Source: a virus (taxonomy: Duplodnaviria; Heunggongvirae; Uroviricota; Caudoviricetes). From it: a stretch of DNA of 64,000 nucleotides. Shown here piece after piece: positions 1 to 64,000 of this stretch. The DNA is taken from the IMG/VR virus record IMGVR_UViG_3300028888_000113. The stretch is one strand, 5' to 3'. A program made the translations under genes and the position numbers. The notes under the pieces are model-generated. The model did no database searches, was not told where the DNA came from, and saw only the letters and a list, made by a program, of their open reading frames with translations. How positions within the stretch are numbered: the first letter of the stretch is position 1; the number at the start of each line of letters is the position of its first letter.

Positions 1-111
1 GAAGAAGAGTTCACTATATTATATAATAATGTACGCGACATTCTCTTCCGTGCCATCATTCCGAATATCTCTCAAGAAGAGTTTGAACGAAATCTAAAGA
101 ATTTCCTATAA
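1..111 (+). CDS. 3' end of an upstream phage gene (partial)
   Basis: Open frame from window start to TAA at 109-111 (...EEEFTILYNNVRDILFRAIIPNISQEEFERNLKNFL*), same orientation as the following early genes. Confidence 0.3.
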   Translation, partial: EEEFTILYNNVRDILFRAIIPNISQEEFERNLKNFL

Positions 112-116
112 AGAAT

Positions 117-971
117 ATGTGCAAAGGATTCAAGCAAATCTCCAACGACTTCTTTGAAAGCGACTATTGGCGTCAATCCCGTACTTACAATGATTGCGAA
201 GCTGTCCTGGATATTATCTATCAGGTCAGATTTGAGGCATCTGAGCATTCTGCTCGTATCGGAGGTCGCGAAGTTACATGGGGTCAGGCACAGTGGCCTG
301 CATCTGTGAGATTCCTTGCGGCACGTTGGCATTGGACTGAGAAAAAGGTTCGAGTATTCCTTTCTCAGTTAAGACGTAAAGGCATCATTGAGACAAGCGA
401 CTCTCAGGGTGTCAATCTTATTACCCTCAAGAAGTACCTCGTTCTTGCAGAAGAAGAAAGCAAGGGCACAGCAAAGGGCACAGAGAACGAATTGATTATC
501 AATGAGTTACAGGCTTTAAGGGCACAACTTGGGGCACAACCTATTCCAAAAGGGCACAGCAAGGGCACAAAACATGATAATGGAGAAATAGATTTATTTC
601 CCCCTTTATCCCCCAAAGGGGAAACTGTTTATGATTGGTCATTGTTATCTGATGATATGAGAGTGATTGCAGAAGAATGGCTTCAATATAAGCGCGAGAA
701 AAAGCAGACTTATAAGCCAAGCGGTTTCAAAACCTTCTGCAAGCGACTCATTCAACTCAGTGGTAATGATCCATCAAAAGCAAGGCTTATTATTGAGCAT
801 TCTATGGCCAATAATTACTCTGGTATTTTCGAATTAAAAGATAGAATAAATGAAACAGCCTCAGCAAATATCAGCAATAATCAAAAAGGACACGTTGCCG
901 ACGGCGACGTACATGAGCAGTCCATCAGAATCATTAGCCGTCTCTCAGCAGAGGGCAGCGATAGTGATTAA
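117..971 (+). CDS. Replication initiator-like protein (lambda O-like, winged-helix N-terminus) carrying internal iterons
   Basis: 284 aa. N-terminal wH-like segment (WHWTEKKVRVFLSQLRRKGIIE). Six copies of AAGGGCACA lie inside the coding sequence (464-572), as in lambda ori inside gene O. Confidence 0.45.
   Translation: MCKGFKQISNDFFESDYWRQSRTYNDCEAVLDIIYQVRFEASEHSARIGGREVTWGQAQWPASVRFLAARWHWTEKKVRVFLSQLRRKGIIETSDSQGVNLITLKKYLVLAEEESKGTAKGTENELIINELQALRAQLGAQPIPKGHSKGTKHDNGEIDLFPPLSPKGETVYDWSLLSDDMRVIAEEWLQYKREKKQTYKPSGFKTFCKRLIQLSGNDPSKARLIIEHSMANNYSGIFELKDRINETASANISNNQKGHVADGDVHEQSIRIISRLSAEGSDSD
464..572 (+). repeat. Iteron cluster (AAGGGCACA x6, direct) inside the rep-like gene
   Basis: Copies at 464, 476, 519, 532 (GGGGCACAA), 552 and 564, paired at ~12-bp spacing. 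Homologous to 61301-61380. Confidence 0.6.
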
Positions 972-1473
972 GAGGTTTGGTGATGCAGAGTCTTTCTTGA
1001 AAAAAGTCAGTCCGTCAACACAGACTGGCTTTGCAGCGCATCCTGATAATGCCATAATGGGCGATTATCCTACTCTGACAGATCTCAAGCAAGCCTACGG
1101 AAAGAACTTTGCAGCCATCTGGCTTGTTCCTCAGATTGACAATCTGACACTTTTCACTGGCGCAAAGAATATAACAGAGCAACAGCATGAGGAACTGTCT
1201 AAGATAATTGCTGCAGAATACGGCTATCTCAAAGTTACCGAGTTGCTTCTATTTTTCCATCGTTTCAAGGCAGGACACTACGGGCGCTTTTACGGATCTG
1301 TTGATCCTATGGTTATAACATGTGCCATTCGTGATTTCATCAAGGAGCGCAATATCTTCATAGATCAATATGAGCGTGAACAGAAAGAACGTGAAGCAGA
1401 ATCGAAACCGAAAGTTCCTACAATGACTCATGAAGAATGGCTTGCACTTAAACAAAATGAAGAAAAGGTATGA
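850..1473 (+). CDS. Hypothetical protein (start probably an internal Met near 913)
   Basis: 207-aa ORF overlapping the end of the rep-like gene. Its stop overlaps the start (ATGA) of a 46-aa membrane peptide. Confidence 0.35.
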   Translation: MKQPQQISAIIKKDTLPTATYMSSPSESLAVSQQRAAIVIKRFGDAESFLKKVSPSTQTGFAAHPDNAIMGDYPTLTDLKQAYGKNFAAIWLVPQIDNLTLFTGAKNITEQQHEELSKIIAAEYGYLKVTELLLFFHRFKAGHYGRFYGSVDPMVITCAIRDFIKERNIFIDQYEREQKEREAESKPKVPTMTHEEWLALKQNEEKV

Positions 1474-1846
1474 ATAGAATTGATCGCGAATATTACGAAA
1501 GACGTAATAACATACTTCACAGCAATATCATTTGTGCTATATGCCTTATTGGTCTTGTGGTAGTAGCCATTGTGCTTATTTTGTTTAAAATCTTAGGAAT
1601 AGAATGAGCAATACGGAACTTGAATGCCTGAAACTGAAACTGCAGTTGATGGTATTGCGTTCGGTTGAAGTTGAGTATTCCGGACGCACAATAGAGAATA
1701 TTATTGATAATATAGAATCAAGAATTAATCACTATGTCAAGGGCTGAATATTGGAAAGATTGGTACTGGAACAAAGGTGGACGTGAGAAAGTCCAATACT
1801 CAAGGAAAGTTCATCGGCCACTGTTTTATAATTTGGATAAGAAGCA

Positions 1847-2077
1847 ATGAAATATAATCCAATAGGATCAACCTTCAAAGAAGGTGATATAACTCTGCAA
1901 GTCAGAGAAAGCAAAGACGGTGGACGTACTTGCACTGGCTGTTGGTATGTAAGCTGGACTGGAACGAGAAATAAAAAGAAACGGAACTATCCTTATTCCT
2001 GCTGCACTCATGGCCATGCCTGTACTTCCGCATTGAGAAAAGATAGAAAACAAGTAGTATTCACAAAAATAAGTTAG
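1847..2077 (+). CDS. Small Cys-rich hypothetical protein
   Basis: 76-aa ORF in a tightly packed early operon. Its start overlaps the previous small ORF (ATGA). Confidence 0.3.
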   Translation: MKYNPIGSTFKEGDITLQVRESKDGGRTCTGCWYVSWTGTRNKKKRNYPYSCCTHGHACTSALRKDRKQVVFTKIS

Positions 2078-2081
2078 CATT

Positions 2082-2303
2082 ATGGCAAAGATTAAAGCGG
2101 ATTTTTCTGTCATCATTACGATGGCAGGGCCAGTGAAATTCTATAAGAATCAGTGCCCTCATGGTTTAAAAGCCTTCTATGGTGGAATTACAAAAGTTGG
2201 CAGTACCGAATGCCAGCTATGTCCTCATTTTGGCGGTAAGAATCAGTACCTCGTTGAAGGAACTGATCTTGTTGGTGAAGATGTAGAATGTAAACATGAA
2301 TAG
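2082..2303 (+). CDS. Small Cys-rich (zinc-ribbon-like) protein
   Basis: 73 aa with CPHG...C...CQLCPHFG, a C4-type pattern. Confidence 0.35.
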   Translation: MAKIKADFSVIITMAGPVKFYKNQCPHGLKAFYGGITKVGSTECQLCPHFGGKNQYLVEGTDLVGEDVECKHE

Positions 2304-2306
2304 TGT

Positions 2307-2588
2307 ATGGCAAAGACAATTAAAATAACTTTCTATAATCCGAAAGAACTTTGGGTAAAGTTCTGTAACTGGGTATTCTGGCCGCGACACAAGAAATGTG
2401 TTGAATGGTGTGATTATTACGATGGCGTACTTGATGCTAAAATTGTGGAAATATTGCAAGAAGAAAACGCAAAAGGTACGATTAGTGACGAAACAGCTGA
2501 ACGGCTTGAAATAGCATTAAAACATGCTAACTATCAAGTTTCGGAACTTACTGCAAAACTCATGTCAGAACAATATAAATACGAATAA
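2307..2588 (+). CDS. Hypothetical protein
   Basis: 93-aa ORF, 3-nt gap from the neighbour. Confidence 0.35.
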   Translation: MAKTIKITFYNPKELWVKFCNWVFWPRHKKCVEWCDYYDGVLDAKIVEILQEENAKGTISDETAERLEIALKHANYQVSELTAKLMSEQYKYE

Positions 2589-2593
2589 ATGGT

Positions 2594-3109
2594 ATGACAA
2601 AAGTGTATCAAAGAATAGACGATCCTCGACATGGGGATTGCTACAAATGTGCCATAGCAAGTATTCTCGATTTGGAGTATGATGATGTTCCACATTTTAT
2701 AGAATTTGGAGATGATTGGTTATTAGAGGCTCAAAAGTTCTTTAAAAAGCATGGATATGATTACTCTGGTAAAGAGTTATATAATCCAAGAGTTGCTTTT
2801 CTTGAAGACCCGACATGGAATGTATGGGAAAAAGTATGGCCATCAGACGAATGCACATTCAATGTTTTAACACCAGACATGGGCATTAACGGATTATTCC
2901 TTGCGTCCGTGTATTCGCCAAAGTACACAAATCCGAATGAACACCCTATTGACCACCTGCATAGCGTGCTTTGTGACATCAATTTCAACATTGTTTTTGA
3001 CCCACAACCAGAATACGCAAAGGTTGTAAACTATCCATACTCTCGTCTTATTGACTATAACGGAATACGCTCAGTTGATGTAATTAGAAAGTTAGGTGAT
3101 GGAAAATAG
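2594..3109 (+). CDS. Papain-like cysteine peptidase, C39-like domain protein
   Basis: GDCYKCAIASIL (Cys motif, cf. C39 CGxACLAMIL) and downstream HSVLCDINFNIVFDP (cf. C39 HFVVL...I.DP). Confidence 0.4.
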   Translation: MTKVYQRIDDPRHGDCYKCAIASILDLEYDDVPHFIEFGDDWLLEAQKFFKKHGYDYSGKELYNPRVAFLEDPTWNVWEKVWPSDECTFNVLTPDMGINGLFLASVYSPKYTNPNEHPIDHLHSVLCDINFNIVFDPQPEYAKVVNYPYSRLIDYNGIRSVDVIRKLGDGK

Positions 3110-3350
3110 TGAAGTGCGAAAGATGAAGTTCAATGTCGGTGACAAAATAAAAATCGTGAAGCCGTTCTTGCGAATGGGCCGAAATCATCTTGGCTCCGTT
3201 GGCATTGTCACAGAGCATAGATGTTACGGTGGAAGATACTCAAGAAACGAGCCTACGCATTATGTCGTTAAATTCGACTGCTATAAGGTACAGCATATCT
3301 TCATGCGGTGGGATCTCGAAGATAGTTGTGACAAAATTAATTCAGAATAA
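3096..3350 (+). CDS. Hypothetical protein
   Basis: 84-aa ORF overlapping the previous stop. Confidence 0.35.
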   Translation: MMENSEVRKMKFNVGDKIKIVKPFLRMGRNHLGSVGIVTEHRCYGGRYSRNEPTHYVVKFDCYKVQHIFMRWDLEDSCDKINSE

Positions 3351-3428
3351 TTATGTATATTGAAAATGTAACAGAACTGCTTTGTTCTATCGCAGTAATA
3401 GGCATATTGGCAGGTCTCTTTTTGGGGT

Positions 3429-3791
3429 ATGTACTGCATTACACAGGATTTTGGAAAAACAAATAGAGTATGGCAAATATGTGTACTGCAGGTTTGCGTA
3501 AATGTAAGGACTGCTATTATTTCGATAATGGCTGGTGTTGTTGGAAAGGCCGTGAAACACATGGTGCAAGTACCGAGTGTGATGACGGCTGGTGTGATCC
3601 TGAACAATTTAAAGATATGCAAGGATATGGCAATATTTGAATGTACGAGACGTGCACAGTGTCGTGACTGTCAGCACATAACAAAAGAACTTCATGGTAT
3701 GGTATATTGGAGTTTCTGCAAGCTGACAGGCAAGCGAATATCTCCAAGAGATCTATCGTGTGGTAAATTTTTATGGGAGGGCTATAGATGA
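3429..3791 (+). CDS. Cys-rich hypothetical protein (true start may be internal)
   Basis: 120-aa ORF. C-terminal C..C...C..C cluster (CTRRAQCRDCQ...C). Confidence 0.3.
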   Translation: MYCITQDFGKTNRVWQICVLQVCVNVRTAIISIMAGVVGKAVKHMVQVPSVMTAGVILNNLKICKDMAIFECTRRAQCRDCQHITKELHGMVYWSFCKLTGKRISPRDLSCGKFLWEGYR

Positions 3792-3985
3792 ATTTCCGTC
3801 AGGCAAAGAAAATCGTGCATGGCAATAGTTCTGTGCATAAGAAATACAGAAAGCGCAGACCGCCTTATATCAATGAGGAAGGTCAGAGTGTCTGGCCCTC
3901 GATACATGATGTTGACATCATCCGCAGGGCTATGAGAGTGTTTCTACATCATTATAAAAAACATAAAAAGAAAGATCTATCATGA
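3788..3985 (+). CDS. Small basic hypothetical protein
   Basis: 65 aa, K/R/H-rich, overlapping stop/start with neighbours. Confidence 0.25.
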   Translation: MNFRQAKKIVHGNSSVHKKYRKRRPPYINEEGQSVWPSIHDVDIIRRAMRVFLHHYKKHKKKDLS

Positions 3986-4383
3986 GAGAAATTAGATTCA
4001 GGGCAAAAACTATTGTCCGTAAGCAATGGGCGCATGGCTCATTGATTTCGTACCCCGATGGATCTGCAGACATTCATGGCGTGGATATTCTGAGAACAGG
4101 AAGCCAGCGCATTGAATTTATGCAGGTGGATCGTGATACTGCGTGTCAGTTTACAGGTTACTATGATAAGAACTGCAAAGAGATCTATGAAGGTGACATC
4201 ATCAAGTGTTGCAAAGGACAAAAGCGTAAATCTCCGTCCGACGAGTGGGAAGATGATAATGAATACTACATTGTCGAATATAAAGGTGGTGGTTTCTCTG
4301 GTGTTTCGGCGTGGTGCCGTAGTTTGAATGCAGTTGAAGTGATTGGTAACAAATATGATAATCCGAATTTTGAAATAAGATAA
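3982..4383 (+). CDS. YopX-family phage protein
   Basis: MREIRFRAKT... N-terminus and C-terminal VIGNKYDNPNF match YopX hallmarks (IKFRAW...VIGNIyENPEL). Confidence 0.6.
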   Translation: MREIRFRAKTIVRKQWAHGSLISYPDGSADIHGVDILRTGSQRIEFMQVDRDTACQFTGYYDKNCKEIYEGDIIKCCKGQKRKSPSDEWEDDNEYYIVEYKGGGFSGVSAWCRSLNAVEVIGNKYDNPNFEIR

Positions 4384-4386
4384 TTT

Positions 4387-4956
4387 ATGAGACCGACAAA
4401 AGAACAATTACAGAGTTGGGCCAGACGGATCCATGCAAATGCTACGGCACACGGCTGGCACGAAGAAGAAAAGCCAGGTTATCACTGGCTTGGAATGGTT
4501 ATGACCGAGGTGGCAGAAGCTATTGAGGCTGACAGAAAAGGACGTAGATTCTCAGAAGAAGCAAAAGAGAAATATCTTGCCGTTACAACAGATAGCGAAG
4601 GTTATCATGTTACTGTTGCCATCATGAAAATGGCCTATGAGGATTACGTCAAAGGAACTGTTGAGGAAGAGTTTGCAGACATCTGTATTCGTATTCTCGA
4701 TACTGCATATGAACTTCATAGAGAAAACATGAATTGGTATGGTGGAGAATATCAGCCTTGCACTCGCTCTTTCACCGTTCAGGCATTTGTACTTGTGAAG
4801 GAAATTCTGAATACAGGCATGATGAATCTTACTGAGGCTATCTATTACATGTTTGCATGGGCAGAACGTCTTGGAATAGATCTCGCTTGGCATATCGAGC
4901 AGAAGATGGTGTATAACGAACTCCGTTCTTATAAGCATGGGGGTAAAGCATATTAA
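4387..4956 (+). CDS. MazG-like nucleotide pyrophosphohydrolase
   Basis: All-alpha pattern: TEVAEAIEA...EEFADICIRILDTAYEL...GIDLAWHIEQKMVYNELR resembles the MazG NTP-PPase EExxE/D motifs. Confidence 0.5.
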   Translation: MRPTKEQLQSWARRIHANATAHGWHEEEKPGYHWLGMVMTEVAEAIEADRKGRRFSEEAKEKYLAVTTDSEGYHVTVAIMKMAYEDYVKGTVEEEFADICIRILDTAYELHRENMNWYGGEYQPCTRSFTVQAFVLVKEILNTGMMNLTEAIYYMFAWAERLGIDLAWHIEQKMVYNELRSYKHGGKAY

Positions 4957-4958
4957 TC

Positions 4959-5354
4959 ATGGAAATAACCGAATTAATGATTGGCAATCTCGTTGTGTAC
5001 TTCAATGGAGAAACGCCTGTGTTTGTAGTAGTAAGAAAGATTAATGGTGATGATGGAATCGTGTGCTTGCGCCAGAGCGATGGCCATGTATTCAATACCA
5101 CTATTGAATATCTTCTACCCATTCCTGTTACGGCTGATATTCTCAAGCATAATTTTCCTAATGCAATAGATTCAGGTGATCTAATCTGGTGGCCGTTAGA
5201 AAACTCAGGCAAATTCTGTGTATCATTCAGTAAGACTGATCCTGAGAATACGAGCAAGTATATTCATAAATATAGTGGTACCTGTAAGTACGTCCATCAG
5301 CTACAGAACATTCTTCATCATTGTGGTAGGAATGACAAAATTTCTCTCCCGTAG
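4959..5354 (+). CDS. Hypothetical protein
   Basis: 131-aa ORF, 3-nt gap. Confidence 0.35.
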   Translation: MEITELMIGNLVVYFNGETPVFVVVRKINGDDGIVCLRQSDGHVFNTTIEYLLPIPVTADILKHNFPNAIDSGDLIWWPLENSGKFCVSFSKTDPENTSKYIHKYSGTCKYVHQLQNILHHCGRNDKISLP

Positions 5355-5375
5355 TAAAACCAAAATTAATATAAC

Positions 5376-6230
5376 ATGGAAGAAATAATTATCAACGGAA
5401 AAGCTCTCTACACACCGAAAGGTGCTGCAAGAGAGTATGCGGCAGTCGGGTGTAACTTCTACACTGGCTGTCCGCATAACTGCAGCTATTGCTATCTCAA
5501 GCGTGGTGTACTCAGCCATTCAATGGGTGGAACTGATGTAAAATTGAAATCATGCTTCAAAGGAGATATTAAAAATGCTATTAAAGTGTTTATCCATGAA
5601 TGCAATAAGTACATGGACTATCTGATGGAAACAGGAATATTCTTTTCTTTCAGTACAGATCCGTGTATTAACGAAACGATGCAACTTACATGGATGGCTT
5701 TGGAGCACTGTAACTCAAATAACATTCCTGCAATATTGCTCACTAAGAATGCAAAATTCCCTTTCTATGATGGATTTTATCAGCATTTCTTGAATGACAG
5801 TAATACGAAGAAGGAATTATTTCATTTCGGATTCACTCTCACAGGGCGTGACGATATGGAACCAGGAGCTACGACAAACTTAGAGCGTATTCAAGCAATG
5901 GAGTATCTGAAATGTATTGGATTCAAGACGTGGGCCTCCATCGAGCCTATCATAGATTTCAACAGTTCACTTTCTGTTATTGAGAAATCAATTAAGTGGT
6001 GCGATCATTACAAAATAGGTCTTCGTAGTGGAGTAAGTAAGGATTACTATGATCTTGATGAACTCACGGAATTTGTCTGTGCTGTAAATGACGAGGTTGA
6101 AGTTGCCAAAAGAGATTATGCCAGATCTCCAACGGTGTACTGGAAAGAGTCTGTAAAAAAGGTGTGTAAGATTCCTCATGTATATCCTGGGTATTGGGGT
6201 CATGTCGTAGGAAAAGATTATATATGGTAA
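5376..6230 (+). CDS. Radical SAM domain protein
   Basis: CPHNCSYC = CX3CX2C 4Fe-4S/SAM cluster motif near the N-terminus. 284 aa. Confidence 0.55.
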   Translation: MEEIIINGKALYTPKGAAREYAAVGCNFYTGCPHNCSYCYLKRGVLSHSMGGTDVKLKSCFKGDIKNAIKVFIHECNKYMDYLMETGIFFSFSTDPCINETMQLTWMALEHCNSNNIPAILLTKNAKFPFYDGFYQHFLNDSNTKKELFHFGFTLTGRDDMEPGATTNLERIQAMEYLKCIGFKTWASIEPIIDFNSSLSVIEKSIKWCDHYKIGLRSGVSKDYYDLDELTEFVCAVNDEVEVAKRDYARSPTVYWKESVKKVCKIPHVYPGYWGHVVGKDYIW

Positions 6231-6231
6231 T

Positions 6232-6618
6232 ATGATACAAGGATTCACAGAACAAACCGAACCTCTGACTGAGTATGAAGAGCAGACTCTTCTGCCTCAG
6301 CTCGTCAGAGGTCTTCGGACCAAAGTAGGTAGGGCTATGTCCGTTACGAATAAGGCCATCATTGACGGAATGAAGCGTAATCTTGGACTTTCCATCAGTG
6401 ATGCCCGTGTCAGAAAACTGATAAACCATATCCGTAATAACGATTTGGTGCCATGTCTCATAGCAACGAGTCAGGGCTATTATATAGCGGAGTCTGAGCA
6501 AGAACTCAAAGACTACGAAGATTCTCTTTTGGGCCGTGAAGAGGCAATCCGTTCTGTCCGGCTATCTATTCAGCGGCAACGTAAACGTAAATATTCAAAT
6601 CAACAGTCATTATTTTAA
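6232..6618 (+). CDS. Hypothetical protein (possible wH DNA-binding)
   Basis: 128-aa ORF immediately after the radical SAM gene. Confidence 0.35.
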   Translation: MIQGFTEQTEPLTEYEEQTLLPQLVRGLRTKVGRAMSVTNKAIIDGMKRNLGLSISDARVRKLINHIRNNDLVPCLIATSQGYYIAESEQELKDYEDSLLGREEAIRSVRLSIQRQRKRKYSNQQSLF

Positions 6619-7049
6619 TGAAAGAAACAGTAAAAGTGGAGCCAGGTATAGGCTCAGTTCCAGTGATCAAGACGCAGTATTGGTATGTTAGATCCAACTA
6701 CATGCAGGATCATTTCGTTGTGCAAGAAACAGAGTGGGTTGGTGGAATATCCGATTTATTCAGACTTGCAAAGGGAAACGTGTATCTGACAGAGAAAGAA
6801 GCAAATGAAGTCGCTACAACACTCAATGACCGACTTGATTCACTAAAGTCTATCTCTGAGAATGCCCGACAGAGGGAAATGCTCTTAGAAGAGAAAGCAC
6901 GCAAGAAAGCCGAAGCTGCTGAGCGTAAGCGTCTGCGTGAAGAAAGCAAGAGGTCTCTTGACCAGAAAGAACGAGAGCAGCAGTATGAGAACAACAAGAA
7001 GAAACGTGAGGCAAAGAAAAAAAGCCCACACCCAGATATTATTGTATAA
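6618..7049 (+). CDS. Coiled-coil K/R/E-rich protein
   Basis: 143 aa. C-terminal half is a charged coiled coil (ARKKAEAAERKRLREESKRSLDQKEREQQ...). Confidence 0.4.
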   Translation: MKETVKVEPGIGSVPVIKTQYWYVRSNYMQDHFVVQETEWVGGISDLFRLAKGNVYLTEKEANEVATTLNDRLDSLKSISENARQREMLLEEKARKKAEAAERKRLREESKRSLDQKEREQQYENNKKKREAKKKSPHPDIIV

Positions 7050-7068
7050 CTTTTAAATTTAGTTCATC

Positions 7069-7266
7069 ATGGATTCAAAAGAAGAAGTAAAGAATGCAGT
7101 CCACAGTCTTGTGGAAATGTTGGAGGAAGCTGCTAACGTGGCTCGTCGTAACTATGATGCCGCAAAGGTATCTCTTGACGAAGAAGCTGTAAAGAAGTAC
7201 GAAAATCTGTCTATGAGCATCTGCTTCGACTTGCTCAAGGCATCAGAACTTGATAACGAACTTTGA
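7069..7266 (+). CDS. Hypothetical small protein
   Basis: 65-aa ORF. Confidence 0.3.
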   Translation: MDSKEEVKNAVHSLVEMLEEAANVARRNYDAAKVSLDEEAVKKYENLSMSICFDLLKASELDNEL

Positions 7267-7573
7267 TATGGCACTCGGAAAGCAAAGACCTCAAGCCAAG
7301 AACAAGCTTCCAGTAAATAAGAATGTTCTGGCTGCTATAGTAGCGGTTATTATTGCTGCCATCGCCTTTTTCAACATGCGTCCGTCTGAAAACATTATCA
7401 CAACCAAGTTTGTAGATAACTATGGCCACATGATGCGGATTGAAGAGAAAGATGGCATTAAGAGCATCGTTGATGATCCTGAATGCAAGAAGTGTCAGAA
7501 GATCACCCACGATATTACGGTAGATGCAATAATATGTGCCTTCGACTCTATGGAGGTGCGCATTGTGCCATGA
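7250..7573 (+). CDS. Membrane-anchored hypothetical protein
   Basis: 107 aa with one N-terminal TM segment (VLAAIVAVIIAAIAFF). Confidence 0.35.
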   Translation: MITNFDMALGKQRPQAKNKLPVNKNVLAAIVAVIIAAIAFFNMRPSENIITTKFVDNYGHMMRIEEKDGIKSIVDDPECKKCQKITHDITVDAIICAFDSMEVRIVP

Positions 7574-7575
7574 CT

Positions 7576-7623
7576 AAAAAGGCTATGCCTATCCATCATC
7601 GGACTGGCATAGCCTTAAAAAAA
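7576..7623. terminator. Bidirectional rho-independent terminator between convergent gene blocks
   Basis: 11-bp stem AAGGCTATGCC/GGCATAGCCTT (7579-7589/7606-7616) flanked by A5 upstream and A8 downstream, so there is a U-run on both strands. Confidence 0.7.
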
Positions 7624-7658
7624 CTACTAACTATTACTAACCATATTGATATGACTGG

Positions 7659-8282
7659 CTACCGCTGTAGCCTTCCAATTATCAACTTAATAAGCATAAA
7701 TACTAATACGAAAATAATCACACCAATTATTGCATCGGCAAAGAATGTGGAGATTCTTTGTCTGAGGCTTTGCCCTTTCTCCACCTCCACGTTTTTTTCT
7801 TTCTGAGCAATGTTACTAATCGAATCGTACATTGCCTTGTAATGGCATACGGAATCTGAGAGATGCCTGAATATGCCGAGTGAATCCTCAAGGATTTTTT
7901 CTCGTTCAGACTTTTCCCTCAGCGTTTCCCTTAACCAGTGGTATTCCTTTTTGCCTATTACATTCCCGTTCTGATCGACAACAGTAACCGTTGAGTCCTT
8001 TTTTTCTGTGTGTGACTCCGTATGTGTCTTCTCCTTTTCCTTCTCTTTCGTGCTATGCTCTATCTTTGTGGTGTCACCATGAGATACTGAGACATCAGCC
8101 GAATCTTTCTTGATCTCAGTATTATTCTCTTTGTATGACTCTGCAGATGTAATTGTTTTGCAACTGACAAAGCACATTAGGACAATGAAGAAGATCACAC
8201 AATACATCAGCGTAGGACCACAACCATTGCCGAGACCGCCCATCTGCATATTCCTATACATTTCAAAGTCTTCTCTGTTCAT
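7659..8282 (-). CDS. Unimolecular-spanin-like lipoprotein (N-terminal lipobox, C-terminal TM)
   Basis: N-terminal signal ending LMCFVSC (lipobox), charged K/E-rich middle, C-terminal TM IIGVIIFVLVFMLIKLII. Adjacent to membrane and PG-enzyme genes. Confidence 0.35.
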   Translation of the reverse strand: MNREDFEMYRNMQMGGLGNGCGPTLMYCVIFFIVLMCFVSCKTITSAESYKENNTEIKKDSADVSVSHGDTTKIEHSTKEKEKEKTHTESHTEKKDSTVTVVDQNGNVIGKKEYHWLRETLREKSEREKILEDSLGIFRHLSDSVCHYKAMYDSISNIAQKEKNVEVEKGQSLRQRISTFFADAIIGVIIFVLVFMLIKLIIGRLQR

Positions 8283-8283
8283 A

Positions 8284-8742
8284 TCACTCGATTTTAATGA
8301 ATATCAAACCTTTGGCCTCTCTCAGCCTTGAATACAACTTTGTGAAGGTCCGCGTCGAATTGATGACCTGACCCACGACCTTGTTCTCTCCCACGAGGAT
8401 GCAACCTGACGAATCCTTTGCGGTGTTGCCGATGTGGATCAGTACGCCCTCGAAGCATGGCACATTCAAGAGACGGGGCAGATAGCCTTTGCAGAAAGCA
8501 TATTGGGCTTTCTTCTTGAATCGCTCTGACTGCACACCCAATGTCACCTGATAGCGGCCTGTTGGGATGGCTGTCTCGTTCTGTATCTTCTTACGTTTGT
8601 TGGTGACGTAGGCATCGGTCTGTTTCAGTCCTCTGTCGCAGTCCTCGATGGTGTCACAGAAATATTCTCCGTCTATGTACAGACGGCCAATCGTGTAGGT
8701 TTTCTTTCTTGCTATTCTTTTCAGATATAAATCCATATTCAA
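8284..8742 (-). CDS. Putative peptidoglycan-acting enzyme (YkuD-like L,D-transpeptidase-fold motif)
   Basis: IHIGNTAKDSSGCILVG fits the H-x(n)-S-x-G-C active-site pattern of the YkuD fold. Position in the putative lysis cassette. Confidence 0.35.
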   Translation of the reverse strand: MNMDLYLKRIARKKTYTIGRLYIDGEYFCDTIEDCDRGLKQTDAYVTNKRKKIQNETAIPTGRYQVTLGVQSERFKKKAQYAFCKGYLPRLLNVPCFEGVLIHIGNTAKDSSGCILVGENKVVGQVINSTRTFTKLYSRLREAKGLIFIKIE

Positions 8743-9344
8743 TCCTCCATGATTTTCTCTTCGTCGTAAACTTCTGTCTCATGATGATGTTCGTGATGAC
8801 CATGATGATGATCACGGCCAAGATTTTCAACAGCATCGCCAATGTCCTCACTCTTTATTCTGATAAGCCTTCCGAAGAAACGGGCGAAAGCCTTCCATCC
8901 GTCAACCATACTGATCTCAACACCCATCTTGACATAGGCAATGTGGCCGATGATACTTGCAATCTCACAAGCACAACCGAGACCTAATCCAATGGCAGCA
9001 GTCCACACATGAGAGCAAATATCCATAGGTTCAGTAATGGCAAGACCGATCAAGGCACCTACAACAAGATATGTCAGATAGTCAACAATCTTGTTGGCTG
9101 TTCTTCTGCCAGCCCTCGACTTATGCCATCTCCACTTGTCAATGCCAATCTCGTTGTTGTCCTTCTTGGCTTTCTCGTAGCGCATACTACTTTCAGAATA
9201 TCCCCACCACAGATCAGCCAGTATCAATGCAAATGAGCAGATGATCATATAACGAAGGTCATACACCACTGCCAGCAACTCCGCACTGATACTGGCCCAT
9301 ATAATCCCCTTTGGTCCTACTGATGAATCCATAAACCAAATCAT
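8739..9344 (-). CDS. Multi-pass membrane protein with His-rich C-terminus (holin candidate)
   Basis: Several TM segments. C-terminal HHHGHHEHHHE tail. Overlapping starts and stops with neighbours. Confidence 0.35.
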   Translation of the reverse strand: MIWFMDSSVGPKGIIWASISAELLAVVYDLRYMIICSFALILADLWWGYSESSMRYEKAKKDNNEIGIDKWRWHKSRAGRRTANKIVDYLTYLVVGALIGLAITEPMDICSHVWTAAIGLGLGCACEIASIIGHIAYVKMGVEISMVDGWKAFARFFGRLIRIKSEDIGDAVENLGRDHHHGHHEHHHETEVYDEEKIMED

Positions 9345-9847
9345 TTAAAGATTAAACTTCCCATCACCGATAGCCAACAAATGGCCTCGGCAACGAACAC
9401 ACCTTTCCCCTTGACTGCTTTCCCAAGATCTCCTTGAGGCTGGACATAGACGCTGCCCATGAAAAACACAAACAGCATCCACGATGCGAGCCACTGCACA
9501 TCAATGATGCAGACGCACATCTGTGAGAATACCCCTGCAGTTACTCCAAGCACATTATGGGCTTTGTTCCTTTCTCCCTGGACTAATGGCATAGCACCGG
9601 TGAACATGAGACTCGTAGCAAAGCAATGTGCTAATATTCCCCAGTCTTCACCGATAACATCAAACAGGGTAGGGCAAAACAGCAATGTCACAGACCATAT
9701 CCACAGAGTCCATAAATACTTTCCTCCTTTTGGTAGGTTATAGACCATTGCTGATACTGAGTCAGGCAGTCTTTTATGCACACAGATGGTAGCCCCCACA
9801 TAGAGGGCCACCAAAAGGATGCTTGATATGAGTAACGTGAAAGTCAT
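9341..9847 (-). CDS. Multi-pass membrane protein (holin/antiholin candidate)
   Basis: 168 aa, 4-5 hydrophobic segments. Confidence 0.35.
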   Translation of the reverse strand: MTFTLLISSILLVALYVGATICVHKRLPDSVSAMVYNLPKGGKYLWTLWIWSVTLLFCPTLFDVIGEDWGILAHCFATSLMFTGAMPLVQGERNKAHNVLGVTAGVFSQMCVCIIDVQWLASWMLFVFFMGSVYVQPQGDLGKAVKGKGVFVAEAICWLSVMGSLIFK

Positions 9848-9852
9848 AGGGC

Positions 9853-10401
9853 CTACTCGCTAACGGTTTCCGACTCTTCCTTGTTGAAGAATGCCTCGTA
9901 TGGCTCGAAGTTTATGCTGTCTTTCTTTATCCAGCCTGCAGCAAGTGTCTGCTCGATATAGTCATACACGGCAAAATAGAACTCATTCAGCTCGTCAAGC
10001 GTGTTGAATGTGCGGTAGTACGCTTTCTTGCTTTCGTCCTCGCTGATCTTGAAGGTCTTGGGCTGATAGTTCTTTGAACCCTTCTTGTCTGCCAGACGCT
10101 GGGCCTCAGAATAGTTGGTCTGATTCTCGCGCGACAACCAAACATGACGTTCAACACCTTCGTTGTCTTCCCACACAAAACCTGTCAAAATCTTCTCGTC
10201 AGTCTGAGAGTCGATGTCTGCAATGATGGCTCCCTTCACCATGTCGAGAGTCAACATAGGATTTTTCTTCTTCGGAAGATAAACCTCTACCCAAGTAGCT
10301 TTCTCTTCGTCAATGACTTCAAGACCATAGCTGATTACAATACGTGTACCCTCTTCACGAACGGGTACGAACTCACTGATAAGACCTTGTACTTTGTTCA
10401 T
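9853..10401 (-). CDS. Hypothetical acidic protein
   Basis: 182-aa ORF directly downstream of the DGR RT. Confidence 0.4.
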   Translation of the reverse strand: MNKVQGLISEFVPVREEGTRIVISYGLEVIDEEKATWVEVYLPKKKNPMLTLDMVKGAIIADIDSQTDEKILTGFVWEDNEGVERHVWLSRENQTNYSEAQRLADKKGSKNYQPKTFKISEDESKKAYYRTFNTLDELNEFYFAVYDYIEQTLAAGWIKKDSINFEPYEAFFNKEESETVSE

Positions 10402-10421
10402 AATCCCTAAATTTTAATTTG

Positions 10422-11606
10422 TTAATACCTGAAAACTTTTTTCTCTGTTATTTTGGTCAGACCATCGTCTAAGACTCCGAGTCTGAGTATTTCCTTTACC
10501 ATGAATAGCCTCCGTCTTATTCTGTAAGAAGCAGTATGCTGGAAGATTCCAAGATAGGAGTTGATACTTCTCAGCACTTTCTTCGGACTGGAGAAATCGA
10601 GCATTTTCAGCTTCAATTCTATTCTCTGGAGCGAGTGCCTTGAGATATAGATCCTCCAGGGCTTGATGAAGGAACCAAGAAACTCCACTCCCTGATGCAC
10701 TTCCGAAATCGTTAGTTTGCCTCTGTGTAGTTCCAATCCCAACTCTTCCTTGAGAAATCTCTGAATGTCTGGCACCAACGACAGAAGCCAATCTTTGTCC
10801 GATGACACTACGGCTGCATCGTCCACATATCTGCCGTAATAGCGACATTTCAGCACTCTCTTCATGAACTGGTCGAACACGTTCAGATAGACATTGCTGA
10901 ATAGTTGAGAGGTCAGGTTTCCTATCGGAAGACCCAATCCTTCCAACAGATTCAGCATTGACTTGGCTGGGTCGAGACCATCCCAATCCGAAGGATCGCC
11001 ACAGATGATGCAGTTCAATTTCGGATCGAGCATTACTATCACCTCTGTAAGATAGCAGACAAAGTCCATGTCGAGCCTGTCCTGCCATAGCGCGGGATGA
11101 TATTTGTTGATCCTGTGAGTGGCCATGTTCCTCAGAGACTTCAAGGCTATTTCCAACAGCCTGCGACGAACTATGTGCATGAAGTAGCCCCTGATGTCTA
11201 AGTGCATCACATAGCACTTGCGTTGCCAATTCCTCGATTCCTTCCTGCAGAAGTCCTCTATACGATGTATGCCGTAGTGGGTACCACGTCCCTTTATGCA
11301 ACTGTAAGAGTCTATGATAAACGTCCTCTCGTAGAGACCGTGCGTATAGTTGAAGTACAGGTGATGCACTATCCTGTCTCTGAACATTGCAGCGAAGATC
11401 TCTCTCTTCTTCGGATAATCGACAATGAAGCATTTCGACGGGAGAGGCTTGTAACGACGATAATACAAGTCGTCGCACAATTCTTCCATATTCCTTTTCA
11501 GGTCTTTTGCCCATTTCTTCACGTATGAGCGATTGGACTTGTGCTTCCGTGCGTCGTAGTAGGCAACATACAGGTCGAACAGAAGTCTCTCCCGTGTAAG
11601 AGTCAT
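10422..11606 (-). CDS. DGR reverse transcriptase
   Basis: RT motifs including YVDDAAV (motif C) and LGF..KPW. TR lies 38 bp upstream. 394 aa, typical DGR RT size. Confidence 0.9.
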   Translation of the reverse strand: MTLTRERLLFDLYVAYYDARKHKSNRSYVKKWAKDLKRNMEELCDDLYYRRYKPLPSKCFIVDYPKKREIFAAMFRDRIVHHLYFNYTHGLYERTFIIDSYSCIKGRGTHYGIHRIEDFCRKESRNWQRKCYVMHLDIRGYFMHIVRRRLLEIALKSLRNMATHRINKYHPALWQDRLDMDFVCYLTEVIVMLDPKLNCIICGDPSDWDGLDPAKSMLNLLEGLGLPIGNLTSQLFSNVYLNVFDQFMKRVLKCRYYGRYVDDAAVVSSDKDWLLSLVPDIQRFLKEELGLELHRGKLTISEVHQGVEFLGSFIKPWRIYISRHSLQRIELKLKMLDFSSPKKVLRSINSYLGIFQHTASYRIRRRLFMVKEILRLGVLDDGLTKITEKKVFRY

Positions 11607-11643
11607 GCTTCTCTATATTTAAAAGGATGATTGCAGTTGAGTG

Positions 11644-11821
11644 CTGAACCGGGCGCACCGCGAAGCCGTTGTACCGGTTGTTGTTGTTCTGAGGATTCAC
11701 CCCACCACTGTTGAAGTTCAAGTTCCGAGCGTTGGCTGCGGAGTTGAACGAAGCAGACCAGTAGTTGCCATTGCCGCCACGGTTGTTCCACGACGCGCCA
11801 TTGCCGTTGCCAGAGCAAGGG
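11644..11821 (-). repeat. DGR template repeat (TR)
   Basis: 178-bp stretch matching 12675-12852 with 19 mismatches. All 19 are at TR adenines on the coding (-) strand. TR translates N-rich (AAC codons) in the VR frame. Confidence 0.9.
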
Positions 11822-11978
11822 AAGAAGGCTTTTCGGTCACCGCCTTTTACGAAGACCACAATGGGTTGCACTAAGCAAGACAATGTGGCATCTTTGCTTT
11901 TTCCCGAATCACGAAGACTCAGGACGGATGACCTGTGAACTTCTATCTGAACCATCCTTATAGGTTTTACATTTGTTA

Positions 11979-12539
11979 TCAGAACATAGCAGAAACTTGT
12001 TGTCTCAACTGACGTAAGAACTCCCATGCCTCCATAGGAGATTTCGACTCAATGGGATATGACACTATCCTTGCGAGCACATCAGACATACGTGTGATCC
12101 TTGGTGCCGCCTCAGACACCTCACGATCCTCTCGCTTAGTCTTCTTCTGCTCATTCATCTGAAGAGATTCTTTCCAGTCATCGACACCTTTTCTGAAAGT
12201 CTCAGCGTCAACGTTTAAATATTCTTCTGGAAGAGGTACGATAATCTCGATGTGGTTGTCATCGACAGGATTGAACTTCACTGTTCCATCATTGGGAATA
12301 TACTTTCCCAAAGATGCGACAGGAAATCCTACCCATGCTTCAATGTAGTTGTCCTTTAACCTCTTTGCAGAGATATTCAATGGCTTGTTCTTTGCCTCGC
12401 CCATTGGGAACTTCGTCATCAGCCATGCGCTCCAGTCGTGTGCACGGTAGAAATTATTCTCTTTCAGAAGATGGATTACTCCATACTGATCAGAAGCCTG
12501 TCTGTTGCTTTCTATTTCAACGATTTCTGCTATTGTCAT
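11979..12539 (-). CDS. DGR accessory protein candidate (Avd position)
   Basis: 186-aa ORF located between target gene and TR, the canonical accessory-gene slot. No recognisable motif, so the call is positional only. Confidence 0.35.
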   Translation of the reverse strand: MTIAEIVEIESNRQASDQYGVIHLLKENNFYRAHDWSAWLMTKFPMGEAKNKPLNISAKRLKDNYIEAWVGFPVASLGKYIPNDGTVKFNPVDDNHIEIIVPLPEEYLNVDAETFRKGVDDWKESLQMNEQKKTKREDREVSEAAPRITRMSDVLARIVSYPIESKSPMEAWEFLRQLRQQVSAMF

Positions 12540-12580
12540 TTTTTCTCTTTTTAGTTTATTTATTCCCTCCCATTGCGGAG

Positions 12581-12626
12581 TGTGCCTTGTGGCCGCTTGT
12601 GGAGCGGCCTTGGTGGCACACCCCGA
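12581..12626 (-). other. GC-rich stem-loop immediately downstream of VR (DGR homing-associated hairpin candidate)
   Basis: GTGTGCC..GGCCGCT TGTGG AGCGGCC..GGCACAC nested inverted repeat ~50-90 bp 3' of the VR/IMH end. Confidence 0.5.
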
Positions 12627-12671
12627 ATGATTGGGATTGGTTTGTTCTCTCTTGGTTGGCCAAGATAGAAG

Positions 12672-13787
12672 TTACTGAACCGGGCGCACCGCGAAGCCGT
12701 AGCACCGGCTGCTGTAGCTCCGAGGAGTCACCCCACCACTGCTGAAGCTCAAGTTCCGAGCGTGGGCTGCGGAGTAGAACGAAGCAGACCAGTAGTAGCC
12801 AACGCCGCCACGGGGGTACCACGACGCGCCATTGCCGTAGCCAGAGCAAGGGCAGAAGAGAAGATTACCGTTAATCTTTGACTTCAAATACAAGCCTAAG
12901 ACGCCGTTTACGGTCACACGCTTATCTGTTGTAGCAGAGTCTATGACGGTGCCGTTAGCGTAAATGAAATCGCAATTTGCAAACAGTTCTGCGTACTCTT
13001 CTGTTGTCGGCATACGCCAAGGTGCACCGAGATTTACACGGGCAGCGTCCTGAGAAGCAGCGAGACTTGCCGTGATACCACAGCCAGGAGTCTGACCGTA
13101 GATAGAATCGGACTTATAGCCGTTACCAGCGTCATTCTTCGAGTTGTCCCATGTTCCGAAGTCGTGGTTGAAACTTGAGTTATCCTTTGGATTGAACATC
13201 TGAGTATTACCCCATGACACAAAAGAACACTCATATTGGAACTCAGAGGCAGCGAAGCCATTGGCCTGAGTAACGTCGATGTTCTTCTTTGCCCAGAGCA
13301 AACCAGATGGTAAGCCCATGTCAACGTACAGATCTTCCTGTACAGATGTTTTCTCCTGTCCGAGAATGCCGATGATGTTCCAGTTCGTACCGTCGTACTG
13401 TAACTGTACTACGGTCCGAGCCTTTACGACTCCTGCCTGCAGGGTATTACCCATGATCTTGATGGGCTTTGCACCTGTACTGTTCACGTTCAGTGTTGCT
13501 CCTGCTACGGCTATTGCAGACGTGAACAGAACGCTCACGATACCGTTTTTCAGAAGAATGAAGTCGCTGATGGCTACGGTCTTTGCCTGTGTCGTGGCTT
13601 CAGTGCTGCACGTTCCGATACCGTTACCAGCCTTTGCCATGTCGCGTACCAACTGCTGGGCAGGGTATTTCCCTGCGGGAGTACCGTCAGGATTAAATAT
13701 CATGACTGTCTGGGTAGCACCGGGAGCTGCGTTTGGCAATCCAGCCTGTACCGCTTTCAATACGTTTGCTGTTGAAATAGTGTCCAT
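12672..13787 (-). CDS. DGR target protein, C-terminal DUF1566/C-type-lectin-like variable domain (putative receptor-binding protein)
   Basis: C-terminus CSGYGNGASWYPRGGVGYYWSASFYSAAHARNLSFSSGGVTPRSYSSRCYGFAVRPVQ is encoded by the VR. ...YGFAVRPV is the characteristic ending of Bacteroides DGR CLec/DUF1566 targets. Confidence 0.8.
   Translation of the reverse strand: MDTISTANVLKAVQAGLPNAAPGATQTVMIFNPDGTPAGKYPAQQLVRDMAKAGNGIGTCSTEATTQAKTVAISDFILLKNGIVSVLFTSAIAVAGATLNVNSTGAKPIKIMGNTLQAGVVKARTVVQLQYDGTNWNIIGILGQEKTSVQEDLYVDMGLPSGLLWAKKNIDVTQANGFAASEFQYECSFVSWGNTQMFNPKDNSSFNHDFGTWDNSKNDAGNGYKSDSIYGQTPGCGITASLAASQDAARVNLGAPWRMPTTEEYAELFANCDFIYANGTVIDSATTDKRVTVNGVLGLYLKSKINGNLLFCPCSGYGNGASWYPRGGVGYYWSASFYSAAHARNLSFSSGGVTPRSYSSRCYGFAVRPVQ
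12675..12852 (-). repeat. DGR variable repeat (VR) at the 3' end of the target gene
   Basis: Homologous to the TR. Differs only at positions where the TR has A. The 3'-terminal 26 nt (GC-rich IMH-like) are identical to the TR. Confidence 0.9.
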
Positions 13788-13830
13788 GATTATTCTTACT
13801 TTTTTGTTGTTAAAAACTTATGTTTCACAC

Positions 13831-14394
13831 TTAGGATTTTGTAACCACCGTCTTATCCATCAGCTTTGCCACTTCTGTAAGGAGTTGTTTGGCTGTATAG
13901 GTAGTTCCGTTGTAGGTAATGCCTTCAACGATTTCACCAAAGGCACCTTCAAGCGTGGTGATTCTCGCATTCAGACTCTTTATCCAGTACTCTACGGAGG
14001 CATCGGTGAATAGTTCCCAATCACTGTGGATGGTGGTATCGTCAACGACGAATGCAATCCTGCCGTTCACGGTATGGGTCACGAAGGCCCCGTCCTGCAC
14101 CGCCATCACTACAGGAGAATGGCTCGTCTGTCTCAATGAGCGATACAGCACACCGTTGATACCGATGACAGAGTTTTTCGCAAATGTACTCGACGGTGTG
14201 AGCGAGTTTACATCTACGGGAATGAGGGTTTCTAATTCGCTCAGCTCTGTCTTTGAAGCGAGATTAGCAAGGCACCATGCGTAGATGGGCTTGTAGATCT
14301 TCACAAGCAAAGCCTTCAACAAATTATGAAATGCCGCATTACTCATATTGCGTCTCTTTTTTGAAGTTAAAAACTTGGCTGGCAGGATAGCCAA
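13831..14394 (-). CDS. Tail fibre-like protein with a shared C-terminal domain
   Basis: C-terminal region (LTPSSTFAKNSVIGINGVLYR...SDWELFTDAS) is paralogous to the C-terminus of 15828-16709. Confidence 0.45.
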   Translation of the reverse strand: MAILPAKFLTSKKRRNMSNAAFHNLLKALLVKIYKPIYAWCLANLASKTELSELETLIPVDVNSLTPSSTFAKNSVIGINGVLYRSLRQTSHSPVVMAVQDGAFVTHTVNGRIAFVVDDTTIHSDWELFTDASVEYWIKSLNARITTLEGAFGEIVEGITYNGTTYTAKQLLTEVAKLMDKTVVTKS

Positions 14395-14434
14395 ATGTTA
14401 GTATAACGAGTCTTTATCCTGCCAGCCTTTTTGC

Positions 14435-15247
14435 TTAATCACCACTCTGTGCAGGAGTATTGGCAGCTGCTACGGCAGCATCCCAAGCAGCAGTACACTC
14501 TTCCTCTGTGATGATTCCGAAGTCAGCCTCAGCAGCGTAGCCAGCATCAGCGTGATTACCCCAACCGAAAGCAGTCTCGGCATGACCGAGCTTAGTCTGA
14601 ACGGCAGTAGCAAACTTAGCCTCAGTCAGAGTACCGTCAGCGATGTCTGCAGTAATGGTGTGAGTCTGAGGATCGATAGCAAGAGTAACCATCTTGCCAC
14701 TCTGATCGCCTGTGGTCAGATACTCGATGCAAGAACTCATGTCTGCGTAGCTGAAAGAAGGAGTCTCGCCAGCAGCGTTGCTGTTGTACTTCATGTAAAC
14801 ACCAGTACCGGTAACACCCTGAGCTGCGGTAACCTCGGTAGAACCGTCGTAGTACTTTCCACCGTCCTCTGTGATTGTCACAAGCTGGAACGTGCCGTTA
14901 AGAAGGTCCTTCTCGATGTCGATGTCCATCGTTGTGGCAGATGCACCCGTACCTTTGGTGAAACGATAACTCTTGAGCTTACCCGTGTTAGGAGTCTGCA
15001 GGACTTCAAAGGTAACTACGTCACTGTTGGCCTTGCCAGCCAGTTCAATGAGAGCGTCCTCTACGTTAGCGGTCTCCTGAGAGAAAGCTGCATTGGTGAA
15101 AGCGATGTCACCAGCAACGAGAGCGTCTTTCAAGCCATCGGCATAAGCCTTAGCTGAGTTAAAACTTGCTACGATTGTAGCTGCAATAAGGTTCAGCACA
15201 AACTGCAGGCGAACCTTGGTCACGATTTTTGACAGATCAATTGTCAT
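14435..15247 (-). CDS. Structural (tail fibre-associated) hypothetical protein
   Basis: 270 aa, Gly/Thr/Ala-rich, in the fibre module. Confidence 0.4.
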   Translation of the reverse strand: MTIDLSKIVTKVRLQFVLNLIAATIVASFNSAKAYADGLKDALVAGDIAFTNAAFSQETANVEDALIELAGKANSDVVTFEVLQTPNTGKLKSYRFTKGTGASATTMDIDIEKDLLNGTFQLVTITEDGGKYYDGSTEVTAAQGVTGTGVYMKYNSNAAGETPSFSYADMSSCIEYLTTGDQSGKMVTLAIDPQTHTITADIADGTLTEAKFATAVQTKLGHAETAFGWGNHADAGYAAEADFGIITEEECTAAWDAAVAAANTPAQSGD

Positions 15248-15304
15248 AATGCTTAAAATTTAAATGTTAATAAAAAAGTGAATTATACTGAGTAAAACTC
15301 ATTC

Positions 15305-15601
15305 TTAACTTCCTTCTGACTCGTCAGGATTAGTGCCTATGTCGAGTCCAGCGTTGCGCATGGCCTCGCTCCAGCCGTCCTCAAGCTCTTCCTCAGTCAC
15401 GACATTACTGTCATCCATCAAGTCAAGCTTGTCCTGAATACTTTTGTCGAGGTCTTCTTTCTTTACACCTTCATCCTCGATCTCAACAGTGCCTACACTG
15501 TTTGGAGCCGGGCGCGTTCCATCACCGCCGCCACCGCCAGCAAACTCATGCTGTTCACCGTCAACATCTTGGACTATTAACTTGTTTAATACATGTGTCA
15601 T
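15305..15601 (-). CDS. Acidic hypothetical protein
   Basis: 98 aa, Gly-run then D/E-rich. Confidence 0.3.
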   Translation of the reverse strand: MTHVLNKLIVQDVDGEQHEFAGGGGGDGTRPAPNSVGTVEIEDEGVKKEDLDKSIQDKLDLMDDSNVVTEEELEDGWSEAMRNAGLDIGTNPDESEGS

Positions 15602-15603
15602 AT

Positions 15604-15825
15604 CTACAAAATGATAATGATTGGTTGAATATTCTTCTTGTCTGCCTTGGCCTTGATGGCTGTCTTGGCAGTCAACTTGCTTGAATAGAACTTATTCAGT
15701 CCGAGAGAGGGACAGCCTTTCTGCCAGAACTGCCAGAACCACAAAAACTTTCGTCTCTGTTCAATCAGGTATCTCTTAGGAGCTACTCTTCTGACTCTGA
15801 TGAATATCTGCTTCTTTTTATCCAT
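15604..15825 (-). CDS. Small basic hypothetical protein
   Basis: 73-aa ORF. Confidence 0.3.
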   Translation of the reverse strand: MDKKKQIFIRVRRVAPKRYLIEQRRKFLWFWQFWQKGCPSLGLNKFYSSKLTAKTAIKAKADKKNIQPIIIIL

Positions 15826-15827
15826 GA

Positions 15828-16709
15828 CTATAGTGAATTAATGATGGTTTCAAGTCTTGCAATCCTTTCTTCGAGTTGTTTGAATCTGAGATCGCATGAT
15901 GCGTCTATCCATACTTCCCAATCAGAGTTCAGGGTGTTCGTTACCTTCACGAAGCACGTATGACCGAGAATCGTCTGCACGACAAACTTTCCGTCATCGG
16001 CCATGAAGTTGAAGGGTAGGGTGTTCGTTTCACTTTTTGCTCTGTAGATTACACCGTCAATGCAGATGATGGCATTCTTTACGAATGTACTTGATGGGCT
16101 TAGTGTGCTTTCTTTCACAGGGATCAAGGCGTAGCCACCTTCCGCTACGACTTTATCAGCAACATTGCCTGCAAGTTCCTGCTTCTCTGCTGTTGTCATG
16201 GAACTATAATCAAGGTCTTCGCCTTTATCACCCTTTTCACCTTTCACGTTCACGGTCTTCGTGGAACCGTTGCGGTTAGTTATCGAGAGTATGTTTCCGT
16301 TGAGAGTGGCATCGACATTCTCTGCACCTTCAATCTGATTCCTTGCATTCTCGCCTTGTTGCTGTGCAAATGCAGCTTTCTCTTCTGCAAGTCTGGCAGC
16401 TTGGTCGGCCAGTGTCGCCTTGTCATTGGCAAGGTTGGCCTTCTCTTCTGCAAGAGCGGCTTTTGCGTCAGCATTGTTGGCAGATGCACCAGTGCGATAC
16501 ACATTCACGATGCACCGCCAATAGTCAGAGGTCTTTGCCGATCCGTCTGCATTGTAACCAGGAAGTGCATGGCCCTTGTTGTTGTCAACGAGGGAGAGCC
16601 ATTCCGATTTGTATTGGTCCAGACAGGTCCACATCGATCCGTAATTCGTAGTAGCGTTATACGGAGCATCGGTAGGGTATGGAAGTATTTGTCCGAAATC
16701 TATATCCAT
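15828..16709 (-). CDS. Tail fibre protein (coiled-coil/collagen-like segment, shared C-terminal domain)
   Basis: Ala-rich coiled coil (AALAEEKANLANDKATLADQAARLAEEKAAF), short GEKGDKGE stretch, C-terminus paralogous to 13831-14394. Confidence 0.5.
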   Translation of the reverse strand: MDIDFGQILPYPTDAPYNATTNYGSMWTCLDQYKSEWLSLVDNNKGHALPGYNADGSAKTSDYWRCIVNVYRTGASANNADAKAALAEEKANLANDKATLADQAARLAEEKAAFAQQQGENARNQIEGAENVDATLNGNILSITNRNGSTKTVNVKGEKGDKGEDLDYSSMTTAEKQELAGNVADKVVAEGGYALIPVKESTLSPSSTFVKNAIICIDGVIYRAKSETNTLPFNFMADDGKFVVQTILGHTCFVKVTNTLNSDWEVWIDASCDLRFKQLEERIARLETIINSL

Positions 16710-16723
16710 AATGTCTCTGTTTT

Positions 16724-17707
16724 TTAGTCTATATACGTTGCTCTTAGCCGTCCGTTAACAAGAGATACATTTACTCTGTCGAGGTTATTCTTCACAACGT
16801 GAATCCGGCCAGTCTTCGGGTCTGTATAGAAGCGGTAGGCAATCAAGCCGCCAAGCCAGTAGTTTTCTGTTTCTTCCCACTCGCCTGTGCGCTGGTTTAG
16901 ACGCTCGTACTTGCCTGTATTCACGTTCTGCCTGATGGTGCCGTTCAGACGTACTTCCTCGTTTGCCTGACGTTGCTGTTCGTTGGCTTGACGTGTCTTC
17001 TCGTCAGCAACTCTCAGAAGCTCATTGGCAATGCGTTCGAGTTCTGCACGCTGTCTTGCAGCCTCCTTGTCGGTCCAGTCCTGCCAGTCGTCTTGAACAC
17101 CACTCCAGAAAGTATTCCATGTAGGCACGATTCCGTTAGTGTACCAATCGAGCCATTGCTTAACCCGTGCGGCATACCATGTGTCCCATGCTGATTTGGT
17201 AGATGGGTACCAGTCTGCCCATGTGGCTTGTGATGTTGACAGCCAGCTCTCAGCACCAGACTTGAATGGAGAATACCAGTTGTTGACAGTATTATAAATC
17301 GACTGCGCCCGTGCGCCCTGCTGCTCAGCTGTGTCGCCTTGATTCTTGACCTTGGTGTACAATGTGTTGTAACCTGTGATACAAGTATCAACTCTGTCAC
17401 CCTGATTCTTTGCGTAAGTACCTTGGCGTTCTGCTTCTGCTGCAGCATTCTCACAGCGGATGCGAAGATCCTCATTCAACCGAGACAGACCTTCAACAAG
17501 CGATGCTGGCTTCACATTGTCAACACGACGCAAACCTTGATACACATAGGTTGCGAGAAGGCCCATGTGACGTGTGCTGTCGAAGTTCACAAGCTGAATG
17601 TCAGAGGCCTCACGCATGATTGATGCGAAGTAGTCCAGGACATCCTGCTTGTGTTCGGCAAGCCACTGCCAGACAATGCCTGATGTGGTGTTATCTATTT
17701 CTGCCAT
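16724..17707 (-). CDS. Trp-rich structural hypothetical protein (fibre/baseplate-associated)
   Basis: 327 aa with repeated W-containing segments (WADWYPSTKSAWDTWYAARVKQWLDWY). Confidence 0.4.
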   Translation of the reverse strand: MAEIDNTTSGIVWQWLAEHKQDVLDYFASIMREASDIQLVNFDSTRHMGLLATYVYQGLRRVDNVKPASLVEGLSRLNEDLRIRCENAAAEAERQGTYAKNQGDRVDTCITGYNTLYTKVKNQGDTAEQQGARAQSIYNTVNNWYSPFKSGAESWLSTSQATWADWYPSTKSAWDTWYAARVKQWLDWYTNGIVPTWNTFWSGVQDDWQDWTDKEAARQRAELERIANELLRVADEKTRQANEQQRQANEEVRLNGTIRQNVNTGKYERLNQRTGEWEETENYWLGGLIAYRFYTDPKTGRIHVVKNNLDRVNVSLVNGRLRATYID

Positions 17708-17726
17708 AGTCGCCCTTGTTTAAGGA

Positions 17727-18029
17727 TTAGCCCTCTGTTTCTGATGCTGGAATAAGTTGAAGAATCAACGCGCTTACGGTTTCGACGATTTCACGGCTTG
17801 AGTTACGGCTCAGACCGTCAATCTCAACATTCATAAAGATGCGGCCTTGGTCCTCATTGAAAACGTAGCGGCCAATGTTCTTACCTTTCTGCTCGATACC
17901 ACCTTCTACGGCATACTTCTCGTCTTTGATGTCACGGACAGCATTGATATTGATGTCCTCACCAATCTCTACAGGAGCATAAGCCTTGTGTGCGCTCTCT
18001 GTAATCTCTGTCAACTGAATCTCTTTCAT
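17727..18029 (-). CDS. Hypothetical protein
   Basis: 100-aa ORF. Confidence 0.35.
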   Translation of the reverse strand: MKEIQLTEITESAHKAYAPVEIGEDININAVRDIKDEKYAVEGGIEQKGKNIGRYVFNEDQGRIFMNVEIDGLSRNSSREIVETVSALILQLIPASETEG

Positions 18030-18048
18030 AATCTTCTGTTTTTAATGA

Positions 18049-18339
18049 TTAAACTTTTTTATTATCGATATGCTTCATAAGAGCCGTGCGTACATACAGA
18101 ACAAGATCGCTCTGCTCAATGATAGACCTGATCTGAGTGAGCATATACTCACTGACCTCAGCCTCTCCTTTGTGATAGATCTCACGGGCCTTGTCATCAA
18201 GGCCGATGTCACCGGCACGCTGATGCACGATGTTGCCTACCACTTTTGACAAGTCCATCTTGGTAATCTTGTCAATGTTCTGCTCTACTTCAACTTCCTG
18301 CAGATTCAGCAGGATTGTCTTCTCTTCATTTTCTTTCAT
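18049..18339 (-). CDS. Hypothetical protein
   Basis: 96-aa ORF. Confidence 0.35.
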   Translation of the reverse strand: MKENEEKTILLNLQEVEVEQNIDKITKMDLSKVVGNIVHQRAGDIGLDDKAREIYHKGEAEVSEYMLTQIRSIIEQSDLVLYVRTALMKHIDNKKV

Positions 18340-18345
18340 TTTCGT

Positions 18346-18693
18346 CTATTTTATGGTGAATATGTATTGAATCCAAGCAAAGTGACCACGCGCCTTGTTG
18401 TAGAAGAAGCAGTCTTGATGATTGTACGCCTCCTGCTCGAAGCTGACACTCATATAAGCCCTGTCTGAATCAAACTTGCATATCAGATACTTGATGATGA
18501 ACTCAAGGCCGTAGATCACGAAGAATAGCAGCCATAGTGTTTCGAGTTGCTGCAGGGCATGAGTGGTTTCGTGTCTCATATCCGTAACGCTGATACGACA
18601 GTCTCTGCGGACAAAGACGAAAGGCCATATCGTCAATGCCTTGAATCCCTTCATTGGGAAATGCTTCGTATATATCTGTTTCAACTCCATCAT
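18346..18693 (-). CDS. Small protein with HExxH-like motif (HETTH)
   Basis: 115 aa. HETTHALQQ zincin-like signature. Overlaps the end of the large tail protein gene. Confidence 0.3.
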   Translation of the reverse strand: MMELKQIYTKHFPMKGFKALTIWPFVFVRRDCRISVTDMRHETTHALQQLETLWLLFFVIYGLEFIIKYLICKFDSDRAYMSVSFEQEAYNHQDCFFYNKARGHFAWIQYIFTIK

Positions 18694-21600
18694 TTCTTCA
18701 CTCTTAGATAACCACTACTGTCAACATACACGCCGCCATACGACAGTCCTGTTGCGTCTGGAGATGTTGGCCATTTATTGCTGTATAGTGATGCCCAACC
18801 ATATCGTGGATATGCTATCATCTGGATTACGTGGTATGAACCAGTGGAGCCAGCAGACTCGGCCATCACTTCCGCGAAATCGCTGCCAGTCATGATCCTT
18901 ATCGTAGAGTCCTGATAGTTATATCCATTCTTTGAATTAAGGAATAAAGAAGGAACGTATTCCCCATTATTGTTGTAGAATCCAAGTCGCAACGTCTCGT
19001 ATGTATTGTCATATCCAACGAGATACGCTCCTGTTGAATGAGGCACGATTTTCATGAACTTTGTTCCTGTACCTATCTTCACGTCACCAGTGATATTGCC
19101 ACCAGTGATAGTACCAGCAAGATAAAGGTTTCCGTCTGTGTCAAGACTCATGACTTCACCTTTCCCTTTGGCTTTCACACTCCATCTGTTCGAGAACTCG
19201 AAATCCACATTGTCGGCCTTCACCCTGAAATTGCTCATTCCATCTTCAATGAGAAGACTTACCTCTCCAGAGGTGATAAGCGTGTCTTCTGAGACGCGGA
19301 TCCCTGATGTTACTGCATCTGGAGGGGCTATAGCAGTACCCCCGTCTTTTCTAATGAGGAACGCTACATATTTTACCGAGCTGTTTATGTATTGCGGATA
19401 TACATAACCCTTTGAATCAGGTGTCTGCCAACCACTATCGTCACCAGTACATAGTCTGTCTTTATCAAAATATATAAAATCTACTTTGTAGCCAGATTTT
19501 ATGTAAGCTCTCAATGCCGTAGTGCATGGGTATAGATTCTTTGTCCTGATACGAACGTTACTTGAGCTTTTTGCCTCTTCATAAGTCTCGCCAGCGTCTT
19601 CGTCAGTACTTCCTTGCTCCCACATGTTTTGATAATTCAAAGCAACGCCTGTCTGCTCAAACATGTCAACAGTCGCACTGATACCATTTTTAAGGGTGTT
19701 CAGAGAAGAAACCGTTGCATAAGAGCTGAGAACTGAGTCAAGGTTAAGCTCGTCTTCAAAATCGCTATACACCTGATCCCAATCCACACGATCCTCTTTA
19801 CCATTGATCTTTTGATCAAAGGTAGTAACGGTGGAGGAAATGACACCACATTTCTGCAGTACAGAAGTAAACTGAGCGTTTGTGATGCTTCCTACTCTTG
19901 TTGCAACATCTTTTGCGGTCTGAACCGTCGAAGAGTAATCCTTCAACTTTCCATTGGCATCAAAGGCAGCAGCCCATTCACCTGTTCTTTCATCCGTCTG
20001 ATTCTTCCATGTAGCAAAGCTTGTTCCATCGTACTTCTTGGTATTTTCCTTATACGTGAAGCCAATAGATTCAAATGCAGCATCAGTAGCAGTCTTGTTG
20101 TTGGTAACGGTGGTGGAGATACCAGCAACCTGTACCTTCAAGTCAGCATAGCCCTTGATCTTACCGTTTGCATCAAACTCTGCTGCCATCAGACTAAGAA
20201 GGTGGTCATTCTGATATACCCATGTACCATAATAGAGATCTTCAAAGTCTTCACGACTACCAATCTCTTCGTCAAGGTCGGCACGTAGGTTTTCAAAAGC
20301 ACGGTCAGCAGCATCCTTGTTGTTGGTGACAGTCTGACGAATATTGTCAAATTCTATCTCGATTTCGGCAACAGCCTTATTCAAGTCAGAAGTCTGTTTT
20401 GCAGCCTGTAAGGTGATCCTGCGAGAAGTCTGCTCAAACAGAGTCTCGTAAGTCTCACGACTGTTTACGATAGGATCAGTACGAAGGGCGATAAGGCGAA
20501 TATAGCATTCTCCAGTATATGATACTATCATACGCCCACTCTGGCCAGTGTATGCCCAGGGATTGGCCTCAGTGTCTTTTGACTGAACAAGTTCCCACTC
20601 CCTTGTTGCATTCAATGACTTGCTCCATGATGATATTGTACTTCCATTGCTTTTGACAAAAGAGACTGTCAGTGTGCCAGACGTGATTGGTATCATCCTG
20701 ATACCCATATATAGTCTGTCTTCAACCTCCTTTGTATTGGTGTAGTTTTCATTCTGGTCATTGTCAGAGGCATTCTTCTTGTGAGTGCCGTTCTGTCTGA
20801 TGTCGGAGAAATTCTGATAAACACCCATACCAAGAAGATGAAGCACTTTCATGCCAGCATATTCGGCAACGGTAGCAGTAAGACGATTCTGATAGGCAAG
20901 CATGGCACCGTTCACCATCAGTGGAGTACCATCACCGCTGTTGATGGTCTGCTGTGTCACACCAGAAGGGGCAGCACCGCCACCAACTGCACAGACATTC
21001 CATCCTTCCATATCGCGGGCAAAGAATCCGTTTGTAAGGAAGTTATCATCATCGTCAATATTGTATGTCGTTTCGGTATAGACAGACTTCATCCTCTCCC
21101 TTGTTATCTCAAGGCTGGAGTTATAGCTCTCGCCTGTCTGACGGTTGAACATCTTACCGACTGCATACAGATTAGGCAGATATGCACCGTATTCTTCGAG
21201 CCATCCAAACAGATCGGTCCTTACACCAGACAAATTGCCGATACGAAGTTTCAATGAGTTATTCGGATCGGTCTTCATACCGTAGTACACATCTTGGTAA
21301 GGTGTGTTGGGGCCTACTGTGATAATCTGCATCAGACCCTTGCGTTCGGGATCGGTCTCGTTGTCAAGTCTGACAAAGGTATCTTTTTTGGCAATGACAG
21401 TTGCGGGAGTTCCATTCTCTGCAGAAGTGGTGAAGTTCTTGAACGTGATCCAGTCCAGACGGTCACCGTTCTCGTCTTTCATACCACCTGTGCCCGAGTC
21501 AGTGACAATCAGCTCATAGCTCTTGGTGATATAGCCGTCACCGCCACTGACAACATCATTGCCAGCAAGGTATTGCTGACATCTGATATAGTCGCCTTGC

Positions 21601-24600
21601 TTGAATGGTACGGCCTTGATTCTCTCACACTCTGTAGAGAGCCATACCTTACCAGTAGCGGGATCGTAGTGGTGTACCTCCATCATGGCAGCGAAGACGT
21701 AGTTATCAAACTCGCCTCGAAGCTGAGAGACTATCATTTCATAGACACGAAGCGTCTCACGGACGGTTACACTGTCTATCTCAAGTGTATAGTAATCTTC
21801 TTCGACACCAGCCGAATTGATGCGAGTCTTCTTCTGAATAGCCCATCCTTTACCACCGAGGAAAGCACTTATGAAGTCAATAGAAGAGAGATCACCTCCA
21901 AAGGTAGAGTTGTTGACCACAAATAGTTCCTGCAACTTCGCAAGCCCTCTTGTGATAAGCGTCTCTATCTCCACATGGCCCTCTGGAGTGATGATACCAC
22001 CCTCTATTCCTTCTGCGTATTTGCCGATAAGGATATTGCCTAATGTCTGGAGACCAACGTTGAAGATGGTCTGGTTAGTCACCTCTCCGATATGTGCAGA
22101 CTGAGTGTATATCTCCTTGGCTCTCAGCAGATGTCTGACTGTTGCATAGTCAATTTCCATCAGCCAGTTATCAACGAGATTCTTCCATATCGAGAAACCT
22201 ATTCCGTCATTGTGGTCCTCTGTCTTGATTGTACCATCCTCAAGTTCGGTCTCTTCCGTGGTCCACTCGCCTAATTTGAAATCAGGTGACTGAACCATTA
22301 GGTCAGCAATGATGCCTGCGAAGAAACGGATAAGATAGCGAGTCTCGTCTTCACGGATCTTTGACAGATATGAGTTGTTGCCTATCTGCTTGATCAGTTT
22401 GGTGATCTCTTCTTGTGACAAGATTTCACTAAGACCGCTCATGCCACCCATGATGTCGATGGCACGTTGCACATCTGACACCTCTTTGTCATCACGAAGC
22501 ACCACATCATAAGTCGGAATGCCATTGTTACCAGACTCATGAATAGTGATGCTGTCGATATATGTTGTGAGATTCAGATCAAGGTCTTCATCTTCTACAT
22601 GTATGCACATTCCAGCCATCAGCGTGTCGTGAAGACTTGTAACAGTGCTTCCCTGTTTTGTGGCCTCGTCATGCTGATGCGCCATGAATATCTCGTCAAC
22701 CTTCGGGATATATGTATTCTTTGGCTCGTCTATGCCATCAAGGAAATTGCAGGACTTTATAAGAAGCCTTGCTGCAGCAGAATCCACATAAGATGATGGC
22801 ATCTGTAAACCAGTAACTACGAAAGTGTCACCGCTCAGAATTTGGCAGTAATACGAAATATTGTTCTCGTAGTATGGGAAATATCGGCCAAGTGAACTAT
22901 CCTGTTCCCGTTCAAGTTTCAGCTCCCATTGCCCATCAATGAGTTTCGGCTGACTCAGCAACTTGAACTTGCGGCCTGTACAGAAGCCACTTTTCATTTC
23001 CAGATAGATGTCTTCCTGACGGCTTTCCCAAGCCTCCTTCCAGTCCAATGCACTGTTTGACGCAACCTTGATGATAAAACTGATGTCGGTCTGCTCTCCG
23101 AGGTAGCCGTTATCTGTAATCTTCGATCCTGTAGTCACGACACCAGCACCAGTACCTTCGATACTTGGCATGATCTCTGGCAGATCTTCGTTGCTACCGT
23201 CAAAATAAACAGAGCCTTCTTTCTCACCGATGTCATTTGCATTTATCGATCTTATCCAAGGTGACATGACCTCGTTGGAGAATGTAAACCTTGCAAGAAG
23301 AGAACTTGCAGTGGCACTTGATATTTCGCTCGATACGATGGAGCCGTTCGCAACGGCATTTACCCAAGCATTAAGCGACATATCTGGAAATCCTGGCAGC
23401 ATGAGGTTGCTGATAGACAGCAGGGCAGGGTATTTATCTTGATTGGTGAAGCTGATGTGATCCTGCGGCCATACGTTCTTGTCAAACCCAGCCTTGAACA
23501 CAACAACCTTACCTACGGCAAGACTTCTGATATACGAGACGAGTTTGTTCAGGTCCGGCTCGTCACCTTCATCCTCATTCACCCGATGCTCGACATACAT
23601 TCTTATTGTCGGATATGTCGAATTGGCAAGGTTCTCAACCTTAGAATAGATCTCTATGCCGTCTATACTCGTCTTCGTCACCCAACCAACCTGATAGGTA
23701 CCGACGCTTGGATCAATCATGTTCCTGATGTTGAACATGCCTGCCAAATACGGAATATCAAGACTGAACTCTGCATAGTTGTATTCGAGATTCTGCGAGT
23801 GGATCTCCGTGATTACAGCATAGAACTGCTTGTGAAGATTGGCATAGTAGTTGAGAGGAAGATTCTGAGACGATCCATAAGCGTATAGTTTTGTCACTAC
23901 TGACTGAGAATCATCACAGGTCTTGTCTATCTCATAGAGTCCGTTGTTCTTTCCATACTTGAAGATCTGGTTTGCGGCAATGGCAGGAGCACCAATGACG
24001 ATAACCCTGTTCCTTACGACAAAACTCAAACCGAAGTTCTTGTATGACAGAGAAAGAATGTTACGGCAAGTCTGATTGTCAACACTGATATTGATGTCGG
24101 TGTTACCCTCAGTCTTCGATAGTTCAGACTCAGAAAGAGACGAAATGGTCTTCGCTTCCGGATGATAGTATTGAAGCCAGGCACTATCTGGCACATGGCT
24201 ATTGATTCTTTGCCGTGTACGTCTGTAGTTTGGTGTCAATACGGTCCACGCCGTCCCTGTGGCGCGGTCAAGATTGGCCTGCAGTCTGTCTGCAAGGTCC
24301 TCTATGGAACCTGCGAAAAAGGCAAACTTACCCTGAGAAGAATATACGTTTGTGTTTGATGCAGAGTTCCAGTTTAGGACATAATCCTTGAAAGCAATAT
24401 CATTAAGTTCTCTTGCCAATGAGTAGAGCTTGACGTTCTCATAGACAAATGCTTCACCGTAACTATCTTTACGTGCCTTCTTAATGACATTCGGATTGTA
24501 GTCTATATTAAATACCTCACCTCTGTAAGTCAGACAATCACCGAAATGGAAGTCTATAGGGGTGGGGGATTTGACGGTAACGGTAACATACTCGTCTTCC

Positions 24601-24695
24601 ATCCACTCACCATGATATTCAAGGTCGTGGACGGTAACAACTGGATTCCTGTCAGGATCAGTGTTCTTGCGATATATGTTCCAACTCTTACTCAT
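18690..24695 (-). CDS. Tail tip / host-specificity protein (2001 aa)
   Basis: Giant ORF directly downstream of TMP and the Dit-like gene. Internal TVTNNK(T/D)A(T/A)D(A/R)AFE repeats. Confidence 0.6.
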   Translation of the reverse strand: MSKSWNIYRKNTDPDRNPVVTVHDLEYHGEWMEDEYVTVTVKSPTPIDFHFGDCLTYRGEVFNIDYNPNVIKKARKDSYGEAFVYENVKLYSLARELNDIAFKDYVLNWNSASNTNVYSSQGKFAFFAGSIEDLADRLQANLDRATGTAWTVLTPNYRRTRQRINSHVPDSAWLQYYHPEAKTISSLSESELSKTEGNTDINISVDNQTCRNILSLSYKNFGLSFVVRNRVIVIGAPAIAANQIFKYGKNNGLYEIDKTCDDSQSVVTKLYAYGSSQNLPLNYYANLHKQFYAVITEIHSQNLEYNYAEFSLDIPYLAGMFNIRNMIDPSVGTYQVGWVTKTSIDGIEIYSKVENLANSTYPTIRMYVEHRVNEDEGDEPDLNKLVSYIRSLAVGKVVVFKAGFDKNVWPQDHISFTNQDKYPALLSISNLMLPGFPDMSLNAWVNAVANGSIVSSEISSATASSLLARFTFSNEVMSPWIRSINANDIGEKEGSVYFDGSNEDLPEIMPSIEGTGAGVVTTGSKITDNGYLGEQTDISFIIKVASNSALDWKEAWESRQEDIYLEMKSGFCTGRKFKLLSQPKLIDGQWELKLEREQDSSLGRYFPYYENNISYYCQILSGDTFVVTGLQMPSSYVDSAAARLLIKSCNFLDGIDEPKNTYIPKVDEIFMAHQHDEATKQGSTVTSLHDTLMAGMCIHVEDEDLDLNLTTYIDSITIHESGNNGIPTYDVVLRDDKEVSDVQRAIDIMGGMSGLSEILSQEEITKLIKQIGNNSYLSKIREDETRYLIRFFAGIIADLMVQSPDFKLGEWTTEETELEDGTIKTEDHNDGIGFSIWKNLVDNWLMEIDYATVRHLLRAKEIYTQSAHIGEVTNQTIFNVGLQTLGNILIGKYAEGIEGGIITPEGHVEIETLITRGLAKLQELFVVNNSTFGGDLSSIDFISAFLGGKGWAIQKKTRINSAGVEEDYYTLEIDSVTVRETLRVYEMIVSQLRGEFDNYVFAAMMEVHHYDPATGKVWLSTECERIKAVPFKQGDYIRCQQYLAGNDVVSGGDGYITKSYELIVTDSGTGGMKDENGDRLDWITFKNFTTSAENGTPATVIAKKDTFVRLDNETDPERKGLMQIITVGPNTPYQDVYYGMKTDPNNSLKLRIGNLSGVRTDLFGWLEEYGAYLPNLYAVGKMFNRQTGESYNSSLEITRERMKSVYTETTYNIDDDDNFLTNGFFARDMEGWNVCAVGGGAAPSGVTQQTINSGDGTPLMVNGAMLAYQNRLTATVAEYAGMKVLHLLGMGVYQNFSDIRQNGTHKKNASDNDQNENYTNTKEVEDRLYMGIRMIPITSGTLTVSFVKSNGSTISSWSKSLNATREWELVQSKDTEANPWAYTGQSGRMIVSYTGECYIRLIALRTDPIVNSRETYETLFEQTSRRITLQAAKQTSDLNKAVAEIEIEFDNIRQTVTNNKDAADRAFENLRADLDEEIGSREDFEDLYYGTWVYQNDHLLSLMAAEFDANGKIKGYADLKVQVAGISTTVTNNKTATDAAFESIGFTYKENTKKYDGTSFATWKNQTDERTGEWAAAFDANGKLKDYSSTVQTAKDVATRVGSITNAQFTSVLQKCGVISSTVTTFDQKINGKEDRVDWDQVYSDFEDELNLDSVLSSYATVSSLNTLKNGISATVDMFEQTGVALNYQNMWEQGSTDEDAGETYEEAKSSSNVRIRTKNLYPCTTALRAYIKSGYKVDFIYFDKDRLCTGDDSGWQTPDSKGYVYPQYINSSVKYVAFLIRKDGGTAIAPPDAVTSGIRVSEDTLITSGEVSLLIEDGMSNFRVKADNVDFEFSNRWSVKAKGKGEVMSLDTDGNLYLAGTITGGNITGDVKIGTGTKFMKIVPHSTGAYLVGYDNTYETLRLGFYNNNGEYVPSLFLNSKNGYNYQDSTIRIMTGSDFAEVMAESAGSTGSYHVIQMIAYPRYGWASLYSNKWPTSPDATGLSYGGVYVDSSGYLRVKK

Positions 24696-25255
24696 GCTGT
24701 TGGCTTGTATAAGGTCGTTGAGCGACTATCAATCATTATTTCGGTTACAGGATCATTCACTTTGAATGTTACGGAGAATATCAAATACCACCAGCCATCA
24801 TCACCCTGAGACCATTTCGTGCTATCGTCAATGCTCTCAAAACGCACATTCTGACGGCCAACACCAGTATGCGAGGAATACATCATCAGCATTCCGCTTT
24901 CACGGAGGAATTTCACGAATGCCTTAACATTCTCCCTGACTCCTTCTCTCGATGCGTCAATTGTATCTTCCTTGCACTTACAGCCAAATTCTACCTTGAT
25001 GCTGTAGGCTTCTATGTATAGACCTTCCGATGAGATATACTCTTCGTCACCATGTTCGTCAAACCAAGTCCGCTTTGCTGGTGCCTTTGCCTGATTGAAG
25101 ATCTTGAAGGGAATATCCTTGCAATAGATATTCCATTTCCCAACAGATTCATTGATGGAAGAGCCAGTTCCCATCTTCTGCAAGAAAAAGTTTCTCCATT
25201 TCTCCATAAAGCAAATTCGTATTTTCGTTATCCTGAATAGTTGATGTAAGCTCAC
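24692..25255 (-). CDS. Distal tail protein candidate (Dit position)
   Basis: 187-aa ORF between TMP and tail tip protein. Positional inference only. Confidence 0.35.
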   Translation of the reverse strand: MSLHQLFRITKIRICFMEKWRNFFLQKMGTGSSINESVGKWNIYCKDIPFKIFNQAKAPAKRTWFDEHGDEEYISSEGLYIEAYSIKVEFGCKCKEDTIDASREGVRENVKAFVKFLRESGMLMMYSSHTGVGRQNVRFESIDDSTKWSQGDDGWWYLIFSVTFKVNDPVTEIMIDSRSTTLYKPTA

Positions 25256-25424
25256 CTCTTTTGGAAGAGGATATTATTTTCAGCGACAAAGATACGAATA
25301 ATTTCCGTATAAAAATACAATTACTATGAATATTTATGCAATTTAACAGAAAAAATTGCATACTTCTTGGAAATAAGTGAGTTTTTTTCTAATTTTGTTA
25401 CCAAAAGAAGTGTAGGTTTAATCT

Positions 25425-25742
25425 TTGGATATGTTATTTTGGATTTTCGTTATTGCAGTATTGTCTTCTGTAGGCTATCTTGTCTATCAGGAGTATGTAA
25501 AGGCAAGGGATTATGGTGATGAAGGTGCATTGGGCATTTTCTGGAGAAACTTCGGCATCGGTGTTATAGCAGTGATCGCTTTCTGTTTGTTCCTCGGATA
25601 TAAGTCGCAAAACAAGAAGTCACATGGGTGGCAATATCACGATCAGAATGGAAAGGAACAGATTCAGTATCAAGGTAGCAGGGAACAACAGAATGATCTT
25701 GATGCCATTGACAGGTATGGAAATTCCCATTCAGACTTCTAA
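25425..25742 (+). CDS. Moron: small 2-TM membrane protein encoded antisense inside the tail module
   Basis: Opposite strand to all flanking structural genes. Has its own AT-rich upstream region and its own terminator. Two TM helices (IFVIAVLSSVGYLVY, GIGVIAVIAFCLFLGY). Confidence 0.45.
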   Translation: MDMLFWIFVIAVLSSVGYLVYQEYVKARDYGDEGALGIFWRNFGIGVIAVIAFCLFLGYKSQNKKSHGWQYHDQNGKEQIQYQGSREQQNDLDAIDRYGNSHSDF

Positions 25743-25743
25743 C

Positions 25744-25776
25744 AAAAAAGCGGGGAATTACCCCGCTCTTTATTTG
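25744..25776. terminator. Bidirectional intrinsic terminator (GCGGGG-AATTA-CCCCGC)
   Basis: Perfect 6-bp GC stem with A6 upstream and TCTTTATTT downstream. Serves the + moron and the - TMP gene, whose stop is at 25770. Confidence 0.7.
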
Positions 25777-28700
25777 ATGTGAATCTTTGTTCCCTCTGGC
25801 GCAACACCGTGCAGTATATTGTATATCATTTCGACAAACTCAACATTACGGCTTGTGTTGTTTACGATGGCCCGCATCTGTTCTAACTGTGCATTTGCTA
25901 TCGTGTTGTTCTGAGTTATTGCACTCAAGAACTGAGGATAGTACATGGCAATCATAGAACGATTGACTGATACATCGGCCCTGATGGCATTGATGTACGA
26001 TGCAATAATATCTTGAGCACCCTCCAAGACGGACTTGATACTGCTTCCGGTAGATGTTCCACCACCGCCACTGCCATTCACTACATCATATCCCTGATAC
26101 TGGAAAGCGTTCGCTATCGTCTGGCCAAGTGTCTGTGCCAAAGGAAGAATCTGCTCAAATGCCAATGCCATATCCCCTGCGATACTTGCCACACCAAGCA
26201 TGAGCTGTTGCTCGTCAATAATACGGTTCCCGTTCTGATCCTGCATGGAATAAGCTTTATAAAGATTCTCAAGCTGTTTCTCGAACTTATCAAGAACGGC
26301 AACCTTGAGGAACGTCTTCACGGCATCCTGGGCAATCTGTTTGAAGGTGTCACTGGCATAATCCCTGAATGAGTCAAGTGCATTCTTACCACTGCCAAGC
26401 CAATCCCAGACGGCATTTACCATATCGTCTGTAAGACCGCCAAAGGTACTGCTGATATAATCCTTGATGGACTTTTCCCACTCGTCATACTGCTCTCTGA
26501 GTTCCATCAGTTTCTCAAGCGTCTCTTTGGTCTCGCCAACAAGGGTGATACCGCTGTCAAGAACAGCCTGCGCAACTTTCAGATCTATAAGACCAGACTT
26601 GTCAAAGAGGTCAAGACCAAGATTCTCTTTGGTCCATTCCTCAAGGTTCTGTGTCTTCTCGCTACGGAAGAAGGTTCTGTGCTGAGTCTGAACTTTCATG
26701 TTGCTGCGGGCATCCACCTGACCATTATCATAGGTGATAGCGTCAATGCCTGCCTGTACAGCCTGACCGACGGCATAACCGACACCAGCGGCTATTGCAG
26801 TTCCTATTGCTGCAGCTGTTATTCCAGTAACGGCAACCGTTCCTGCACTCAAGGCACCAATAGCTGCTGCGCCGAGAGCGCCGACACCAACGGCACCAGA
26901 GCCAAAGGAGAATGCACCTGCCACAACAGCCACAATAGCCGTAATCGCTGCAACGATTGGAATGAGCGCACTCTTGATTCCTGCGGCAGAATCAATGTAA
27001 GCCTCTTGGGCTTCGTAGAGCTTGTTATAGTATTCTGTAACTACAGCGCCATGTATCTTATAGGCTTCCTGCAGCTGACGAAGAGGATTGTCGCCTATCC
27101 AACCCTTTTCTTCGGCATGAGCTTTTTCAACGGCTACCCTATAGGAGTCAATAGCTGCACGGAGTTGATTTACTTTCTTCTGCTCTTCTGCGTGTCTCTG
27201 ATAGATGGACTCTGTGCTTGGGAGAATGTCTGCCAATGCCTTATTCATGTCAACCATTGCAGTTACGACGGTCAACACAGCAGAAACCTTGTTGAATACA
27301 CCAGTGAATCCCTTCGCGTTCATGTCGAGGTTCTGAATAGCAGATATACCATTGCCAAGCGAAGAGAACATCGTGCCGAAACCGCCAATTACATTGCCAA
27401 TATCACCGCCTATTGATGATCCGAGAGAAGATAGGCTTCCTCCAAGATTCTTGAATGAGTTGGCTATGGCTGCTGCTGCTTTCTTTACCTCATTGAAGGA
27501 TTCGGTAACATCGTTCTGTGACTTGATAAGTTTTTCGTTGGCTTTCTCCTGTTCCTTCACAGCCTGATTGAGCCGTCTCTCACGGCTTTCTGCTGCTTGC
27601 GGGTTTGTGGCAATTTCTCCACGAATGGCGGCTACCTTTTTGTCTGCATCATCCTTTTCTTTCTGTGCATTGTTCTGTGCGATGACTGCGGCATTATATT
27701 TCTTGATGGCATCAGTCATGGCGTTTATCGGATCGAGAGTGATCTTCTTGTCAGTAAGGTCTTTCATGGCCTTCTGCCAGGCACGACTCTCTTTCTCGCT
27801 CAGACGTGTTTCCTTCTGGAACTTCTTCATGGACGCTACCATCTTGTCAATGGTCTCGAAACTCATATTGTCGAGATCACCGAAGACACGGCCCCAATCG
27901 TTTTCCTTCTTGAATTTCTCCCACTGGAGTTCGCTCACTTTGTCAGCAGCATTCTGACGGGCATTTTCTATGAGACGATTATCACCACCGAGGGATTCAA
28001 TGGCTGCTATCTGCTTTTCAAGACTGCGATTTACGTCTTCAATCTTGTCATCATAGTCTTTCGCATTCTTGATGGCCTCTTCATAGAGGTCAAGTTGCTC
28101 CTTTTTAAGAAGCTGCTGATGCTTGCGCCATTCATCCCATACGGCAAAGATCTGACTGTCCTTACCGAATTTCTGAATGTCGCTTTCCGACAGGCCGAAA
28201 ACATCTTCTGGAGTCAAGGCAGAATATTTCTTGTTCTTACCCAATTCGGTAATCATCTGATTTCTCAGATAATCGGAATAGGTCGTGTTCTGCGCAACAC
28301 CAGCAACCCTTGATGCAAGACTGGCATCGCCAGTGAGTTCAAGCCATTTCTTATAGGTCTGGTAGTTCTCTGACATGATAGACATCATCTTTCTCAGTTC
28401 AGAGATATATGTTTTCATGCTCTCTACGGCATCCTTACGCTGCTTGTTCTCAATGTCGGCCTTTGTCGCATTGATGAACTTGTGGCGGGCTTCTGTGTTG
28501 ACGTTGAATCCATTTGTCAGTTGGTCAAGCGTCTGCTTATAATTGGAGAGGTCTTTGATACCCCAATTAAAGACGGTGCCAAACTCACCATCTTTCTTGA
28601 GTACATCAAGTGCGCCACTATGACCATAGATGTCCTCATATCCCTCCAATTCCTGATAGAACTTCTTATATAGGTCAACACGATTCTTGAGTGCTTCAAG

Positions 28701-31700
28701 TTCAGCATCTTTCTTTGTGCCACCGCCTTTATTACCTTTGGTAAGAGACTTGTCAAACACCCACATACCGTCATCAAGGCTCTTGTTGAGTTCTTTCAGT
28801 TCTGATTCAACTGCTGTCTTTTGGCCTTGGATATACGGCACAAGGTCAGGATCAAGGATAGAGCCTTTAAGTTGGGTGTCGAAGTTCTTGAGTTTCTTTT
28901 CGAGGTCCACCTTTCTCTGGCTCTGCTTCGTGCTGAATGCGAGGAAGTCAGTATTGGCATCTTTCAGGTCATTCTTGCTCCAAAGACCATAGCCCTTACC
29001 TTTCTGCCATTCGTCAAGTGATAGGGCAAGACCTGTCAGTTCGTTGGTGTTAATGACTGGAGTGAGGTATAACTGAGCATAGAATCCCTGAGCCACCCAA
29101 GAAGCAACATTATCTTTTGCGTCCTGAGATCCTTTTTCAAGACCGTTGGCAAAGTTGGTTGCTATAGTGCGGAGCTTCGTCTTCTCTTCTTCCGTCAACT
29201 GCTCATAACTCTTACTGATGTCAACACCAGCTTGTCTTGCAAGCGTCTTGAGATTATCCATCGCATCAGGAATGACGTGATCCCTGATGTTCTGCATGTG
29301 GGCCTCGCTTTCTTCAACTGCTTTCGCGTATTCTGTGATAGCCTCTCCCCAAGGGGTATTACCAGCGAAATAACCAACGGCCTCATTCTCGTACTTGCCA
29401 TTAAGGAGAATGCGAAGATTCTCATAGAGATTCTTGCCGTTAAGTTGCTCTGACAGTTCCTTGTGTTTGGCTTTCAGGCTGTCTATCATCTGCTGATACT
29501 TTGAGCTATACCGTTCGAGTGCGGCCATACGCTTGTATTCAGCATTCTGCAACTTCTCATATTCCTCCATTTCATCGTTGATGTCGGAATTGTCGAGTGC
29601 TTCCTTGATCATGGCATTGCCTTGTGGGGTGCCCATAGCGTCAAGGGCCTCCTGATATGCCTTGGCTTTCTGTGTCAGATTGTCAAGACGTTCTGCCATA
29701 TCATCAAAGCCACGACTTTCCTGTACGATCTGCTTACCGGCTATACCCATTCCAAGCAATGCCTCTTCAAGTGCCTCAACCTTCTTATAAGGCTCGTCCG
29801 AACTGTCCTCTACGTTTTTCAGAACAGAAGCAAGTTTGTTGGCATTCTGTTCCGCACTTCCAGTAATGGAGTTCGCAAGGTCTTGAAGTCTCTCGTCTGC
29901 CTCTCCGAATGCCTCATAGACTGAATATAGCGTGCCTGCAAGTGTGATGGCAACACCTACCCAACCACCGAAGAAACCGAGCAATCCCTTTGCGCCAACA
30001 CCAAGGATATTTCCCATTTTCCCTAACGGTGTGGGATTGGGACCTTGCTGTAATGCTTGCAACTGTCCGAGGGCAATCTGCTTACGTTGCTCTCTGGTGT
30101 AGCCCTGCATCTGCAAGTAACGGTAGAAATGCTGTTTAGACATCTGGCCGTCAAGCATAAGCTGATGGGCCTTCTTTGCAGAGATCTGATTCTCCAAAGC
30201 AAGGATCTGATAGTCGCTGCTGACAAGTCTGTTCTTGTTCTGCACAAGTTTCAACTCTTCTGCGTTCAGTTGCTTGCCATTCCAGATGCGCTCACGTTCA
30301 AGGCGGTTTGCCTCTTTCAACTTGGCAATTTCCATATTACGGATGGCCATGTCACCACTACGACGCATGACCGTATCTTGAAGACCTCCTGCTAAGGCTT
30401 TCAGACCTCTTGCTGCTCCAAATGCAGACATGGCAAACACCATCTTGTCTAAGTTCTGAGTCAGCAACACAACAACATCAAGGATATACTTGAACATGGC
30501 TCCAGAGGCACTTGTTCCTTCTGCTATGCTTCCTAACATGATTTGCCAGGAGTCCTGTAACTTCTGCCACTTTCCGTAGAGAGTATCAGCAAGCTCTGAC
30601 TGCATATTGTAGAATTGGCCACCTTGGTTAGTCATATCCCAAAGCACTTCCTTCACCATTTCAAACGGAACTGCTCTTGCGCTGATCAGCTTGAACACGT
30701 CGGCTGTTGTTGTCAGCTTGCCGTTCAACTGCGTGAACTTGTCAGCGAGGGCCTGCACCATAGGAATACCAGCCTCAGTGAACTGGCGCAATTCCTGACC
30801 TCTCAGCACGGCAGCAGAACGTACCTGACCATAAGCCAAGATAAGGCGGTTCATGTCAACACCAAGTCCTGATGACAGGTCGGCAAGTCGTTTGGTGGTA
30901 TCGTACAACTCGTTAGCTGGTATCTGATAGGCTGACAACTGTTTGACGTATGATGTCAGTTCCATAAAGGTCTTCGGTGACTCAATGGCCAGTTCTTTCA
31001 TCTGACCGAAGAGGATATTGGCCTCCTGAACGTCACCGAGGATATTCCTCAAGGCTACGTGTTGCACCTCAAACTGACCTCCAATAGTGACAATGCTTTT
31101 GAGAATACGCTCCAGCCCATACAGACCAGCATAGGCTCCTATCTGGTTCTGCAGTTGTATGGAAATCCTATTGGCCTGACTGCCAGCCTCAGCAACACGA
31201 TTATAGGATGAAATAAGACCTTCGTTTACATGAGCAAGCATACCTACGGCTTCTGCTGCCTTTTTTGCTGCAGCAGACTTCTTGCTTTTGGCCAAGGCAT
31301 CGTCCAGCTCCATCTGCTTTCCTCTTGCAAGAGACTCGTTGTAGCGACGCTGTATAGCATTCAACTGCTCATTCACCTTTTCTTTGGTGTAGGTCGGAGT
31401 GATATTGCCATTGGCAATGCCGGACTCTTCGGCCTTCACGGCTGCAAGAAGTTGGGTTATCTCCTGCATCTTTTGGCTCAGAGCCGCATACTCATGTACC
31501 TGTCTGCGTATAGCAGCAATCTTCTGTTGGCTCTCAGTATCAAGGTACAGTTTGTTGAGGGCTGCCTGTATGTTCTTGTTCGTCTGCAGCTTGTTATTGT
31601 AATCGTCTGTGACTCCAGTCAGACTTGATAGTTCTGCCTTGACGCGGCGAAGGAAATTTTCATAGTCTGCACCGGAAGCACTTGCGGGCATACCGCTACC

Positions 31701-32318
31701 GTTACGTTCGGCACGTTTGACAGCAGACATTCTGCTTGATATGCCATTGATGATGTTTGCGGCATCGCCAAGGTTGGTGCCCGGTGCTGCATTGACGATG
31801 GCATCGGAGAGTTGCTTACGATACTGCTGTAACTCGTAGTATTTGCTCTTGAGGTCATCAATACGCTTCGACTCATTGGCAGCATTCCTGGCCTCAGCGC
31901 GATCCTTCTCTTCAATACCGTCGATATAGCGAAGGGAATCCTTTAGCATCAGCTCTATATTGAGGCGCATCTTATCAAACTGCACCTCACCACGCTCAAG
32001 AAGCCTTGTTGGATCCGTAAAGATTGAAGCCATTTCCTTGCGGACCTTCTCAATATCAGATGATATTGCTTTCAGACCTTTCTTCTGGTCTCCTGACAGA
32101 GAAAGACCTTTCAGGCCTGCAATACGTTTCTGCGTGACATGGATCTTGTCATAAACGTTCGATATGTCAACGATATTACGATAATAATTCTTTAGTTCTA
32201 CGGTGTCATCCGTCAGAGCATTACCAAGCCTCTCTGATGATTTCATCAGATTTTCAAGCACCTTAGATACTTCGTCCCTGACACCAAGCTCAAACCAGAG
32301 TTTATCTGCTGCAGCCAT
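25770..32318 (-). CDS. Tail tape measure protein (2182 aa)
   Basis: Very long coiled-coil-rich ORF with a G/A-rich hydrophobic segment (AITAIVAVVAGAFSFGSGAVGVGALGAAAIGALSAG) between the chaperone pair and distal tail genes. Confidence 0.8.
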   Translation of the reverse strand: MAAADKLWFELGVRDEVSKVLENLMKSSERLGNALTDDTVELKNYYRNIVDISNVYDKIHVTQKRIAGLKGLSLSGDQKKGLKAISSDIEKVRKEMASIFTDPTRLLERGEVQFDKMRLNIELMLKDSLRYIDGIEEKDRAEARNAANESKRIDDLKSKYYELQQYRKQLSDAIVNAAPGTNLGDAANIINGISSRMSAVKRAERNGSGMPASASGADYENFLRRVKAELSSLTGVTDDYNNKLQTNKNIQAALNKLYLDTESQQKIAAIRRQVHEYAALSQKMQEITQLLAAVKAEESGIANGNITPTYTKEKVNEQLNAIQRRYNESLARGKQMELDDALAKSKKSAAAKKAAEAVGMLAHVNEGLISSYNRVAEAGSQANRISIQLQNQIGAYAGLYGLERILKSIVTIGGQFEVQHVALRNILGDVQEANILFGQMKELAIESPKTFMELTSYVKQLSAYQIPANELYDTTKRLADLSSGLGVDMNRLILAYGQVRSAAVLRGQELRQFTEAGIPMVQALADKFTQLNGKLTTTADVFKLISARAVPFEMVKEVLWDMTNQGGQFYNMQSELADTLYGKWQKLQDSWQIMLGSIAEGTSASGAMFKYILDVVVLLTQNLDKMVFAMSAFGAARGLKALAGGLQDTVMRRSGDMAIRNMEIAKLKEANRLERERIWNGKQLNAEELKLVQNKNRLVSSDYQILALENQISAKKAHQLMLDGQMSKQHFYRYLQMQGYTREQRKQIALGQLQALQQGPNPTPLGKMGNILGVGAKGLLGFFGGWVGVAITLAGTLYSVYEAFGEADERLQDLANSITGSAEQNANKLASVLKNVEDSSDEPYKKVEALEEALLGMGIAGKQIVQESRGFDDMAERLDNLTQKAKAYQEALDAMGTPQGNAMIKEALDNSDINDEMEEYEKLQNAEYKRMAALERYSSKYQQMIDSLKAKHKELSEQLNGKNLYENLRILLNGKYENEAVGYFAGNTPWGEAITEYAKAVEESEAHMQNIRDHVIPDAMDNLKTLARQAGVDISKSYEQLTEEEKTKLRTIATNFANGLEKGSQDAKDNVASWVAQGFYAQLYLTPVINTNELTGLALSLDEWQKGKGYGLWSKNDLKDANTDFLAFSTKQSQRKVDLEKKLKNFDTQLKGSILDPDLVPYIQGQKTAVESELKELNKSLDDGMWVFDKSLTKGNKGGGTKKDAELEALKNRVDLYKKFYQELEGYEDIYGHSGALDVLKKDGEFGTVFNWGIKDLSNYKQTLDQLTNGFNVNTEARHKFINATKADIENKQRKDAVESMKTYISELRKMMSIMSENYQTYKKWLELTGDASLASRVAGVAQNTTYSDYLRNQMITELGKNKKYSALTPEDVFGLSESDIQKFGKDSQIFAVWDEWRKHQQLLKKEQLDLYEEAIKNAKDYDDKIEDVNRSLEKQIAAIESLGGDNRLIENARQNAADKVSELQWEKFKKENDWGRVFGDLDNMSFETIDKMVASMKKFQKETRLSEKESRAWQKAMKDLTDKKITLDPINAMTDAIKKYNAAVIAQNNAQKEKDDADKKVAAIRGEIATNPQAAESRERRLNQAVKEQEKANEKLIKSQNDVTESFNEVKKAAAAIANSFKNLGGSLSSLGSSIGGDIGNVIGGFGTMFSSLGNGISAIQNLDMNAKGFTGVFNKVSAVLTVVTAMVDMNKALADILPSTESIYQRHAEEQKKVNQLRAAIDSYRVAVEKAHAEEKGWIGDNPLRQLQEAYKIHGAVVTEYYNKLYEAQEAYIDSAAGIKSALIPIVAAITAIVAVVAGAFSFGSGAVGVGALGAAAIGALSAGTVAVTGITAAAIGTAIAAGVGYAVGQAVQAGIDAITYDNGQVDARSNMKVQTQHRTFFRSEKTQNLEEWTKENLGLDLFDKSGLIDLKVAQAVLDSGITLVGETKETLEKLMELREQYDEWEKSIKDYISSTFGGLTDDMVNAVWDWLGSGKNALDSFRDYASDTFKQIAQDAVKTFLKVAVLDKFEKQLENLYKAYSMQDQNGNRIIDEQQLMLGVASIAGDMALAFEQILPLAQTLGQTIANAFQYQGYDVVNGSGGGGTSTGSSIKSVLEGAQDIIASYINAIRADVSVNRSMIAMYYPQFLSAITQNNTIANAQLEQMRAIVNNTSRNVEFVEMIYNILHGVAPEGTKIHIK

Positions 32319-32345
32319 AATATTTCGTTTTTTGAATGTTCAATG

Positions 32346-32764
32346 TTATTCTACTTTTCCGTTCATGAAGTCATTCAGAGAGAATGTCTTTCCGACGTAA
32401 GTCTTGCCTTGGCGATCCTTTTTCCAGTCTTCTACGAGTTTCTTCATTTCGTCCTCTTCCTGCTTAGTGGCAATCATCGACTTCTTACCTTTCTTTTCTT
32501 TGGTATTGTACTCTATGACAGGCTGATCTGCTAACATAAGGCTTATCTGCGCTGCAGTATAGCCAAATCTGTAATTGTAGTCAACAATACCAAGGAAAGT
32601 ATTGAAGAGGAAAGGGAACTTCTCTGCTAAAGAGTGATACCCACCCCAGGAGGTTCGGCTTGGCCAGACTCGTGTTGTGCTATCGTCATCATCGTGTCCA
32701 TTGCCTCTATCATCGATATGGTACTCAGACTTAATAGTTCGGAGCGCTCCTGAATTTTTTTTTT
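32346..32764 (-). CDS. Tail assembly chaperone -1 frameshift extension (G-T-like fusion)
   Basis: I translated the -1 frame from the A10 tract. It is open through ...LMLADQPVIEYNTKEKK... to the stop at 32346, and is contiguous with ORF 32346-32537. Confidence 0.55.
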
Positions 32765-33097
32765 ACTGGCTTGCACGACTGCTATCTGAAAGACTGTTCC
32801 ACGCTCACGTCTCACATACCAGATCCAACGCCAGAGAATCCAGTACCATGACCATCCGAGTAACCATGTGAGGAAACCGCTACGACAATCAAGACGCACA
32901 AGCGAATACCATTTCACATGACGCTTATTGTTGTCTTTCTCTTTCAACATGACATGCGACATACGGGATTCCGTAGCATTATGAAGCCAGCCTATGCTTA
33001 CTTTACGGTCACCAATCTTTACGGTCTCAGGTTCCTTGTTTATGAGATCGCTGAATAATTGTTGCGTGTCTATTTTGGGTTGTTTCGTTTCTGCCAT
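32627..33097 (-). CDS. Tail assembly chaperone (G-like)
   Basis: 156-aa ORF between major tail and TMP. Contains an A10 slippery tract. Confidence 0.55.
   Translation of the reverse strand: MAETKQPKIDTQQLFSDLINKEPETVKIGDRKVSIGWLHNATESRMSHVMLKEKDNNKRHVKWYSLVRLDCRSGFLTWLLGWSWYWILWRWIWYVRRERGTVFQIAVVQASKKKIQERSELLSLSTISMIEAMDTMMTIAQHESGQAEPPGVGITL
32755..32764 (-). other. Programmed -1 ribosomal frameshift / slippery site (A10)
   Basis: 10 consecutive A on the coding strand (GCC AGT AAA AAA AAA ATT). A -1 slip joins the two chaperone frames. Confidence 0.55.
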
Positions 33098-33202
33098 TCT
33101 TTTATTTGCTGAGTAAATCCTAAAAAAGAAGTAACTATCTGATAATCAGTACGTTTTAATCTTCTTTTATTTTCACAATTTTAATTTCTTATTTTTTTTT
33201 GC

Positions 33203-33258
33203 CACCTCTGAAAAGAAAGAAGGGGCGAAGCGGAATGCCCGCCCGCCCCTCGGTTTTT
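33203..33258 (-). terminator. Intrinsic terminator after the major tail protein gene
   Basis: AGGGGCG...CGCCCCT stem (33221-33250), T-rich on both strands, directly 3' of the 33273-33848 stop. Confidence 0.55.
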
Positions 33259-33272
33259 AGTTCTTCTCAGAC

Positions 33273-33848
33273 TTAGGAGTTCTTCTTCTTGAGGAAGATA
33301 ACGTCTGGGTTGGTGCCGTCAGTCTCGATAGATCCGTTGAAGTCAACGGCCATCACACCCTTGGCATCGCTGTCAAGCACAAGGCTTGCGAACAGTGCGG
33401 TGTTGTTGATAACCATGATACGGTCCTTCGTGCTGTTGACAATCATCCAAGTACCTGTAACCTTCTTATTCTTGAGAATAACGGCCAGGCCCTCGTAGTC
33501 AACATTGTCAACCTTACCAACGATGTCTGAAACAGCATCTTCACCGAATGCCAACTTGAGAATGTCCTCAGAGATAGAGGGAACACGGAAGCCAAGGTCG
33601 ATGTCACCAGGCTCAGAGTCGGTGATCCATGCGCCAGAAAGGCCAATGACCTTGTACTCTTCAATCTCGGCCTCACCCTGCTCGAAGTTCAGGGAGTCAA
33701 CCTTACAAGGAACGTCGAGTTCGGGAGTGGCGGTGAACGTCTTTGTTCCATTCGTGCCAGTGGTGATGTTCAGGGCTGCACTCTGATACAGAAGTGAGCT
33801 GGGGCCAGAGAACTTATCTGCCAACTGAGATTTAGTCTTTACTGCCAT
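33273..33848 (-). CDS. Major tail protein candidate
   Basis: 191-aa ORF upstream of the chaperone pair, followed by a strong terminator (high-expression signature). Confidence 0.45.
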   Translation of the reverse strand: MAVKTKSQLADKFSGPSSLLYQSAALNITTGTNGTKTFTATPELDVPCKVDSLNFEQGEAEIEEYKVIGLSGAWITDSEPGDIDLGFRVPSISEDILKLAFGEDAVSDIVGKVDNVDYEGLAVILKNKKVTGTWMIVNSTKDRIMVINNTALFASLVLDSDAKGVMAVDFNGSIETDGTNPDVIFLKKKNS

Positions 33849-33882
33849 AAATCTTAAATTTTTTAGTTATTAAAATGTTAAT

Positions 33883-34296
33883 TCAAACCATTGTTGTAAA
33901 CTTAGCCTGTATGCGAGTATAGTGATAACCATTGCCGTCACTCGATGCTGGGATGACGGTTCGCGGATAGTCAATCTTGAAGCTGTCTTTCCGAAAGATA
34001 GGGAACAGCCCGAAGAGACTCTTGCGCAATTCCTTCATCTTCACAGAATCAAACTCCTTCGGATTCTGATCAGTCTTCCTGTCAGCAACGAATATCTCAA
34101 AGACTACGGTGAGGTCAAGCCACCAATCGTCATTCTCGCCCAATGTCCTGTTTGAAGTAGAGTAGGGCAGGGAAGAGACGATAAACTCTTTCAGCTTGGA
34201 ATCGGTAGCATTCGGACGCTCCTGTAGGAATGTCCTCTTGCAAACCTTTTTGGCCTCTCGATCCATTGTCTCAAGTATATCCTCTGGAGTTATCAT
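33883..34296 (-). CDS. Head-tail joining / tail completion protein candidate
   Basis: 137-aa ORF in the head-tail connector block. Positional only. Confidence 0.3.
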   Translation of the reverse strand: MITPEDILETMDREAKKVCKRTFLQERPNATDSKLKEFIVSSLPYSTSNRTLGENDDWWLDLTVVFEIFVADRKTDQNPKEFDSVKMKELRKSLFGLFPIFRKDSFKIDYPRTVIPASSDGNGYHYTRIQAKFTTMV

Positions 34297-34301
34297 ATCC
34301 G

Positions 34302-34838
34302 TTAAAATTGAAGGTCTGAGATATTGCCACCCATTGCAGCGAGTTCGTCACGTAGCTGACTCAGAACATTTACCTTACCTTTTGATTCGAGGTATTTTGC
34401 GTAGTCCACGATGGAAACTATGCGATAGGAGAAACCTTTTGTCTTTGGTGGGTATCTGTTAAGCCATTTCAGAACTTCTACGTCGGCCCAGATGTTCTTA
34501 TCTCCAACCCAGTCTGTTTTTGAGAGAGGATTAAGAAGTATGTTGCCGTTATAGGTGAAAGGCTCTGCGAACACGTCACCATTCTTCAAGGTTGCACGTA
34601 CAGGACGCTTGCCGGTTATCTCAATGCTGCCATGAGCCTCAAGACACTTGCCATCCTTATACAGAGCGACACCAAGAGAGTTGACAAGGTTACCAGTCAG
34701 TGAACGGAATCCGCTCAATTCCTGAAAGGCCATCTGCAGAAGGCTGTCGAGGCTTTCGCGGAGTTTTGCCTCTGCCTTTGCCTCGGAACGTTTCTTCACG
34801 TTGTCGAAAACGTGCTTTATCTGCATCTTGGTTGCCAT
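34302..34838 (-). CDS. Head-tail connector module protein
   Basis: 178-aa ORF. Positional only. Confidence 0.3.
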   Translation of the reverse strand: MATKMQIKHVFDNVKKRSEAKAEAKLRESLDSLLQMAFQELSGFRSLTGNLVNSLGVALYKDGKCLEAHGSIEITGKRPVRATLKNGDVFAEPFTYNGNILLNPLSKTDWVGDKNIWADVEVLKWLNRYPPKTKGFSYRIVSIVDYAKYLESKGKVNVLSQLRDELAAMGGNISDLQF

Positions 34839-35206
34839 TACTCTTCCTCGTTAAGATTTCGGTTATGCTCTCCGTAAATGACTGACCTGTTATTATCAGG
34901 CTCGAAGTCTTTGACTTCCCATTCCTCGGTGATACTACCCTTTACCACTCGCAAGATGTCGCCAGACATCGGAATCTTGTCATTCCATTCGTCGAATCGC
35001 ACAGGTATGGATGCCTTGCGCTTATTGGTATCGACTTTTGCGTCACCTGTCGTAGTAGTGTCGGTATAGCTACGCCCTTTCCCTTTATAGATGATTTCCT
35101 CAGACGGCTCTCCTGTTGAAAACCGCTCTGGGTATTTCATCCGCACAATTTCTATCATGTGCGGGTATCTCGGATTATCGACCTTGTTCTTCCTCATAAT
35201 CAACAA
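34838..35206 (-). CDS. Head-tail connector module protein
   Basis: 122-aa ORF. Positional only. Confidence 0.3.
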   Translation of the reverse strand: MLIMRKNKVDNPRYPHMIEIVRMKYPERFSTGEPSEEIIYKGKGRSYTDTTTTGDAKVDTNKRKASIPVRFDEWNDKIPMSGDILRVVKGSITEEWEVKDFEPDNNRSVIYGEHNRNLNEEE

Positions 35207-35633
35207 TGTGTGGAAGCGGGATTCCTGTCTCGTCGTAGTCGCAGGGTGTGATCCCGAAGCTCTCTATTGCAACGCTGACAGAGTCATCAAACTCGAACTC
35301 TTCACCATACTTGTCGTAGATCGCTTTTGCATAACGGAGCATTCGGTCTTTGTCTTCATCCGATAGGGTGTGGCCTCCCTCAGAATGACTCCAGCCATTA
35401 TCTGAGTCAGAAGTGGAGTTCACCTTGCCTGGACCCATGCAGATCCATACATATAGGTCTGCTTTCAGAAGCTCGCGCGTTTTCTTGTCTGTTTCCTTGA
35501 TCGGTCTGTCACCATTGACATCACGCTCCAAAAGGACATGATCGGCTGCTTCGTCAGGCAGTGAGAAATTGACGCAACCGAAAACATAGTCTCGGATGGT
35601 CTTCTCTTTCTTTGCTCCACTTTCCTCGTTCAT
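35175..35633 (-). CDS. Head-tail connector module protein
   Basis: 152-aa ORF. Positional only. Confidence 0.3.
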   Translation of the reverse strand: MNEESGAKKEKTIRDYVFGCVNFSLPDEAADHVLLERDVNGDRPIKETDKKTRELLKADLYVWICMGPGKVNSTSDSDNGWSHSEGGHTLSDEDKDRMLRYAKAIYDKYGEEFEFDDSVSVAIESFGITPCDYDETGIPLPHIVDYEEEQGR

Positions 35634-35650
35634 ACAAGACTCTTTAGAGA

Positions 35651-36103
35651 TTACTCAACGCCATCACCGTTCTGAGAATCACCATCACCGGACTCTTCGC
35701 CCGATGGCTCTTCCTTTGCTACGGAGAAAGGCAGCTTCACGTCAATAACAATGCCTGTGCTGACCTCGCTGATCTCGGTGATCAGATTCACGTCGGTCTC
35801 AACTGGTACGACATGCAGCTTCTTGCCGTCGGGATAGGTTGGATCTGCAATGTCGGCACTGAAAACAAGTTTCAGAGTGCCTGGAGAAAGCTTGTGGTCA
35901 TTCAACACAACCTTCACTTTCCCATCTTCCTCAGATACACCACGTTTCACACCGCCCTTCTGACCTACCTCATAGGTGCCGCCACACTCGAACTTCACCA
36001 TGAAATCGAAATCGGGGTAGCCAACGGGCTTGCCGTCTTCACCGATAAGATTAAGAAGCACGTCGAAATCAGACTGATAATTTACTTTCCTTGAGAAATC
36101 CAT
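35651..36103 (-). CDS. Head-associated (decoration/Ig-like?) protein
   Basis: 150-aa ORF immediately downstream of the capsid gene. Acidic C-terminus. Confidence 0.3.
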   Translation of the reverse strand: MDFSRKVNYQSDFDVLLNLIGEDGKPVGYPDFDFMVKFECGGTYEVGQKGGVKRGVSEEDGKVKVVLNDHKLSPGTLKLVFSADIADPTYPDGKKLHVVPVETDVNLITEISEVSTGIVIDVKLPFSVAKEEPSGEESGDGDSQNGDGVE

Positions 36104-36157
36104 ATCAAAACAGGTTTATAAGGGTGGGCTACGGATTTTCCGCAGTCCACCCCTCGG

Positions 36158-37555
36158 TTATGACTTCACGTAATAGGTGACTCCAGCCTGCGGAGTGGTA
36201 TCGGTAGTAAGCTCGTACTTATCACCGTTCTTAACGTACCAGCTCTGCTGTGCAGGATTCATACCTGTAGTGTCCTCTACTGGTGTGTAAGTTGCAACAA
36301 CTTCCTGACCACCGCTGTTCTGCTGATCGTCATTCTGAGAATCAGTCTCAACCTCCATGATGTTGAGGTAGTAGAACCAACGGGTAGCGTTAGGAACACA
36401 CAGAACCTGAGCCTCAGACTTGGTCTTGATGGTCATGTACTCACCGTTGAGAATCTCACGGATCAGGGTACGGCCACCATCGAACAGTGCAGAACGTGTG
36501 TTCGCGCTGTCGATCCAGACATGCTTACCAGCCTGAACGTCACCGATGTCACCATCAGGAACATAAGCCAGCACACCTTCCTTGAAGGCTTGGATATTGT
36601 GGTATGCAGCCTTCTTGGTCTTAGGATTCATGAACTCTACGGAACCTACGCTGTCAATGACCTCGATACGTCCGAGCTTGTTCTGAATGTAACGCCAGAT
36701 AAGATCATCGTCCTGAGTGTAAGACCATGCAAGGCGAAGGGTGTCCTTTGTGATGTCAGGACGCATAGCAACGGCAAACAGCTCACGCCAGTACTCCATT
36801 GCCAACAGGTCCTTCTTGGTCTTCTTTGAACACTCCCAGTGGCCAGCAGGCATGAAGTCGAACTCTTCGGCATCATCCTTGATCTTCACAGCAACGTTCA
36901 CGGGGTTAATGCTCTTGCCAACAGCATCGTTCTGAACGATGGTACCATCCTTCTTCTTGGTGAACCAAATAGAAGTGTGGATATTCTTGGAAGGAACACC
37001 GAAGTCAATCTCCAGAGCAAGGCCGTAGGGGTTGTTCTCGGAGTTGATGATCAGCTTACCCTGATTTCCGACAATCTGATGACGCTGGAACTGAACGGTG
37101 TTGAAGTTACCACCAATCAGAGAGTCAGAGGCAGTGAAGAACAGGTCCATCACTGCATCGACAATATCCTGACGCATGCCGCCAAGCTCGTCAATGAGCA
37201 TCATCTTATCACGGATCTTCTTGCGGTCAAGATAGACCTCATGCTTGAAGATGGGAAGCTCACCGCTCTTGAGCATGATTCCGTCAGTACTCTTGGTGGG
37301 ACCGTCAGAATCGTAGTCAACGTATGCAGCCATCGTGTAAGGACGGATCGTAGCCTCGATCTGCTCATACGTCGGGTGCATGGTGATGTCGGGATTGAGA
37401 GGGAAGCCCATCTGAGCATACGTCTTCTCGGCATTCCACTTCTCAGCGAGCATGTCCTGCAGATAGAGGTCAAGACTGGCTACGCCATTCTCAACATATC
37501 CCATTGAAGCAAGACCAGCTCCAATAAAATCGTAAAATTGTGCGTCTCGTATCAT
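36158..37555 (-). CDS. Major capsid protein candidate
   Basis: 465-aa ORF after the scaffold-like gene, followed by a hairpin terminator (36124-36152). Positional and size inference. Confidence 0.55.
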   Translation of the reverse strand: MIRDAQFYDFIGAGLASMGYVENGVASLDLYLQDMLAEKWNAEKTYAQMGFPLNPDITMHPTYEQIEATIRPYTMAAYVDYDSDGPTKSTDGIMLKSGELPIFKHEVYLDRKKIRDKMMLIDELGGMRQDIVDAVMDLFFTASDSLIGGNFNTVQFQRHQIVGNQGKLIINSENNPYGLALEIDFGVPSKNIHTSIWFTKKKDGTIVQNDAVGKSINPVNVAVKIKDDAEEFDFMPAGHWECSKKTKKDLLAMEYWRELFAVAMRPDITKDTLRLAWSYTQDDDLIWRYIQNKLGRIEVIDSVGSVEFMNPKTKKAAYHNIQAFKEGVLAYVPDGDIGDVQAGKHVWIDSANTRSALFDGGRTLIREILNGEYMTIKTKSEAQVLCVPNATRWFYYLNIMEVETDSQNDDQQNSGGQEVVATYTPVEDTTGMNPAQQSWYVKNGDKYELTTDTTPQAGVTYYVKS

Positions 37556-37582
37556 ATTGATTACTTTTTATTTGTTCAACAC

Positions 37583-38014
37583 TTAGTCCTCAATGCCAAA
37601 GGCTTCCTTAGACTCCTTGCGAAGACGCTCAAATCGAATCATCGGCAGCTGAGCCTCCACGCTTGCGGGAACATCAGTTGCGTCACCCCAGAGTTTACCA
37701 GCGATGACAATGCCTACAGAAGCAAAAATGCAGTTGCTTGGGATGCGCACGTCATGGCGGGTCAGTCCGTTCACGGTCTTGAGTTTGGCCTCCCCGTCAG
37801 TACCGTGGATAATTTCAGCGTAGTCGCTGTCATTATCGAAGTGTACCATGGTGCCTGCGGGCAGAACATCGCCCTCCTTGAGACCGGCTTTCTCCAAATC
37901 AATCTTGCGACCAAAATGGATCATCTTGTCAACATCAATCCAGCACTCACTATTGCCGAAAGCCTCGCCGCGTGAGCCGCCCATTGTGTTGTCCGTACCT
38001 CTTGTGTAACCCAT
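37583..38014 (-). CDS. Head morphogenesis hypothetical protein
   Basis: 143-aa ORF between scaffold-like and capsid genes. Confidence 0.3.
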   Translation of the reverse strand: MGYTRGTDNTMGGSRGEAFGNSECWIDVDKMIHFGRKIDLEKAGLKEGDVLPAGTMVHFDNDSDYAEIIHGTDGEAKLKTVNGLTRHDVRIPSNCIFASVGIVIAGKLWGDATDVPASVEAQLPMIRFERLRKESKEAFGIED

Positions 38015-38093
38015 AATAAGTTAGTTAAAAATGTTATCCTGAAAACTTTCTTTTTACCGTGATACCGTCACGGCTCGTCACACTTAAAGAAGA

Positions 38094-38792
38094 TTATTTC
38101 TTCTCTTCTTCGACCTTCGGGAGTTTGCCACGGGCACGGAGCTTTGCCTTATAGGCCTCACGCTTAGCAAGAGCGGCTTGATCTTCCGTTTTGCCGCCAG
38201 GCTGTTCCTTACGCGGCTTCTCGTACTTGATGCCTGCCTTTTTCAGTTCCTCAACATAGTCGTTTTCGGCCTGATTGGCAAGCTTGGAAATGTCATACTG
38301 CTCTCCCTCGTTGAGTGAAGGCAACTTGAAGCGTCCGAACACCTGATCGGCAAAGTAATTCTTCACCTCAATCTTGGCTTCCTTGAACTTCTCGTTGAAC
38401 TTCTTCCGTACCTCGGCAATGACTTTGTCGTCTGCCTCCTTCTGGTCTTTCTGCTTGAGACTGTTTTTCAACTCGTTAATCTGATCCTGCATGGCCTTAT
38501 ACTTCGGATCGTCTTCCTCGTTAGGCTTAGTATCAGGTTTCGGAGGTGTCTGCGTCGGATGCTTCTTCTTCCAGTCATTGATCTGGGTGCCTGCCTCCTT
38601 CGCTACGTTGCCGTTCATTCGGAGAAGACGCTGGGCAATCCGTTTGCAACATGCTTCGTCAAAATGAGAATCGTCGGTTATTCCTTCAAGTTCTGCATCT
38701 AACTCTGCGTTAATAGTCTCTTCGCTAAGCACTGTGATGCGTGATTCGCCAAATTGTGCTTCTACTAATGGTCTGAGTGATTCTCTATCCAT
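38094..38792 (-). CDS. Scaffolding protein candidate
   Basis: 232 aa, highly charged K/E-rich alpha-helical sequence directly upstream of the capsid gene. Confidence 0.45.
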   Translation of the reverse strand: MDRESLRPLVEAQFGESRITVLSEETINAELDAELEGITDDSHFDEACCKRIAQRLLRMNGNVAKEAGTQINDWKKKHPTQTPPKPDTKPNEEDDPKYKAMQDQINELKNSLKQKDQKEADDKVIAEVRKKFNEKFKEAKIEVKNYFADQVFGRFKLPSLNEGEQYDISKLANQAENDYVEELKKAGIKYEKPRKEQPGGKTEDQAALAKREAYKAKLRARGKLPKVEEEKK

Positions 38793-38841
38793 GATGTTTT
38801 AATTGATAAGTTAATATTGATGATTTCAATGTTATCCTGAG

Positions 38842-38914
38842 TGGCGGGAAGCGGACTCGAACCGCTGACCTCAAGGCTATGATCCTCGCGAGCTACCAAC
38901 TGCTCCATCCCGCG
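38842..38914 (-). tRNA. tRNA-Met (CAT)
   Basis: I folded it by hand. Acceptor CGCGGGA/TCCCGCC (1-72 C.C mismatch), D-arm TGGAGCAGTTGGTAGCTCG, anticodon stem CGAGG/CCTTG with loop ATCATAG, T-loop TTCGAGT. Confidence 0.75.
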
Positions 38915-39085
38915 ATGTTTGCCCCACACTTGGGGCTGATATTTAATGAAAGGAAGGCCTTCGCAGGCTTTATTTTTGAATAAATATACTAATTTTCTGC
39001 AAAAATATGAATAAAAATCGTATAAAACAAATATTTTTGCGTATTTTTGCACAAAAATATGAATATTTATACGTTTTAGGGGCAA

Positions 39086-40777
39086 ATGGAGAAGTTTTCA
39101 GGATTAAAAATGCCCGATGGCGAGCCAATTCTGACTCAAGAGTATATAAATTCCCTCCAACAGCAGGCTATAGCGAAAAAACTAAGGAATGCTATCGTGC
39201 CACAGGCTGGCGGTCAGGAAAATATGCTCTCTATAAACGTGGATATTCTGATATGCGGTGGTAGCCGTGGTGGATCAAAGTCTTTCTCCCTGCTCATGGA
39301 AGCACTCAAGGATATTTTCAATCCTGATTTCCATGCAGCCGTTTTCCGAAACAACAAGAAAGCGATGGAGAAGCTTATTCGAGACTCACGAAAACTATAT
39401 TCTCAGTACGGCACCTACAACAAGTCTCAGTCGGATATGACCTGGAACTTCACGGCAGGGGGTACACTCGGATTCTATTACCATGATGACTCAGACGATG
39501 ACTTCAAGGAGCGTTTTCAGGGACAGGAATACGCATATATCGCCATCGACGAGATTACGCATATCTCATACAAGAAATTCAAATATCTTACAACTTGTAA
39601 CCGTAATGCCTACGGCATTAGAAATAGATTCTGGGGCACTTGTAACCCCGATCCTCGCTCTTGGGTACGTCAGTTCATTGACTGGTGGATCGACAAAGAC
39701 GGATATATTGATCCTGCAAGGGATGGAAAGGTACGCTATTGCTTCATGAAGGGCGAACGTGTCAATCAGATTGTCTGGGGTGACAGTAGGCATGAGGTTT
39801 ATCTCAAGTGCAAGGAAGAGATCGATGAATTGTGGAAGCCAGAGTTTGATGCTCTCGGACTTGACAAGGAGCAGACGATGGTGTTGTCTGTCGCTTTTGT
39901 GCGTGCAGACCTCGCACAGAACCCAATGCTTCTGCTTTCAGACCCTTCTTACCTGTCACGTCTTGCACAACAGGACAAAGGACAGGTGCTTCGTGACCTC
40001 AAGGCAAACTGGAATGCCTCTGAGGCTGGCGATGACATGATTTCATACGATGAACTTGAATCCATCTTCAACAACCCGCATCAGTATGGGGATGGTATCA
40101 GACGATGCACAGCGGATATTGCCCTTGAAGGTGGTGATAACCTTGTCATGTATCTTTGGATAGGATGGCATATAGCGGACTTCTGCTGCATAAACGTCAA
40201 TTCAAAGACGGCTGTCTCGGTCATCAGACGGAAACTGAGAGAGTGGGGAGTGGCAGAAGAGAATTTCTGCTATGACTACCAAGGATTAGGACAGCTCGTA
40301 AAGGGATTCTTCCCAGAGGCCATACCGTTCAACAACCAGTCAGCACCAATAGCGGAAGACGATGATGAATATGATGGCGTGAAGTACCTCTACAAAGACC
40401 TCAAATCGCAATGCGCGTACATTATTTATCGTAAACTCAAGGAAATGAACATATCCTTTGAGGAAAGCCTGCTCGACACGAAAGTATCAGGAAATGGCTA
40501 CGAAGATGTCCTGCTTCGAGACGTTCTGCAGAAAGAACGTCAGTCTTTACGTCGTGATCCCGACACGAAAGACAAAGGTTTCTGCCTCATGCCTAAGAAG
40601 AAGTCCAAACTGATTGTAGGACACTCGCCTGACTGGTGGGAGTCTCTTTATTTCCGTGCATACTTTGAGATAGCACAGCCTGTTCAGCTCAACATTGAAA
40701 ATGAGTGGATGCTCGGTGCAGAAATGGATATGGACTTAGTTGAAGATGATGATTTTGAATATGAAATGGAATTATAA
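39086..40777 (+). CDS. terL: Terminase large subunit
   Basis: N-terminal ATPase Walker A-like GGSRGGSKS, Walker B YIAIDEITH. 563 aa followed by the portal gene. Confidence 0.8.
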   Translation: MEKFSGLKMPDGEPILTQEYINSLQQQAIAKKLRNAIVPQAGGQENMLSINVDILICGGSRGGSKSFSLLMEALKDIFNPDFHAAVFRNNKKAMEKLIRDSRKLYSQYGTYNKSQSDMTWNFTAGGTLGFYYHDDSDDDFKERFQGQEYAYIAIDEITHISYKKFKYLTTCNRNAYGIRNRFWGTCNPDPRSWVRQFIDWWIDKDGYIDPARDGKVRYCFMKGERVNQIVWGDSRHEVYLKCKEEIDELWKPEFDALGLDKEQTMVLSVAFVRADLAQNPMLLLSDPSYLSRLAQQDKGQVLRDLKANWNASEAGDDMISYDELESIFNNPHQYGDGIRRCTADIALEGGDNLVMYLWIGWHIADFCCINVNSKTAVSVIRRKLREWGVAEENFCYDYQGLGQLVKGFFPEAIPFNNQSAPIAEDDDEYDGVKYLYKDLKSQCAYIIYRKLKEMNISFEESLLDTKVSGNGYEDVLLRDVLQKERQSLRRDPDTKDKGFCLMPKKKSKLIVGHSPDWWESLYFRAYFEIAQPVQLNIENEWMLGAEMDMDLVEDDDFEYEMEL

Positions 40778-40788
40778 TTTTATAGCGT

Positions 40789-42459
40789 ATGACAAAGAGC
40801 TTAGATTTTAAAGAAATCCTTGTTCGCAGACCGATATATAAGGTCTTGCCAAGTGACTCAAATTTGAAGTTTGAGACTTACCAAGGTAACGACATGTCGG
40901 AGCCGGATGATCCGCTGAAACTGCAAGTCTATACGCAGTCTCAGATGCTCCGCGAGTATTATCCATCTGGACACAACATCAACAATCCGATTCTGTACCC
41001 TGATGTGTGGAAGAAGGCACCCGTGCCTGGAAAGCCGGGTAAAGCACGCTATTTCCGTCAGCCTATTACCCGCGTAGCACTGGCTTTCCAGAGAATCATC
41101 AAGGTAAAGGCCAATGTTCATATCTGTGGTAATGATGCACAGTTTGAACTCGCATCACATGAGAAAGACGAGTTGAAGACTCTTGAGAACACCCTGCATC
41201 TGCTTGAGTTCAAAGAGGGATGGCTCACAATGGGGATGGAGGAACGTATGTATGATGCCGTTGACTCTATCCATACCGTTTCTGATGCCGCATTAGTAGG
41301 GTATTTCGACGAAGACGGAAACCCGCAAGCAAAGGTATTCTCTTTCATTAATGGTGATAAACTATATCCGCATTACGATTCCATCACGGGAAAGATGAAA
41401 CTCTTCGCACGTAAGTACCGTGACCTTGATGAAGACGGTAAGAGCACGACAGAGTATGTTGAGGTGTGGGATGACAAATTCCTCTACAGATACAAACGTG
41501 ACATTTCGAGCAATGAGCTATTCGAGAAATTCAGAGGTATCTTCGGACTCAATGGATTCAAACAGGTCGGCGAGCCTGTAGAACACGGCTTCCCATTCAT
41601 TCCTGTTGCTTATCATGTCAATATCGAAGGTCCAGTATGGGCATTCTCTCAGGACACCATCGAGAAATATGAGGAAGCAATGTCTTACTTCTTTGAGAAC
41701 AACAAGGCATACGCTTTCCCGATATTCTATGCAAAAGGTAAAGGCGTTAAGATCAGCGGCAGCATGAACGGTGCAGTCAAGGCAGTAGCCATCAGCGATC
41801 CGAAGGGAGAGGCAGGCTTCTTGAATCAGGCCGATGTGTCTGCATCTTACAATACCTTGCTCACGAAGCTCTACGATCTTATCTATGAGCAGTCGTTTGC
41901 AGTGAAGCCTCCCGAATTGAAGTCTGGCGACCTGCCAGGCGTAGCCGTCAAACTGCTGTTCAGCCCTGCTATCGAACTGGCAATAGGTGGAGTTGCGCAC
42001 TATCAGGATTTCCTTGAGCAGTGTGTCCGCATCGTCAAATACGGATGGGGCTTCAAGATCGGAAAGCCTGCATCATTAATGAATCTGCCTATCAAGGCAT
42101 GGCTTGAGCCTTATATCCATCAGAATGACTCCGAGTTGATGCAGAACCTTCAAATCGGTGTTCAGAACGGCTTTATCTCCAAGCAGACAGCATCAGAGAG
42201 AGCATCCAAGTACACAAAGAATGATGAAGTGGATCGTATTCTCAAGGAATATAAGCAGAAGCAGGAACTTGATCTTCTCTACGAGATAAAGAAAAAGAAG
42301 GCAGAAGTCGAAGCAGAGATAGAGAAATTAAAGCAGACATCGAAGATACAGGCCAAGCAGGGCAATGTGCGCACTGGCAATGGCCGCACACGGACAACCG
42401 ACGAGAACGGCAATCATCCAGGAGAGAATAATTGGGAAGAATGGGACAAAAATCACTAA
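40789..42459 (+). CDS. Portal protein
   Basis: 556-aa ORF immediately after terL. Size and position typical. Confidence 0.55.
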   Translation: MTKSLDFKEILVRRPIYKVLPSDSNLKFETYQGNDMSEPDDPLKLQVYTQSQMLREYYPSGHNINNPILYPDVWKKAPVPGKPGKARYFRQPITRVALAFQRIIKVKANVHICGNDAQFELASHEKDELKTLENTLHLLEFKEGWLTMGMEERMYDAVDSIHTVSDAALVGYFDEDGNPQAKVFSFINGDKLYPHYDSITGKMKLFARKYRDLDEDGKSTTEYVEVWDDKFLYRYKRDISSNELFEKFRGIFGLNGFKQVGEPVEHGFPFIPVAYHVNIEGPVWAFSQDTIEKYEEAMSYFFENNKAYAFPIFYAKGKGVKISGSMNGAVKAVAISDPKGEAGFLNQADVSASYNTLLTKLYDLIYEQSFAVKPPELKSGDLPGVAVKLLFSPAIELAIGGVAHYQDFLEQCVRIVKYGWGFKIGKPASLMNLPIKAWLEPYIHQNDSELMQNLQIGVQNGFISKQTASERASKYTKNDEVDRILKEYKQKQELDLLYEIKKKKAEVEAEIEKLKQTSKIQAKQGNVRTGNGRTRTTDENGNHPGENNWEEWDKNH

Positions 42460-42462
42460 GAC

Positions 42463-43011
42463 ATGGATATAGACGTATCATCAAAACTCAATAAGGTTGC
42501 ACGTCAGTATAAGTTGACACCAGAGCAGCTTGCATTTGCAGACCTCGTTACTCAGGGATGGCCAGAGGAAGACGCTTGGGCTGTTGCCATTCGCAAGGGC
42601 GCGACGTGGAACCGCACGGCACTCAAGGCAGAGGTGGCGAAGCTATTGGCATCTGAGCCTGTGCAGCAACGAATAGCAGAAAACAAGAAAGTTCTGCAGC
42701 AGACTGAGATAGACAAGATTCAGCAGGAAATGAAAGATAATGCCGATGAACTTCTTGAACAGGCCACCAATAAGGAAAAGAAGCTCATAGAGTTGCAAAC
42801 CATCCTGCAGAGCCTCAAGCCTGGATCTACCGAATACAACAAGGTCAATGACCAGATCATCAACATATCAAGAATGAAGCAGAACGAAGTAAAGACGGAT
42901 GACAAAACGGTACATTACTATCTGCCTGTGTCTTATCCTACTGGCTGTCAGGACTGCCTTTATTCAAGATGTGATCAATGCAAATACAAGAAAGCATCAG
43001 AAGAATCCTAA
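42463..43011 (+). CDS. Terminase small subunit-like HTH protein
   Basis: LTPEQLAFADLVTQGWPEEDAWAVAIRKG resembles the TerS LTxKQxxFxxxY...A...AGY motif. Unusual position (after portal). Confidence 0.35.
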   Translation: MDIDVSSKLNKVARQYKLTPEQLAFADLVTQGWPEEDAWAVAIRKGATWNRTALKAEVAKLLASEPVQQRIAENKKVLQQTEIDKIQQEMKDNADELLEQATNKEKKLIELQTILQSLKPGSTEYNKVNDQIINISRMKQNEVKTDDKTVHYYLPVSYPTGCQDCLYSRCDQCKYKKASEES

Positions 43012-43076
43012 CTTCAACACTATTTTTGTCTATATTTGAAGGGGAACCACTCGTGAGAGCAGTTCCCCTTCTCTTA

Positions 43077-43340
43077 TTACATTCCTAAGAGTCTTCTAAG
43101 AAGACGAAGACCCTTCTTTGTTGGTTTTTTCTTATCGCCAATTCGTGGAATGTGTCTGATTTCTGACACCATATATCCCTGAATATAACCAGGCTCAAAT
43201 TCAATCTTTAAATTGAACTCATTATAAGGATCAAAGCCAACAACTTTGCCAATCTGATGATAACGAGAGTTACAGACGATGATCTCAACGTAGTCACCGA
43301 TCTTATACAGACTACTTGCCGACTTCTTGCTTTCTTCCAT
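43077..43340 (-). CDS. Hypothetical protein
   Basis: 87-aa ORF. Confidence 0.3.
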   Translation of the reverse strand: MEESKKSASSLYKIGDYVEIIVCNSRYHQIGKVVGFDPYNEFNLKIEFEPGYIQGYMVSEIRHIPRIGDKKKPTKKGLRLLRRLLGM

Positions 43341-43821
43341 ATTCTGCTATAAGCAAAGCGTCACAAGTGGCATTGGTGATCTTCTTGCCGAGAGAAGGAA
43401 ACAAAGATTGGCACTTTGCCTTTAGCTTCAACTTGTGTTCCTTCTTCTCTGCTGCTGTCGATTTCGTAATACTCGAATGGCCGACAGAATATAGCTTCTG
43501 CCATTTCTGAGGTGTCACATCGTTGGTGCTTAGCTTCAATGCAAGAAGGGCCATCTCAAGATGACCGCATCCCTTACCGAAACTGAATGCAGACGAAGCA
43601 CCTTGACCTGGTATTCCACCGACTTTCTCAATATACACAACAACGTCCGGCTCACACATCTGTGAGGCTGTCGATGCTGCATGAGCCATGAGTGCCACAA
43701 GATGATCATAAAGATCTTTAGGTGTCTCAGGCATCTTCTCTACGTTGATAACTTTGCCATTCTGGTCGAGCATGGCAATGCCACCTTTCTCTCCTGGATC
43801 TATACCGACGATGAACTTCAT
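43312..43821 (-). CDS. RuvC-like Holliday junction resolvase
   Basis: N-terminal IVGIDPGEKGGIAMLD (RuvC-fold catalytic Asp motif). 169 aa. Confidence 0.6.
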   Translation of the reverse strand: MKFIVGIDPGEKGGIAMLDQNGKVINVEKMPETPKDLYDHLVALMAHAASTASQMCEPDVVVYIEKVGGIPGQGASSAFSFGKGCGHLEMALLALKLSTNDVTPQKWQKLYSVGHSSITKSTAAEKKEHKLKLKAKCQSLFPSLGKKITNATCDALLIAEYGRKQEVGK

Positions 43822-44051
43822 AATAACTTCTTTCTTAAATTCGTAATAGTCTCTGCAATCTTTCCCAACTGATCTGATACCATCGTATCATTACATACAG
43901 GAATGAAATTCGGCATGTCGGTGCCGTTCTCGATAGCACAGCAGATAGAATCAATGGTGTCAGTAACCCGTGTGTGGTCCTGAACAATCTCGAGCACTTT
44001 ATCAGTTACCTTCATCAGAGCCTCCTTTCTGTTCTGCCTGTTTCTGAGCAT
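43818..44051 (-). CDS. Hypothetical protein
   Basis: 77-aa ORF. Confidence 0.3.
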   Translation of the reverse strand: MLRNRQNRKEALMKVTDKVLEIVQDHTRVTDTIDSICCAIENGTDMPNFIPVCNDTMVSDQLGKIAETITNLRKKLL

Positions 44052-44592
44052 CAGAAACCATGTTGATGATGTTTGCCTTGGCTTCTTCCTCAGCCTTCAC
44101 CTCTTCGAGAATCTTGTCATCCTCGGCTTTCTCTTCTGGAGTCTCTGCATTTCTTCTCAATGCAGTCTGACGTTCAATCAAGGCTTTCAGGGCATTGCCT
44201 TTGTCAGCATAGTAGATACTGTCACCCTGTACAGTCGTGTCGGTCATCCACATACCGAACAGATGGGCAAAGTCGGCAATGGTCTCGTATTCAGGCTCAC
44301 GCCCTTCCTGTGCTGCAAGCAGGGCCAGAGGCAGAACACGGTCAATGTGCAAGAAGACACCAGTGTTACAACAGAACTCTATGGACCAAATCTGACTGAT
44401 GGCCTCAACCTTGATATATGGCAGGCCGTTACGTGTCAGCTGTTTCTTCACTTCGGGGTGAATGTCCTTGTCTTCACGAATGGACTTCAACTGCTGCTTG
44501 CTCAGCGTCTTCGTGTACTTGAGGACAGTGTAGTTCCCCACCTGAATCTTTCTGCCAAAGGGCAGTACCAAAATCTCGTTTTTCTCTTCCAT
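44002..44592 (-). CDS. Hypothetical protein (primase-associated)
   Basis: 196-aa ORF. Its stop abuts the primase start. Confidence 0.35.
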   Translation of the reverse strand: MEEKNEILVLPFGRKIQVGNYTVLKYTKTLSKQQLKSIREDKDIHPEVKKQLTRNGLPYIKVEAISQIWSIEFCCNTGVFLHIDRVLPLALLAAQEGREPEYETIADFAHLFGMWMTDTTVQGDSIYYADKGNALKALIERQTALRRNAETPEEKAEDDKILEEVKAEEEAKANIINMVSDAQKQAEQKGGSDEGN

Positions 44593-44593
44593 G

Positions 44594-46117
44594 TTAATCG
44601 TCTTCTTTTATGAATGTTCCTTTTTCTTCTATGTAATCTACTTGCATATTCGCATCGTGAATGATGAATGGCTCTGCAAGACGTTCCTCGTTGCAGCCAT
44701 AGATAATGTACCTGTAGCCCTCGGCGAAGTGCTGCTTTGCAAACCCGAACTTTCCCATCGTATGCCCGAACTTTTGACGTGACGGCACTTCTGCCTCATT
44801 GTCATTACAGAACCGCACAAGACTCTCGTAGAGGTCTGCCGTCGGTATCTTCACGGATTCCTCATGAAGTGCGCCTGGCTCCTTGCGCATCTGATAAGAG
44901 TTGATCCATGCGATGACGGGATTCATCTGCAACTGAGCAAGCAATATCTGTCTTCTGTTTCCTTCCGATGAAGGGAATACAAACTTCCTGCGCTTCAACT
45001 CCCTCGATCCTCTCAGAATCCAGTTGAAGATACCGGGGTACTCAGCCACCAACTCCCGCGACAAAGCAGGATTCTGCTTATCCTTCGGGATGGTAATCTC
45101 AAAGGATATGAACTGCAAGCGCCTGATGAAACCCAAACTCTGATCGTCAGAGTAGGGCAGCTCGTTCAGATTGAAGATCAAGAAGGGAATATTGTAATTC
45201 TCCTTCACGTCCTCGCCCAGCTTCCTGTCCGTCACACTCTCACCTGATACGATGCGCTTGAAGACACCTGTGCGCTTGCGTCCGAACGTCCGCTGGTCAG
45301 AGTCAGAAGACCAGTTGAAGATGGCTTCTCTCAGCAAGCGTCTCGCCCTCATTCCTTCATCACCCGTAGCCGTCAGGTCATCATAGTCCAAGCCAGAGAT
45401 TCTTTCCTTACCGAAGATGCCGATTGCAGTATCATAGATGGTACTCTTTCCGTTGGCACCAGCACCAAGCAGGATAAGGCACAATTCTATCTTTGCAGCA
45501 TTCTTGCCCTCATAAGGATTATAGACAGTACCACGCTCCATCAATCCCAAGCCTAAGAACATCTGCAGTATCAGACGGCTGTTTTTATCGGGCAGGACCT
45601 CATGGAGAAAGTTATTCCACTTGTTACACTTGGCCTTCTCGTTGTACTCGTAAGGATGGTAGTAGGTCACATGGAACCTCGGACTGAAATCATACAGGCG
45701 GTACTCTCTCAGGTCCAGTACACCATTCTTGAAGGCAATGAGATCATGCCTCGGCAGAAGCGGATTGAAGTACCTGATGACATCGGTGAAGTATTTCTTG
45801 CAGACACCTTTATCACCAATCATCGGCACTATCCTCAGATGCTCCAGCAGCAAGTCATAGGCGGCTACAATCAGTTCCTCCCTGATAGTGACATATATCT
45901 TGTCATCATACATATAGAACTCACCATCATAATACTTAATGTTGCAGTCCTTTGCCAACAGCCTTACCTTCTCAATGAAGTCGAGTTTCTTATCAAGGTA
46001 TGCCTCAGATGTCTTATAGCCCCAACGGCCCTTGAACTTCTCAAAGTTGAAGTCGCCATTGGAACACTGCCTAAGCAGACCTCCGTAAATCTTATCTATA
46101 ACTGTACTGTCTCTCAT
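44594..46117 (-). CDS. Phage/plasmid primase-helicase (P4/D5-type, P-loop NTPase)
   Basis: Walker A LLGAGANGKST plus a D5_N-like region. Start trimmed to Met (46115-46117) to avoid overlap with the tRNA-like element. Confidence 0.65.
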   Translation of the reverse strand: MRDSTVIDKIYGGLLRQCSNGDFNFEKFKGRWGYKTSEAYLDKKLDFIEKVRLLAKDCNIKYYDGEFYMYDDKIYVTIREELIVAAYDLLLEHLRIVPMIGDKGVCKKYFTDVIRYFNPLLPRHDLIAFKNGVLDLREYRLYDFSPRFHVTYYHPYEYNEKAKCNKWNNFLHEVLPDKNSRLILQMFLGLGLMERGTVYNPYEGKNAAKIELCLILLGAGANGKSTIYDTAIGIFGKERISGLDYDDLTATGDEGMRARRLLREAIFNWSSDSDQRTFGRKRTGVFKRIVSGESVTDRKLGEDVKENYNIPFLIFNLNELPYSDDQSLGFIRRLQFISFEITIPKDKQNPALSRELVAEYPGIFNWILRGSRELKRRKFVFPSSEGNRRQILLAQLQMNPVIAWINSYQMRKEPGALHEESVKIPTADLYESLVRFCNDNEAEVPSRQKFGHTMGKFGFAKQHFAEGYRYIIYGCNEERLAEPFIIHDANMQVDYIEEKGTFIKEDD

Positions 46118-46132
46118 TATTTCAAATTTTTG

Positions 46133-46218
46133 TAGGGGAGGGGAGGCTCGAACTCCCAACCTAACGTTCACGACGTTGCTCTACCAATGTCAGACTACCG
46201 ACTTATAGCTACTCCCCG
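46133..46218 (-). tRNA. Atypical tRNA-like element (type-II-length, possible pseudo-tRNA or att-site tRNA remnant)
   Basis: Canonical T-arm GGGAG-TTCGAGC-CTCCC. 7-bp acceptor CGGGGAG/CTCCCCT (1-72 C.U). D-arm GCTA-TAAGTCGG-TAGT. I could not fold a canonical anticodon arm. Candidate AACG-TCGTGAA-CGTT (GTG). Confidence 0.35.
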
Positions 46219-46225
46219 TACCAGT

Positions 46226-46513
46226 TTAATATTTCTTGAAAAGGAAACTCCTAAATTCCGCATCTTTCGTATCTTTGAGGTCTGAAATGAGAATGATTTC
46301 AGTTATAAACAGAAAAACATTGATGGCAGGAACAAACGTTAATATTAAAAATACGATTATTTGCCACATCTGGAATTTCAGCTTATCACCCTCTTCCCAG
46401 CTTTCCTTTCTACTAACTCTGCTTGTAGTATGATACGAACGGAAGAAAATCACCCACCACAGATATATTGTGATGAAGATGAACAGATAGTAGAATAGAA
46501 TAGCCCAGATCAT
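46226..46513 (-). CDS. Small 2-TM membrane protein (partner of the SPFH protein)
   Basis: 95 aa, two long hydrophobic helices. Stop overlaps the start of the SPFH gene (4-nt overlap). Confidence 0.4.
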   Translation of the reverse strand: MIWAILFYYLFIFITIYLWWVIFFRSYHTTSRVSRKESWEEGDKLKFQMWQIIVFLILTFVPAINVFLFITEIILISDLKDTKDAEFRSFLFKKY

Positions 46514-47340
46514 TTTCCTAACACTTTTGATACGTCAAGAATCTGGCCACTGGCACCCATGATGACAGGAACCTTGCCATCCCATTTCTCAATGAAGTCC
46601 TCTTGGATAATCATAGGACTCAGAGAAGCCGCAATAGTCTTGTTATAATAAGCCTCCGCATCGGCTTTGATCTTCATAGCCTTGGCATTACCTTCTGCCT
46701 TGGCAACGGCAATCTTAGCATTCGCCTCAGCCTCCTTTACCTCGTTCTCTGCCTTCAAGGCACTCTGAATGGCAGCGTTCTTAGCGTCAATCATAGACGT
46801 GAGAGATTTCGGTGGAGTGATCTTACTCGTAAATTCTTCGACAATGAAACCCTCTTGCATCAGAGACTTCTCAAGACGGGCACGCACATCACGCTCGAAG
46901 TTCGCACGATTAGACATGAGACTGTCAGAGGTGTACTGATTGGCACATGTCCTATATGCCTCGTAGATACAGGTCCTGATATAACCATCCTCCAGAGAAC
47001 GAACATCAACACGATACTTCACGAAAATGTCACATGCCTTATCCGGATTGATGTGGTAGGCTATAGTAGGATCCATTTCAAACAGAGACGCATCCTTCGC
47101 ATTCACGTTAATGGTCTCATACTGCTTACGCTGAGTAAAAGTAGGATAGGTGAAGACAGATGTGGTTATCGGGTTATACAGAACGATACCATTGCAAGTA
47201 CCCTCTACACCACCGTAATTCTCAGCATCGGAACTCCACTTGTGGAACTCAATGCCAACCTCACCGCTGTCAACAACGGTGCAAGACTGAAAACACACTG
47301 CGGCAATAAGCATTGCCATCGAATAGAATAATTTCTTCAT
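46510..47340 (-). CDS. SPFH/band-7 (prohibitin/HflC-like) lipoprotein
   Basis: Signal peptide MKKLFYSMAMLIAAVCFQSC (lipobox), then SPFH-like core and C-terminal AEA/AKA coiled coil (KEAEANAKIAVAKAEGNAKAMKIKADAEA). Confidence 0.55.
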   Translation of the reverse strand: MKKLFYSMAMLIAAVCFQSCTVVDSGEVGIEFHKWSSDAENYGGVEGTCNGIVLYNPITTSVFTYPTFTQRKQYETINVNAKDASLFEMDPTIAYHINPDKACDIFVKYRVDVRSLEDGYIRTCIYEAYRTCANQYTSDSLMSNRANFERDVRARLEKSLMQEGFIVEEFTSKITPPKSLTSMIDAKNAAIQSALKAENEVKEAEANAKIAVAKAEGNAKAMKIKADAEAYYNKTIAASLSPMIIQEDFIEKWDGKVPVIMGASGQILDVSKVLGK

Positions 47341-47374
47341 GTTGTTATTGAATTTAATGAATAATATGGTGAAA

Positions 47375-48043
47375 TCACCAGTTGAATACCCTCGCCCAGA
47401 AACCACGGCCTTTTAGTGCCGCCAGTTCCTCTTTATACTGATCGATGAACTTACTCAGTTCAATGTTGGCCTTCTTCTGACGCTCCAGTTCTTCCTCCAT
47501 CAGAGTGTTCGACTGCTGCAAAGTTCTGTTTTCAGAAGTTAGCTTGTTTATCTGCTCAAGACCAGCCTTTACTTTAATTTCAAGCCCATCTGCGACAGCT
47601 TTTAACCTGCCAGCCTCCTTTGAGAAATGAATATGGAGTTTACGCTCATTCTCAAGACCAGACTCCAACTCCCTCACCTGAGTAAGAGTAGGACGCACAC
47701 GTTTCTTCACTACCTTATAAGGCTGAGGACCGTCGGCCTTCCAGTCAACATAAGCATTCCTAAGACCCTCAACAGGCACATTCTCGACAATGCTGATCTC
47801 AAGAGTCTTCTTGTCAAAGCAAAGGCCATTCTTCTTCAATGCAGCAAAGAACAGCTTCTTCTCCTTCTCTGTGGCATGACGCGCATAACGCATATCAGTA
47901 CCAGCCGGAGCACCAGAAGTACAGTAGCAGGCAAGGCACTTATAGGCATCACCCTCAAACTTGTCATCAGTGAATATCCTGATGTTACCCAAACCACTCA
48001 CGATAACATCACCACTCTTGAAAATACGATCCTTTCCTATCAT
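47375..48043 (-). CDS. Coiled-coil hypothetical protein
   Basis: 222 aa. C-terminal heptad-rich segment. Confidence 0.35.
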   Translation of the reverse strand: MIGKDRIFKSGDVIVSGLGNIRIFTDDKFEGDAYKCLACYCTSGAPAGTDMRYARHATEKEKKLFFAALKKNGLCFDKKTLEISIVENVPVEGLRNAYVDWKADGPQPYKVVKKRVRPTLTQVRELESGLENERKLHIHFSKEAGRLKAVADGLEIKVKAGLEQINKLTSENRTLQQSNTLMEEELERQKKANIELSKFIDQYKEELAALKGRGFWARVFNW

Positions 48044-48261
48044 AAATCAGATCTCCACATTTTATTCTTTACTTCTTCGTAATCTTCTATCACGTCTATG
48101 CTGTGACCGCTATACTCTATGGTGGTATAGCGAGGCTTAACACCCCAGGACAACTTGGTCTCTGGATTGGCATAGACAGCCTCGATAGAGTCAGTTCTGA
48201 TGATCACCTTCTCACCATCACTGATACATGTCACTTCAATGAATCCTGCAAGATCAACCAT
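48040..48261 (-). CDS. Hypothetical small protein
   Basis: 73-aa ORF. Confidence 0.3.
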   Translation of the reverse strand: MVDLAGFIEVTCISDGEKVIIRTDSIEAVYANPETKLSWGVKPRYTTIEYSGHSIDVIEDYEEVKNKMWRSDL

Positions 48262-48976
48262 TCTTCAATAATTCAATGGCTTTCTCCAGAGCCTCATTGA
48301 CAACTTCCTCACGCAAGCAACGCTCGAACTTACGACCCTTGGCCACCTTCTCACGCTCAGCACGATAGCTCTCCAACAACTTGATACAACGATCCTTCGT
48401 CATCTTGCTCTCAGGCTTCGACTCAGGCTTAGGCATCTTGTTGGCATAGACATTGCCAAGGTCCACTTTCAGCGAATAGCGCTTAGGATCCAAAAGACTC
48501 TCCTTGATCTTCTCGTTCCACTTATCGAAATCCATCAACCATGACTTGCCATAATCACGCCCACCACCAAAAACAATCCTCTCCAAAGGACTCACATGGC
48601 TGCGTATAGCTTTCATCCTATTGATAAGTTCCTGTTCCGTCTCTTCCGGTACGCCTTTCACCCCAGGACGATAACGTTCACCCTTGAAATCGTACATCGT
48701 ACCATCGTCGAACTTCATAAACAGACCATCCTTATTAAACTCAACAGATGTCTGTGAAGCAACATGACTGCGGTTGACAACATTATCAACAACAGAAATC
48801 AGCACAAAAGCAGGAAACTCATATTTATAATCCCTGCCATTGACACGGAAATAAACACCGTAGCCTTTAACGGTAACATTCTCAATCCTGCCTATCACAC
48901 CACGAAGATCAATCTTCATCTTATCGGTACATAACCAGTCAGGAGCAAACTTTACCAAATCACCACGATTAAACAT
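48254..48976 (-). CDS. Hypothetical protein (first gene of leftward operon)
   Basis: 240-aa ORF directly left of the divergent control region. Confidence 0.35.
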   Translation of the reverse strand: MFNRGDLVKFAPDWLCTDKMKIDLRGVIGRIENVTVKGYGVYFRVNGRDYKYEFPAFVLISVVDNVVNRSHVASQTSVEFNKDGLFMKFDDGTMYDFKGERYRPGVKGVPEETEQELINRMKAIRSHVSPLERIVFGGGRDYGKSWLMDFDKWNEKIKESLLDPKRYSLKVDLGNVYANKMPKPESKPESKMTKDRCIKLLESYRAEREKVAKGRKFERCLREEVVNEALEKAIELLKNG

Positions 48977-50028
48977 TTGGCTAATATGAACGAACTCAAA
49001 CGATAAAAATAGACCAAAATACCATATCGGTCACTAAAACCAAACTGATTCACAACAACTTACAAGCAGAAAATAACGATATATCGAAAATTTCCAGCCT
49101 AAGCCATTTTAGTCTATCGTACCTATCTTAAATTAACCAAATTGCGATGCAAAGATACAACTTTTCGTTAATATCGTGCATTTTTATACATAAAATCCTT
49201 TGTTTATTAGGATTTTTTAATGAACGATATTATTTTTCGCCACCTATATATGATCAGTAGAGTGAACGATATTGTGACATCGTGGGCCAAAATAAAGCCG
49301 CCTGAGAGGAATTGTTAAAACGACCTGAAAAAATGGGGAAAAAATATTTTTGAGGCGACCAAGCGCACAAAAAGCGTGCCAGCAAAGGGGGTGGTAGGGG
49401 TATTAAAGGGTATTTAACACTCTTTGCAAAATTTAGTTAATATTTACACAAAACCCTTTTGTTTACACATTTTTAACACTATATTCTATATTATACCCAA
49501 TAATATAGCATTGTAAATTAATTTTATTTAACACTATTTCCTTGGTTTAACAAATTTTTAGGATTCGCGCCACCTCGTCGCATTCTTTTTTCTTTACAGA
49601 CTTTTTGTCAGTCGAATTTATTTTACACGTTCCTTGATTTATATCAAGTATATTTATACGCTTATGCAATTTATCTCCGGAAAGTGCTTTAAACACAGGG
49701 TTTGCGTTTTTTGGATATGCAGTAATTTCGCGAATCGAAGTAAAAAGGTTTTACATCAGATCTGGCCTAATATTTAACTTGCAATAACATTCCAGGCTGT
49801 TTGTTTAGATCTGTTAAGGAATCAGGCTATATTATGCCATAATACGGCGAAAGTTTAACTAATTTTTACTTGTGTGCGGACACATGGTAAAACGTAAGTT
49901 ATTGATTATCAGCGAGTTAGCACTATTATTTTGTAAAGTTTTTTGGGGTATTGCAAGTATCGTAAAAATGTCGTATCTTTGTAATACAAGAAATGAATAA
50001 GATTACATGTTTAACAAAGGTGCGGTAG
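48977..50028. promoter_or_regulatory. AT-rich divergent control region (candidate lysis/lysogeny switch, repeated operator-like motifs)
   Basis: 1-kb non-coding gap between divergent operons. ACGATAT-type motifs at 49076-49086 (palindromic CGATATATCG), 49170-49177 (inverted), 49222-49231 and 49264-49273. TTTAACACT at 49413, 49472 and 49527. Confidence 0.5.
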
Positions 50029-50580
50029 GTGTTAGGCACGCTGCAAATGCAGAGAAAGGACACCACAAATATTATGAGTAAAAAGAATGTAGAGAACATC
50101 GAGAATCAGAAAGCCGCCATCGAAGAGGGCCGCGAGTTGTCAATGCGTGAGAAAGTTGCAGCCTATATGGCTAACCACGCTGCAGAGCATTTTGCTGCTG
50201 CTTGCAACGATGTCGAGTTAGAGGATGTTGAAGAGTTGCTCGCCAACACTAAGAAAGAAGAGGGCGTTTATTGGTTGTTTACCTGTCCCGTGATTGGTGG
50301 CACTAACTCTAAGACCGGAAAGCCCAACCCCACGAAAGAAGAGTGGGAAAGCGCTAATCCTGACGCTGTGAGAGTTGACAACCTTGCCGGCCGTCAGTGG
50401 TACAAGAAACCTAAGACTCTGAATGATGCAACCGATATTGTGACGATTGCAAGCGGCTGGAATCGCTACAACGATGCTATCGAGGGTGCAGAGAAGAAAG
50501 TCGAAAACACTTTGGCCGCTGCTGCTGCTATCTTAGGTATCACGGTAGAAGAGTTGAAAGCGCTGAAAGGTATTAAGTAA
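50029..50580 (+). CDS. Hypothetical protein (first gene of rightward operon)
   Basis: 183-aa ORF followed by a strong terminator. Confidence 0.4.
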   Translation: MLGTLQMQRKDTTNIMSKKNVENIENQKAAIEEGRELSMREKVAAYMANHAAEHFAAACNDVELEDVEELLANTKKEEGVYWLFTCPVIGGTNSKTGKPNPTKEEWESANPDAVRVDNLAGRQWYKKPKTLNDATDIVTIASGWNRYNDAIEGAEKKVENTLAAAAAILGITVEELKALKGIK

Positions 50581-50605
50581 GCATCCAGCGAACACCGACG
50601 AAAAA

Positions 50606-50645
50606 ATTAGGTAGGGATTTTTCCCTACCCAATTTTTTTTGTACC
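50606..50645 (+). terminator. Intrinsic terminator (GGTAGGGA-TTTTT-TCCCTACC + T9)
   Basis: Perfect 8-bp stem followed by CAATTTTTTTTTG. Confidence 0.7.
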
Positions 50646-50767
50646 AATTTTTTCTGTAATGCAGCCAGGTCAGCAGATCTGAGAGTCACAAGCCTCTATG
50701 AATTGCAGAGTGCAGGAGAAACGGGCGAGCCGAACGAACAGCCCGAACAATTAAAACGAACGAACGA

Positions 50768-51067
50768 ATGAATTATTTGAACGAACAATTCTCTGAGTTG
50801 GCAGTTATCAGCCACAGAGAGACGGGAGAACGGATTGAGGTTTGGCCAGGTTTATTTATGAATCTGTCATTCCCAGTTGTAGAGTTGACGAACGCAGGAA
50901 GAACTTATCTTCGTGCTCTCTGCAAAGACTATTGTGCAGATAAAGTTACTGCAGACGAGGTTGTGAACAATTTCCGCCTGATTGCTGAAACGATAGACTC
51001 TGGCTACACACTTGAGATTCAAGACAAATTTGGAAGTGAGTTTACGAAACTTTTACTTGAAAATTGA
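50768..51067 (+). CDS. Hypothetical protein
   Basis: 99-aa ORF. Confidence 0.35.
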   Translation: MNYLNEQFSELAVISHRETGERIEVWPGLFMNLSFPVVELTNAGRTYLRALCKDYCADKVTADEVVNNFRLIAETIDSGYTLEIQDKFGSEFTKLLLEN

Positions 51068-51073
51068 ACGACT

Positions 51074-51289
51074 ATGTTAGCAATTGTAGCAGAAAGATTT
51101 CTCAGATGCGCACAGCGTCATCTTGACGAGGCAAAAGGATGGTTAGAAATCGCTGAACAAAGAGACGATCTGTTTGGTAAACGGTACGCGAACAAGAAAA
51201 CCGAGTGGCATCTTGATATGGCCCGTTACTGGCAGATGGCAGCGAACAATCTACATTATGTTCCTGGCACATGGGCATATAAATTCTGA
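51074..51289 (+). CDS. Hypothetical protein
   Basis: 71-aa ORF. Confidence 0.3.
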   Translation: MLAIVAERFLRCAQRHLDEAKGWLEIAEQRDDLFGKRYANKKTEWHLDMARYWQMAANNLHYVPGTWAYKF

Positions 51290-52157
51290 ACACAGAGCAC
51301 ACGGAGTACGATTCTCCGTGTAATGTGGCTCACCTCACGGTGAACGGTTGCAAGCCCGTATAAACAGCATTCAAATGGTTAGATCGTAGGTGGAGACCGA
51401 TGGCGTACTCAGTACGAAGTAGGAATAGCCACCGCCACGCAGAAGAAACCGAGAGGTACGAGAGTACGATGACCGACTTACACGGGCGTTAGGCCGCAGT
51501 GATTTCGAGAGTACGATGTGAGCGAGCATTACCTGTAAGGGGAGTATTCGGGAACGATGGCAGTCGGAGTTTAACGATTGCAAGTGGTGTGCCAAAAGCC
51601 CCTGTGTTCCAACAAATCATATTCTTTAGATTATTTCTCCCGTGAGGGAGTACGATAATAACGGCTGGCTACTTGCCGAGTACGACTTGAGCAATCAAGT
51701 ACGATAATATCAGCGGATATTTCGTGGTGGTTCCCGTCGAAAGTACGATAACACATTTAATCACTTTAGGATGTATCGAGCCGCGTGCTTGAGCTGCATG
51801 ACACCCCACCGCCGTAGATGGATTTGATGTTCGTCTGGACGTGTAGAGGAATCTTGCAGATAAGTACGATGAACGGCTGCAATGAAAGATATTAATGGGT
51901 GAGATACCCACAGCATAAAGAACGGCCTGGCAGATGACCTAATCTGCCAATATCCCACGGTTGCGGCAAAGATGCCCTGCTTAGTCAGGAAAGTCGCAGG
52001 AGAATTAACGAAGTGGGAGAGACTACGGGAGAGAGTACGATGCTCTGAGATATGCGGCCCTCCAAAAGCTAACAAGCTGGAGGTGTTTATGGACCGCGAA
52101 CTATACTCGAAGACGCGCTGCTCTCTCTTTCTACAAACCATTTAAATAAGTACGATT
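51290..52157 (+). repeat. Non-coding region with ~11 dispersed same-orientation copies of AGTACGAT(G/A/T)
   Basis: Exact AGTACGAT at 51305, 51463, 51510, 51649, 51698, 51742, 51863, 52034 and 52149. Variants at 51411 (AGTACGAA, inside palindrome CGTACTCAGTACG) and 51679 (AGTACGAC). First copy sits in the loop of hairpin CACGGAG-TACGATT-CTCCGTG. No + strand ORF of 60 aa or more. Confidence 0.6.
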
Positions 52158-52367
52158 ATGAAACAGAGAATTATTTTGCATCTGACTATGTTCGTAGTCC
52201 TGATGCCTTGTTTGCTTGTGTTCAATGTCAGCAATGATTGTTGGATTAACCTGCTTGGTCTCATTTACTGCTGCTATCTTATTATCGTGTTGAATGAGAG
52301 TAAGAGAGCGCAGAAGTTTGTACGTCGTTACTATCATGAGATTCTTCGCTTGGAGAGCATGATGTAG
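52158..52367 (+). CDS. Small membrane protein
   Basis: 69 aa, two hydrophobic segments. ATG directly preceded by the last AGTACGATT copy. Confidence 0.35.
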   Translation: MKQRIILHLTMFVVLMPCLLVFNVSNDCWINLLGLIYCCYLIIVLNESKRAQKFVRRYYHEILRLESMM

Positions 52368-52436
52368 TCTGCCTGATATTTGTGGCGAAAAAGCTGCAAA
52401 TATCGCTCATGTTTAACCAACTAAAATGATTGATTT

Positions 52437-52706
52437 ATGGCAAAGTTAGATTTACTTAAAAAGGCCGCTCAGATTCTCAGAAAGAGCGACCATTATCTGA
52501 GGAACAAAGAGAGTAATTTCTCCAGCAGATTCGATTTTGTTCAGAACAAACAGAACGGCGCAATCAGTGTGTTCAATGCAGAGAAGGATAACGATCTATT
52601 CCTGTGGGATGATTATCTAAATTGTGTTGTCGGTGCTCTTGGTTTGAGTCACTACATCACGGTTGACAAGTTTGATGTAAAGAAGCTTGTGTACTACATC
52701 TATTAG
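52437..52706 (+). CDS. Hypothetical protein (cassette-array gene)
   Basis: 89-aa ORF bounded by the stereotyped intergenic module. Confidence 0.35.
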   Translation: MAKLDLLKKAAQILRKSDHYLRNKESNFSSRFDFVQNKQNGAISVFNAEKDNDLFLWDDYLNCVVGALGLSHYITVDKFDVKKLVYYIY

Positions 52707-52764
52707 TCTCTCTTGGCTGGCTTGCATGTCAGCCAACAAGTAATAACCACTAAAAACAAAGATT

Positions 52765-53019
52765 ATGAAAAAGAAGTTATTTGCGACAAATGCGATTTTC
52801 CGCTGTATTGTCACGCTCAAGAACGGATTCCACAAGACTCTGAGGCTGACCATCGACAAGGTGGCCATGTTCAACGCTGCATTCAAGCAAGTAAAGGAGG
52901 TTGGTCTGCTTAACGCCCGTTACACTGAGTTCATGAAGAAGATAGAATTGAACGGCTACGAGATCAAGTCGTGCAAGTTCTTCAACGAGAGGACGGGAGA
53001 GTTATTCCTGAGCCTGTAG
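52765..53019 (+). CDS. Hypothetical protein (cassette-array gene)
   Basis: 84-aa ORF. Stop TAG followed by TCT-hairpin-box. Confidence 0.35.
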   Translation: MKKKLFATNAIFRCIVTLKNGFHKTLRLTIDKVAMFNAAFKQVKEVGLLNARYTEFMKKIELNGYEIKSCKFFNERTGELFLSL

Positions 53020-53539
53020 TCTTATTTGCGGCCCGCGTGGCCGTACAATTCAACCAAACTGATAGATTATGAATATCTTCAAAGTATTGAAGCACAAGAG
53101 CGGCTTTTGGTACGTTGGCAAACTGCTGACTGTTGACCCTGATGGTGTTCCTGTATATCAGAGACTATCAGAGCTGTATTGTTACAGAGGATGGGCACTG
53201 AATTTTGCCCGTCGTATGTGTATCAAGTTATCGTAGCCTTTTCGGCATGGGTGGGTTTTATTCGTTCGTTCGCCTGCCTGTGCTGCTACAAACCAATTCT
53301 ATATAATTATGCCACAACAGAGATTTATTATCATGTACGAGGATCTGTACTACACTACAGAGCCGCCAGTGTGGGGACCTACGTTCACACCGAACAAAGA
53401 GAAGGCCCACATGTTTTCATCTGAGAGCGAGGCACGTAAGAAAGCCGACGATCTTGCTACGTTCCGTCTTTCTGTTTTGCCTGTTTAGTCTCTTTTCGGC
53501 TCTTGCAAGGGCCGAACTATTCACCAAATTTTTAGAATC

Positions 53540-53938
53540 ATGAATATTGTAGATCAGATTATGAACGAGTATCGTCAGAGACCGAATCATGGGATCCAGT
53601 TTTCCATTGAGTCCGAAGCGTATAAGTGTAGGGTGGGGGACAGGGTTTCCTTTGGCGACAATACTACCGTGTTGCAGTGTGGGAGTTTCTACAACTACCA
53701 GGACATTATCCTTGACGGCAATGTCATAGGTTATCTTGAAGAGGTACAGAGTGGCAGGCTGTTCGACCCGATGACTATTTCATTCGTCATCCCGATTGCC
53801 GACTGCTCAGAGCAAGATGTATGGGAAAAGATGCTTGTACAATTCGCCGGCAATCCACATCTGAGTGACGAGGGCGAATCTCTTGTGTTGCGCTTCGCCA
53901 CACTGAATCAGATCCTTGACCACCTCTCAATCAATTAG
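53540..53938 (+). CDS. Hypothetical protein (cassette-array gene)
   Basis: 132-aa ORF. Confidence 0.35.
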   Translation: MNIVDQIMNEYRQRPNHGIQFSIESEAYKCRVGDRVSFGDNTTVLQCGSFYNYQDIILDGNVIGYLEEVQSGRLFDPMTISFVIPIADCSEQDVWEKMLVQFAGNPHLSDEGESLVLRFATLNQILDHLSIN

Positions 53939-53983
53939 TCTCTTGCAGCCGAACGGCTGCACTATTCACCAATACATACGAAT

Positions 53984-54292
53984 ATGAAAGCAATACAAGT
54001 CTTGAATTGGATTATCAAGCAAAGTATCTCAGGAGAAATCCTAAACTTTGTTGATGTCCCTGCTGAGAATGACGAGTTTACACCACAAACCGAAGAGTGG
54101 TGGACTGAGCAGTTTGGTTTTCCACCTCCAACACCAATCAAGGAAGGGAAATATCTCTACTATTACATGAGTTCTGAAATGGAATGGATTACTGATGAAA
54201 TAGGTTTTGAGCCTGATGTAACAATAGAGTTGCCAAATGAGGATAATATGTTTGGATCAGATCTTATTTACCTTTATCGCATGGAGGATTGA
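53984..54292 (+). CDS. Hypothetical acidic protein (cassette-array gene)
   Basis: 102-aa ORF. Confidence 0.35.
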   Translation: MKAIQVLNWIIKQSISGEILNFVDVPAENDEFTPQTEEWWTEQFGFPPPTPIKEGKYLYYYMSSEMEWITDEIGFEPDVTIELPNEDNMFGSDLIYLYRMED

Positions 54293-54517
54293 CTATGGCA
54301 AAGGCAAAACTCAAATGGCTCACGTTCACTGATAATCCTCAGTGGGGCCGTTATTTTATCGGAGAGAGCGACACCAGGAGCGAGGCCGTTGACAAAGGTA
54401 AGGCAGCAGGCAAAGGAAAGTTTGTCGTGGAGCGTCGCTACAAATGGAAGTAGTCTTGAGCGGTTCTTGCATGAGCCGCACAATATAACCTGAATATAAC
54501 CCAAATATAACCCGATT

Positions 54518-54766
54518 ATGATTGAAGTGAAGAAAACCACCTATATGGTGGATGGATGCCAGGAGCCTTGCTTTGAGGTTTCCGACGGCTACGCTATGGT
54601 CCGTATTGCAAAGATGTACCACTATATCGGTGGGAATACTCTTGCAATGAGTGAGTATCTTGATGGCGAGTGGAATGGCTCAGACGAGTGGGATGGAGAT
54701 TTCGATTCTCTCACGGAGTCAGACGCAAAGGCTCTTGCACTCAAGTATTCTGCTTATCTCGATTAG
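54518..54766 (+). CDS. Hypothetical protein (cassette-array gene)
   Basis: 82-aa ORF. Confidence 0.35.
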   Translation: MIEVKKTTYMVDGCQEPCFEVSDGYAMVRIAKMYHYIGGNTLAMSEYLDGEWNGSDEWDGDFDSLTESDAKALALKYSAYLD

Positions 54767-54824
54767 TCTCATTATCATTTTCGTGATGTCGCGAAAATGA
54801 TACAATAACCAATTATTTACGATT

Positions 54825-55313
54825 ATGGAATTACTTATCATTAACAACGCATTTGCAGATTGTTTCACTATCTGCATCGATTCAGAAGTAAGCGTAGGCA
54901 TTGAGCGGGCCAAGAAGTCTTATGAGCGTGACAAGGCTACATACGAAAGCCATCTTGTAAACTATCCGAACATGGCTGACCATTGGCAGTTTCAACTTGA
55001 CAAGACAAACAAAATCCTGCAATCCGGCTTCCGTGCCGTTACATGGGAAGAGTATTGCAAACTCCAGCGTGAAAGATGGCTTAGCAAAGAGCCGAAGGAG
55101 ATCACAGAAGAAGACTTTTACTACGCTTTAAATGTCCTGCCGCCTAAGAAATGGATCCGCAACGAGCGTTATTCCATGTTTTTCATTGGAGAATGTACTA
55201 CCATGACTTTCTATGGTCAGTATCTACAAGACAAGGAAAGCGGTAAATACTATTATGCCATGGCCGACATCTCCGACGAATCCACTTGGCTTGACAAGAT
55301 GCTTAATCTCTAA
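54825..55313 (+). CDS. Hypothetical protein (cassette-array gene)
   Basis: 162-aa ORF. Confidence 0.35.
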   Translation: MELLIINNAFADCFTICIDSEVSVGIERAKKSYERDKATYESHLVNYPNMADHWQFQLDKTNKILQSGFRAVTWEEYCKLQRERWLSKEPKEITEEDFYYALNVLPPKKWIRNERYSMFFIGECTTMTFYGQYLQDKESGKYYYAMADISDESTWLDKMLNL

Positions 55314-55333
55314 ACTTCCTGGCGATTATCGCC

Positions 55334-55708
55334 ATGAAGTACAACACACCAATATTTACGATTATGATTATTACAGAAGAAACAAAGAAACGCTTTATGC
55401 GTATGCTTGCTGACATGCAGATTATTGTCATTCAGCACAAGTGTCACCGTGCTTCTTACTTGTTCAAGTTTATCGGTGCCAACGATGCAGGCAAATGGGA
55501 TTTCACACCTATGGTTGTAGATGTTGCTGGTATCGAGTACAATGGCGAAATGAGCACGGAAAACCTATCTGTTTTAGGCAAGGATGCTGCAGACATTCTC
55601 ACCAAGGTTGTCAAGAAATTGATGTGCGGAGGTAATTGGATGTTTGCAGAGACCTACCACGAAATCTATGAGAAGGTTCGCGAGCATATCACAACCTTCT
55701 ATATGTAG
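55334..55708 (+). CDS. Hypothetical protein (cassette-array gene)
   Basis: 124-aa ORF. Confidence 0.35.
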   Translation: MKYNTPIFTIMIITEETKKRFMRMLADMQIIVIQHKCHRASYLFKFIGANDAGKWDFTPMVVDVAGIEYNGEMSTENLSVLGKDAADILTKVVKKLMCGGNWMFAETYHEIYEKVREHITTFYM

Positions 55709-55768
55709 CCTCTAATCATTTTCGTGACCTCACGAAAATGGTACATTAACCCCTAAAAATAAAAGAAT

Positions 55769-56098
55769 ATGGAAAATTCAATTATGACAGATGCAAAGCG
55801 CATCAACGAGATTACTGGCCGTCCGATGGCAGAGTGTGAGAAACAGGCTCAGCAGATTGCAGAGTGTATCAAGGAAATGAACAGTCGAATCGTTGAGTTC
55901 TACTACATGAAGAAAGATGGATCCAAGCGTCAGGCGTTCGGCACATTGCAGCCGGAGGTGATTGTTCCTATTATCAGTCAGGCACCAGAGCGCAAGCCTA
56001 ATCCCGACCTTGTGACGTACTACGACACAGAGGCACAGGCATTCCGTTCTTTCAAGAAGGTCAATTTCATCGAGTACGTCAAGCAATCTCAGGCATGA
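55769..56098 (+). CDS. Hypothetical protein (cassette-array gene)
   Basis: 109-aa ORF. Confidence 0.35.
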   Translation: MENSIMTDAKRINEITGRPMAECEKQAQQIAECIKEMNSRIVEFYYMKKDGSKRQAFGTLQPEVIVPIISQAPERKPNPDLVTYYDTEAQAFRSFKKVNFIEYVKQSQA

Positions 56099-56296
56099 AC
56101 AAGTTCGTTGTATATGCCTGGTGTTTCTTTCTTGCCTCACTGACATTCGGTATATGGACTATCCCGATGGTCATTGTGGCAGTACTATTGATTCTGTTTC
56201 TTCTCCGGAAGAAACCTGATTGGTTCAAATGAAAAGTCTCAAGCCGTGCAAAGGACACGGCACTCATTATGTTTCACCATTTAAAAAGAAAGAATT

Positions 56297-56770
56297 ATGA
56301 AAGAGATCAAGAAAACTATCGAGAGCTACAAGTATGTTTACGTTGCCATTGACGGAACAGAGTTCGAAGACAAGGAAGAATGCTGCAAGTACGAGCATAG
56401 TGCGAAAGGTGTAATTGTGACGAAGTTCTTGCCGCTTGTTGTAAAGCAGAAGACAGAGTTCGAGATTTTTGGTGCAGGGAATGATGATTCTATGATTAGC
56501 ATCGTGAAGCTCGAATCTAAGGAAGATGCAGACATAGTTCTGCAGCTCTATCTCCTGAACAATCCTTATATGGCCAAGGATGACAGAAAGAAAGATCTCG
56601 AAGCTATTGCTTCACGCATTCGTCGTGCTGCCGAGCAGAGAGATTACATCTTCATCGGTCACGGTTACGAAGGTGATGATTTTTGGTTTGCAGGAACACG
56701 CAATGAGCATATTGAATGCCTCAACAAAATCTGTGAGCCAGAGACCGAAACCAAAACTGCATCTGAGTAG
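56297..56770 (+). CDS. Hypothetical protein (cassette-array gene)
   Basis: 157-aa ORF. Confidence 0.35.
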   Translation: MKEIKKTIESYKYVYVAIDGTEFEDKEECCKYEHSAKGVIVTKFLPLVVKQKTEFEIFGAGNDDSMISIVKLESKEDADIVLQLYLLNNPYMAKDDRKKDLEAIASRIRRAAEQRDYIFIGHGYEGDDFWFAGTRNEHIECLNKICEPETETKTASE

Positions 56771-56821
56771 TCTTTATCTCCCTTTGCATAGGGAGAGCTT
56801 CTAACCACAAAATTATGAAAT

Positions 56822-57028
56822 ATGAAAAGAACTGAAATTGTATTAGAGTTTATGAAGGTTGTTGCTCCTGTTTTTGCTCAGCAGGGCAGTGCGTTAATCA
56901 AGCAGTTGGCCGACGCAGGTCACGATCCCAGTAAATGCACATCTGGCGGCATGGACTTGCTTCATGCTTATGCAAAGAGCGCAAGGGAGTGGGCCGAAGC
57001 TTTTGCAGACGAATACGAAAAGGATTAG
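56822..57028 (+). CDS. Hypothetical small protein (cassette-array gene)
   Basis: 68-aa ORF. Confidence 0.3.
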   Translation: MKRTEIVLEFMKVVAPVFAQQGSALIKQLADAGHDPSKCTSGGMDLLHAYAKSAREWAEAFADEYEKD

Positions 57029-57082
57029 TCTCTCCAGGAGCCTTAGCATAGGCTCCTACTATTCACCAAAACATTACAGAAT

Positions 57083-57589
57083 ATGAACAAAGACAAATCT
57101 ATCTACGCTTGCTATGAAGAAATCAAGCAACGTGAAATCAGTGAGCTAATGGAGAAAGTACGTCTCATGAAAGGACAATACGTTTTTCAAACTCTCGAAG
57201 CTCCATGCGTCTTGGTAAACTTCGACGATGGGCCGTGTGAAGATGTGCGTGTTGGCTCTGTTGAGATTCAAAATGTCAGTGAGACAGAGATCCTATGTAT
57301 CTTTGACACATTTGGAAATCAGATAAAGCTATCTGATATTGCCTACGGCCACATTGAGTTCATAACAGAGTCTATTCCATGCAGGACATTCTCACAAGAA
57401 AGTTTCTGTATATCAAGACTGAGCCGTGAAGACCTTGATAGCATAGGTTTTGATACGTCAGATATTGATGACAAGACAATGCAGAGACTTGCAGAGAAGC
57501 TTGGCGATGACTATTGTGAACAGTTATTCTGGACTTCGCTTGAGATTATTGCAGAGGAAGGGTTCAATATTCCCCGCAAAGAAGGATGA
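57083..57589 (+). CDS. Hypothetical acidic protein (cassette-array gene)
   Basis: 168-aa ORF. Confidence 0.35.
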   Translation: MNKDKSIYACYEEIKQREISELMEKVRLMKGQYVFQTLEAPCVLVNFDDGPCEDVRVGSVEIQNVSETEILCIFDTFGNQIKLSDIAYGHIEFITESIPCRTFSQESFCISRLSREDLDSIGFDTSDIDDKTMQRLAEKLGDDYCEQLFWTSLEIIAEEGFNIPRKEG

Positions 57590-57697
57590 TCCGAAGAGGA
57601 CGATGATGACGAATAGAAGTCATAATTGTAGTTTTTAGTTGGTTGAGGTGGGGCCGTTTACAGCGACCTCACCTTTCAATTATTCACCAAAAACTTA

Positions 57698-58177
57698 TTG
57701 AATATGAAAATTGACATTTGCAAAGTAACCAGTAATCCAGATTTCGCAAGGATGGCTGCAGAATATCTTGCATACTCATTGCAGGACGTGAAGACGTATC
57801 AAAACCTCACCCCAAAGGAGCGAGAGATTATCAGCGAGGAGATGTTCAATAGCATTCAGCATCTTGACACAAGACAAATGTTCACCGAATTGAAACAGAA
57901 ACACCCAGACGCAATCTTGCTTTTCAGAATAGGTGATTTCTATGAGGCTCGCGACAAAGATGCAGAAGTCTGCTCAAGCATCCTTGGCATCACGCTTACG
58001 GTCAGAACTAACGACAAATTGGCAGGCTTCCCACATCATGCACTTGATACATATCTGCCAAAACTCATTCGTGCCGGCCATCGTGTAGCCATCTGCGATC
58101 AGTTGGAGGATCCGAAAATGACAAAGAAACTCGTAAAACGAGGCATCACAGAACTTGTCAGCCCCAGACTTACTTAG
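57698..58177 (+). CDS. Stand-alone MutS domain I (mismatch-recognition domain) protein
   Basis: [24 protein letters not shown]...ITLT.R...[32 protein letters not shown] aligns to the E. coli MutS N-terminus (HPEILLFYRMGDFYELF...PMAGIPYHAVENYLAKLV..GESVAICEQ..DP), including the mismatch-contacting Phe-x-Glu. 159 aa with no ATPase domain. Confidence 0.7.
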
Positions 58178-58233
58178 CCTCAGCCATTTTCCCATTATCG
58201 GGAGAATGGTGCTCTAACCAAAATTTTAAGAGT

Positions 58234-58929
58234 ATGAAAGAAAGAACGTTTTTACCCGTGAACTGTTGGGCAGCGGAAGATATTCCATCCAACAAAATCA
58301 TTGATGCAAATCCTGAGAATCTGAGCAATGCAGAGTTGCTTTCGATTATCCTTGGTACAGGTTCCGACAAAGAAACATCTGTTGACTTGGCGAGAAGGAT
58401 TCTCATGTCTTGCGACAATAATCTTGCAGAACTCTCTAAGAAAACACCTCGCCAACTCACATATATGCGTGGTGTCGGCAAGCAGAAAGCTGCAAAGATT
58501 ATTGCAGCAATGGAACTCGGAAAGCGCAGGCAGAATCAAATACTGTCTGATAAGCCTGACTTGGGTACGGCTTGCCGTATCTACAATCACATGCACCCAA
58601 TCATGCAGGATCTCGACGTTGAAGAGTTCTGGTGCCTTTTTATAAATCGTAACTACAAACTTATCAAGAAGTTCCGAGTGTCGAGAGGTGGACTTACAGA
58701 AACAGCCGTAGATATTCGTATCATCATGCGTGAGGCCGTTGTCTCAAATGCGACAATCCTTGCAGTATGTCACAATCACCCGTCTGGAAATCTTACTCCA
58801 TCTAAGTGTGATGACGAACTTACAACGTCAATCAAGCGTGCTTGTGAAGTAATGAGAATCTATTTCCTGGATCACGTTATCATTACAGATGGCGCATACT
58901 ACAGTTATCATGAGCAAGGGCGCATTTAG
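58234..58929 (+). CDS. radC: RadC-like JAB/MPN domain protein
   Basis: N-terminal HhH-like ELLSIILGTGSD and the catalytic JAMM motif HNHPSGNLTPSKCDDELT. Confidence 0.75.
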   Translation: MKERTFLPVNCWAAEDIPSNKIIDANPENLSNAELLSIILGTGSDKETSVDLARRILMSCDNNLAELSKKTPRQLTYMRGVGKQKAAKIIAAMELGKRRQNQILSDKPDLGTACRIYNHMHPIMQDLDVEEFWCLFINRNYKLIKKFRVSRGGLTETAVDIRIIMREAVVSNATILAVCHNHPSGNLTPSKCDDELTTSIKRACEVMRIYFLDHVIITDGAYYSYHEQGRI

Positions 58930-58990
58930 TCTTCTTTTTGACCACCTTTTTGACTGAGGTGGTCAAAACCATAACCAAACTTTTACGAAT

Positions 58991-60283
58991 ATGAATAAAA
59001 AAGATTTATTGAGTTATTGCTGGAAGCATAGTCTGTTCGGCAATGTCGTAACAACCGACGGGAAGAGTGTTGACATTTTAGATCCAGGATTGCACAATCG
59101 CAACGAAGGGCCTACGTTTTTCAATGCGAAAGTCAGATTCAACAACACTCTTTGGGTGGGTAACGCTCAGATTCTCGTAAATTCCTCAGATTGGTACTTG
59201 AATAGTTTTGATCGTAATCATAAGTACGACAATGTTATTCTTATCATCTGTGACATCGTGGACTCAGAGGTTACAAACTCGAAGGGTGAGACTATTCCGA
59301 TAGCACAAGGCATTATTCCTGAGAATGTCACTCGCAACTGCAATACTCTCATGGGACTTGGCGGCGATTTCCTCTGTCATAGTTATGTCATGGAGTATTC
59401 TACGACACTTATGCGTCATGCGTGGTTGTCTGCTATGCAAACAGAATGGCTTGAGCAGAAGACTGAGCATCTACGTCAGATCTACCGTCAGAACAAATCA
59501 ATGGAAGACACGTTCTTTATCTCTCTGTTCAGCAGCTTTGGCTTTGGTGCCAACGATGATGTAATGGAGAAACTTGCAAATGCGGTTCCTATGAGTGTTA
59601 TTGACAATTATCGCGACGATCTGTTTCAGATAGAGGCCATCATCTTAGGCCAGGCTGGCTTGATTACAGACATAGAGTGTGTTCCAGAGAAGTTTCATGA
59701 TAAAACCTTGATGGAAGGATATTTTCAGAGACTCCGTAACGAGTATCTGTATCTTGCCCATAAGTATTCGATGAAACCAATCTCTGCAAGATTCAAGCCG
59801 TTCAACCGACGCTTCTCCAGCCCTCATGTGTACCTGTCGATGCTTGCAAACCTCATTTACAGAAGATCTATCAGCAGCAGCATAGTCACTGGTCTTGCTT
59901 CTGCAAAGGAAGTCATGGATCAGCTCTTCACAAAGGCTACTCCATATTGGGAAATGCACAATCAGTTTGGTGCCATTACAAACAAGACAGAGAAGAAACT
60001 GAGTTTCGATAAGATGTCGTACATCATGGCTGCTTCCATCGTTCCGTTCCTCTTCTTCTATGGAAGAGAGAAGTCTAATGAGGAAATCTGTGACCGTGCT
60101 TTCGACATCATGGAGCAGATGAAGGTTTTCTCTACTGCAGAATCATCGTCTTTCGCCAAGCACGGATTGGAGCCGGCTACAGCAGGAGATACGATTGCGC
60201 TAACTCAGATGAAACGTGAGTATTGCCAGAAGCACGACTGCCTGCGTTGTCGCTTTGGCTTTGAGTTCATTAGAAAGCATTAG
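58991..60283 (+). CDS. Conserved hypothetical protein (430 aa)
   Basis: Long ORF ending in a Cys cluster (CQKHDCLRCRFGFEF). No motif I can assign. Confidence 0.4.
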   Translation: MNKKDLLSYCWKHSLFGNVVTTDGKSVDILDPGLHNRNEGPTFFNAKVRFNNTLWVGNAQILVNSSDWYLNSFDRNHKYDNVILIICDIVDSEVTNSKGETIPIAQGIIPENVTRNCNTLMGLGGDFLCHSYVMEYSTTLMRHAWLSAMQTEWLEQKTEHLRQIYRQNKSMEDTFFISLFSSFGFGANDDVMEKLANAVPMSVIDNYRDDLFQIEAIILGQAGLITDIECVPEKFHDKTLMEGYFQRLRNEYLYLAHKYSMKPISARFKPFNRRFSSPHVYLSMLANLIYRRSISSSIVTGLASAKEVMDQLFTKATPYWEMHNQFGAITNKTEKKLSFDKMSYIMAASIVPFLFFYGREKSNEEICDRAFDIMEQMKVFSTAESSSFAKHGLEPATAGDTIALTQMKREYCQKHDCLRCRFGFEFIRKH

Positions 60284-60301
60284 TCTCTTAGAGAGCCTTG
60301 C

Positions 60302-60556
60302 ATGGCTCTCACTATAAACCAATCTAAAAGAATTATGGCATTATACACTGGAGAAGAAGCGAGGAAAATAGTTCACATGATTCTCGCTCATTACAATGAG
60401 GACAGCAAACGCTATCCTCTGTTTATTGGCTGTTGTGGCTACTTTGAGAATGAGGATGGCACTTGGTCCGCATGGGATAACATGACGGGCGACTGTTGGT
60501 GCGAGGATTTCAAGACCAAGAATGAGGCCATTGCCTACGTCGAAGAGTATCATTAG
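60302..60556 (+). CDS. Hypothetical small protein (likely starts at the internal ATG near 60335)
   Basis: The annotated ATG lies inside the intergenic hairpin loop (TTGCATGG). A downstream ATG has the array's usual AAGAATT-ATG context. Confidence 0.3.
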   Translation: MALTINQSKRIMALYTGEEARKIVHMILAHYNEDSKRYPLFIGCCGYFENEDGTWSAWDNMTGDCWCEDFKTKNEAIAYVEEYH

Positions 60557-60615
60557 TCTATCATGGTTGTGAAACATGCTTCACAACCATCAATCAACTT
60601 TTAAAACAAAGAATT

Positions 60616-61035
60616 ATGAACAAAGTAGATTTAAGAAACGGCCTTGACTATTGCCGTAACTATATGATCTCGCAACTCACTCAGTATGTTCTTGAGCATG
60701 GTGAGGAAATGTGTGATTATTATCGTAACGAACATGGTATAGATGATGACGAGGTTCTTAAACTTATAGACCTCGCTGACTGCGGTTGCTATTTCTCGTT
60801 GCCACAGAAGTTCCAGGCAGAGAATAATGAAGATGATTACGAACATTCTGCTTTCTGGACGTTATATGTAATTAGGGAAAGCGATGGCGAGATCAATTTG
60901 ATGTATTATCGTTTCTATAACTACGGATTTGATTTCGACGATGAACTATCTGAGCCTGATCACGACTATGCAGCCAGCCTTCCTATTTCGGCACTGGAGT
61001 ATATATATGAAGCCGTCCTATCGATTCCAGATTAA
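60616..61035 (+). CDS. Acidic hypothetical protein (last cassette-array gene)
   Basis: 139-aa ORF followed by a terminal copy of the intergenic module (CTGCCGA-TTCG-TCGGCAG, TAACAACCAAA). Confidence 0.35.
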   Translation: MNKVDLRNGLDYCRNYMISQLTQYVLEHGEEMCDYYRNEHGIDDDEVLKLIDLADCGCYFSLPQKFQAENNEDDYEHSAFWTLYVIRESDGEINLMYYRFYNYGFDFDDELSEPDHDYAASLPISALEYIYEAVLSIPD

Positions 61036-61117
61036 GTCTTTTTAACTGCCGATTCGTCGGCAGTGCTAACAACCAAATAGTAAACTATATTCAAAATTGT
61101 ACAGAATGTGCGTTCGC

Positions 61118-61382
61118 TTGTGCCCTTCACTTGTGCCCTTGATTTCTCAAAGTGCATGTGTTTATCGGTGTTTAGTTGTGCCCTTTGTTGTGCCCTTTAA
61201 CTGGTAAATAATTGACAAATATTGCTTAGATATAATGTATTTTGTAAATAATATTTATAAAATATCGAATTTCTTTCCGAAGTCTTTACAAAATATGCCA
61301 CTTGGGCACAGCAAAGGGCACGGCGCTCTTTCTGATAATCAATGTGTTACAAGCATTTGGGGCACAACGTAGGGCACAAAAC
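61118..61382. promoter_or_regulatory. Second iteron locus / origin-like region: 4 direct TTGTGCCCTT + AT-rich spacer + 4 inverted AAGGGCACA
   Basis: TTGTGCCCTT at 61118, 61131, 61176 and 61187. ~100-bp AT-rich spacer. GGGCACA-type copies at 61304, 61314, 61359 and 61371. 61301-61380 is homologous to the iteron stretch 464-572 inside the rep-like gene. Confidence 0.55.
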
Positions 61383-61544
61383 GCGCGTGTATTTATAAGG
61401 TACGCACGTTAATATAATTATATAAATATATTAATATAATAATATAAAAATATAGGTTTCGATCCGAAGTTAAAATTGTGGTCTCTGGCTGTTAAATCTT
61501 CTAAAGCAGCACTATATTATAAAATAATATTATAACTTTGCATT

Positions 61545-62483
61545 ATGAAAGAATTGAGAGGGCTCACTTATGAGCAAAACAAGAAGTTTCGCTACGCAAT
61601 AGAGTGCGGCTACTTCGACACATGGGAGCAGGACCCTCGAAAGTGGAAGCATACTTTCATTGGTGCTTTCCTTTGGAAATACCCTTCAAGGGTAAAAGTC
61701 CTGAATATACTCAAGGATATTATCGGCAATATGCCTGTATGGGAAGACATCAATGATGAAACATTGCGCGACCTTATTGATGAACTTTCTGCAAATGAAC
61801 TTGCACCCGGATCTATACGAACGATGTGTGCAGAACTGAAAGCCGTACTAAACGAGAATGCCAGGCGCATACCTTCTACAGACTTCGCAAAGATTCTGTC
61901 TATCAAAGGTACGGCTACTCAGTCCACTTATCTCACAGTCCACGAAATGGAATTGTTCTTGTCTTATGTTCCAAAAACAGATATTGAGCATTTCGTACAT
62001 CGTACCTTCTGTGTGTCTATGCTTACTGGCGCACGTCAGGTTGACGCTGCCCGTCTTACGATAAGTAACTGTGACATGGAAACAAACATGCTGTCCTATG
62101 TTCCTCAGAAAACTCCAGGGCTTATCGTCAGAGTTCCCGTTGATGAAAGACACGGCTTGCGCAATTTCCTTGCCGACGTGAATCTTGAGCCGTGTTGCCT
62201 TGATACGTTCAATGATGTGCTTAGAAGAATATGCAGCGAGATAGGAATTGAAACGGTATGTACCGTTGTCAAGGCAGGAAAGAATATCACAGAACCCAAA
62301 TGGAAACTTGTCAGCTCTCACACGGCCAGACGAACGTTTGCCACGAACCTCTATCTTGCTGGTGTATCTCTTGAAGACATAGCAATGATGATGGGACACG
62401 GAAAGAATATTGAAACGACTAAGCGGTATGTCTGTGCAGAGCGCACACTGAATCCAAATGTCATGTCTTACTTCCAGCCATAG
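61545..62483 (+). CDS. Tyrosine recombinase (Bacteroides-type integrase family)
   Basis: C-terminal catalytic signature SSHTARRTFATNLYLAGVSLEDIAMMMGHGKNIETTKRY (HxxR...GH...RY). Co-directional with the 50-61 kb array. Confidence 0.7.
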   Translation: MKELRGLTYEQNKKFRYAIECGYFDTWEQDPRKWKHTFIGAFLWKYPSRVKVLNILKDIIGNMPVWEDINDETLRDLIDELSANELAPGSIRTMCAELKAVLNENARRIPSTDFAKILSIKGTATQSTYLTVHEMELFLSYVPKTDIEHFVHRTFCVSMLTGARQVDAARLTISNCDMETNMLSYVPQKTPGLIVRVPVDERHGLRNFLADVNLEPCCLDTFNDVLRRICSEIGIETVCTVVKAGKNITEPKWKLVSSHTARRTFATNLYLAGVSLEDIAMMMGHGKNIETTKRYVCAERTLNPNVMSYFQP

Positions 62484-62485
62484 TC

Positions 62486-63712
62486 TTAGGGCAGCTCACT
62501 GCCCACCAAATAACCAATAACTCTTCTGACGGCATTATCAATCTTTCGCTGATCGGTGGCCATATATCGCGACGTAACATTCTTAGCCCATGAGTGGCCG
62601 AGGCACATGCCTATAGTTCGCTCAGATATATCAAGGTCATTGGCAGCGATAGAACCGAACGAGTATCTGGCTGAGTAAAGGGTAATCTCAGGACATATAG
62701 GCTCATACTCCATCTTACGGAGTTTTCCTACTTTGTCCTTTACCTTATGAGAAGGTCCAACCTTCTGCAGAGCATCATTGCAGGCTCTTGCGAACGAACG
62801 ATAGGAGTTTCTGCAGTCCATAAATCCGGTGAGCCATCCTTCATCCGATGGATAGCGATCAATGATTTCTTGCGCCTCTGGAAGTACAGGCAGCGTGATT
62901 GTCCTAATCTTTGTGGAACCTTGCTTGTTGGTCTTCTGCCTTACGAATGTCAGATGACCGTCTTTTATTGCGTCTGATTTCAGACTCAGCAGATCTACGG
63001 GGTTGATGCCAGCAAGGTAGAAACTCAGAAAGAAGAAGTCAACGTATGGCTTCTGCCATGACTCGCAAGGGTAGTCACGCAGTCTTCTGAGGTCTTCAAC
63101 GGATATATTGTTTGGAACGGTTTCTTCTTCCACGATATGATAATCCAAGAAGGGATAGTTCTGTGTAAGGCCACGCTTTCGTGCCCAATTGAAGACGGCA
63201 CGTATATTTCGCAGTTCCTTGCCGACACCGTTGATACTCATTCCTTCTTCTATATAGTGTGATCTGAACGATTCTATCCACTCTTTATCTATTGACAGGC
63301 CTGCCTTGCTATCAAAGTCCAGGACCTTACGGGCTGTCAGTTCATAGATGGATCGTGTTTGTTCCGTTTTTGTTCCGGCAAACTCGTAGATGTAATCGGA
63401 TAGGGTAGAGGTTTTCGGTACCATGCCGAAGACTTTCTCTTGGATTTCCTTCTTGAGTTGTTTGTTATCAGTCTTGGATAGTTCAGACTGCAGGCACAGA
63501 ACTTCAATGTCAGCAAGATACTTACCGAGAAGTGTAGTCTTAGCTTTCCCAGCTTTATCAGCTTTGGGAAAGAGCATACCAACCAGTTTGTCGGTAGTAG
63601 TGAGGCCCGTATTCACGAAGAAACGGCCTTGCTTGTTCTTTACTACGACGTACACAGGATATGTGCCGTCAGAGTTAGATCTCGTTGTGTCAACGTAAGG
63701 ATGGATTCTCAT
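62486..63712 (-). CDS. Tyrosine integrase with N-terminal Arm-DNA-binding domain, adjacent to tRNA-Gly
   Basis: 408 aa. N-terminal arm-binding-like domain, SAM-like core-binding domain, catalytic LYSARYSF...LGHS...TSRY. Lies 190 bp from the 3' end of tRNA-Gly. Confidence 0.8.
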   Translation of the reverse strand: MRIHPYVDTTRSNSDGTYPVYVVVKNKQGRFFVNTGLTTTDKLVGMLFPKADKAGKAKTTLLGKYLADIEVLCLQSELSKTDNKQLKKEIQEKVFGMVPKTSTLSDYIYEFAGTKTEQTRSIYELTARKVLDFDSKAGLSIDKEWIESFRSHYIEEGMSINGVGKELRNIRAVFNWARKRGLTQNYPFLDYHIVEEETVPNNISVEDLRRLRDYPCESWQKPYVDFFFLSFYLAGINPVDLLSLKSDAIKDGHLTFVRQKTNKQGSTKIRTITLPVLPEAQEIIDRYPSDEGWLTGFMDCRNSYRSFARACNDALQKVGPSHKVKDKVGKLRKMEYEPICPEITLYSARYSFGSIAANDLDISERTIGMCLGHSWAKNVTSRYMATDQRKIDNAVRRVIGYLVGSELP

Positions 63713-63901
63713 TTGAGTTGAATTTTGTTTGTTAATACTTGCTGACCATTATTTCGGTCAGCATTCTGATTGCTGTTTGATTTGCTGACTTTTTTCAGCC
63801 CTCAAAAACCCGCAAAAACGGCATTTTTCAACTCAGATTTGCTTATCTCTAAGCCTTTTCTTTCATAGGTTTTCGGCGTAACCGCCTGATTATCAATGTA
63901 G

Positions 63902-63972
63902 AGCGGAATACGGGAATCGAACCCGCCTCCCAGGCTTGGGAAGCCCGTGCACTACCGATGTGCTAATTCCGC
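63902..63972 (-). tRNA. tRNA-Gly (CCC), probable prophage attachment site
   Basis: I folded it by hand. Acceptor GCGGAAT/ATTCCGC, D-arm GCAC-ATCGGTA-GTGC, anticodon stem CGGGC/GCCTG with loop TTCCCAA, T-arm GCGGG-TTCGATT-CCCGT. Confidence 0.85.
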
Positions 63973-64000
63973 TTACAGCAAATTTTCGGATTTTCTGAGA

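Follow-up and report, generated by a model that had tools for sequence, protein, structure and literature searches.

Two arrays of the short repeat GGGCACA, one lying inside the gene of a winged-helix replication initiator (rep; the array is hereafter locus 1) and the other in an intergenic gap beside a tyrosine recombinase gene (locus 2), are built from the same repeat module in an integrated prophage of rumen Prevotella, and the repeat types of the two arrays agree with each other, and with the recognition helix of the initiator, across diverged relatives. Both arrays are most likely bound by the initiator protein (Rep), and we posit, with a probability of about 0.6 and from sequence comparison, that locus 2 is a second, Rep-bound, origin-like site able to initiate replication, equivalent to oriR of phage SPP1. 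Conceptually, such an arrangement extends the known lambda/SPP1 design; the double origin, whose copies co-evolve, and a specificity switch that apparently takes a single residue offer a good experimental system without being a conceptual surprise. The window referred to throughout is the whole 64-kb stretch of DNA analysed, and all coordinates are positions within it.

The initiator gene and its internal repeats

The features of rep are as follows.

117..971, + strand: rep gene (284 aa), encoding a winged-helix initiator, "replication initiation O-like"
462..570, + strand: locus 1, six GGGCACA iterons in three pairs (starts 464/476, 520/532 and 552/563; motif span 464-569), in the linker-coding part of rep
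494..511, + strand: inter-pair box GATTATCAATGAGTTACA (family consensus ATCAAnGnGTTA), kept in relatives' rep genes and in the non-coding locus 2 copies
570..624, + strand: moderately AT-rich stretch followed by a TTTCCCCCTTTATCCCCCAAAGGGGAAA element, which holds a 10-nt inverted repeat

Structurally, the AlphaFold model of Rep (36 homologues, mean pLDDT 63.5) comprises an N-terminal winged-helix domain (residues 1-107, with helices at 64-71 and 75-87, the latter being the recognition helix, and a beta wing at 91-104), a disordered linker (residues 108-169) that is encoded by the repeats, and a helical C-terminal domain. The protein matched PHROG 678, "replication initiation O-like" (E 3e-11), as well as DnaD-like loader families; no Pfam family was found at E<=0.01, and a PDB sequence search with the Rep profile returned no significant match. 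When Rep was compared by tblastn with the 50,697 phage records of INPHARED (E<=1e-3), ten records were returned; gp35 of a cultured Bacteroides phage, BS-TP2 (PQ571275.1), shares 47% identity with the N-terminal part of Rep, and a Pasteurella phage "replication protein O" shares 34% with residues 188-263, in the C-terminal part (E 3e-4). Kinship with lambda O therefore appears weak and partial. A scan of GTDB species genomes with the Rep alignment gave no confirmed relative, and blastn of both window ends against INPHARED gave no useful ones. PHROG annotation of the neighbouring open reading frames in the window revealed no phage-encoded DnaB-type helicase or loader; a DUF6633 protein, always encoded just downstream of rep, is a candidate partner of the Rep C-terminal domain.

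The preliminary description of this DNA had placed iterons within a winged-helix initiator-like gene, and both the identity of the gene (by the PHROG 678 match, the winged-helix model and repeats in three frames) and the number of repeats within its coding sequence (six GGGCACA at 464-569, + strand) were borne out. The codon contexts of the six repeats are KGT, KGT, RAQ, GAQ, GHS and KGT, which covers all three reading frames, and among IMG/VR homologues of Rep the N-terminal domain is highly conserved and the linker position carries differing repeats; repeats in three frames, with relatives' different repeats at the same place, argue for constraint on the DNA and not on the peptide. The box between the pairs encodes I-N-E-L in rep. 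Downstream of the repeats, the best 40-mer is 72.5% AT, at the 96th percentile of the window, and elements like the CCCCC element that follows locus 1 (PPLSP-coding in rep) also follow the non-coding locus 2 copies of two relatives (L010 and L341). With an AT flank as modest as this at locus 1 (72.5% in 40 nt), it is not obvious which of the two loci melts.

The intergenic repeats beside the recombinase gene

Locus 2 occupies a gap of ~510 nt between a terminator-like hairpin and the start of a recombinase gene, and consists of the following parts.

61046..61063, + strand: hairpin CTGCCGATTCGTCGGCAG after the open reading frame at 60616..61035; probable terminator, read from the sequence, at the left edge of the ~510-nt gap
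61118..61197, - strand: left arm, one inverted module, with GGGCACA starts at 61189, 61177, 61132 and 61119 (motif span 61119-61195)
61198..61300, no strand: central AT-rich region (~81% AT; 92.5% AT at 61226-61265)
61301..61380, + strand: right arm, a module oriented as locus 1, with GGGCACA starts at 61304, 61360 and 61372 and GGGCACG (one mismatch) at 61316
61335-61352, within locus 2: right-arm box GATAATCAATGTGTTACA
61381..61455, + strand: GC-rich clamp ACGCGCGTGTATTTATAAGGTACGCACG, then a 40-mer of 100% AT (61415-61454)
61545..62483, + strand: 312-aa tyrosine recombinase (Pfam PF00589), directly downstream of locus 2

On its two strands the 64-kb window has 14 copies of GGGCACA, of which 13 fall in the two clusters, which jointly span ~370 nt; in dinucleotide-preserving shuffles of the window the motif averaged 5.4 copies and reached a maximum of 12, so that 14 was never attained. 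The clustering is far beyond chance, and outside the two clusters the window is virtually free of the motif, contrary to what would be expected had it been equally dense elsewhere. Partners within a pair stand 11-13 nt apart at both loci, and the distance from pair to pair is 56-58 nt in locus 1 and in each arm of locus 2. The layout described earlier for the second locus, namely four copies, an AT-rich stretch and four inverted copies, was found as such, with one of the eight copies being GGGCACG; that copy (at 61316) is an exact GGGCACA in close, near-identical variants of the phage. The homology reported between 61301-61380 and 464-572 also stands: 61301-61380 can be aligned to 464-540, with identity mostly in the repeats and in an 18-nt box (GATTATCAATGAGTTACA at locus 1, GATAATCAATGTGTTACA at locus 2) and with diverged spacers between them. 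The left arm, read as its reverse complement, aligns with both locus 1 and the right arm and is a third copy of the module. Locus 2 is hence an intergenic paralogue of the locus 1 module, which it holds twice, one copy inverted relative to the other.

The two most AT-rich 40-mers of the window (61415-61454 and 61226-61265) and its top two 60-mers all lie in locus 2, flanking the right arm, and the clamp and AT tract that follow this arm are kept in two relatives (L009 and L340). An 11-nt perfect inverted repeat (TATTTTGTAAA/TTTACAAAATA) lies inside the central region (61198..61300). An Rfam scan of 60900-61600 gave no match near gathering score, and its miRNA-like matches only reflect the inverted arms. 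Over the window, cumulative GC skew has its maximum at 7567 and its minimum at 49678, both of which are switches in gene orientation, and neither locus is marked by it.

Beyond the recombinase gene, the window runs through an integrase gene to the edge of the prophage.

62486..63712, - strand: 408-aa phage integrase (PF13102, phrog_1)
63889..63972, - strand: right prophage junction (attR), overlapping the 3' half of tRNA-Gly(CCC)
63901-63972: tRNA-Gly(CCC), called by ARAGORN

The window is an integrated prophage of rumen Prevotella. A related IMG/VR contig in the attP form has only the 3' half of the tRNA in common with it, beyond which come genes found upstream of rep in other relatives. A recombinase protein identical to that of the window is encoded on >20 metagenomic contigs, some of which run on into host genes (DUF5687, LolA, FtsK and TilS); the FtsK of this host flank is 83-84% identical to that of rumen Prevotella genomes. 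In another contig (L157) the identical recombinase is followed by phage left-end genes. Integrated and attP forms occur side by side in some metagenomes, ERZ27257205 and ERZ28019198 among them. About 11 kb of the left end, present in L151, are missing from the window, which gives a whole element of ~75 kb with the circular gene order RadC ... locus 2, recombinase, integrase, attP, early operon, rep. The loci had been described as 60 kb apart, a distance that holds for the integrated prophage only; in the circular (attP) form, locus 2 lies ~14 kb upstream of the rep repeats. The 60-kb separation is due to integration at tRNA-Gly and does not belong to the replicon as such. The early operon upstream of rep holds, in relatives, genes for a RecT-like annealing protein, an exonuclease, a methyltransferase, an SNF2 helicase, SSB and NinB, as would be anticipated for replication and recombination modules like those of lambda or SPP1.

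Repeat type among relatives

Absence of the second locus from all related phages had been named as an outcome that would speak against its importance, and it was not what we found: diverged relatives have locus 2 as well, in every case upstream of the recombinase gene, and two long IMG/VR contigs have repeat clusters of the same modular design in front of a gene homologous to that of the 312-aa recombinase. The repeat types at rep and at locus 2, written in that order (G, GGGCACA; T, TCACACA; D, TGACACA in the contig concerned), are as follows.

Window: G/G
IMGVR 3300028591_000020: T/T (TCACACA)
IMGVR 3300028591_000184: D/D (TGACACA)
ERZ28653736 scaffold_1234: G/G; K-type Rep, G predicted, eight GGGCACA found
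SRR32865901_1604: G/G; K-type Rep, G predicted, six GGGCACA found
Recombinase P0094 with W-type Rep P0013: T predicted, six TCACACA found; pairing on the same record inferred

The types match in all five genomes with both loci on one record and in the one inferred pair, and all three predictions held, a match that could partly reflect co-inheritance or homogenisation by gene conversion, the loci being 9-19 kb apart in these relatives. The 12-nt spacing, the 44-nt gap and the spacer box are common to both loci. Additionally, the P0013/P0094 lineage, and it alone, has a degenerate third repeat, CCGCACA, at locus 1 and locus 2 alike, a sign of concerted evolution. Genomes differ in how many modules locus 2 has and in how these are oriented, and repeat identity is kept.

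L009: one module
L010: two direct modules
Window, L337, L340 and L341: two inverted modules around an AT-rich segment

Two more distant homologues of the recombinase (L029, 57% identity, and L030, 42%) have no repeats upstream, so that locus 2 goes with the Rep family and not with the recombinase; the 312-aa recombinase is a gene of the neighbourhood and not demonstrably part of the replication system.

Because the repeats of locus 1 are coding, repeat type could be read from the protein sequence, and this was done for 61 Rep homologues, each the representative of a 90%-identity cluster. Examples of the three main types in the rep linker are as follows.

GGGCACA: window, L001, L002, L004, L013
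TCACACA: L003, L005, L011, L012
GACACA: L006, L014

The residue that follows the motif W.W[TS]E, at the start of the recognition helix (position 76), predicts the repeat type in 58 of the 58 representatives that carry K, W or R there, these homologues being phylogenetically non-independent.

K: G-type (GGGCACA), 15 representatives
W: T-type (TCACACA), 21 representatives
R: D-type (GACACA; (T/C)GA-CACA), 22 representatives
M or A: other repeats, 3 representatives

Such a pattern is what a cognate pair of protein and site predicts, as far as sequence can tell. The C-terminal domains of Rep are of two types, distributed as a mosaic, and do not track repeat type.

In wider families, the in-gene array is the widespread one. 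At least 27 or so IMG/VR contigs, many of them from the human gut, encode a Rep that is 47% identical and have seven in-gene GGGCACA repeats, and an unrelated-looking Rep of ~460 aa has 10-13 GGGCACA copies in three frames. IMG/VR was scanned both for pairs of GGGCACA and for CACA at 12/44/12 spacing, with at least 120 matches to each pattern; for the GGGCACA-pair scan, no second locus on the same contig was seen among the matches listed. That these wider relatives lack the second stretch among the matches listed implies that locus 2 is dispensable for replication family-wide. For BS-TP2, the nearest cultured relative (its gp35, with an N-terminal domain 47% identical, is annotated "replication initiation O-like"), the record PQ571275.1 has no annotated origin or repeat feature; metagenomic contigs of the BS-TP2 subfamily have seven in-gene GGGCACA and, among the matches listed, no second locus.

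Evolutionarily, we offer with rather less than even confidence the broader view that this phage clade would be a natural set of mutually orthogonal initiator/origin pairs, in which residue 76 (K, W or R) re-targets Rep to GGG-, TCA- or (T/C)GA-CACA and the two origin copies are kept matched by concerted evolution, that is by gene conversion and selection. If this is true, the two-copy design and the switching of specificity would serve replicon incompatibility or immunity among co-resident Prevotella prophages, and a simple, testable protein-DNA recognition code would be at hand for a family of winged-helix initiators that has no Pfam model. Our literature search found no paper on replication origins of Bacteroidota phages. 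The transferable part of the origin anatomy (NNNCACA sites paired at 12 bp, a gap of constant length, 44 bp, and the conserved box), together with a repeat type that is readable from the Rep protein and a predicted specificity residue, allows many phage contigs of the rumen and human gut to be annotated by rule. It also supplies candidate building blocks for vectors in Prevotella or Bacteroides, and a naturally occurring case in which to ask how an initiator and two origin copies change specificity together.

Possible roles of the intergenic array

Mechanistically, we propose that the N-terminal winged-helix domain of Rep would read a 7-bp site, NNNCACA, whose 5' triplet (GGG here) would be set mainly by recognition-helix residue 76 (K here), the sites lying in pairs 12 bp apart, in groups parted by the fixed 44-bp gap that holds the conserved box. 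Locus 1, in the part of rep that codes for the disordered linker, would be the ancestral origin, of the lambda ori and SPP1 oriL type. Locus 2 is a paralogous copy of the module, set in non-coding DNA near the recombinase and integrase genes, where two modules of opposite orientation enclose, and also adjoin, the DNA of the element that melts most easily. The initiator would bind there too and so make locus 2 a second initiator-dependent origin; it is from the anatomy of the sites and their match to Rep that we infer both Rep as the binder and the capacity of either locus to fire.

The phage lambda origin lies inside gene O (PMC6022878, PMC7466680), and the present phage resembles lambda in having origin repeats in the initiator's own gene, in the linker part between a sequence-specific N-terminal domain and a recruiting C-terminal domain. 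In both groups, moreover, related phages differ in repeat specificity in step with the N-terminal domain, and C-terminal domains can be exchanged. The proteins themselves are only weakly similar (through PHROG 678 and the Pasteurella phage O), and Rep has no match to the Pfam O family. The single origin of lambda contains four iterons of 19 bp, each with a dyad symmetry of its own, whereas 7-bp motifs paired 12 bp apart and an intergenic second copy are found here, and the host of the present phage, unlike that of lambda, is a Bacteroidota bacterium.

The closer likeness in layout is to SPP1, whose initiator gp38 (G38P) binds repeats both in oriL, inside gene 38, and in the intergenic oriR ~13 kb off in the circular genome (PMC6316719). 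Here too an array in the initiator gene is accompanied by an intergenic one, at 9-19 kb as compared with ~13 kb in SPP1. Both SPP1 arrays have the same repeats and an AT-rich unwinding element, and neighbouring genes encode an exonuclease, an annealing protein and SSB (PMC6316719); the present phage is alike in these respects, except that the AT flank of locus 1 is modest. A second array with an AT-rich stretch of its own, by which a two-origin system of the SPP1 kind can be recognised, is present at locus 2. SPP1 oriR has been proposed to stall forks and thereby to bring about the switch to concatemeric replication (PMC6316719, PMC3485210); oriR-like fork stalling is putative here, where inverted modules at locus 2 are frequent, unlike in SPP1. 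No SPP1 record was among the ten returned by tblastn of Rep against INPHARED at E<=1e-3, a collection in which SPP1 may not be present, and the likeness to SPP1 appears to be one of design and not of membership in the gp38 family. SPP1 is, moreover, a virulent phage, as against the integrating prophage described here.

Satellite phage P4 offers another two-cluster arrangement, in which ori and crr, clusters of the same repeat a few kb apart, are both bound by the alpha protein and the second is needed in cis. The likeness lies in the two separate clusters of one short repeat; P4 alpha is a fusion of primase, helicase and initiator, unrelated to the small winged-helix Rep, and we know of no report that P4 ori lies in a linker-coding segment of its initiator gene.

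Among the readings that compete with a second origin, the one with most in its favour, though still unlikely, is that Rep binds locus 2 without initiating there, either as a titration or handcuffing site that limits the in-gene origin or as a fork barrier that triggers recombination-dependent synthesis of concatemers. Plasmids P1 (oriR/incA) and F (ori2/incC) have a second initiator-binding array outside the origin that can pair with it (handcuffing); these arrays flank rep within 1-2 kb, and the control array is without an unwinding element. The second array here differs from both in lying 9-19 kb off, beside the most AT-rich DNA of the element. The preliminary description had listed a true bidirectional origin, a copy-control or handcuffing set, and the remnant of a second replicon as options for locus 2; the last of these is disfavoured, since the repeats track the cognate rep through three specificities, and the first two are inseparable by sequence. 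Indeed, matched repeats fit a non-initiating control or barrier role as well as they fit an origin, and relatives without locus 2 keep the in-gene array, which can accordingly be a sole origin. A barrier role would also suit the RecT-like protein, exonuclease, SSB and NinB encoded just upstream of rep, which are the restart toolkit of the SPP1 model (PMC6316719, PMC3485210). What speaks against either role is the extreme AT-richness that adjoins the repeats and is kept in several relatives: it resembles an unwinding element, of which a pure barrier or sink has no need.

The same unwinding sequences, which are far better at locus 2 than at locus 1, might instead mean that locus 2 alone is a real origin, in a gap from terminator hairpin to recombinase promoter that seems not to be transcribed, and that the in-gene repeats are autoregulatory, with bound Rep blocking transcription of rep. 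We regard this as improbable, since the in-gene array is universally conserved, including in distant relatives and in the 460-aa Rep family, with no second locus among the matches listed; phages without a second locus would then have no recognisable origin, and the in-gene arrays of lambda and of SPP1 (oriL) do fire (PMC6022878, PMC6316719).

Ancestry from rep is evident in locus 2, in that the right arm is clearly rep-derived, down to the box that codes for I-N-E-L in rep, and some locus 2 copies have CCCCC elements (PPLSP in rep); yet it is very improbable that locus 2 is what is left, decaying and without function, of a second rep gene or replicon beside the integrase. There is no rep-like reading frame around locus 2, and seven of its eight repeats are perfect, the eighth being perfect in close variants, with the spacers diverged. 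Phages with a recombinase of no more than 59-79% identity still have the locus, three specificities of the cognate Rep are each mirrored in its repeats, and its layout has been rearranged (one, two direct or two inverted modules) with the repeats never lost.

Least credible of all is that the locus 2 repeats are sites for the 312-aa tyrosine recombinase, serving dimer resolution or an invertible segment and resembling the rep repeats by coincidence or secondarily: locus 2 does always lie directly upstream of the recombinase gene, and in the window, L337, L340 and L341 inverted arms enclose an AT-rich segment, which is the layout of recombinase-controlled invertible promoters in Bacteroides, but recombinase homologues L029 (57%) and L030 (42%) have no such repeats upstream, the copies in L009 and L010 are all direct, so that inversion is not conserved, the same motif occurs inside rep in genomes and families with no second locus among the matches listed, repeat type follows the recognition-helix residue of Rep, and direct 7-mer pairs 12 bp apart do not have the geometry of a tyrosine-recombinase core site. 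A Bacteroidales-type invertible switch, which is recognised by conserved flanking inverted repeats, was considered separately and rejected, the repeats being direct in L009 and L010 and absent in L029 and L030.

As a minor observation on the intergenic array itself, near-identical variants of locus 2 differ at few sites.

Sequence elements around the repeats

The in-gene repeats of the Rep initiator (locus 1, the putative origin) are accompanied on their 3′ side by a CCCCC(T)TTATCCCCC / GGGG element, which encodes PPLSPKGE there (window 597-624; positions 7468-7500 of the related locus L008). C-runs related to this element, along with A-rich tracts, also lie 3′ of some non-coding copies of locus 2, the second, intergenic array, in two relatives:

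L010 ~5840-5870: C-run element after a non-coding locus 2 copy
L341 ~2160-2190 and ~2360-2390: C-run elements after non-coding locus 2 copies

Because C-runs also follow these non-coding copies, the CCCCC element may form part of the origin besides being coding sequence. The spacer box, the conserved box between repeat pairs, is in the locus 2 regions of relatives a near-perfect palindrome, TAACACATTGTGTTA (L009 5770-5790; L010 5555-5575), with half-sites similar to the repeats (NNACACA), and it may be an additional binding site for Rep or another protein.

Initiator families and the gene downstream of rep

GGGCACA repeats recur in two further groups of initiators. Rep proteins with an N-domain 47% identical to that of the window Rep form a large contig family in IMG/VR, with many human gut members among the matches listed (L039, L043, L048, L052, L053, L058, L066, L074, L092, L094, L097, L099, L104 and others), and carry seven in-gene GGGCACA repeats arranged 2+3+2. 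The cultured Bacteroides phage BS-TP2 belongs to this family (PQ571275.1 gp35), and its record, PQ571275.1, carries no origin annotation. The second family, of ~460 aa, has an N-terminal sequence unlike that of the window Rep, and tblastn with the window Rep returned no match to it:

L042 6229-7623: ~460-aa Rep gene
L100 8173-9552: ~460-aa Rep gene

These genes, with further loci in L035, L070, L096, L110, L112, L129, L139 and L140, hold 10-13 GGGCACA copies spread over three reading frames; both an A-rich tract and a CCCCC element lie 3′ of the array. Judged from sequence, the GGGCACA repeats of both Rep families would reflect either convergence of two initiator families or homology beyond detection.

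Whole DNA-binding domains also appear to have been swapped within the Rep initiator family. In the Rep homologues P0028 and P0032, the Rep C-terminal domain (~90% identical) is joined through an asparagine-rich linker to a wholly different N-terminal domain (PF19808). Directly downstream of rep in the window lies:

850-1473 (+): DUF6633 protein, directly 3′ of rep and overlapping its end

This gene occupies that position in every case, in close and distant relatives (window, L342, L343, L345), and its product is a candidate partner of the Rep C-terminal domain, for example a helicase loader.

Recombinases and variable genes beside locus 2

Two tyrosine recombinase genes lie adjacent and convergent in the window:

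61545-62483 (+): 312-aa recombinase
62486-63712 (−): 408-aa recombinase

The 408-aa protein looks like an integrase. The 312-aa protein lacks an arm-binding N-domain and is kept across the clade, and directly 5′ of its ATG is a TAnnTTTG box, the form of a −7 promoter element in Bacteroidota; dimer resolution is one possibility for its role.

Upstream of locus 2, chromosomal-looking genes occupy 57698-60283 (+) in the window, with counterparts in L153-L159:

58234..58929 (+): RadC
58991..60283 (+): DUF2851

Variants encode MutS_I-like and WYL_2 proteins here, and gene order varies among phages that are otherwise near-identical (window; L153-L159).

Diversity-generating retroelement and tRNA

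On its sequence features, window 10414-13787 (−) is a diversity-generating retroelement:

10422..11606 (−): reverse-transcriptase ORF (RVT_1 match in L151, which has an identical copy of the gene and shows the phage left end)
~11640-11810 (−): template repeat
~12672-12850 (−): variable repeat, at the 3′ end of ORF 12672..13787

Comparison of the two copies in the window placed mismatches almost exclusively at template A positions. The phage also bears a tRNA:

38841-38914 (−): tRNA-Met (CAT), with the structural genes on one side and the + strand block from 39086 onward on the other

Follow-up and report, generated by a model that had tools for sequence, protein, structure and literature searches.

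The mechanism of diversity-generating retroelements (DGRs) is known almost wholly from the Bordetella phage BPP-1, which can dispense with neither the accessory protein Avd nor the RNA of its 3' spacer. Across DGRs in general Avd, essential in this prototype, is present in 74% of elements, where it is typical but not defining. The MSL (MutS-like) accessory genes constitute Architecture D of Wu et al. 2017 (PMC5758913), encode proteins of 112-283 aa with a pI of 7.2 +/- 1.7, and co-occur with avd in 16/16 cases (PMC5758913); Msl has also been described in Bacteroides pilus DGRs (bioRxiv 2024.11.15.621889). CH1 genes constitute Architecture E, Lineage 3a, the Avd-less DGRs of Bacteroides and relatives (PMC5758913). 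Their products have 160-169 aa and a pI of 4.7, and the RT locus of the single named example spans only 831 nt (PMC5758913).

The locus described here is a genuine DGR, a variant of the known kind that is ordinary in principle, and it is highly probable (roughly 0.92) that it represents a functional DGR located among the tail genes of an uncultivated phage or prophage of siphovirus-like type. It lies within a stretch of 64,000 nt, the whole of the DNA that was analysed (the window), which also holds tape measure, major head, portal and terminase genes. On the minus strand the genes follow the order target (13787-12672), accessory (12539-11979), TR and RT (11606-10422). An earlier sequence-only reading had called this arrangement canonical; the order stands, but the accessory product is MutS-domain-I-like and not Avd. 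No near-identical DNA was found among GenBank phages, which rules out Hankyphage or any other deposited phage, and no att repeat of the tRNA-Gly end occurs within the window. The host probably belongs to the Bacteroidales, since relatives were found in one Bacteroidales MAG and one Prevotella MAG. The features of the cassette are as follows.

10422..11606, minus strand: DGR reverse transcriptase, 394 aa (RVT_1 8.7e-11; phrog_1423 7e-83)
11624..11636, minus strand: 3' strand of helix P1 (CTGCAATCATCCT), in the 37-nt TR-RT spacer; pairs with 11958-11947, closing TR into a loop
11644..11821, minus strand (extended, 11644..11827): TR core from ungapped TR/VR comparison, identical to the core of the sequence-only reading (11644-11821)
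11835..11958, minus strand: RNA domain 5' of TR, with the P1 5' strand (11958-11947, AGGATGGTTCAG) followed by P2/P3/P4 (11933-11835)
11979..12539, minus strand: accessory gene, 186 aa, pI 5.5, MutS-domain-I-like (MSL-type), not Avd
12564..12636, minus strand: 73-nt bipartite hairpin between target stop and accessory start; outer stem ...GTGCC/GGCAC..., inner stem GGCCGCT/AGCGGCC
12645..12670, minus strand: proximal hairpin, 4 nt past VR; A/T-rich stem of ~10 bp, loop CCAA; weakly supported
12675..12858, minus strand: VR (core of the sequence-only reading 12675-12852; homology reaches 12858)
12672..13787, minus strand: target gene, 371 aa; N-terminal portion followed by a C-type-lectin-fold domain at the C-terminus, where VR encodes residues 312-371

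The repeat pair and its reverse transcriptase

Ungapped comparison of TR (11821..11644) with VR (12852..12675) on the minus strand gives 178 nt with 19 mismatches, and TR carries A at every one of them (8 A>G, 7 A>T and 4 A>C). With 40 A among the 178 nt of TR, the chance of 19/19 is 4.8e-13, and the hypergeometric count gives 7.5e-15. Recomputation thus returned the 178-bp pair with 19 differences, all on TR adenines, that had been read from the letters (p about 5e-13), and on realignment the mismatches within the core remained adenine-only. The homology continues for another 6 nt on the 5' side (to 11827/12858), where there is one non-adenine mismatch, TR T against VR G at 11822/12853, so that 19/20 mismatches fall on TR adenines when the extension is counted. 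This substitution produces F312C in the target; F, as in TR, is found at residue 312 in 12 of 14 population variants.

Of the adenines, 39/40 stand at codon position 1 or 2 of the VR frame, and TR contains 17 AAY codons (14 AAC and 3 AAT). Translated in the VR frame, TR reads PCSGNGNGASWNNRGGNGNYW... and VR reads PCSGYGNGASWYPRGGVGYYW...GFAVRPVQ, which agrees with the earlier description of an N-rich TR set against a VR-encoded C-terminus; VR ends 0 nt ahead of the target stop codon. The last 26 nt of TR and VR are identical and GC-rich, as had been noted, with 73% G+C, but position 11669, which holds the second A in the final AAC codon and is unchanged here, is variable in relatives, and the truly invariant 3' block is therefore 25 nt. 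Divergence between the repeats begins only past ...GGTTCAG (TAACTT after VR, CACTCA after TR), and the block's designation as an IMH stands only as 'IMH-like', there being no IMH/IMH* difference inside the repeat and no GC-rich GRNA hairpin. No second VR or further TR-like copy was found within the window, and scanning IMG/VR with a TR pattern in which A was replaced by N gave no match.

The adjoining RT retains the fingertip F/R/I residues as well as the DGR-specific motifs, [I/L/V]GxxxSQ of domain 4 (IGNLTSQ) and the catalytic box YxDD (YVDD). Its closest solved relative is 8ub7_A, a 328-aa RT (E 4.5e-27) that is presumably the Bordetella phage bRT, whereas group II intron and retron RTs match at 2e-7 or weaker. 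The nearest RTs of GenBank phages are at most 37% identical, with Bordetella phage records among them.

Direct repeats of this length do occur in phage tail genes, and the upstream paralogues have a 107-aa domain in common, which could suggest a plain duplication whose copies drifted apart through point mutation or gene conversion, without reverse transcription. That explanation is effectively refuted by the restriction of all 19 core differences to TR adenines (p about 5e-13), by the placement of these adenines at codon positions 1-2 and by the adjoining DGR-type RT. Moreover, the adenine pattern recurs in 21 independent loci, and non-adenine differences do not dominate in relatives.

Variation among related loci

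In five related contigs VR differs at 13-20% of positions, while the rest of the cassette is 0.7-2.7% divergent in four of these relatives and 15% divergent in the fifth (L036). Relatives with 23-35 VR differences have kept TR the same or almost the same; in L037 it is identical, and all 23 VR differences lie at TR-A sites. Sequence passes from TR to VR, as substitutions at non-A positions of TR are mirrored in VR (2 in L001, 3 in L038, 7 in L035 and 9-10 in L036, counts in which one or two positions fall on blastn gaps or are not listed). Within one 90% cluster there are 57 distinct target sequences against 14 for the accessory protein, and the target variation in the population is concentrated at TR-Asn codons. 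The VR heterogeneity that would be expected of a working element is thus present in public assemblies, where VR varies and TR and the flanks do not, this diversity being read from consensus contigs of different samples. The arrangement also recurs: of 26 examined related loci with a member of the accessory family, 23 have the VR-accessory-TR repeat pair, and the mismatches are A-biased in 21 of these 23. The two others are L018, with mixed mismatches, and L012, with none, its VR being equal to TR over 189 nt.

Near relatives (0.7-2.7% divergent) with wholly different VRs, together with TR substitutions copied into VR, imply homing after the lineages split, and from these comparisons the element has evidently been active recently. 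A decayed DGR, still holding the TR/VR pair and the RT gene but with a VR that cDNA no longer reaches, would be compatible with the absence of any sign of activity in this one genome and with L012, where the identity of VR to TR means that not every copy has been diversified. Such decay is nevertheless very improbable, because all three ORFs (RT, accessory and target) are intact, the catalytic motifs are kept, and the closest relatives have completely different VRs into which TR substitutions have been copied.

Structured RNA and the accessory protein

The region 5' of TR folds into a conserved RNA domain. Tested on a MAFFT alignment of 20 loci (A7), the proposed pairs form in 91.9% of cells compared with 35-49% in slid controls, two-sided changes occur at 23/28 pairs, and 0/500 shuffles were as good; a U-G pair kept in 18/20 loci marks the sense strand. 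Helix P1, which joins this domain to the TR-RT spacer, forms a duplex of roughly 9-17 bp in 20/20 loci, with a mean energy of -17.1 kcal/mol for cognate strands, -13.4 for non-cognate and -8.0 for shuffled ones, and the cognate mean was reached in 0/5000 permutations. The P1 5' strand does not adjoin TR but is set about 120 nt upstream.

On the other side of the accessory gene the conserved structure is the 73-nt hairpin, which begins 38 nt after VR, with its GC-rich inner stem 65 nt after VR, and has A/C-rich internal loops. It was found in 23/23 non-identical loci; with the loci aligned by MAFFT only, its pairs form in 75.5% of cells compared with 34-42% in slid controls, 24/27 pairs show two-sided changes, and 0/500 shuffles were as good. 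Its U-G pairs do not establish sense-specificity, because the sense and antisense folds are equally stable. The hairpin known from other DGRs is GC-rich, with 7-10 bp and a 4-nt GRNA loop, and lies 4-34 bp downstream of VR (PMC3240598); beside VR no GC-rich GRNA-loop hairpin of this consensus is present in that form, the proximal hairpin being A/T-rich with loop CCAA. The proximal hairpin is a possible, though weakly supported, counterpart of the BPP-1 target hairpin; a small hairpin occupies this site in only roughly half of 23 related loci, so that it does not rank as a conserved feature. No Rfam family covers either the 73-nt hairpin or the TR-flanking RNA.

The hairpins downstream of VR may have a part in retrohoming. 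Alternatively, the 73-nt hairpin and the structures flanking TR could be only terminators or mRNA-stability elements with no such role, as the intergenic position of the 73-nt hairpin at the end of a structural gene and the equal stability of its two strands might suggest. This is unlikely: no T-run follows the 73-nt hairpin and a coding-strand terminator scan reports nothing there, its sequence blocks and A/C-rich internal loops are kept though the accessory proteins are only about 50% identical, and the helices on either side of TR correspond to the upstream:downstream duplex that BPP-1 cannot do without.

The accessory protein belongs to an unnamed family of at least 626 representative clusters at 50% identity, always positioned between the target and TR-RT. 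Its similarity to MutS domain I is weak yet consistent, and the link emerged only via distant family members and structure. Pfam gave nothing at E<=10, phmmer and a close-family profile found nothing relevant in the PDB, and hhalign of the close-family profile with MutS was not significant. A tblastn search found no copy of the protein in GenBank phages, and the family is absent from 50,697 GenBank phage records. Aligned to MutS, the protein matches the Phe of the Phe-X-Glu motif, and the Glu is Arg here.

No ORF from 7659 to 17707 matches an Avd-type or four-helix-bundle family in Pfam, NCBIfam or PHROG, the cassette has no space for an additional gene, and none of the roughly 25 related loci examined carries avd. 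The MutS-like protein is most likely the dedicated partner of an Avd-less machine, in which it may act as an RT/RNA cofactor or as a shield against host mismatch repair; in Bacteroides, host MutS reduces DGR output 5-10-fold. Tentatively, the locus might represent a large uncharacterised Avd-independent clade of phage DGRs in which the MutS-domain-I protein and the 5' three-helix RNA together stand in for Avd's barrel and the RNA of the 3' spacer. In such a clade the MutS-like protein would either hold the template:primer duplex in place for the RT or bind the mismatch-dense cDNA:VR heteroduplex and shield it from host MutS, and the 73-nt hairpin would be the clade's target-site marker.

Target protein, proposed mechanism and known systems

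Structural modelling gives the target C-terminus a C-type-lectin (CLec) fold like that of Mtd, TvpA and TaqVP, and the nearest Pfam subtype is Lcl_C/DUF1566, in keeping with the DUF1566/C-type-lectin-like C-terminus proposed by the sequence-only reading. Sequence similarity of the target to any solved structure was not detectable. The position of the gene and one structural match suggest a tail-fibre-like protein, for which receptor binding is the presumed role. No family annotated as tail fibre in Pfam or PHROG matches the target or its neighbours, and the Bacteroides DGR targets with a CLec fold include pilus adhesins, so that a real DGR might instead diversify some other ligand-binding protein of the virion or cell surface and leave host range unvaried; this is considered fairly improbable.

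With a tail-fibre-like target, diversification most likely proceeds as follows. The TR transcript would be folded by its flanks, the 11958-11947/11636-11624 helix looping out TR beside the three-helix domain. From a putative priming site the 394-aa RT would copy TR into cDNA, misincorporating opposite the 40 template adenines, and this cDNA would take the place of the final ~180 nt in the target gene. In the C-type-lectin-fold domain as many as about 20 codons, including 17 AAY codons, would be randomised, which could alter the choice of host receptor bound.

For phage biology this outcome is an expected one, namely another gut or rumen phage varying its receptor-binding tip. For the DGR mechanism it offers a natural and evidently active clade without Avd, in which the RT is paired with a MutS-like protein and the structured RNA lies on the other side of TR. 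Both the minimal set of protein and RNA for adenine-mutagenic reverse transcription and the purpose of MutS-like DGR proteins thereby become testable. A four-part cassette of ~3.4 kb with covariation-defined RNA boundaries may also provide an alternative chassis for DGR directed evolution in Bacteroidales.

Among the CLec-fold DGR proteins Mtd, TvpA and TaqVP, the target has the C-type-lectin/FGE-like fold in common, VR-bearing here as well, whereas the remainder of the protein differs. The element resembles the CH1 systems in being Avd-less, from Bacteroidales, and equipped with a small acidic accessory protein without a motif recognisable from a single sequence; it differs in the 186 aa and pI 5.5 of that protein and in its 394-aa RT, as judged from the published description of CH1. 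With MSL it shares the resemblance to MutS's mismatch-recognition domain and a size and pI within the reported range, but all described MSL DGRs carry Avd, and this element and its roughly 25 relatives do not. Compared with BPP-1 (mtd-avd-TR-brt), an acidic 186-aa MutS-domain-I-like protein stands in place of Avd, the TR-RT spacer is only 37 nt long (most relatives have 27-47 nt), and the large folded RNA domain lies 5' of TR instead of in the 3' spacer. There is no visible IMH/IMH* difference, and the conserved 73-nt hairpin, from 38 nt downstream, takes the place of a GC-rich GRNA hairpin by VR. The two systems nonetheless share the order target-accessory-TR-RT on one strand, a VR at the 3' end of a CLec-fold gene of tail-fibre type, adenine-specific mutagenesis with AAY codons, and RTs with IGxxxSQ, YxDD and the fingertip residues, and P1 has its analogue in the 'cPRT Stop', the upstream:downstream duplex that encloses TR in BPP-1 (bioRxiv 2023.10.23.563531).

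The DGR cassette and its repeat pair

The element is a diversity-generating retroelement (DGR), because all of the testable defining features of such elements are present. Both the observation and the DGR interpretation put forward in the sequence-only reading are judged correct, including the order of target, accessory gene, TR and reverse transcriptase (RT) on the - strand, which the ORF coordinates bear out:

13787-12672, - strand: target ORF, 371 aa
12539-11979, - strand: accessory ORF, 186 aa, next after the target
Between the accessory and RT ORFs, - strand: non-coding stretch with the TR
11606-10422, - strand: RT ORF, 394 aa, last of the four parts

Ungapped comparison of the TR (11821-11644) with the VR (12852-12675) gave 19 mismatches in 178 nt, and, as had been claimed, all 19 have A in the TR, the downstream copy (8 A>G, 7 A>T and 4 A>C). 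Given 40 A among the 178 TR bases, the probability of adenine-only mismatches by chance is 4.8e-13. In the target frame, 39 of the 40 TR adenines occupy codon positions 1 or 2, the AAY codons comprise 14 AAC and 3 AAT, and the TR translation reads PCSGNGNGASWNNRGGNGNYW..., with PCSGYGNGASWYPRGGVGYYW...GFAVRPVQ as its VR counterpart. In the last AAC codon the second A shows no change in the window but varies elsewhere. No third TR/VR copy was found in the window. The core of the repeat limits first proposed holds, but the 5' boundary does not, as homology reaches 6 nt further 5' and includes one non-adenine mismatch (TR T / VR G at 11822/12853) resulting in F312C. Residue 312 is the TR-like F in 12 of 14 population variants, and one target protein variant (P0006) has C as the window does. 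A 537-aa ORF (10414-12027, - strand), which crosses the TR and shares bases with the RT in another frame, is not a gene but a mechanical artefact arising from the scarcity of stops in the TR region; fused ORFs of this kind (509-513 aa) were also called in two related loci, L008 and L036.

The RT matches RVT_1 (8.7e-11) and the phage RT family phrog_1423 (7e-83). Its closest solved structure by far is the 328-aa RT of PDB 8ub7 (E 4.5e-27), which we take to be the Bordetella phage bRT, whereas group II intron and retron RTs match at 2e-7 or weaker. Alignment to 8ub7 shows that DGR-specific motifs are present: GLPIGNLTSQLFSNVY aligns with GIPIGSLTSQLFANVY and RYVDD with RYMDD, and the fingertip F, R and I are kept. 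In bRT these fingertip residues touch template and dNTP (bioRxiv 2023.10.23.563531). The nearest GenBank phage RTs are at most 37% identical and include those of known DGR phages of Burkholderia, Pseudomonas, Vibrio, Bacteroides and Bordetella.

Retrohoming in relatives and the setting of the target

An RT protein identical to the window's is encoded on 10 public contigs. Locus L002 shows no difference from the window, and others are ~98% identical; relatives were also found in a Bacteroidales MAG, a goat-rumen Prevotella MAG and 21 IMG/VR contigs. Five relatives were each compared with the window across the whole 3.4-kb cassette (blastn).

Table. Differences of five related loci from the window (locus; VR differences of 178; rest of cassette; TR)
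L037; 23, all at TR-A sites; 0.83%; identical to the window's
L001; 30; 0.73%; 2 non-A changes
L038; 27; 2.39%; 3 non-A changes
L035; 32; 2.72%; 7 substitutions and indels
L036; 35; 15.25%; 10 non-A changes

In L001, L038 and L035 every non-A TR substitution is mirrored at the homologous VR position, at an offset of 1031 nt. In L036 mirrored changes are listed for 8 of the 10; of the remaining two, one coincides with a gap in the blastn alignment and the other (11661) is not listed. Such non-A co-variation combined with adenine hypervariation bears the mark of TR-to-VR retrohoming that went on repeatedly after the lineages split, and this phage lineage has had an active DGR in its recent past. 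Among the same phages, distinct sequences per 90%-identity cluster number 57 for the target versus 14 for the accessory protein. Residues 1-311 are nearly invariant in 14 aligned target variants, and the positions of the TR AAY codons carry many residues. VR heterogeneity is seen both across public contigs, compared as consensus sequences from different samples, and in the 57 target variants. In L012, the locus of the Bacteroidales MAG, VR and TR agree at every one of 189 nt (3676-3864 and 4706-4894), reflecting either an undiversified (freshly reset) VR or assembly collapse.

The window encodes a major head protein, an SPP1-type portal, a large terminase, a 2182-aa tape measure and a 2001-aa protein, and its genome is siphovirus-like. 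Small unannotated genes come after the structural genes, followed by the DGR. Two unannotated genes upstream of the target (13831-14394 and 15828-16709, - strand) have a common 107-aa C-terminal domain (42% identity, E 7e-25) and are probably paralogous fibre modules. Downstream of the DGR are a DUF4376 protein, two predicted membrane-protein ORFs (read from sequence) and DUF5675. The target itself has sub-threshold Pfam matches to Lcl_C (formerly DUF1566) and Fib_succ_major, and a sequence search found no similar solved structure. The proposal that it sits among tail fibre genes thus draws on its position after the tape-measure region and on structure, but not on annotation as a tail fibre. 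In another related locus, L016, two VRs (1254-1440 and 2191-2373) match one TR; a 570-aa target homologue with CLec-type Pfam matches comes from an IMG/VR contig of the same length as that of L016 (36,129 bp), which makes a duplicated CLec domain likely. A tRNA-Met (38841-38914) lies inside the phage region, and a tRNA-Gly (63901-63972) adjoins two integrase-family genes (61545-63712) near the right end; searching the window for an att repeat matching the tRNA end found none.

Conserved RNA structure flanking the TR and hairpins beyond the VR

The ~150 nt from the accessory stop to the TR are strongly conserved across 20 loci and include a three-helix structure at 11933-11835, in which hairpins P3 and P4 are enclosed by P2. 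The model was built with RNAalifold, extended by hand and tested on a MAFFT-only alignment, where 91.9% of cells are paired versus 35-49% with partners slid by 1-3 columns. Two-sided changes occur in 23 of 28 pairs, and compensatory cells number 111 versus 35 in shuffles, with none of 500 shuffles reaching the observed values. A U-G pair kept in 18 of 20 loci places P2-P4 on the sense strand. The P2 arrangement is also present in two much more distant loci, and the TR-flanking RNA had no match in Rfam. In L040, a short metagenomic contig from a distant relative, the start of this domain is duplicated upstream of the accessory gene (1-170 and 780-835), possibly through rearrangement or as an assembly artefact.

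A long-range helix, P1, pairs AGGATGGTTCAG (11958-11947), just upstream of P2, with CTGCAATCATCCT (11636-11624), which starts 8 nt beyond the TR. A duplex of this type, roughly 9-17 bp, was found in 20 of 20 loci, with stabilities of -17.1 kcal/mol for cognate, -13.4 for non-cognate and -8.0 for shuffled strands (0 of 5000 permutations reach the cognate mean). P1 resembles the 'cPRT Stop' of the prototype Bordetella phage DGR, BPP-1, an essential duplex of stretches that lie upstream as well as downstream of TR that is predicted in 207 other DGRs (bioRxiv 2023.10.23.563531), in joining both sides of the TR. However, its 5' strand is ~120 nt from the TR with the three-helix domain in between, and, also unlike BPP-1, most loci have a spacer of just 27-47 nt from TR to RT start codon. 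As the P1 5' strand and the 3' ends of both TR and VR contain a nearly invariant GGTTCAG heptamer, the downstream P1 strand could alternatively pair with the TR end, which, we infer, would suit a template:primer switch.

Two hairpins lie downstream of the VR:

12670-12645, - strand: small A/T-rich hairpin, starting 4 nt past the VR, loop CCAA
12636-12564, - strand: bipartite hairpin of 73 nt, located after the target stop codon and before the accessory gene

The small hairpin, present in only about half of the relatives, is A/T-rich with a CCAA loop and so falls outside the phage DGR consensus of GC-rich hairpins with a GRNA loop (PMC3240598). The 73-nt hairpin, built from an outer stem and a GC-rich inner stem of 7 bp with A/C-rich internal loops and a C/A-rich loop, is present in 23 of 23 non-identical loci; 75.5% of cells pair versus 34-42% in slid controls, with two-sided changes in 24 of 27 pairs (a level that none of 500 shuffles reached). 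Sense and antisense folds do not differ in stability, Rfam gave no match, no T-run comes after the hairpin, and no terminator was called there on the coding strand. It may serve as a target-site marker, as a cruciform or as an RNA element in the transcript that carries accessory gene, TR and RT.

The accessory protein and comparison with known systems

Searches with the accessory protein gave no match in Pfam (even at E<=10), NCBIfam, PHROGs or PDB sequences, and no tblastn match among 50,697 GenBank phage records. Its family comprises 163 clusters at 90% identity by word-indexed search, and 626 representatives at 50% identity by exhaustive profile search (300 with E<=1e-10), nearly all of 175-200 aa. 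In every locus with available flanks (members ~50-65% identical, plus one ~27% identical) the gene lies between a CLec-type target and TR plus RT, without Avd. The VR-accessory-TR arrangement was found in 23 of 26 loci examined, 21 of these 23 having adenine-biased mismatches (L012 has none and L018 is mixed). In another relative, L017 (IMGVR_UViG_3300032007_000078), the accessory ORF has in-frame TAG codons and TAG replaces the CAG of relatives in the TR, suggesting that this phage may read TAG as glutamine.

The accessory gene does not encode Avd, and the similarities of its protein point instead to MutS. Bacterial MutS structures rank first in Foldseek (E 0.06-0.4, probability up to 0.96), none significant by E-value. 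Pfam MutS_I is matched individually by 26 of 57 distant family members (best E 2.3e-4), and any other Pfam family by at most 2 of the same 57. With hhalign, residues 21-83 of a broad accessory profile align to residues 27-82 of what we take to be the E. coli MutS N-terminus (E 0.002, probability 13%), placing F30-Y31-R32 opposite the mismatch-binding F36-Y37-E38 and G71-F-P opposite the G-I-P motif. Individually weak, these lines agree with one another, and the protein is read as a divergent MutS domain I plus ~75 residues of helices. Such a protein may act as an Avd substitute helping the RT to hold RNA, or as a mismatch-binding shield of the cDNA:VR heteroduplex, the latter suggested because host MutS lowers Bacteroides DGR output 5-10-fold.

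MutS-like accessories have been described as the MSL proteins (112-283 aa), but every MSL-bearing DGR is stated to have avd as well (Wu et al. 2017, PMC5758913), which is missing here. A second family, CH1, has no motifs and occurs in Lineage 3a DGRs of Bacteroides and relatives (Wu et al. 2017, PMC5758913); these DGRs are Avd-less like the present one, and CH1 proteins differ somewhat in size and pI (160-169 aa, pI 4.7, versus 186 aa, pI 5.5), so that the present family may or may not coincide with CH1. Earlier work has reported DGRs without Avd, accessories of MutS-like type and RNA duplexes that flank the TR, whereas we found no description of a MutS-like accessory and TR duplex without Avd, of the 5' three-helix domain or of the conserved distal hairpin. 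That the element stands for a DGR clade independent of Avd, in which a MutS-like cofactor goes with a permuted RNA scaffold, is a tentative and rather doubtful proposal. Overall, the element has the same working outline as BPP-1, but differs from it in the accessory protein, the topology of the RNA scaffold and the target-side hairpins.

Follow-up and report, generated by a model that had tools for sequence, protein, structure and literature searches.

What is an 870-bp stretch with few open reading frames and many irregularly dispersed copies of one short sequence doing in the genome of a tailed phage? In the window (the whole 64-kb stretch of DNA that was analysed) such a region is studded with the 8-base signal AGUACGAU. 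A first reading, made from the letters alone (hereafter the sequence-only reading), had offered three candidates, namely an array of binding or titration sites, a structured non-coding RNA with a reiterated motif, and a graveyard of degenerated cassette starts. We show here that the 870 bp encode a plus-strand structured non-coding RNA in the early or cargo operon of a temperate Prevotella phage, and we then consider what the reiterated motif could be for. The positions of all the features are collected in Table 1.

For the motif, we considered as expectation the number of AGTACGAT in dinucleotide shuffles of the whole 64-kb window, on both strands. This was 1.33 ± 1.33, the observed number was 10 (9 of them on the plus strand of 51305-52156), and none of 100 shuffles reached 10. 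In the same interval and strand there were 11 AGTACGA, since AGTACGAA (51411) and AGTACGAC (51679) add to the exact copies, in agreement with the approximately 11 same-strand copies first noticed, and GGTACGAG (51455) brings the number of GTACGA to 12; the minus strand of the region had none. The irregular spacing was also confirmed, with start-to-start distances of 8-171 nt and no regular period. Repeat finders gave for the region no longer or regular repeat unit and only short families of 10-31 nt, mostly based on the motif, and TRF gave trivial arrays of about two copies each; in agreement with the sequence-only reading, these are not the regular 24-48 bp repeats with unique spacers of a CRISPR. 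The region is richer in GC (0.485) than the 2 kb on its left (0.406) and on its right (0.435), as had been said, and both of the palindromes reported to hold motif copies were found, CACGGAG-TACGATT-CTCCGTG at 51300-51320 and CGTACTCAGTACG at 51404-51416.

The predicted 5′ edge of the non-coding RNA is a twister ribozyme of the circularly permuted type P5, which scored 43.0 bits against model RF02684 (gathering score 37.6), with E = 1.3e-5 when the whole window was searched and 3.2e-7 in a local search. Its P1 stem is CACGGAG/CTCCGTG, with motif copy 1 in the loop, and from the family consensus its cleavage is predicted at U51321^A51322. The first hairpin of the sequence-only reading is this P1 stem, a fact that it missed together with the probable twister further upstream. 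In 28 loci, i.e. all the homologous loci with enough upstream DNA, a matching element precedes the GGTGGTTCCCG block by 374-670 nt. We retrieved 22 distinct variants by a pattern that itself requires most of the core, and the core (..GAGCA.., U^AAUG.GGC, GUUGCAAGCC) was invariant in the 17 variants that were aligned. P1, P3 and P4 folded in 17/17 variants in spite of many different stem sequences, P2 (CACA/UGUG) was invariant, and for the two pseudoknots, T1 and T2, the complementary segments GGC-GCC and GCA-UGC were seen, with no variation in the 17. The P1 loop bears the motif in 11 of the 22 variants and is a GCAA loop in several others.

A second element, 50653-50716, was treated as a probable twister of type P1 because of its low E-value, its full-model coverage and its conservation in relatives: the RF03160 match had 53.6 bits and E = 1.3e-10, and stayed below the high gathering score of 67.2. 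Its cleavage is predicted at U50657^A50658; of 18 homologous loci, at least 13 have the element too, 400-790 nt ahead of the second twister. Just before it, after the 183-aa ORF, stands a terminator-like hairpin with a T-run, and analogous hairpins and T-runs can be read at the same place in loci L066 and L023. The two twisters enclose two small ORFs (relatives have one or two at this place), for which tblastn found homologues in 12 (99 aa) and 5 (71 aa) loci, with no Pfam or PHROG match. No other ribozyme was found in 52000-58500, nor any tRNA or tmRNA in the region. Both elements share with the known twisters (clan CL00120; RF02684, RF03160) the core, the P1/P2/P4 stems and the U^AA cleavage context, and bacterial twisters are known from prophages, with which the location agrees. 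The difference is that twister sequence is here only 69 nt plus 64 nt of the locus, that two permutations bracket small ORFs, and that one of them heads a large structured RNA; no description of such a two-twister arrangement was found in the literature searched.

Table 1. Features of the non-coding RNA locus, with positions in the window.
Feature	Position	Strand	Remark
Terminator-like hairpin, then T-run	50610..50629	+	consensus scan
Probable twister ribozyme, type P1	50653..50716	+	Rfam RF03160
Two small ORFs enclosed by the twisters	99 aa 50768-51067; 71 aa 51074-51289	+	ORF list
Twister ribozyme, type P5 (circularly permuted)	51291..51359	+	Rfam RF02684
Exact AGTACGAT, starts	51305, 51463, 51510, 51649, 51698, 51742, 51863, 52034, 52149	+	
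Motif copy 1, AGTACGAT, facultative	51305..51312	+	loop of twister P1
Variable 5′ domain	51360..51611	+	poorly alignable (alignment A3)
Motif copy 2, AGTACGAA	51411..51418	+	pairable with upstream CGTACT (inverted repeat I3)
Motif copies 3 and 4, tandem GGTACGAG-AGTACGAT	51455..51470	+	
Motif copy 5, AGTACGAT	51510..51517	+	
Conserved structured 3′ domain	51612..52157	+	alignment A5
Invariant block AAATCATATTC	51614..51624	+	20/20 sequences
Motif copy 6, constitutive	51649..51656	+	18/20 homologues
Motif copy 7, AGTACGAC, facultative	51679..51686	+	6/20; GAGAGCGACT in others
Motif copy 8, constitutive	51698..51705	+	15/20 homologues
Invariant block GGTGGTTCCCG	51726..51736	+	20/20 sequences
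Motif copy 9, constitutive	51742..51749	+	20/20; GTACGA invariant
Invariant block CATTTAATCACTTTAG	51754..51769	+	
Motif copy 10, facultative	51863..51870	+	7/20 homologues
Invariant block GAGACTACGGG	52019..52029	+	
Terminal hairpin GGGAGAGAG...CTCTCTCTT, expanded in the window	52027..52129	+	
Motif copy 11, top of terminal hairpin	52034..52041	+	site occupied in 5/20
Motif copy 12, abuts ATG at 52158	52149..52156	+	site occupied in 8/20
69-aa hydrophobic ORF, first gene after the RNA	52158..52367	+	ORF list

Homologues of the region were found in approximately 30 loci of rumen metagenomes and Prevotella MAGs; the twister is present in all those with upstream sequence and a conserved ORF in none. 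The absence of a credible ORF, claimed at first for the plus strand, holds on both strands: the minus-strand ORFs of 126, 80 and 74 aa were rejected as genes, being conserved in neither length nor frame, and so was the ORF starting from the GAATATG block. Variable columns of the 20 homologues were distributed over the codon positions as 0.67/0.73/0.68, with no 3-nt periodicity. For the 126-aa ORF, tblastn did give 'hits', which are due to nothing more than conservation of the nucleotide sequence.

Two domains follow downstream of the twister. The variable 5′ domain, whose length in the homologues is 194-394 nt, carries in the window copies 2 to 5 (starts 51411, 51455, 51463 and 51510). The 3′ domain, of approximately 500 nt, has eight invariant blocks, in a neighbourhood whose proteins are only 40-80% identical among the homologues. 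Precisely, in alignment A5 (20 non-redundant sequences) we considered 109 pairs, of which 93.4% of cells were paired, compared with 36-43% when the partners were slid, and the covariation score was 0.266 compared with about 0.05 in the slid controls. Compensatory changes were seen at 43 pairs, a number reached in none of 500 shuffles; covariation in homologues had been named as a check, and its outcome, with the twister, the number of loci and the sense-only enrichment of the motif, bears out the structured non-coding RNA. The whole 868-nt plus strand folds with z = -4.1.

With the Rfam 15 models, ROOL and GOLLD included, no match at gathering score was obtained on 51360-52157, and at E < = 10 there were three matches of chance level only, none of them to a large RNA. 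Deposited phage genomes had no nucleotide similarity to the locus in either near or distant mode, a locus search by the 99-aa neighbour gave no relatives, and the RNA is not described in the papers found by searching for the motif, or for twister combined with phage, Prevotella or rumen. It appears to be a new and uncatalogued family, which would join a very short list of large structured RNAs of bacteria and phages, and such size and conservation usually signal sophisticated biochemistry.

The motif copies of the 3′ domain have a precise relation to its fold. Copy 6 is directly 3′ of the covarying hairpin CTCCC-GTGA-GGGAG (helix 3), whose compensatory changes include TCGCA/TGCGA and CTCATC/GATGAG. 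In copy 8 the AGT closes the hairpin ACTTG..CAAGT and the ACGAT opens the next helix, with five compensatory pairs in each of the two helices (6 and 7), and in copy 7 the ACT is the 5′ arm of the next hairpin. The terminal hairpin includes helix 23, with seven compensatory pairs. The three constitutive copies have fixed positions next to covarying hairpins, where partial base-pairing is predicted for them, in a structural context that differs among the three. The facultative copies are in loops, at sites with an occupancy of 25-50%.

This arrangement bears on whether the copies act as DNA. An array of DNA sites (origin iterons, a partition site or titrating operators, perhaps bound by the nearby primase-helicase) would be in keeping with short, irregular repeats of the same orientation in a non-coding region located 5 kb from a conserved primase gene; in P4, ori and crr hold an 8-bp iteron bound by the P4 primase-helicase. 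We consider it highly improbable, given that the region holds an RNA-only device, the twister, and a fold with 43 compensatory pairs, that the copies respect helix boundaries and loops, and that their strand bias is absolute. Moreover, at a GC of 0.485 there is no AT-rich unwinding element, the scanned neighbouring genes include no Rep or ParB gene, and in related phages the motif stands at a fixed 19-31 nt before gene starts, beside hairpins whose G.U tolerance is limited to the sense strand (see below). Nor does the 8-bp unit at 8-171 nt fit an iteron or parS-like array, in which direct repeats, usually of 17-22 bp and regularly phased, are bound as double-stranded DNA and adjoin an AT-rich region and a Rep or ParB gene. 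Of the earlier proposal of a binding or titration array, then, the DNA form is not supported and an RNA-level form, a multivalent docking RNA, is kept.

The motif is, on this distributional evidence, under selection in its own right, because in the non-alignable variable domain (5.1 kb in 19 non-redundant homologues) AGTACGA occurs 28 times against 0.92 expected, a 30-fold enrichment, and its reverse complement TCGTAC once, and because the loop sites are only partly occupied and one locus (L069) has gained copies, three in number, by internal duplication. The conserved part is AGTACGA; GATAAT sometimes follows on its 3′ side and is not conserved. We set aside a host-promoter reading (Bacteroidota -33/-7, or a TATAAT-like box) since the conservation is limited to AGTACGA, and a Chi-like site is disfavoured by the fixed distance that the motif keeps from start codons.

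The motif is also found in a wider group of phage contigs that share a related primase, those closest to the window being from Prevotella. In the more distant phages nearly every small early gene is preceded by an RNA hairpin and AGUACGAUA. In related phage contigs a hairpin of 12 bp with a 6-nt loop, closed by A(C/U)U..AGU and followed by ACGAUA, lies 19-31 nt before the starts. The strand bias of this module is 163:16, and its hairpins have 59 G.U versus 8 A.C on the sense strand, compared with 263 versus 219 in controls. On account of this bias and of the sense-strand G.U excess, we infer that the module acts as RNA in the related phages. The two clades differ in the distribution of the motif: in the distant one the array head has a small cluster, each unit has a single copy, and most small genes bear the motif in their mRNA leaders; in the window clade many copies are at the array head and none in the intergenic units, and among leaders the motif is present only at the gene, or genes, that immediately follow the RNA. 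When the first 168 nt of the conserved domain were made into a covariance model, it found nothing in 71 other loci, L023 and L052 included; the distant motif clusters are therefore not callable homologues, and the link consists of the shared motif and hairpin.

The likeness of the three constitutive units (hairpin and AGUACGAUAAUA) to the gene-start modules of the distant relatives, minus the genes, together with the turnover of motif positions, is what would be left by a graveyard of decayed gene-start cassettes that no longer have a function. An origin of the region from hairpin-motif gene-start units is plausible. As a description of the present state we give the graveyard next to no credence: covariation has already largely refuted it, the eight invariant blocks and the compensatory changes in 20 homologues denote strong purifying selection and structural constraint among proteins that diverge far more, and the twister is always kept at the 5′ edge.

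The RNA sits upstream of an array of roughly 20 genes with TAGTCT and a hairpin after nearly every gene. Its start contexts were thought to resemble the motif; this is right for a few starts, at which ACGAWT-ATG is found, and not for the usual context, which is RAWT-ATG after AACCA. The last motif copy does directly abut an ATG, as first described. Translation in Bacteroidota involves little Shine-Dalgarno pairing. Two of the invariant blocks could meet the gene junctions of the array. The core of AAATCATATTC, UCAUAUUC, is complementary to the start consensus GAAUAUGA, and 51614-51624 had a mean duplex energy of -5.8 with 18 start regions, compared with -2.4 ± 0.9 for the shuffled block (0/300 as good). 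Within 52019-52029, GAGACTA is the reverse complement of the signature TAGTCTC found at the stop codons of the array genes. The block GGTGGTTCCCG is predicted to pair with GAGACTAC in an invariant pairing (helix 8).

These complementarities raise the possibility that the RNA is a giant cis leader, in which the start region would be sequestered or released by long-range pairing, of UCAUAUUC with GAUUAUGA and of 51369-51380 (just after the twister) with its candidate partner 52136-52147, governing translation of the 69-aa product. In the RNAalifold prediction, UCAUA meets the UAUGA further downstream in 19-20 of 20 sequences, and a 12-nt inverted repeat, 92% complementary, joins the 5′ and 3′ ends, with a duplex of -13.8 in 17 homologues versus -11.6 ± 0.64 shuffled. 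A small hydrophobic ORF is always the next one, and the motif abuts its ATG in a part of the homologues (Table 1). Still, the start pairing has no covariation, both sides being invariant, and UAUGA is the start context of most phage genes, so the complementarity is not gene-specific. The following ORF, moreover, comes from different families: homologues of the 69-aa ORF follow the RNA in 13 loci, and in L066 and L074 its place is taken by another small hydrophobic ORF. Finally, 800 nt and 8-12 motifs far exceed what occlusion of a start codon needs, and we regard this reading as quite unlikely.

An RNA-only machine, i.e. a ribozyme or a self-assembling ornate RNA, would explain the 3′ domain in another way, with AGUACGA as a helix-junction or tertiary module, or as a site of intermolecular GUAC contacts, instead of a protein site. 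Several of the eight invariant blocks are outside Watson-Crick helices, the fold is multi-junction with strong covariation, and the constitutive copies are exactly at helix ends, GUAC being palindromic. ROOL and GOLLD, too, are large (0.6-0.8 kb), multi-junction and highly conserved prophage RNAs whose function is little known. The cow rumen is where ROOL was first seen (PMC5737381), ROOL and GOLLD form RNA-only assemblies (PMC12286853), and the RNA described here resembles them in size (0.7-1.0 kb) and in its occurrence in phages and in the rumen (PMC5737381, PMC12286853). Against this, the Rfam search gave no sequence or structure match to either even at E < = 10, and the host phylum differs from that of GOLLD (Prevotella here, while GOLLD is named for Lactobacillales). 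Neither a ribozyme-defined 5′ end nor a reiterated 8-nt motif, both of which this RNA has, is known to be a feature of ROOL or GOLLD. In addition, the motif occurs in three structural contexts, many copies are facultative and in unconstrained loops or in the variable domain, and in other phages it precedes ordinary genes. An RNA-only machine is thus, in our judgement, unlikely.

We tentatively favour, with a probability of about 0.4, that the twister-processed RNA is a multivalent docking platform that controls the downstream hairpin-punctuated array. During transcription of the operon, the type-P5 twister would cut itself at its predicted site, going by the chemistry of the twister family, and would give an RNA with a 5′-OH end and an upstream message ending in the P1 hairpin and a cyclic phosphate. 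The released RNA would consist of the fast-evolving 5′ domain, the ornate 3′ domain and the terminal hairpin before the next gene, and it would show 8-12 sense copies of AGUACGA(U), three fixed by hairpins and the rest gained and lost in loops and linkers. AGUACGA beside a helix could be the recognition element of a trans-acting factor, most likely a protein acting on nascent or mature early transcripts, and the RNA could then be the docking platform of the factor that reads it. In the variant that we favour, it would be a cis-acting pad for loading the factor at the array head, for processive antitermination, protection or processing; alternatively, it would be a sponge titrating the factor.

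There is evidence against the docking platform as well. The search for a binding protein among the neighbours gave no informative Pfam or PHROG match, and no phage gene resembling N, Q or Nus was identified. The 183-aa protein encoded upstream is conserved, is a member of a narrow family without annotation and has no Pfam match; its AlphaFold model (pLDDT 83.6) had a best PDB match at E = 0.3, hence no fold match. Partly paired constitutive copies in three contexts would suit a structural role equally, a plus-strand hairpin that tolerates G.T could in principle act as single-stranded DNA, and the tie to the distant gene-start modules is limited to motif and hairpin. A simple sponge has the further difficulty that almost no mRNA target in the window clade bears the motif.

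The docking platform has partial counterparts in known systems. As in CsrB/RsmZ, many copies of a short motif (12 in 868 nt, enriched beyond composition, the facultative ones in loops) are in loops and linkers, with the number kept while the positions drift, and in the related phages the motif is also in mRNA leaders near the starts. The differences are that the motif is AGUACGA and not GGA, that no CsrA-like partner is known here, that the RNA is of much greater size and its structured core is invariant, and that it is in an operon and would be ribozyme-released. Should the RNA be a docking platform or a sponge, phages would have in it a counterpart of CsrB-type regulation. With the boxB-boxA (nut) sites of rrn and lambda, and with put of HK022, the unit shares a variable hairpin and a conserved linear element, orientation specificity, and the position at the head of a long hairpin-rich operon, where the nascent sense transcript would be read; by this analogy the differences are the lack of boxA similarity and the 8-12 copies, compared with one or two. 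The PeSL (promoter-early stem-loop) cassettes of T4-type phages likewise part small early genes by a stem-loop unit of approximately 70 nt, which plausibly aids modular shuffling. The conserved linear elements here, AGUACGAUA and AUUAUUCACCAA, do not seem to resemble the host promoter consensus; moreover, the hairpin behaves as sense RNA and the 870-nt RNA has no PeSL counterpart.

The roles of bacterial twisters are, to our knowledge, largely unknown, and two differently permuted twisters at conserved positions of a phage operon make such a role directly testable. The early regulation of these phages is, as far as we know, poorly understood too, and AGUACGA with an RNA hairpin emerges as a widespread expression signal in phage contigs with a related primase.

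Three more speculative variants were considered. The RNA could be a master regulator of a new type, released by a ribozyme, with about 10 AGUACGA docking sites and pairing with the conserved junctions of every gene in the array, in cis or in trans (UCAUAUUC-GAAUAUGA at starts, GAGACUA-UAGUCUC at stops, and GUGGUU-AACCAC); it would coordinate the processing or translation of the roughly 20 cargo genes, and we find it improbable. The reiterated AGUACGA may instead be a decoy against a host RNA-targeting toxin: its sequence is that of the 5′ half of AGUACGAGAGGA, the sarcin-ricin loop of 23S rRNA, and the window bears GGUACGAGAGUACGAUGACC at 51455-51474. Finally, the twisters may free a 664-nt mRNA (50658-51321) with 5′-OH and cyclic-phosphate ends, circularised by RtcB, a naturally occurring equivalent, if so, of the engineered 'Tornado' design.

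The 64-kb window contains 10 copies of the 8-base motif AGTACGAT, and nine of them fall within 51305-52156 on the + strand. With both strands of the whole window counted, 1.33 +/- 1.33 copies are expected (10 reached in 0 of 100 shuffles), so the cluster reported by the sequence-only reading lies far beyond chance. As also reported there, the copies share one orientation: within the region, the relaxed form GTACGA has 12 copies on the + strand, and the - strand has none. The spacing is indeed irregular, and repeat finders run on the region reported neither a longer nor a regular repeat unit. Both hairpins quoted at that stage are present, the last copy adjoins the ATG at 52158, and the region is richer in GC (0.485) than its flanks (0.406 and 0.435).

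Homologues were collected from primase-anchored loci and from a metagenome scan for a pair of invariant blocks (GGTGGTTCCCG N8-30 ATTTAATCAC), which gave about 30 loci, for the most part from rumen metagenomes. From the twister ribozyme to the next start codon the RNA is 682-1031 nt long, with a poorly aligning domain of 194-394 nt 3′ of the twister and then a conserved domain, roughly 500 nt in length, with the invariant blocks AAATCATATTC, GGTGGTTCCCG, GTACGA, CATTTAATCACTTTAG, GAAAGA, ATAAAGAA, AACGAAG and GAGACTACGGG. The RNAalifold structure of 20 non-redundant sequences has 109 pairs, in which 93.4% of the cells are paired (36-43% with partners slid by 1-3 columns), 43 pairs show compensatory changes (equalled in 0 of 500 shuffles) and the covariation score is 0.266 (about 0.05 in the slid controls). 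The absence of a credible ORF holds as well: no conserved ORF was found on either strand across the homologues, and the substitutions have no codon periodicity. The region is a sense-strand, structured, conserved RNA starting with a twister, and the earlier candidate of a structured non-coding RNA with a reiterated motif was the right one. An array of DNA sites is improbable, being contradicted by the RNA-level constraints, and a functionless graveyard of degenerated gene starts, contradicted by the conservation, is more improbable still. In an Rfam search of the region, even at E <= 10, twister was the sole family matched, and no description of the RNA was found in the literature searched; at 0.7-1.0 kb, it appears to be an undescribed family, so far limited to rumen Prevotella phages.

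The twisters had been overlooked. The type-P5 twister scores 43.0 bits in Rfam (gathering score 37.6); the hairpin CACGGAG-TACGATT-CTCCGTG is its P1 stem, with the first motif copy in the P1 loop. By the consensus for twisters (Roth et al. 2014), cleavage is predicted at U51321^A51322. A second, probable twister, of the differently permuted type P1, lies upstream (53.6 bits, E = 1.3e-10, under that family's high threshold), and the two enclose two small ORFs (99 and 71 aa). The type-P5 twister was found in all 28 loci with enough upstream DNA, 374-670 nt upstream of an invariant block; among 17 aligned variants the core nucleotides are invariant, and P1, P3 and P4 fold with many sequences. At least 13 of 18 loci have the type-P1 twister, 400-790 nt upstream of the second one and separated from it by one or two small ORFs. 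The more distant loci L023 and L052 carry a type-P1 twister at the equivalent position, then about 600 ORF-free nt with the blocks AATCATATTCTTTA and GGTGGTTCCCG, common to the window RNA. With these twisters, a known ribozyme class gains new members. By the predicted cuts, the fragment between them would be 664 nt long, with 5′-OH and 2′,3′-cyclic phosphate ends; ends of this chemistry are substrates for ligation by RtcB, and therefore a circular mRNA is possible.

Positions of the features in the window
Feature	Position	Strand	Remark
2001-aa ORF	18690-24695	-	structural module
Tape-measure protein	25770-32318	-	
Major head protein	36158-37555	-	
Large terminase	39086-40777	+	
Portal	40789-42459	+	
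Primase	44594-46171	-	
Terminator-like hairpin	50610-50629		directly before type-P1 twister
Type-P1 twister	50653-50716	+	
Inter-twister fragment (predicted)	50658-51321		
ORF-poor region	51290-52157	+	
Type-P5 twister	51291-51359		
12-nt inverted repeat	51369-51380 / 52136-52147		92% complementary
GGUACGAGAGUACGAUGACC	51455-51474	+	
Invariant UCAUAUUC	51617-51624		
Invariant GUGGUU	51726-51731		
Invariant GAGACUA	52019-52025		
Array with intergenic units	52365-62487	+	
Array-end cargo genes	57698-60283, 61545-62483	+	
Integrase	62486-63712	-	adjoins tRNA-Gly

Three motif copies are constitutive among 20 homologues (51649 in 18, 51698 in 15, 51742 in all 20), each lying at the 3′ end of a hairpin with compensatory changes. 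The remaining copies are facultative, each in 25-50% of the homologues: in the twister P1 loop (11 of 22 variants, several others having a GCAA loop), in the loop of the GGCAG..CUGCC hairpin, at the top of the terminal hairpin, in linkers and at the spot abutting the next ATG. Across 5.1 kb of non-alignable 5′ domain from 19 non-redundant homologues, 28 copies of AGTACGA were observed against 0.92 expected, with a single copy of the reverse complement TCGTAC; of the most strongly enriched words, none except the motif and the variants that overlap it is found repeatedly in a single sequence. In the homologue L069, about 94 nt are duplicated internally (about 2440-2560, - strand) in a segment with three motif copies, which added three more (14 GTACGA in total). 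Facultative turnover, sense-strand enrichment and this gain of copies therefore show that the motif is selected as such, for its presence on the sense strand of the RNA and largely independently of position. GGUACGAGAGUACGAUGACC is similar to the sarcin-ricin loop of 23S rRNA, AGUACGAGAGGACC, whose 5′ half equals AGUACGA; this is probably a coincidence, because AGU is Watson-Crick paired in the gene-start units.

Scanning viral contigs for three nearby motif copies gave about 20 with irregular same-strand clusters, nine of them encoding a related primase. A fixed module precedes most of their small genes, precisely a hairpin (typically a 12-bp stem and 6-nt loop, closed by 5′-A(C/U)U...AGU-3′), ACGAUA and then AUUAUU(C/A)ACCAA, with the ATG 19-31 nt past the motif. 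It occurs in contigs L005, L013 (for example at 3540-3620), L018, L019 (11340-11410), L042, L048, L061 and L062, where it stands before nearly all small genes, with AUUAUUCACCAA after ACGAUA. The strand bias of the module in distant contigs is 163:16, and its hairpins have 59 G.U against 8 A.C on the sense strand (263 against 219 at random positions); they therefore act as sense-strand RNA, less likely as + single-stranded DNA. In related phages the motif together with a hairpin thus serves as an RNA element where genes begin, and the module, of which the literature searched gave no description, looks like a signal for gene starts that works at the RNA level throughout the clade.

The intergenic unit of the window clade (TAGTCTY, hairpin, (A)CTATTCACCAA, 10-14 nt, ATG) lacks AGTACGA. 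In the window array, nearly all genes end with TAGTCT(C/T), followed by a variable hairpin, (A)CTATTCACCAA or TTAACCAA, 10-14 nt and RAWT-ATG; this repeated unit, some 70 nt long, resembles the PeSL cassettes known from T4-type phages. The motif distribution in the two groups is complementary: the window clade carries many copies at the array head and none between genes, the distant clades a few at the head and a single copy for each gene. Two motif-bearing contigs contain other elements: L033 a c4-2 antisense RNA of the P1/P7 immunity type (6057-6130, - strand; RF02944, 63 bits), and L018 a GC-rich, ORF-free stretch (8440-8700, + strand) upstream of a gene array, with a tRNA-like 3′ end (GGTTCGATTCC...) in which ARAGORN called neither tRNA nor tmRNA.

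Judging from the family chemistry, the type-P5 twister would self-cleave at 51321/51322, giving the RNA a 5′-OH end and leaving the upstream message with a terminal hairpin. We propose, with a probability of roughly 0.4, that helix-adjacent AGUACGA is read by a trans-acting factor, the RNA being its multivalent docking platform. Our preferred variant is a cis-acting loading pad that would serve the long array with its punctuating hairpins, in function comparable to the boxB-boxA or put signals of antitermination; a CsrB-like sponge is the alternative. Against docking, family and fold searches found no partner for AGUACGA among the neighbouring proteins, and structure prediction leaves the constitutive copies partly paired, in contexts that are unlike each other; it is also weakened because a covariance model of the first 168 nt of the conserved domain gave no connection to the distant clades. 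An RNA-only machine or assembly, like ROOL and GOLLD, is unlikely.

Somewhat less likely is that the RNA is a giant leader with control over the small hydrophobic ORF that follows it. Invariant UCAUAUUC is complementary to GAAUAUGA at array-gene starts, with a duplex energy of -5.8 against the start region (-2.4 +/- 0.9 for the shuffled block, 0 of 300), and the inverted repeat offers a possible closing helix for the entire RNA, its post-twister arm pairing with the AACCA element that precedes the next gene; a comparable 5′/3′ duplex across 17 homologues is somewhat stronger than in shuffled controls. However, neither pairing covaries, and the start context is common to most genes. Invariant GUGGUU is likewise complementary to AACCAC of the intergenic units, and GAGACUA is the reverse complement of UAGUCUC, the stop signature of the array genes.

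The prophage in the window is temperate and siphovirus-like; from about 50.0 to 62.5 kb its + strand carries an array of small genes, and the region is part of this array. The closest genome matches of its primase are two Prevotella MAGs from roe-deer rumen and abomasum (82% and 73% identity). The 2001-aa ORF has zero Pfam matches. At the array end, host-like-looking cargo genes (a MutS domain-I-only protein, RadC, DUF2851 and a short integrase-family protein) carry the phage TAGTCT stop signature, and the main integrase and tRNA-Gly that follow probably mark the prophage end.
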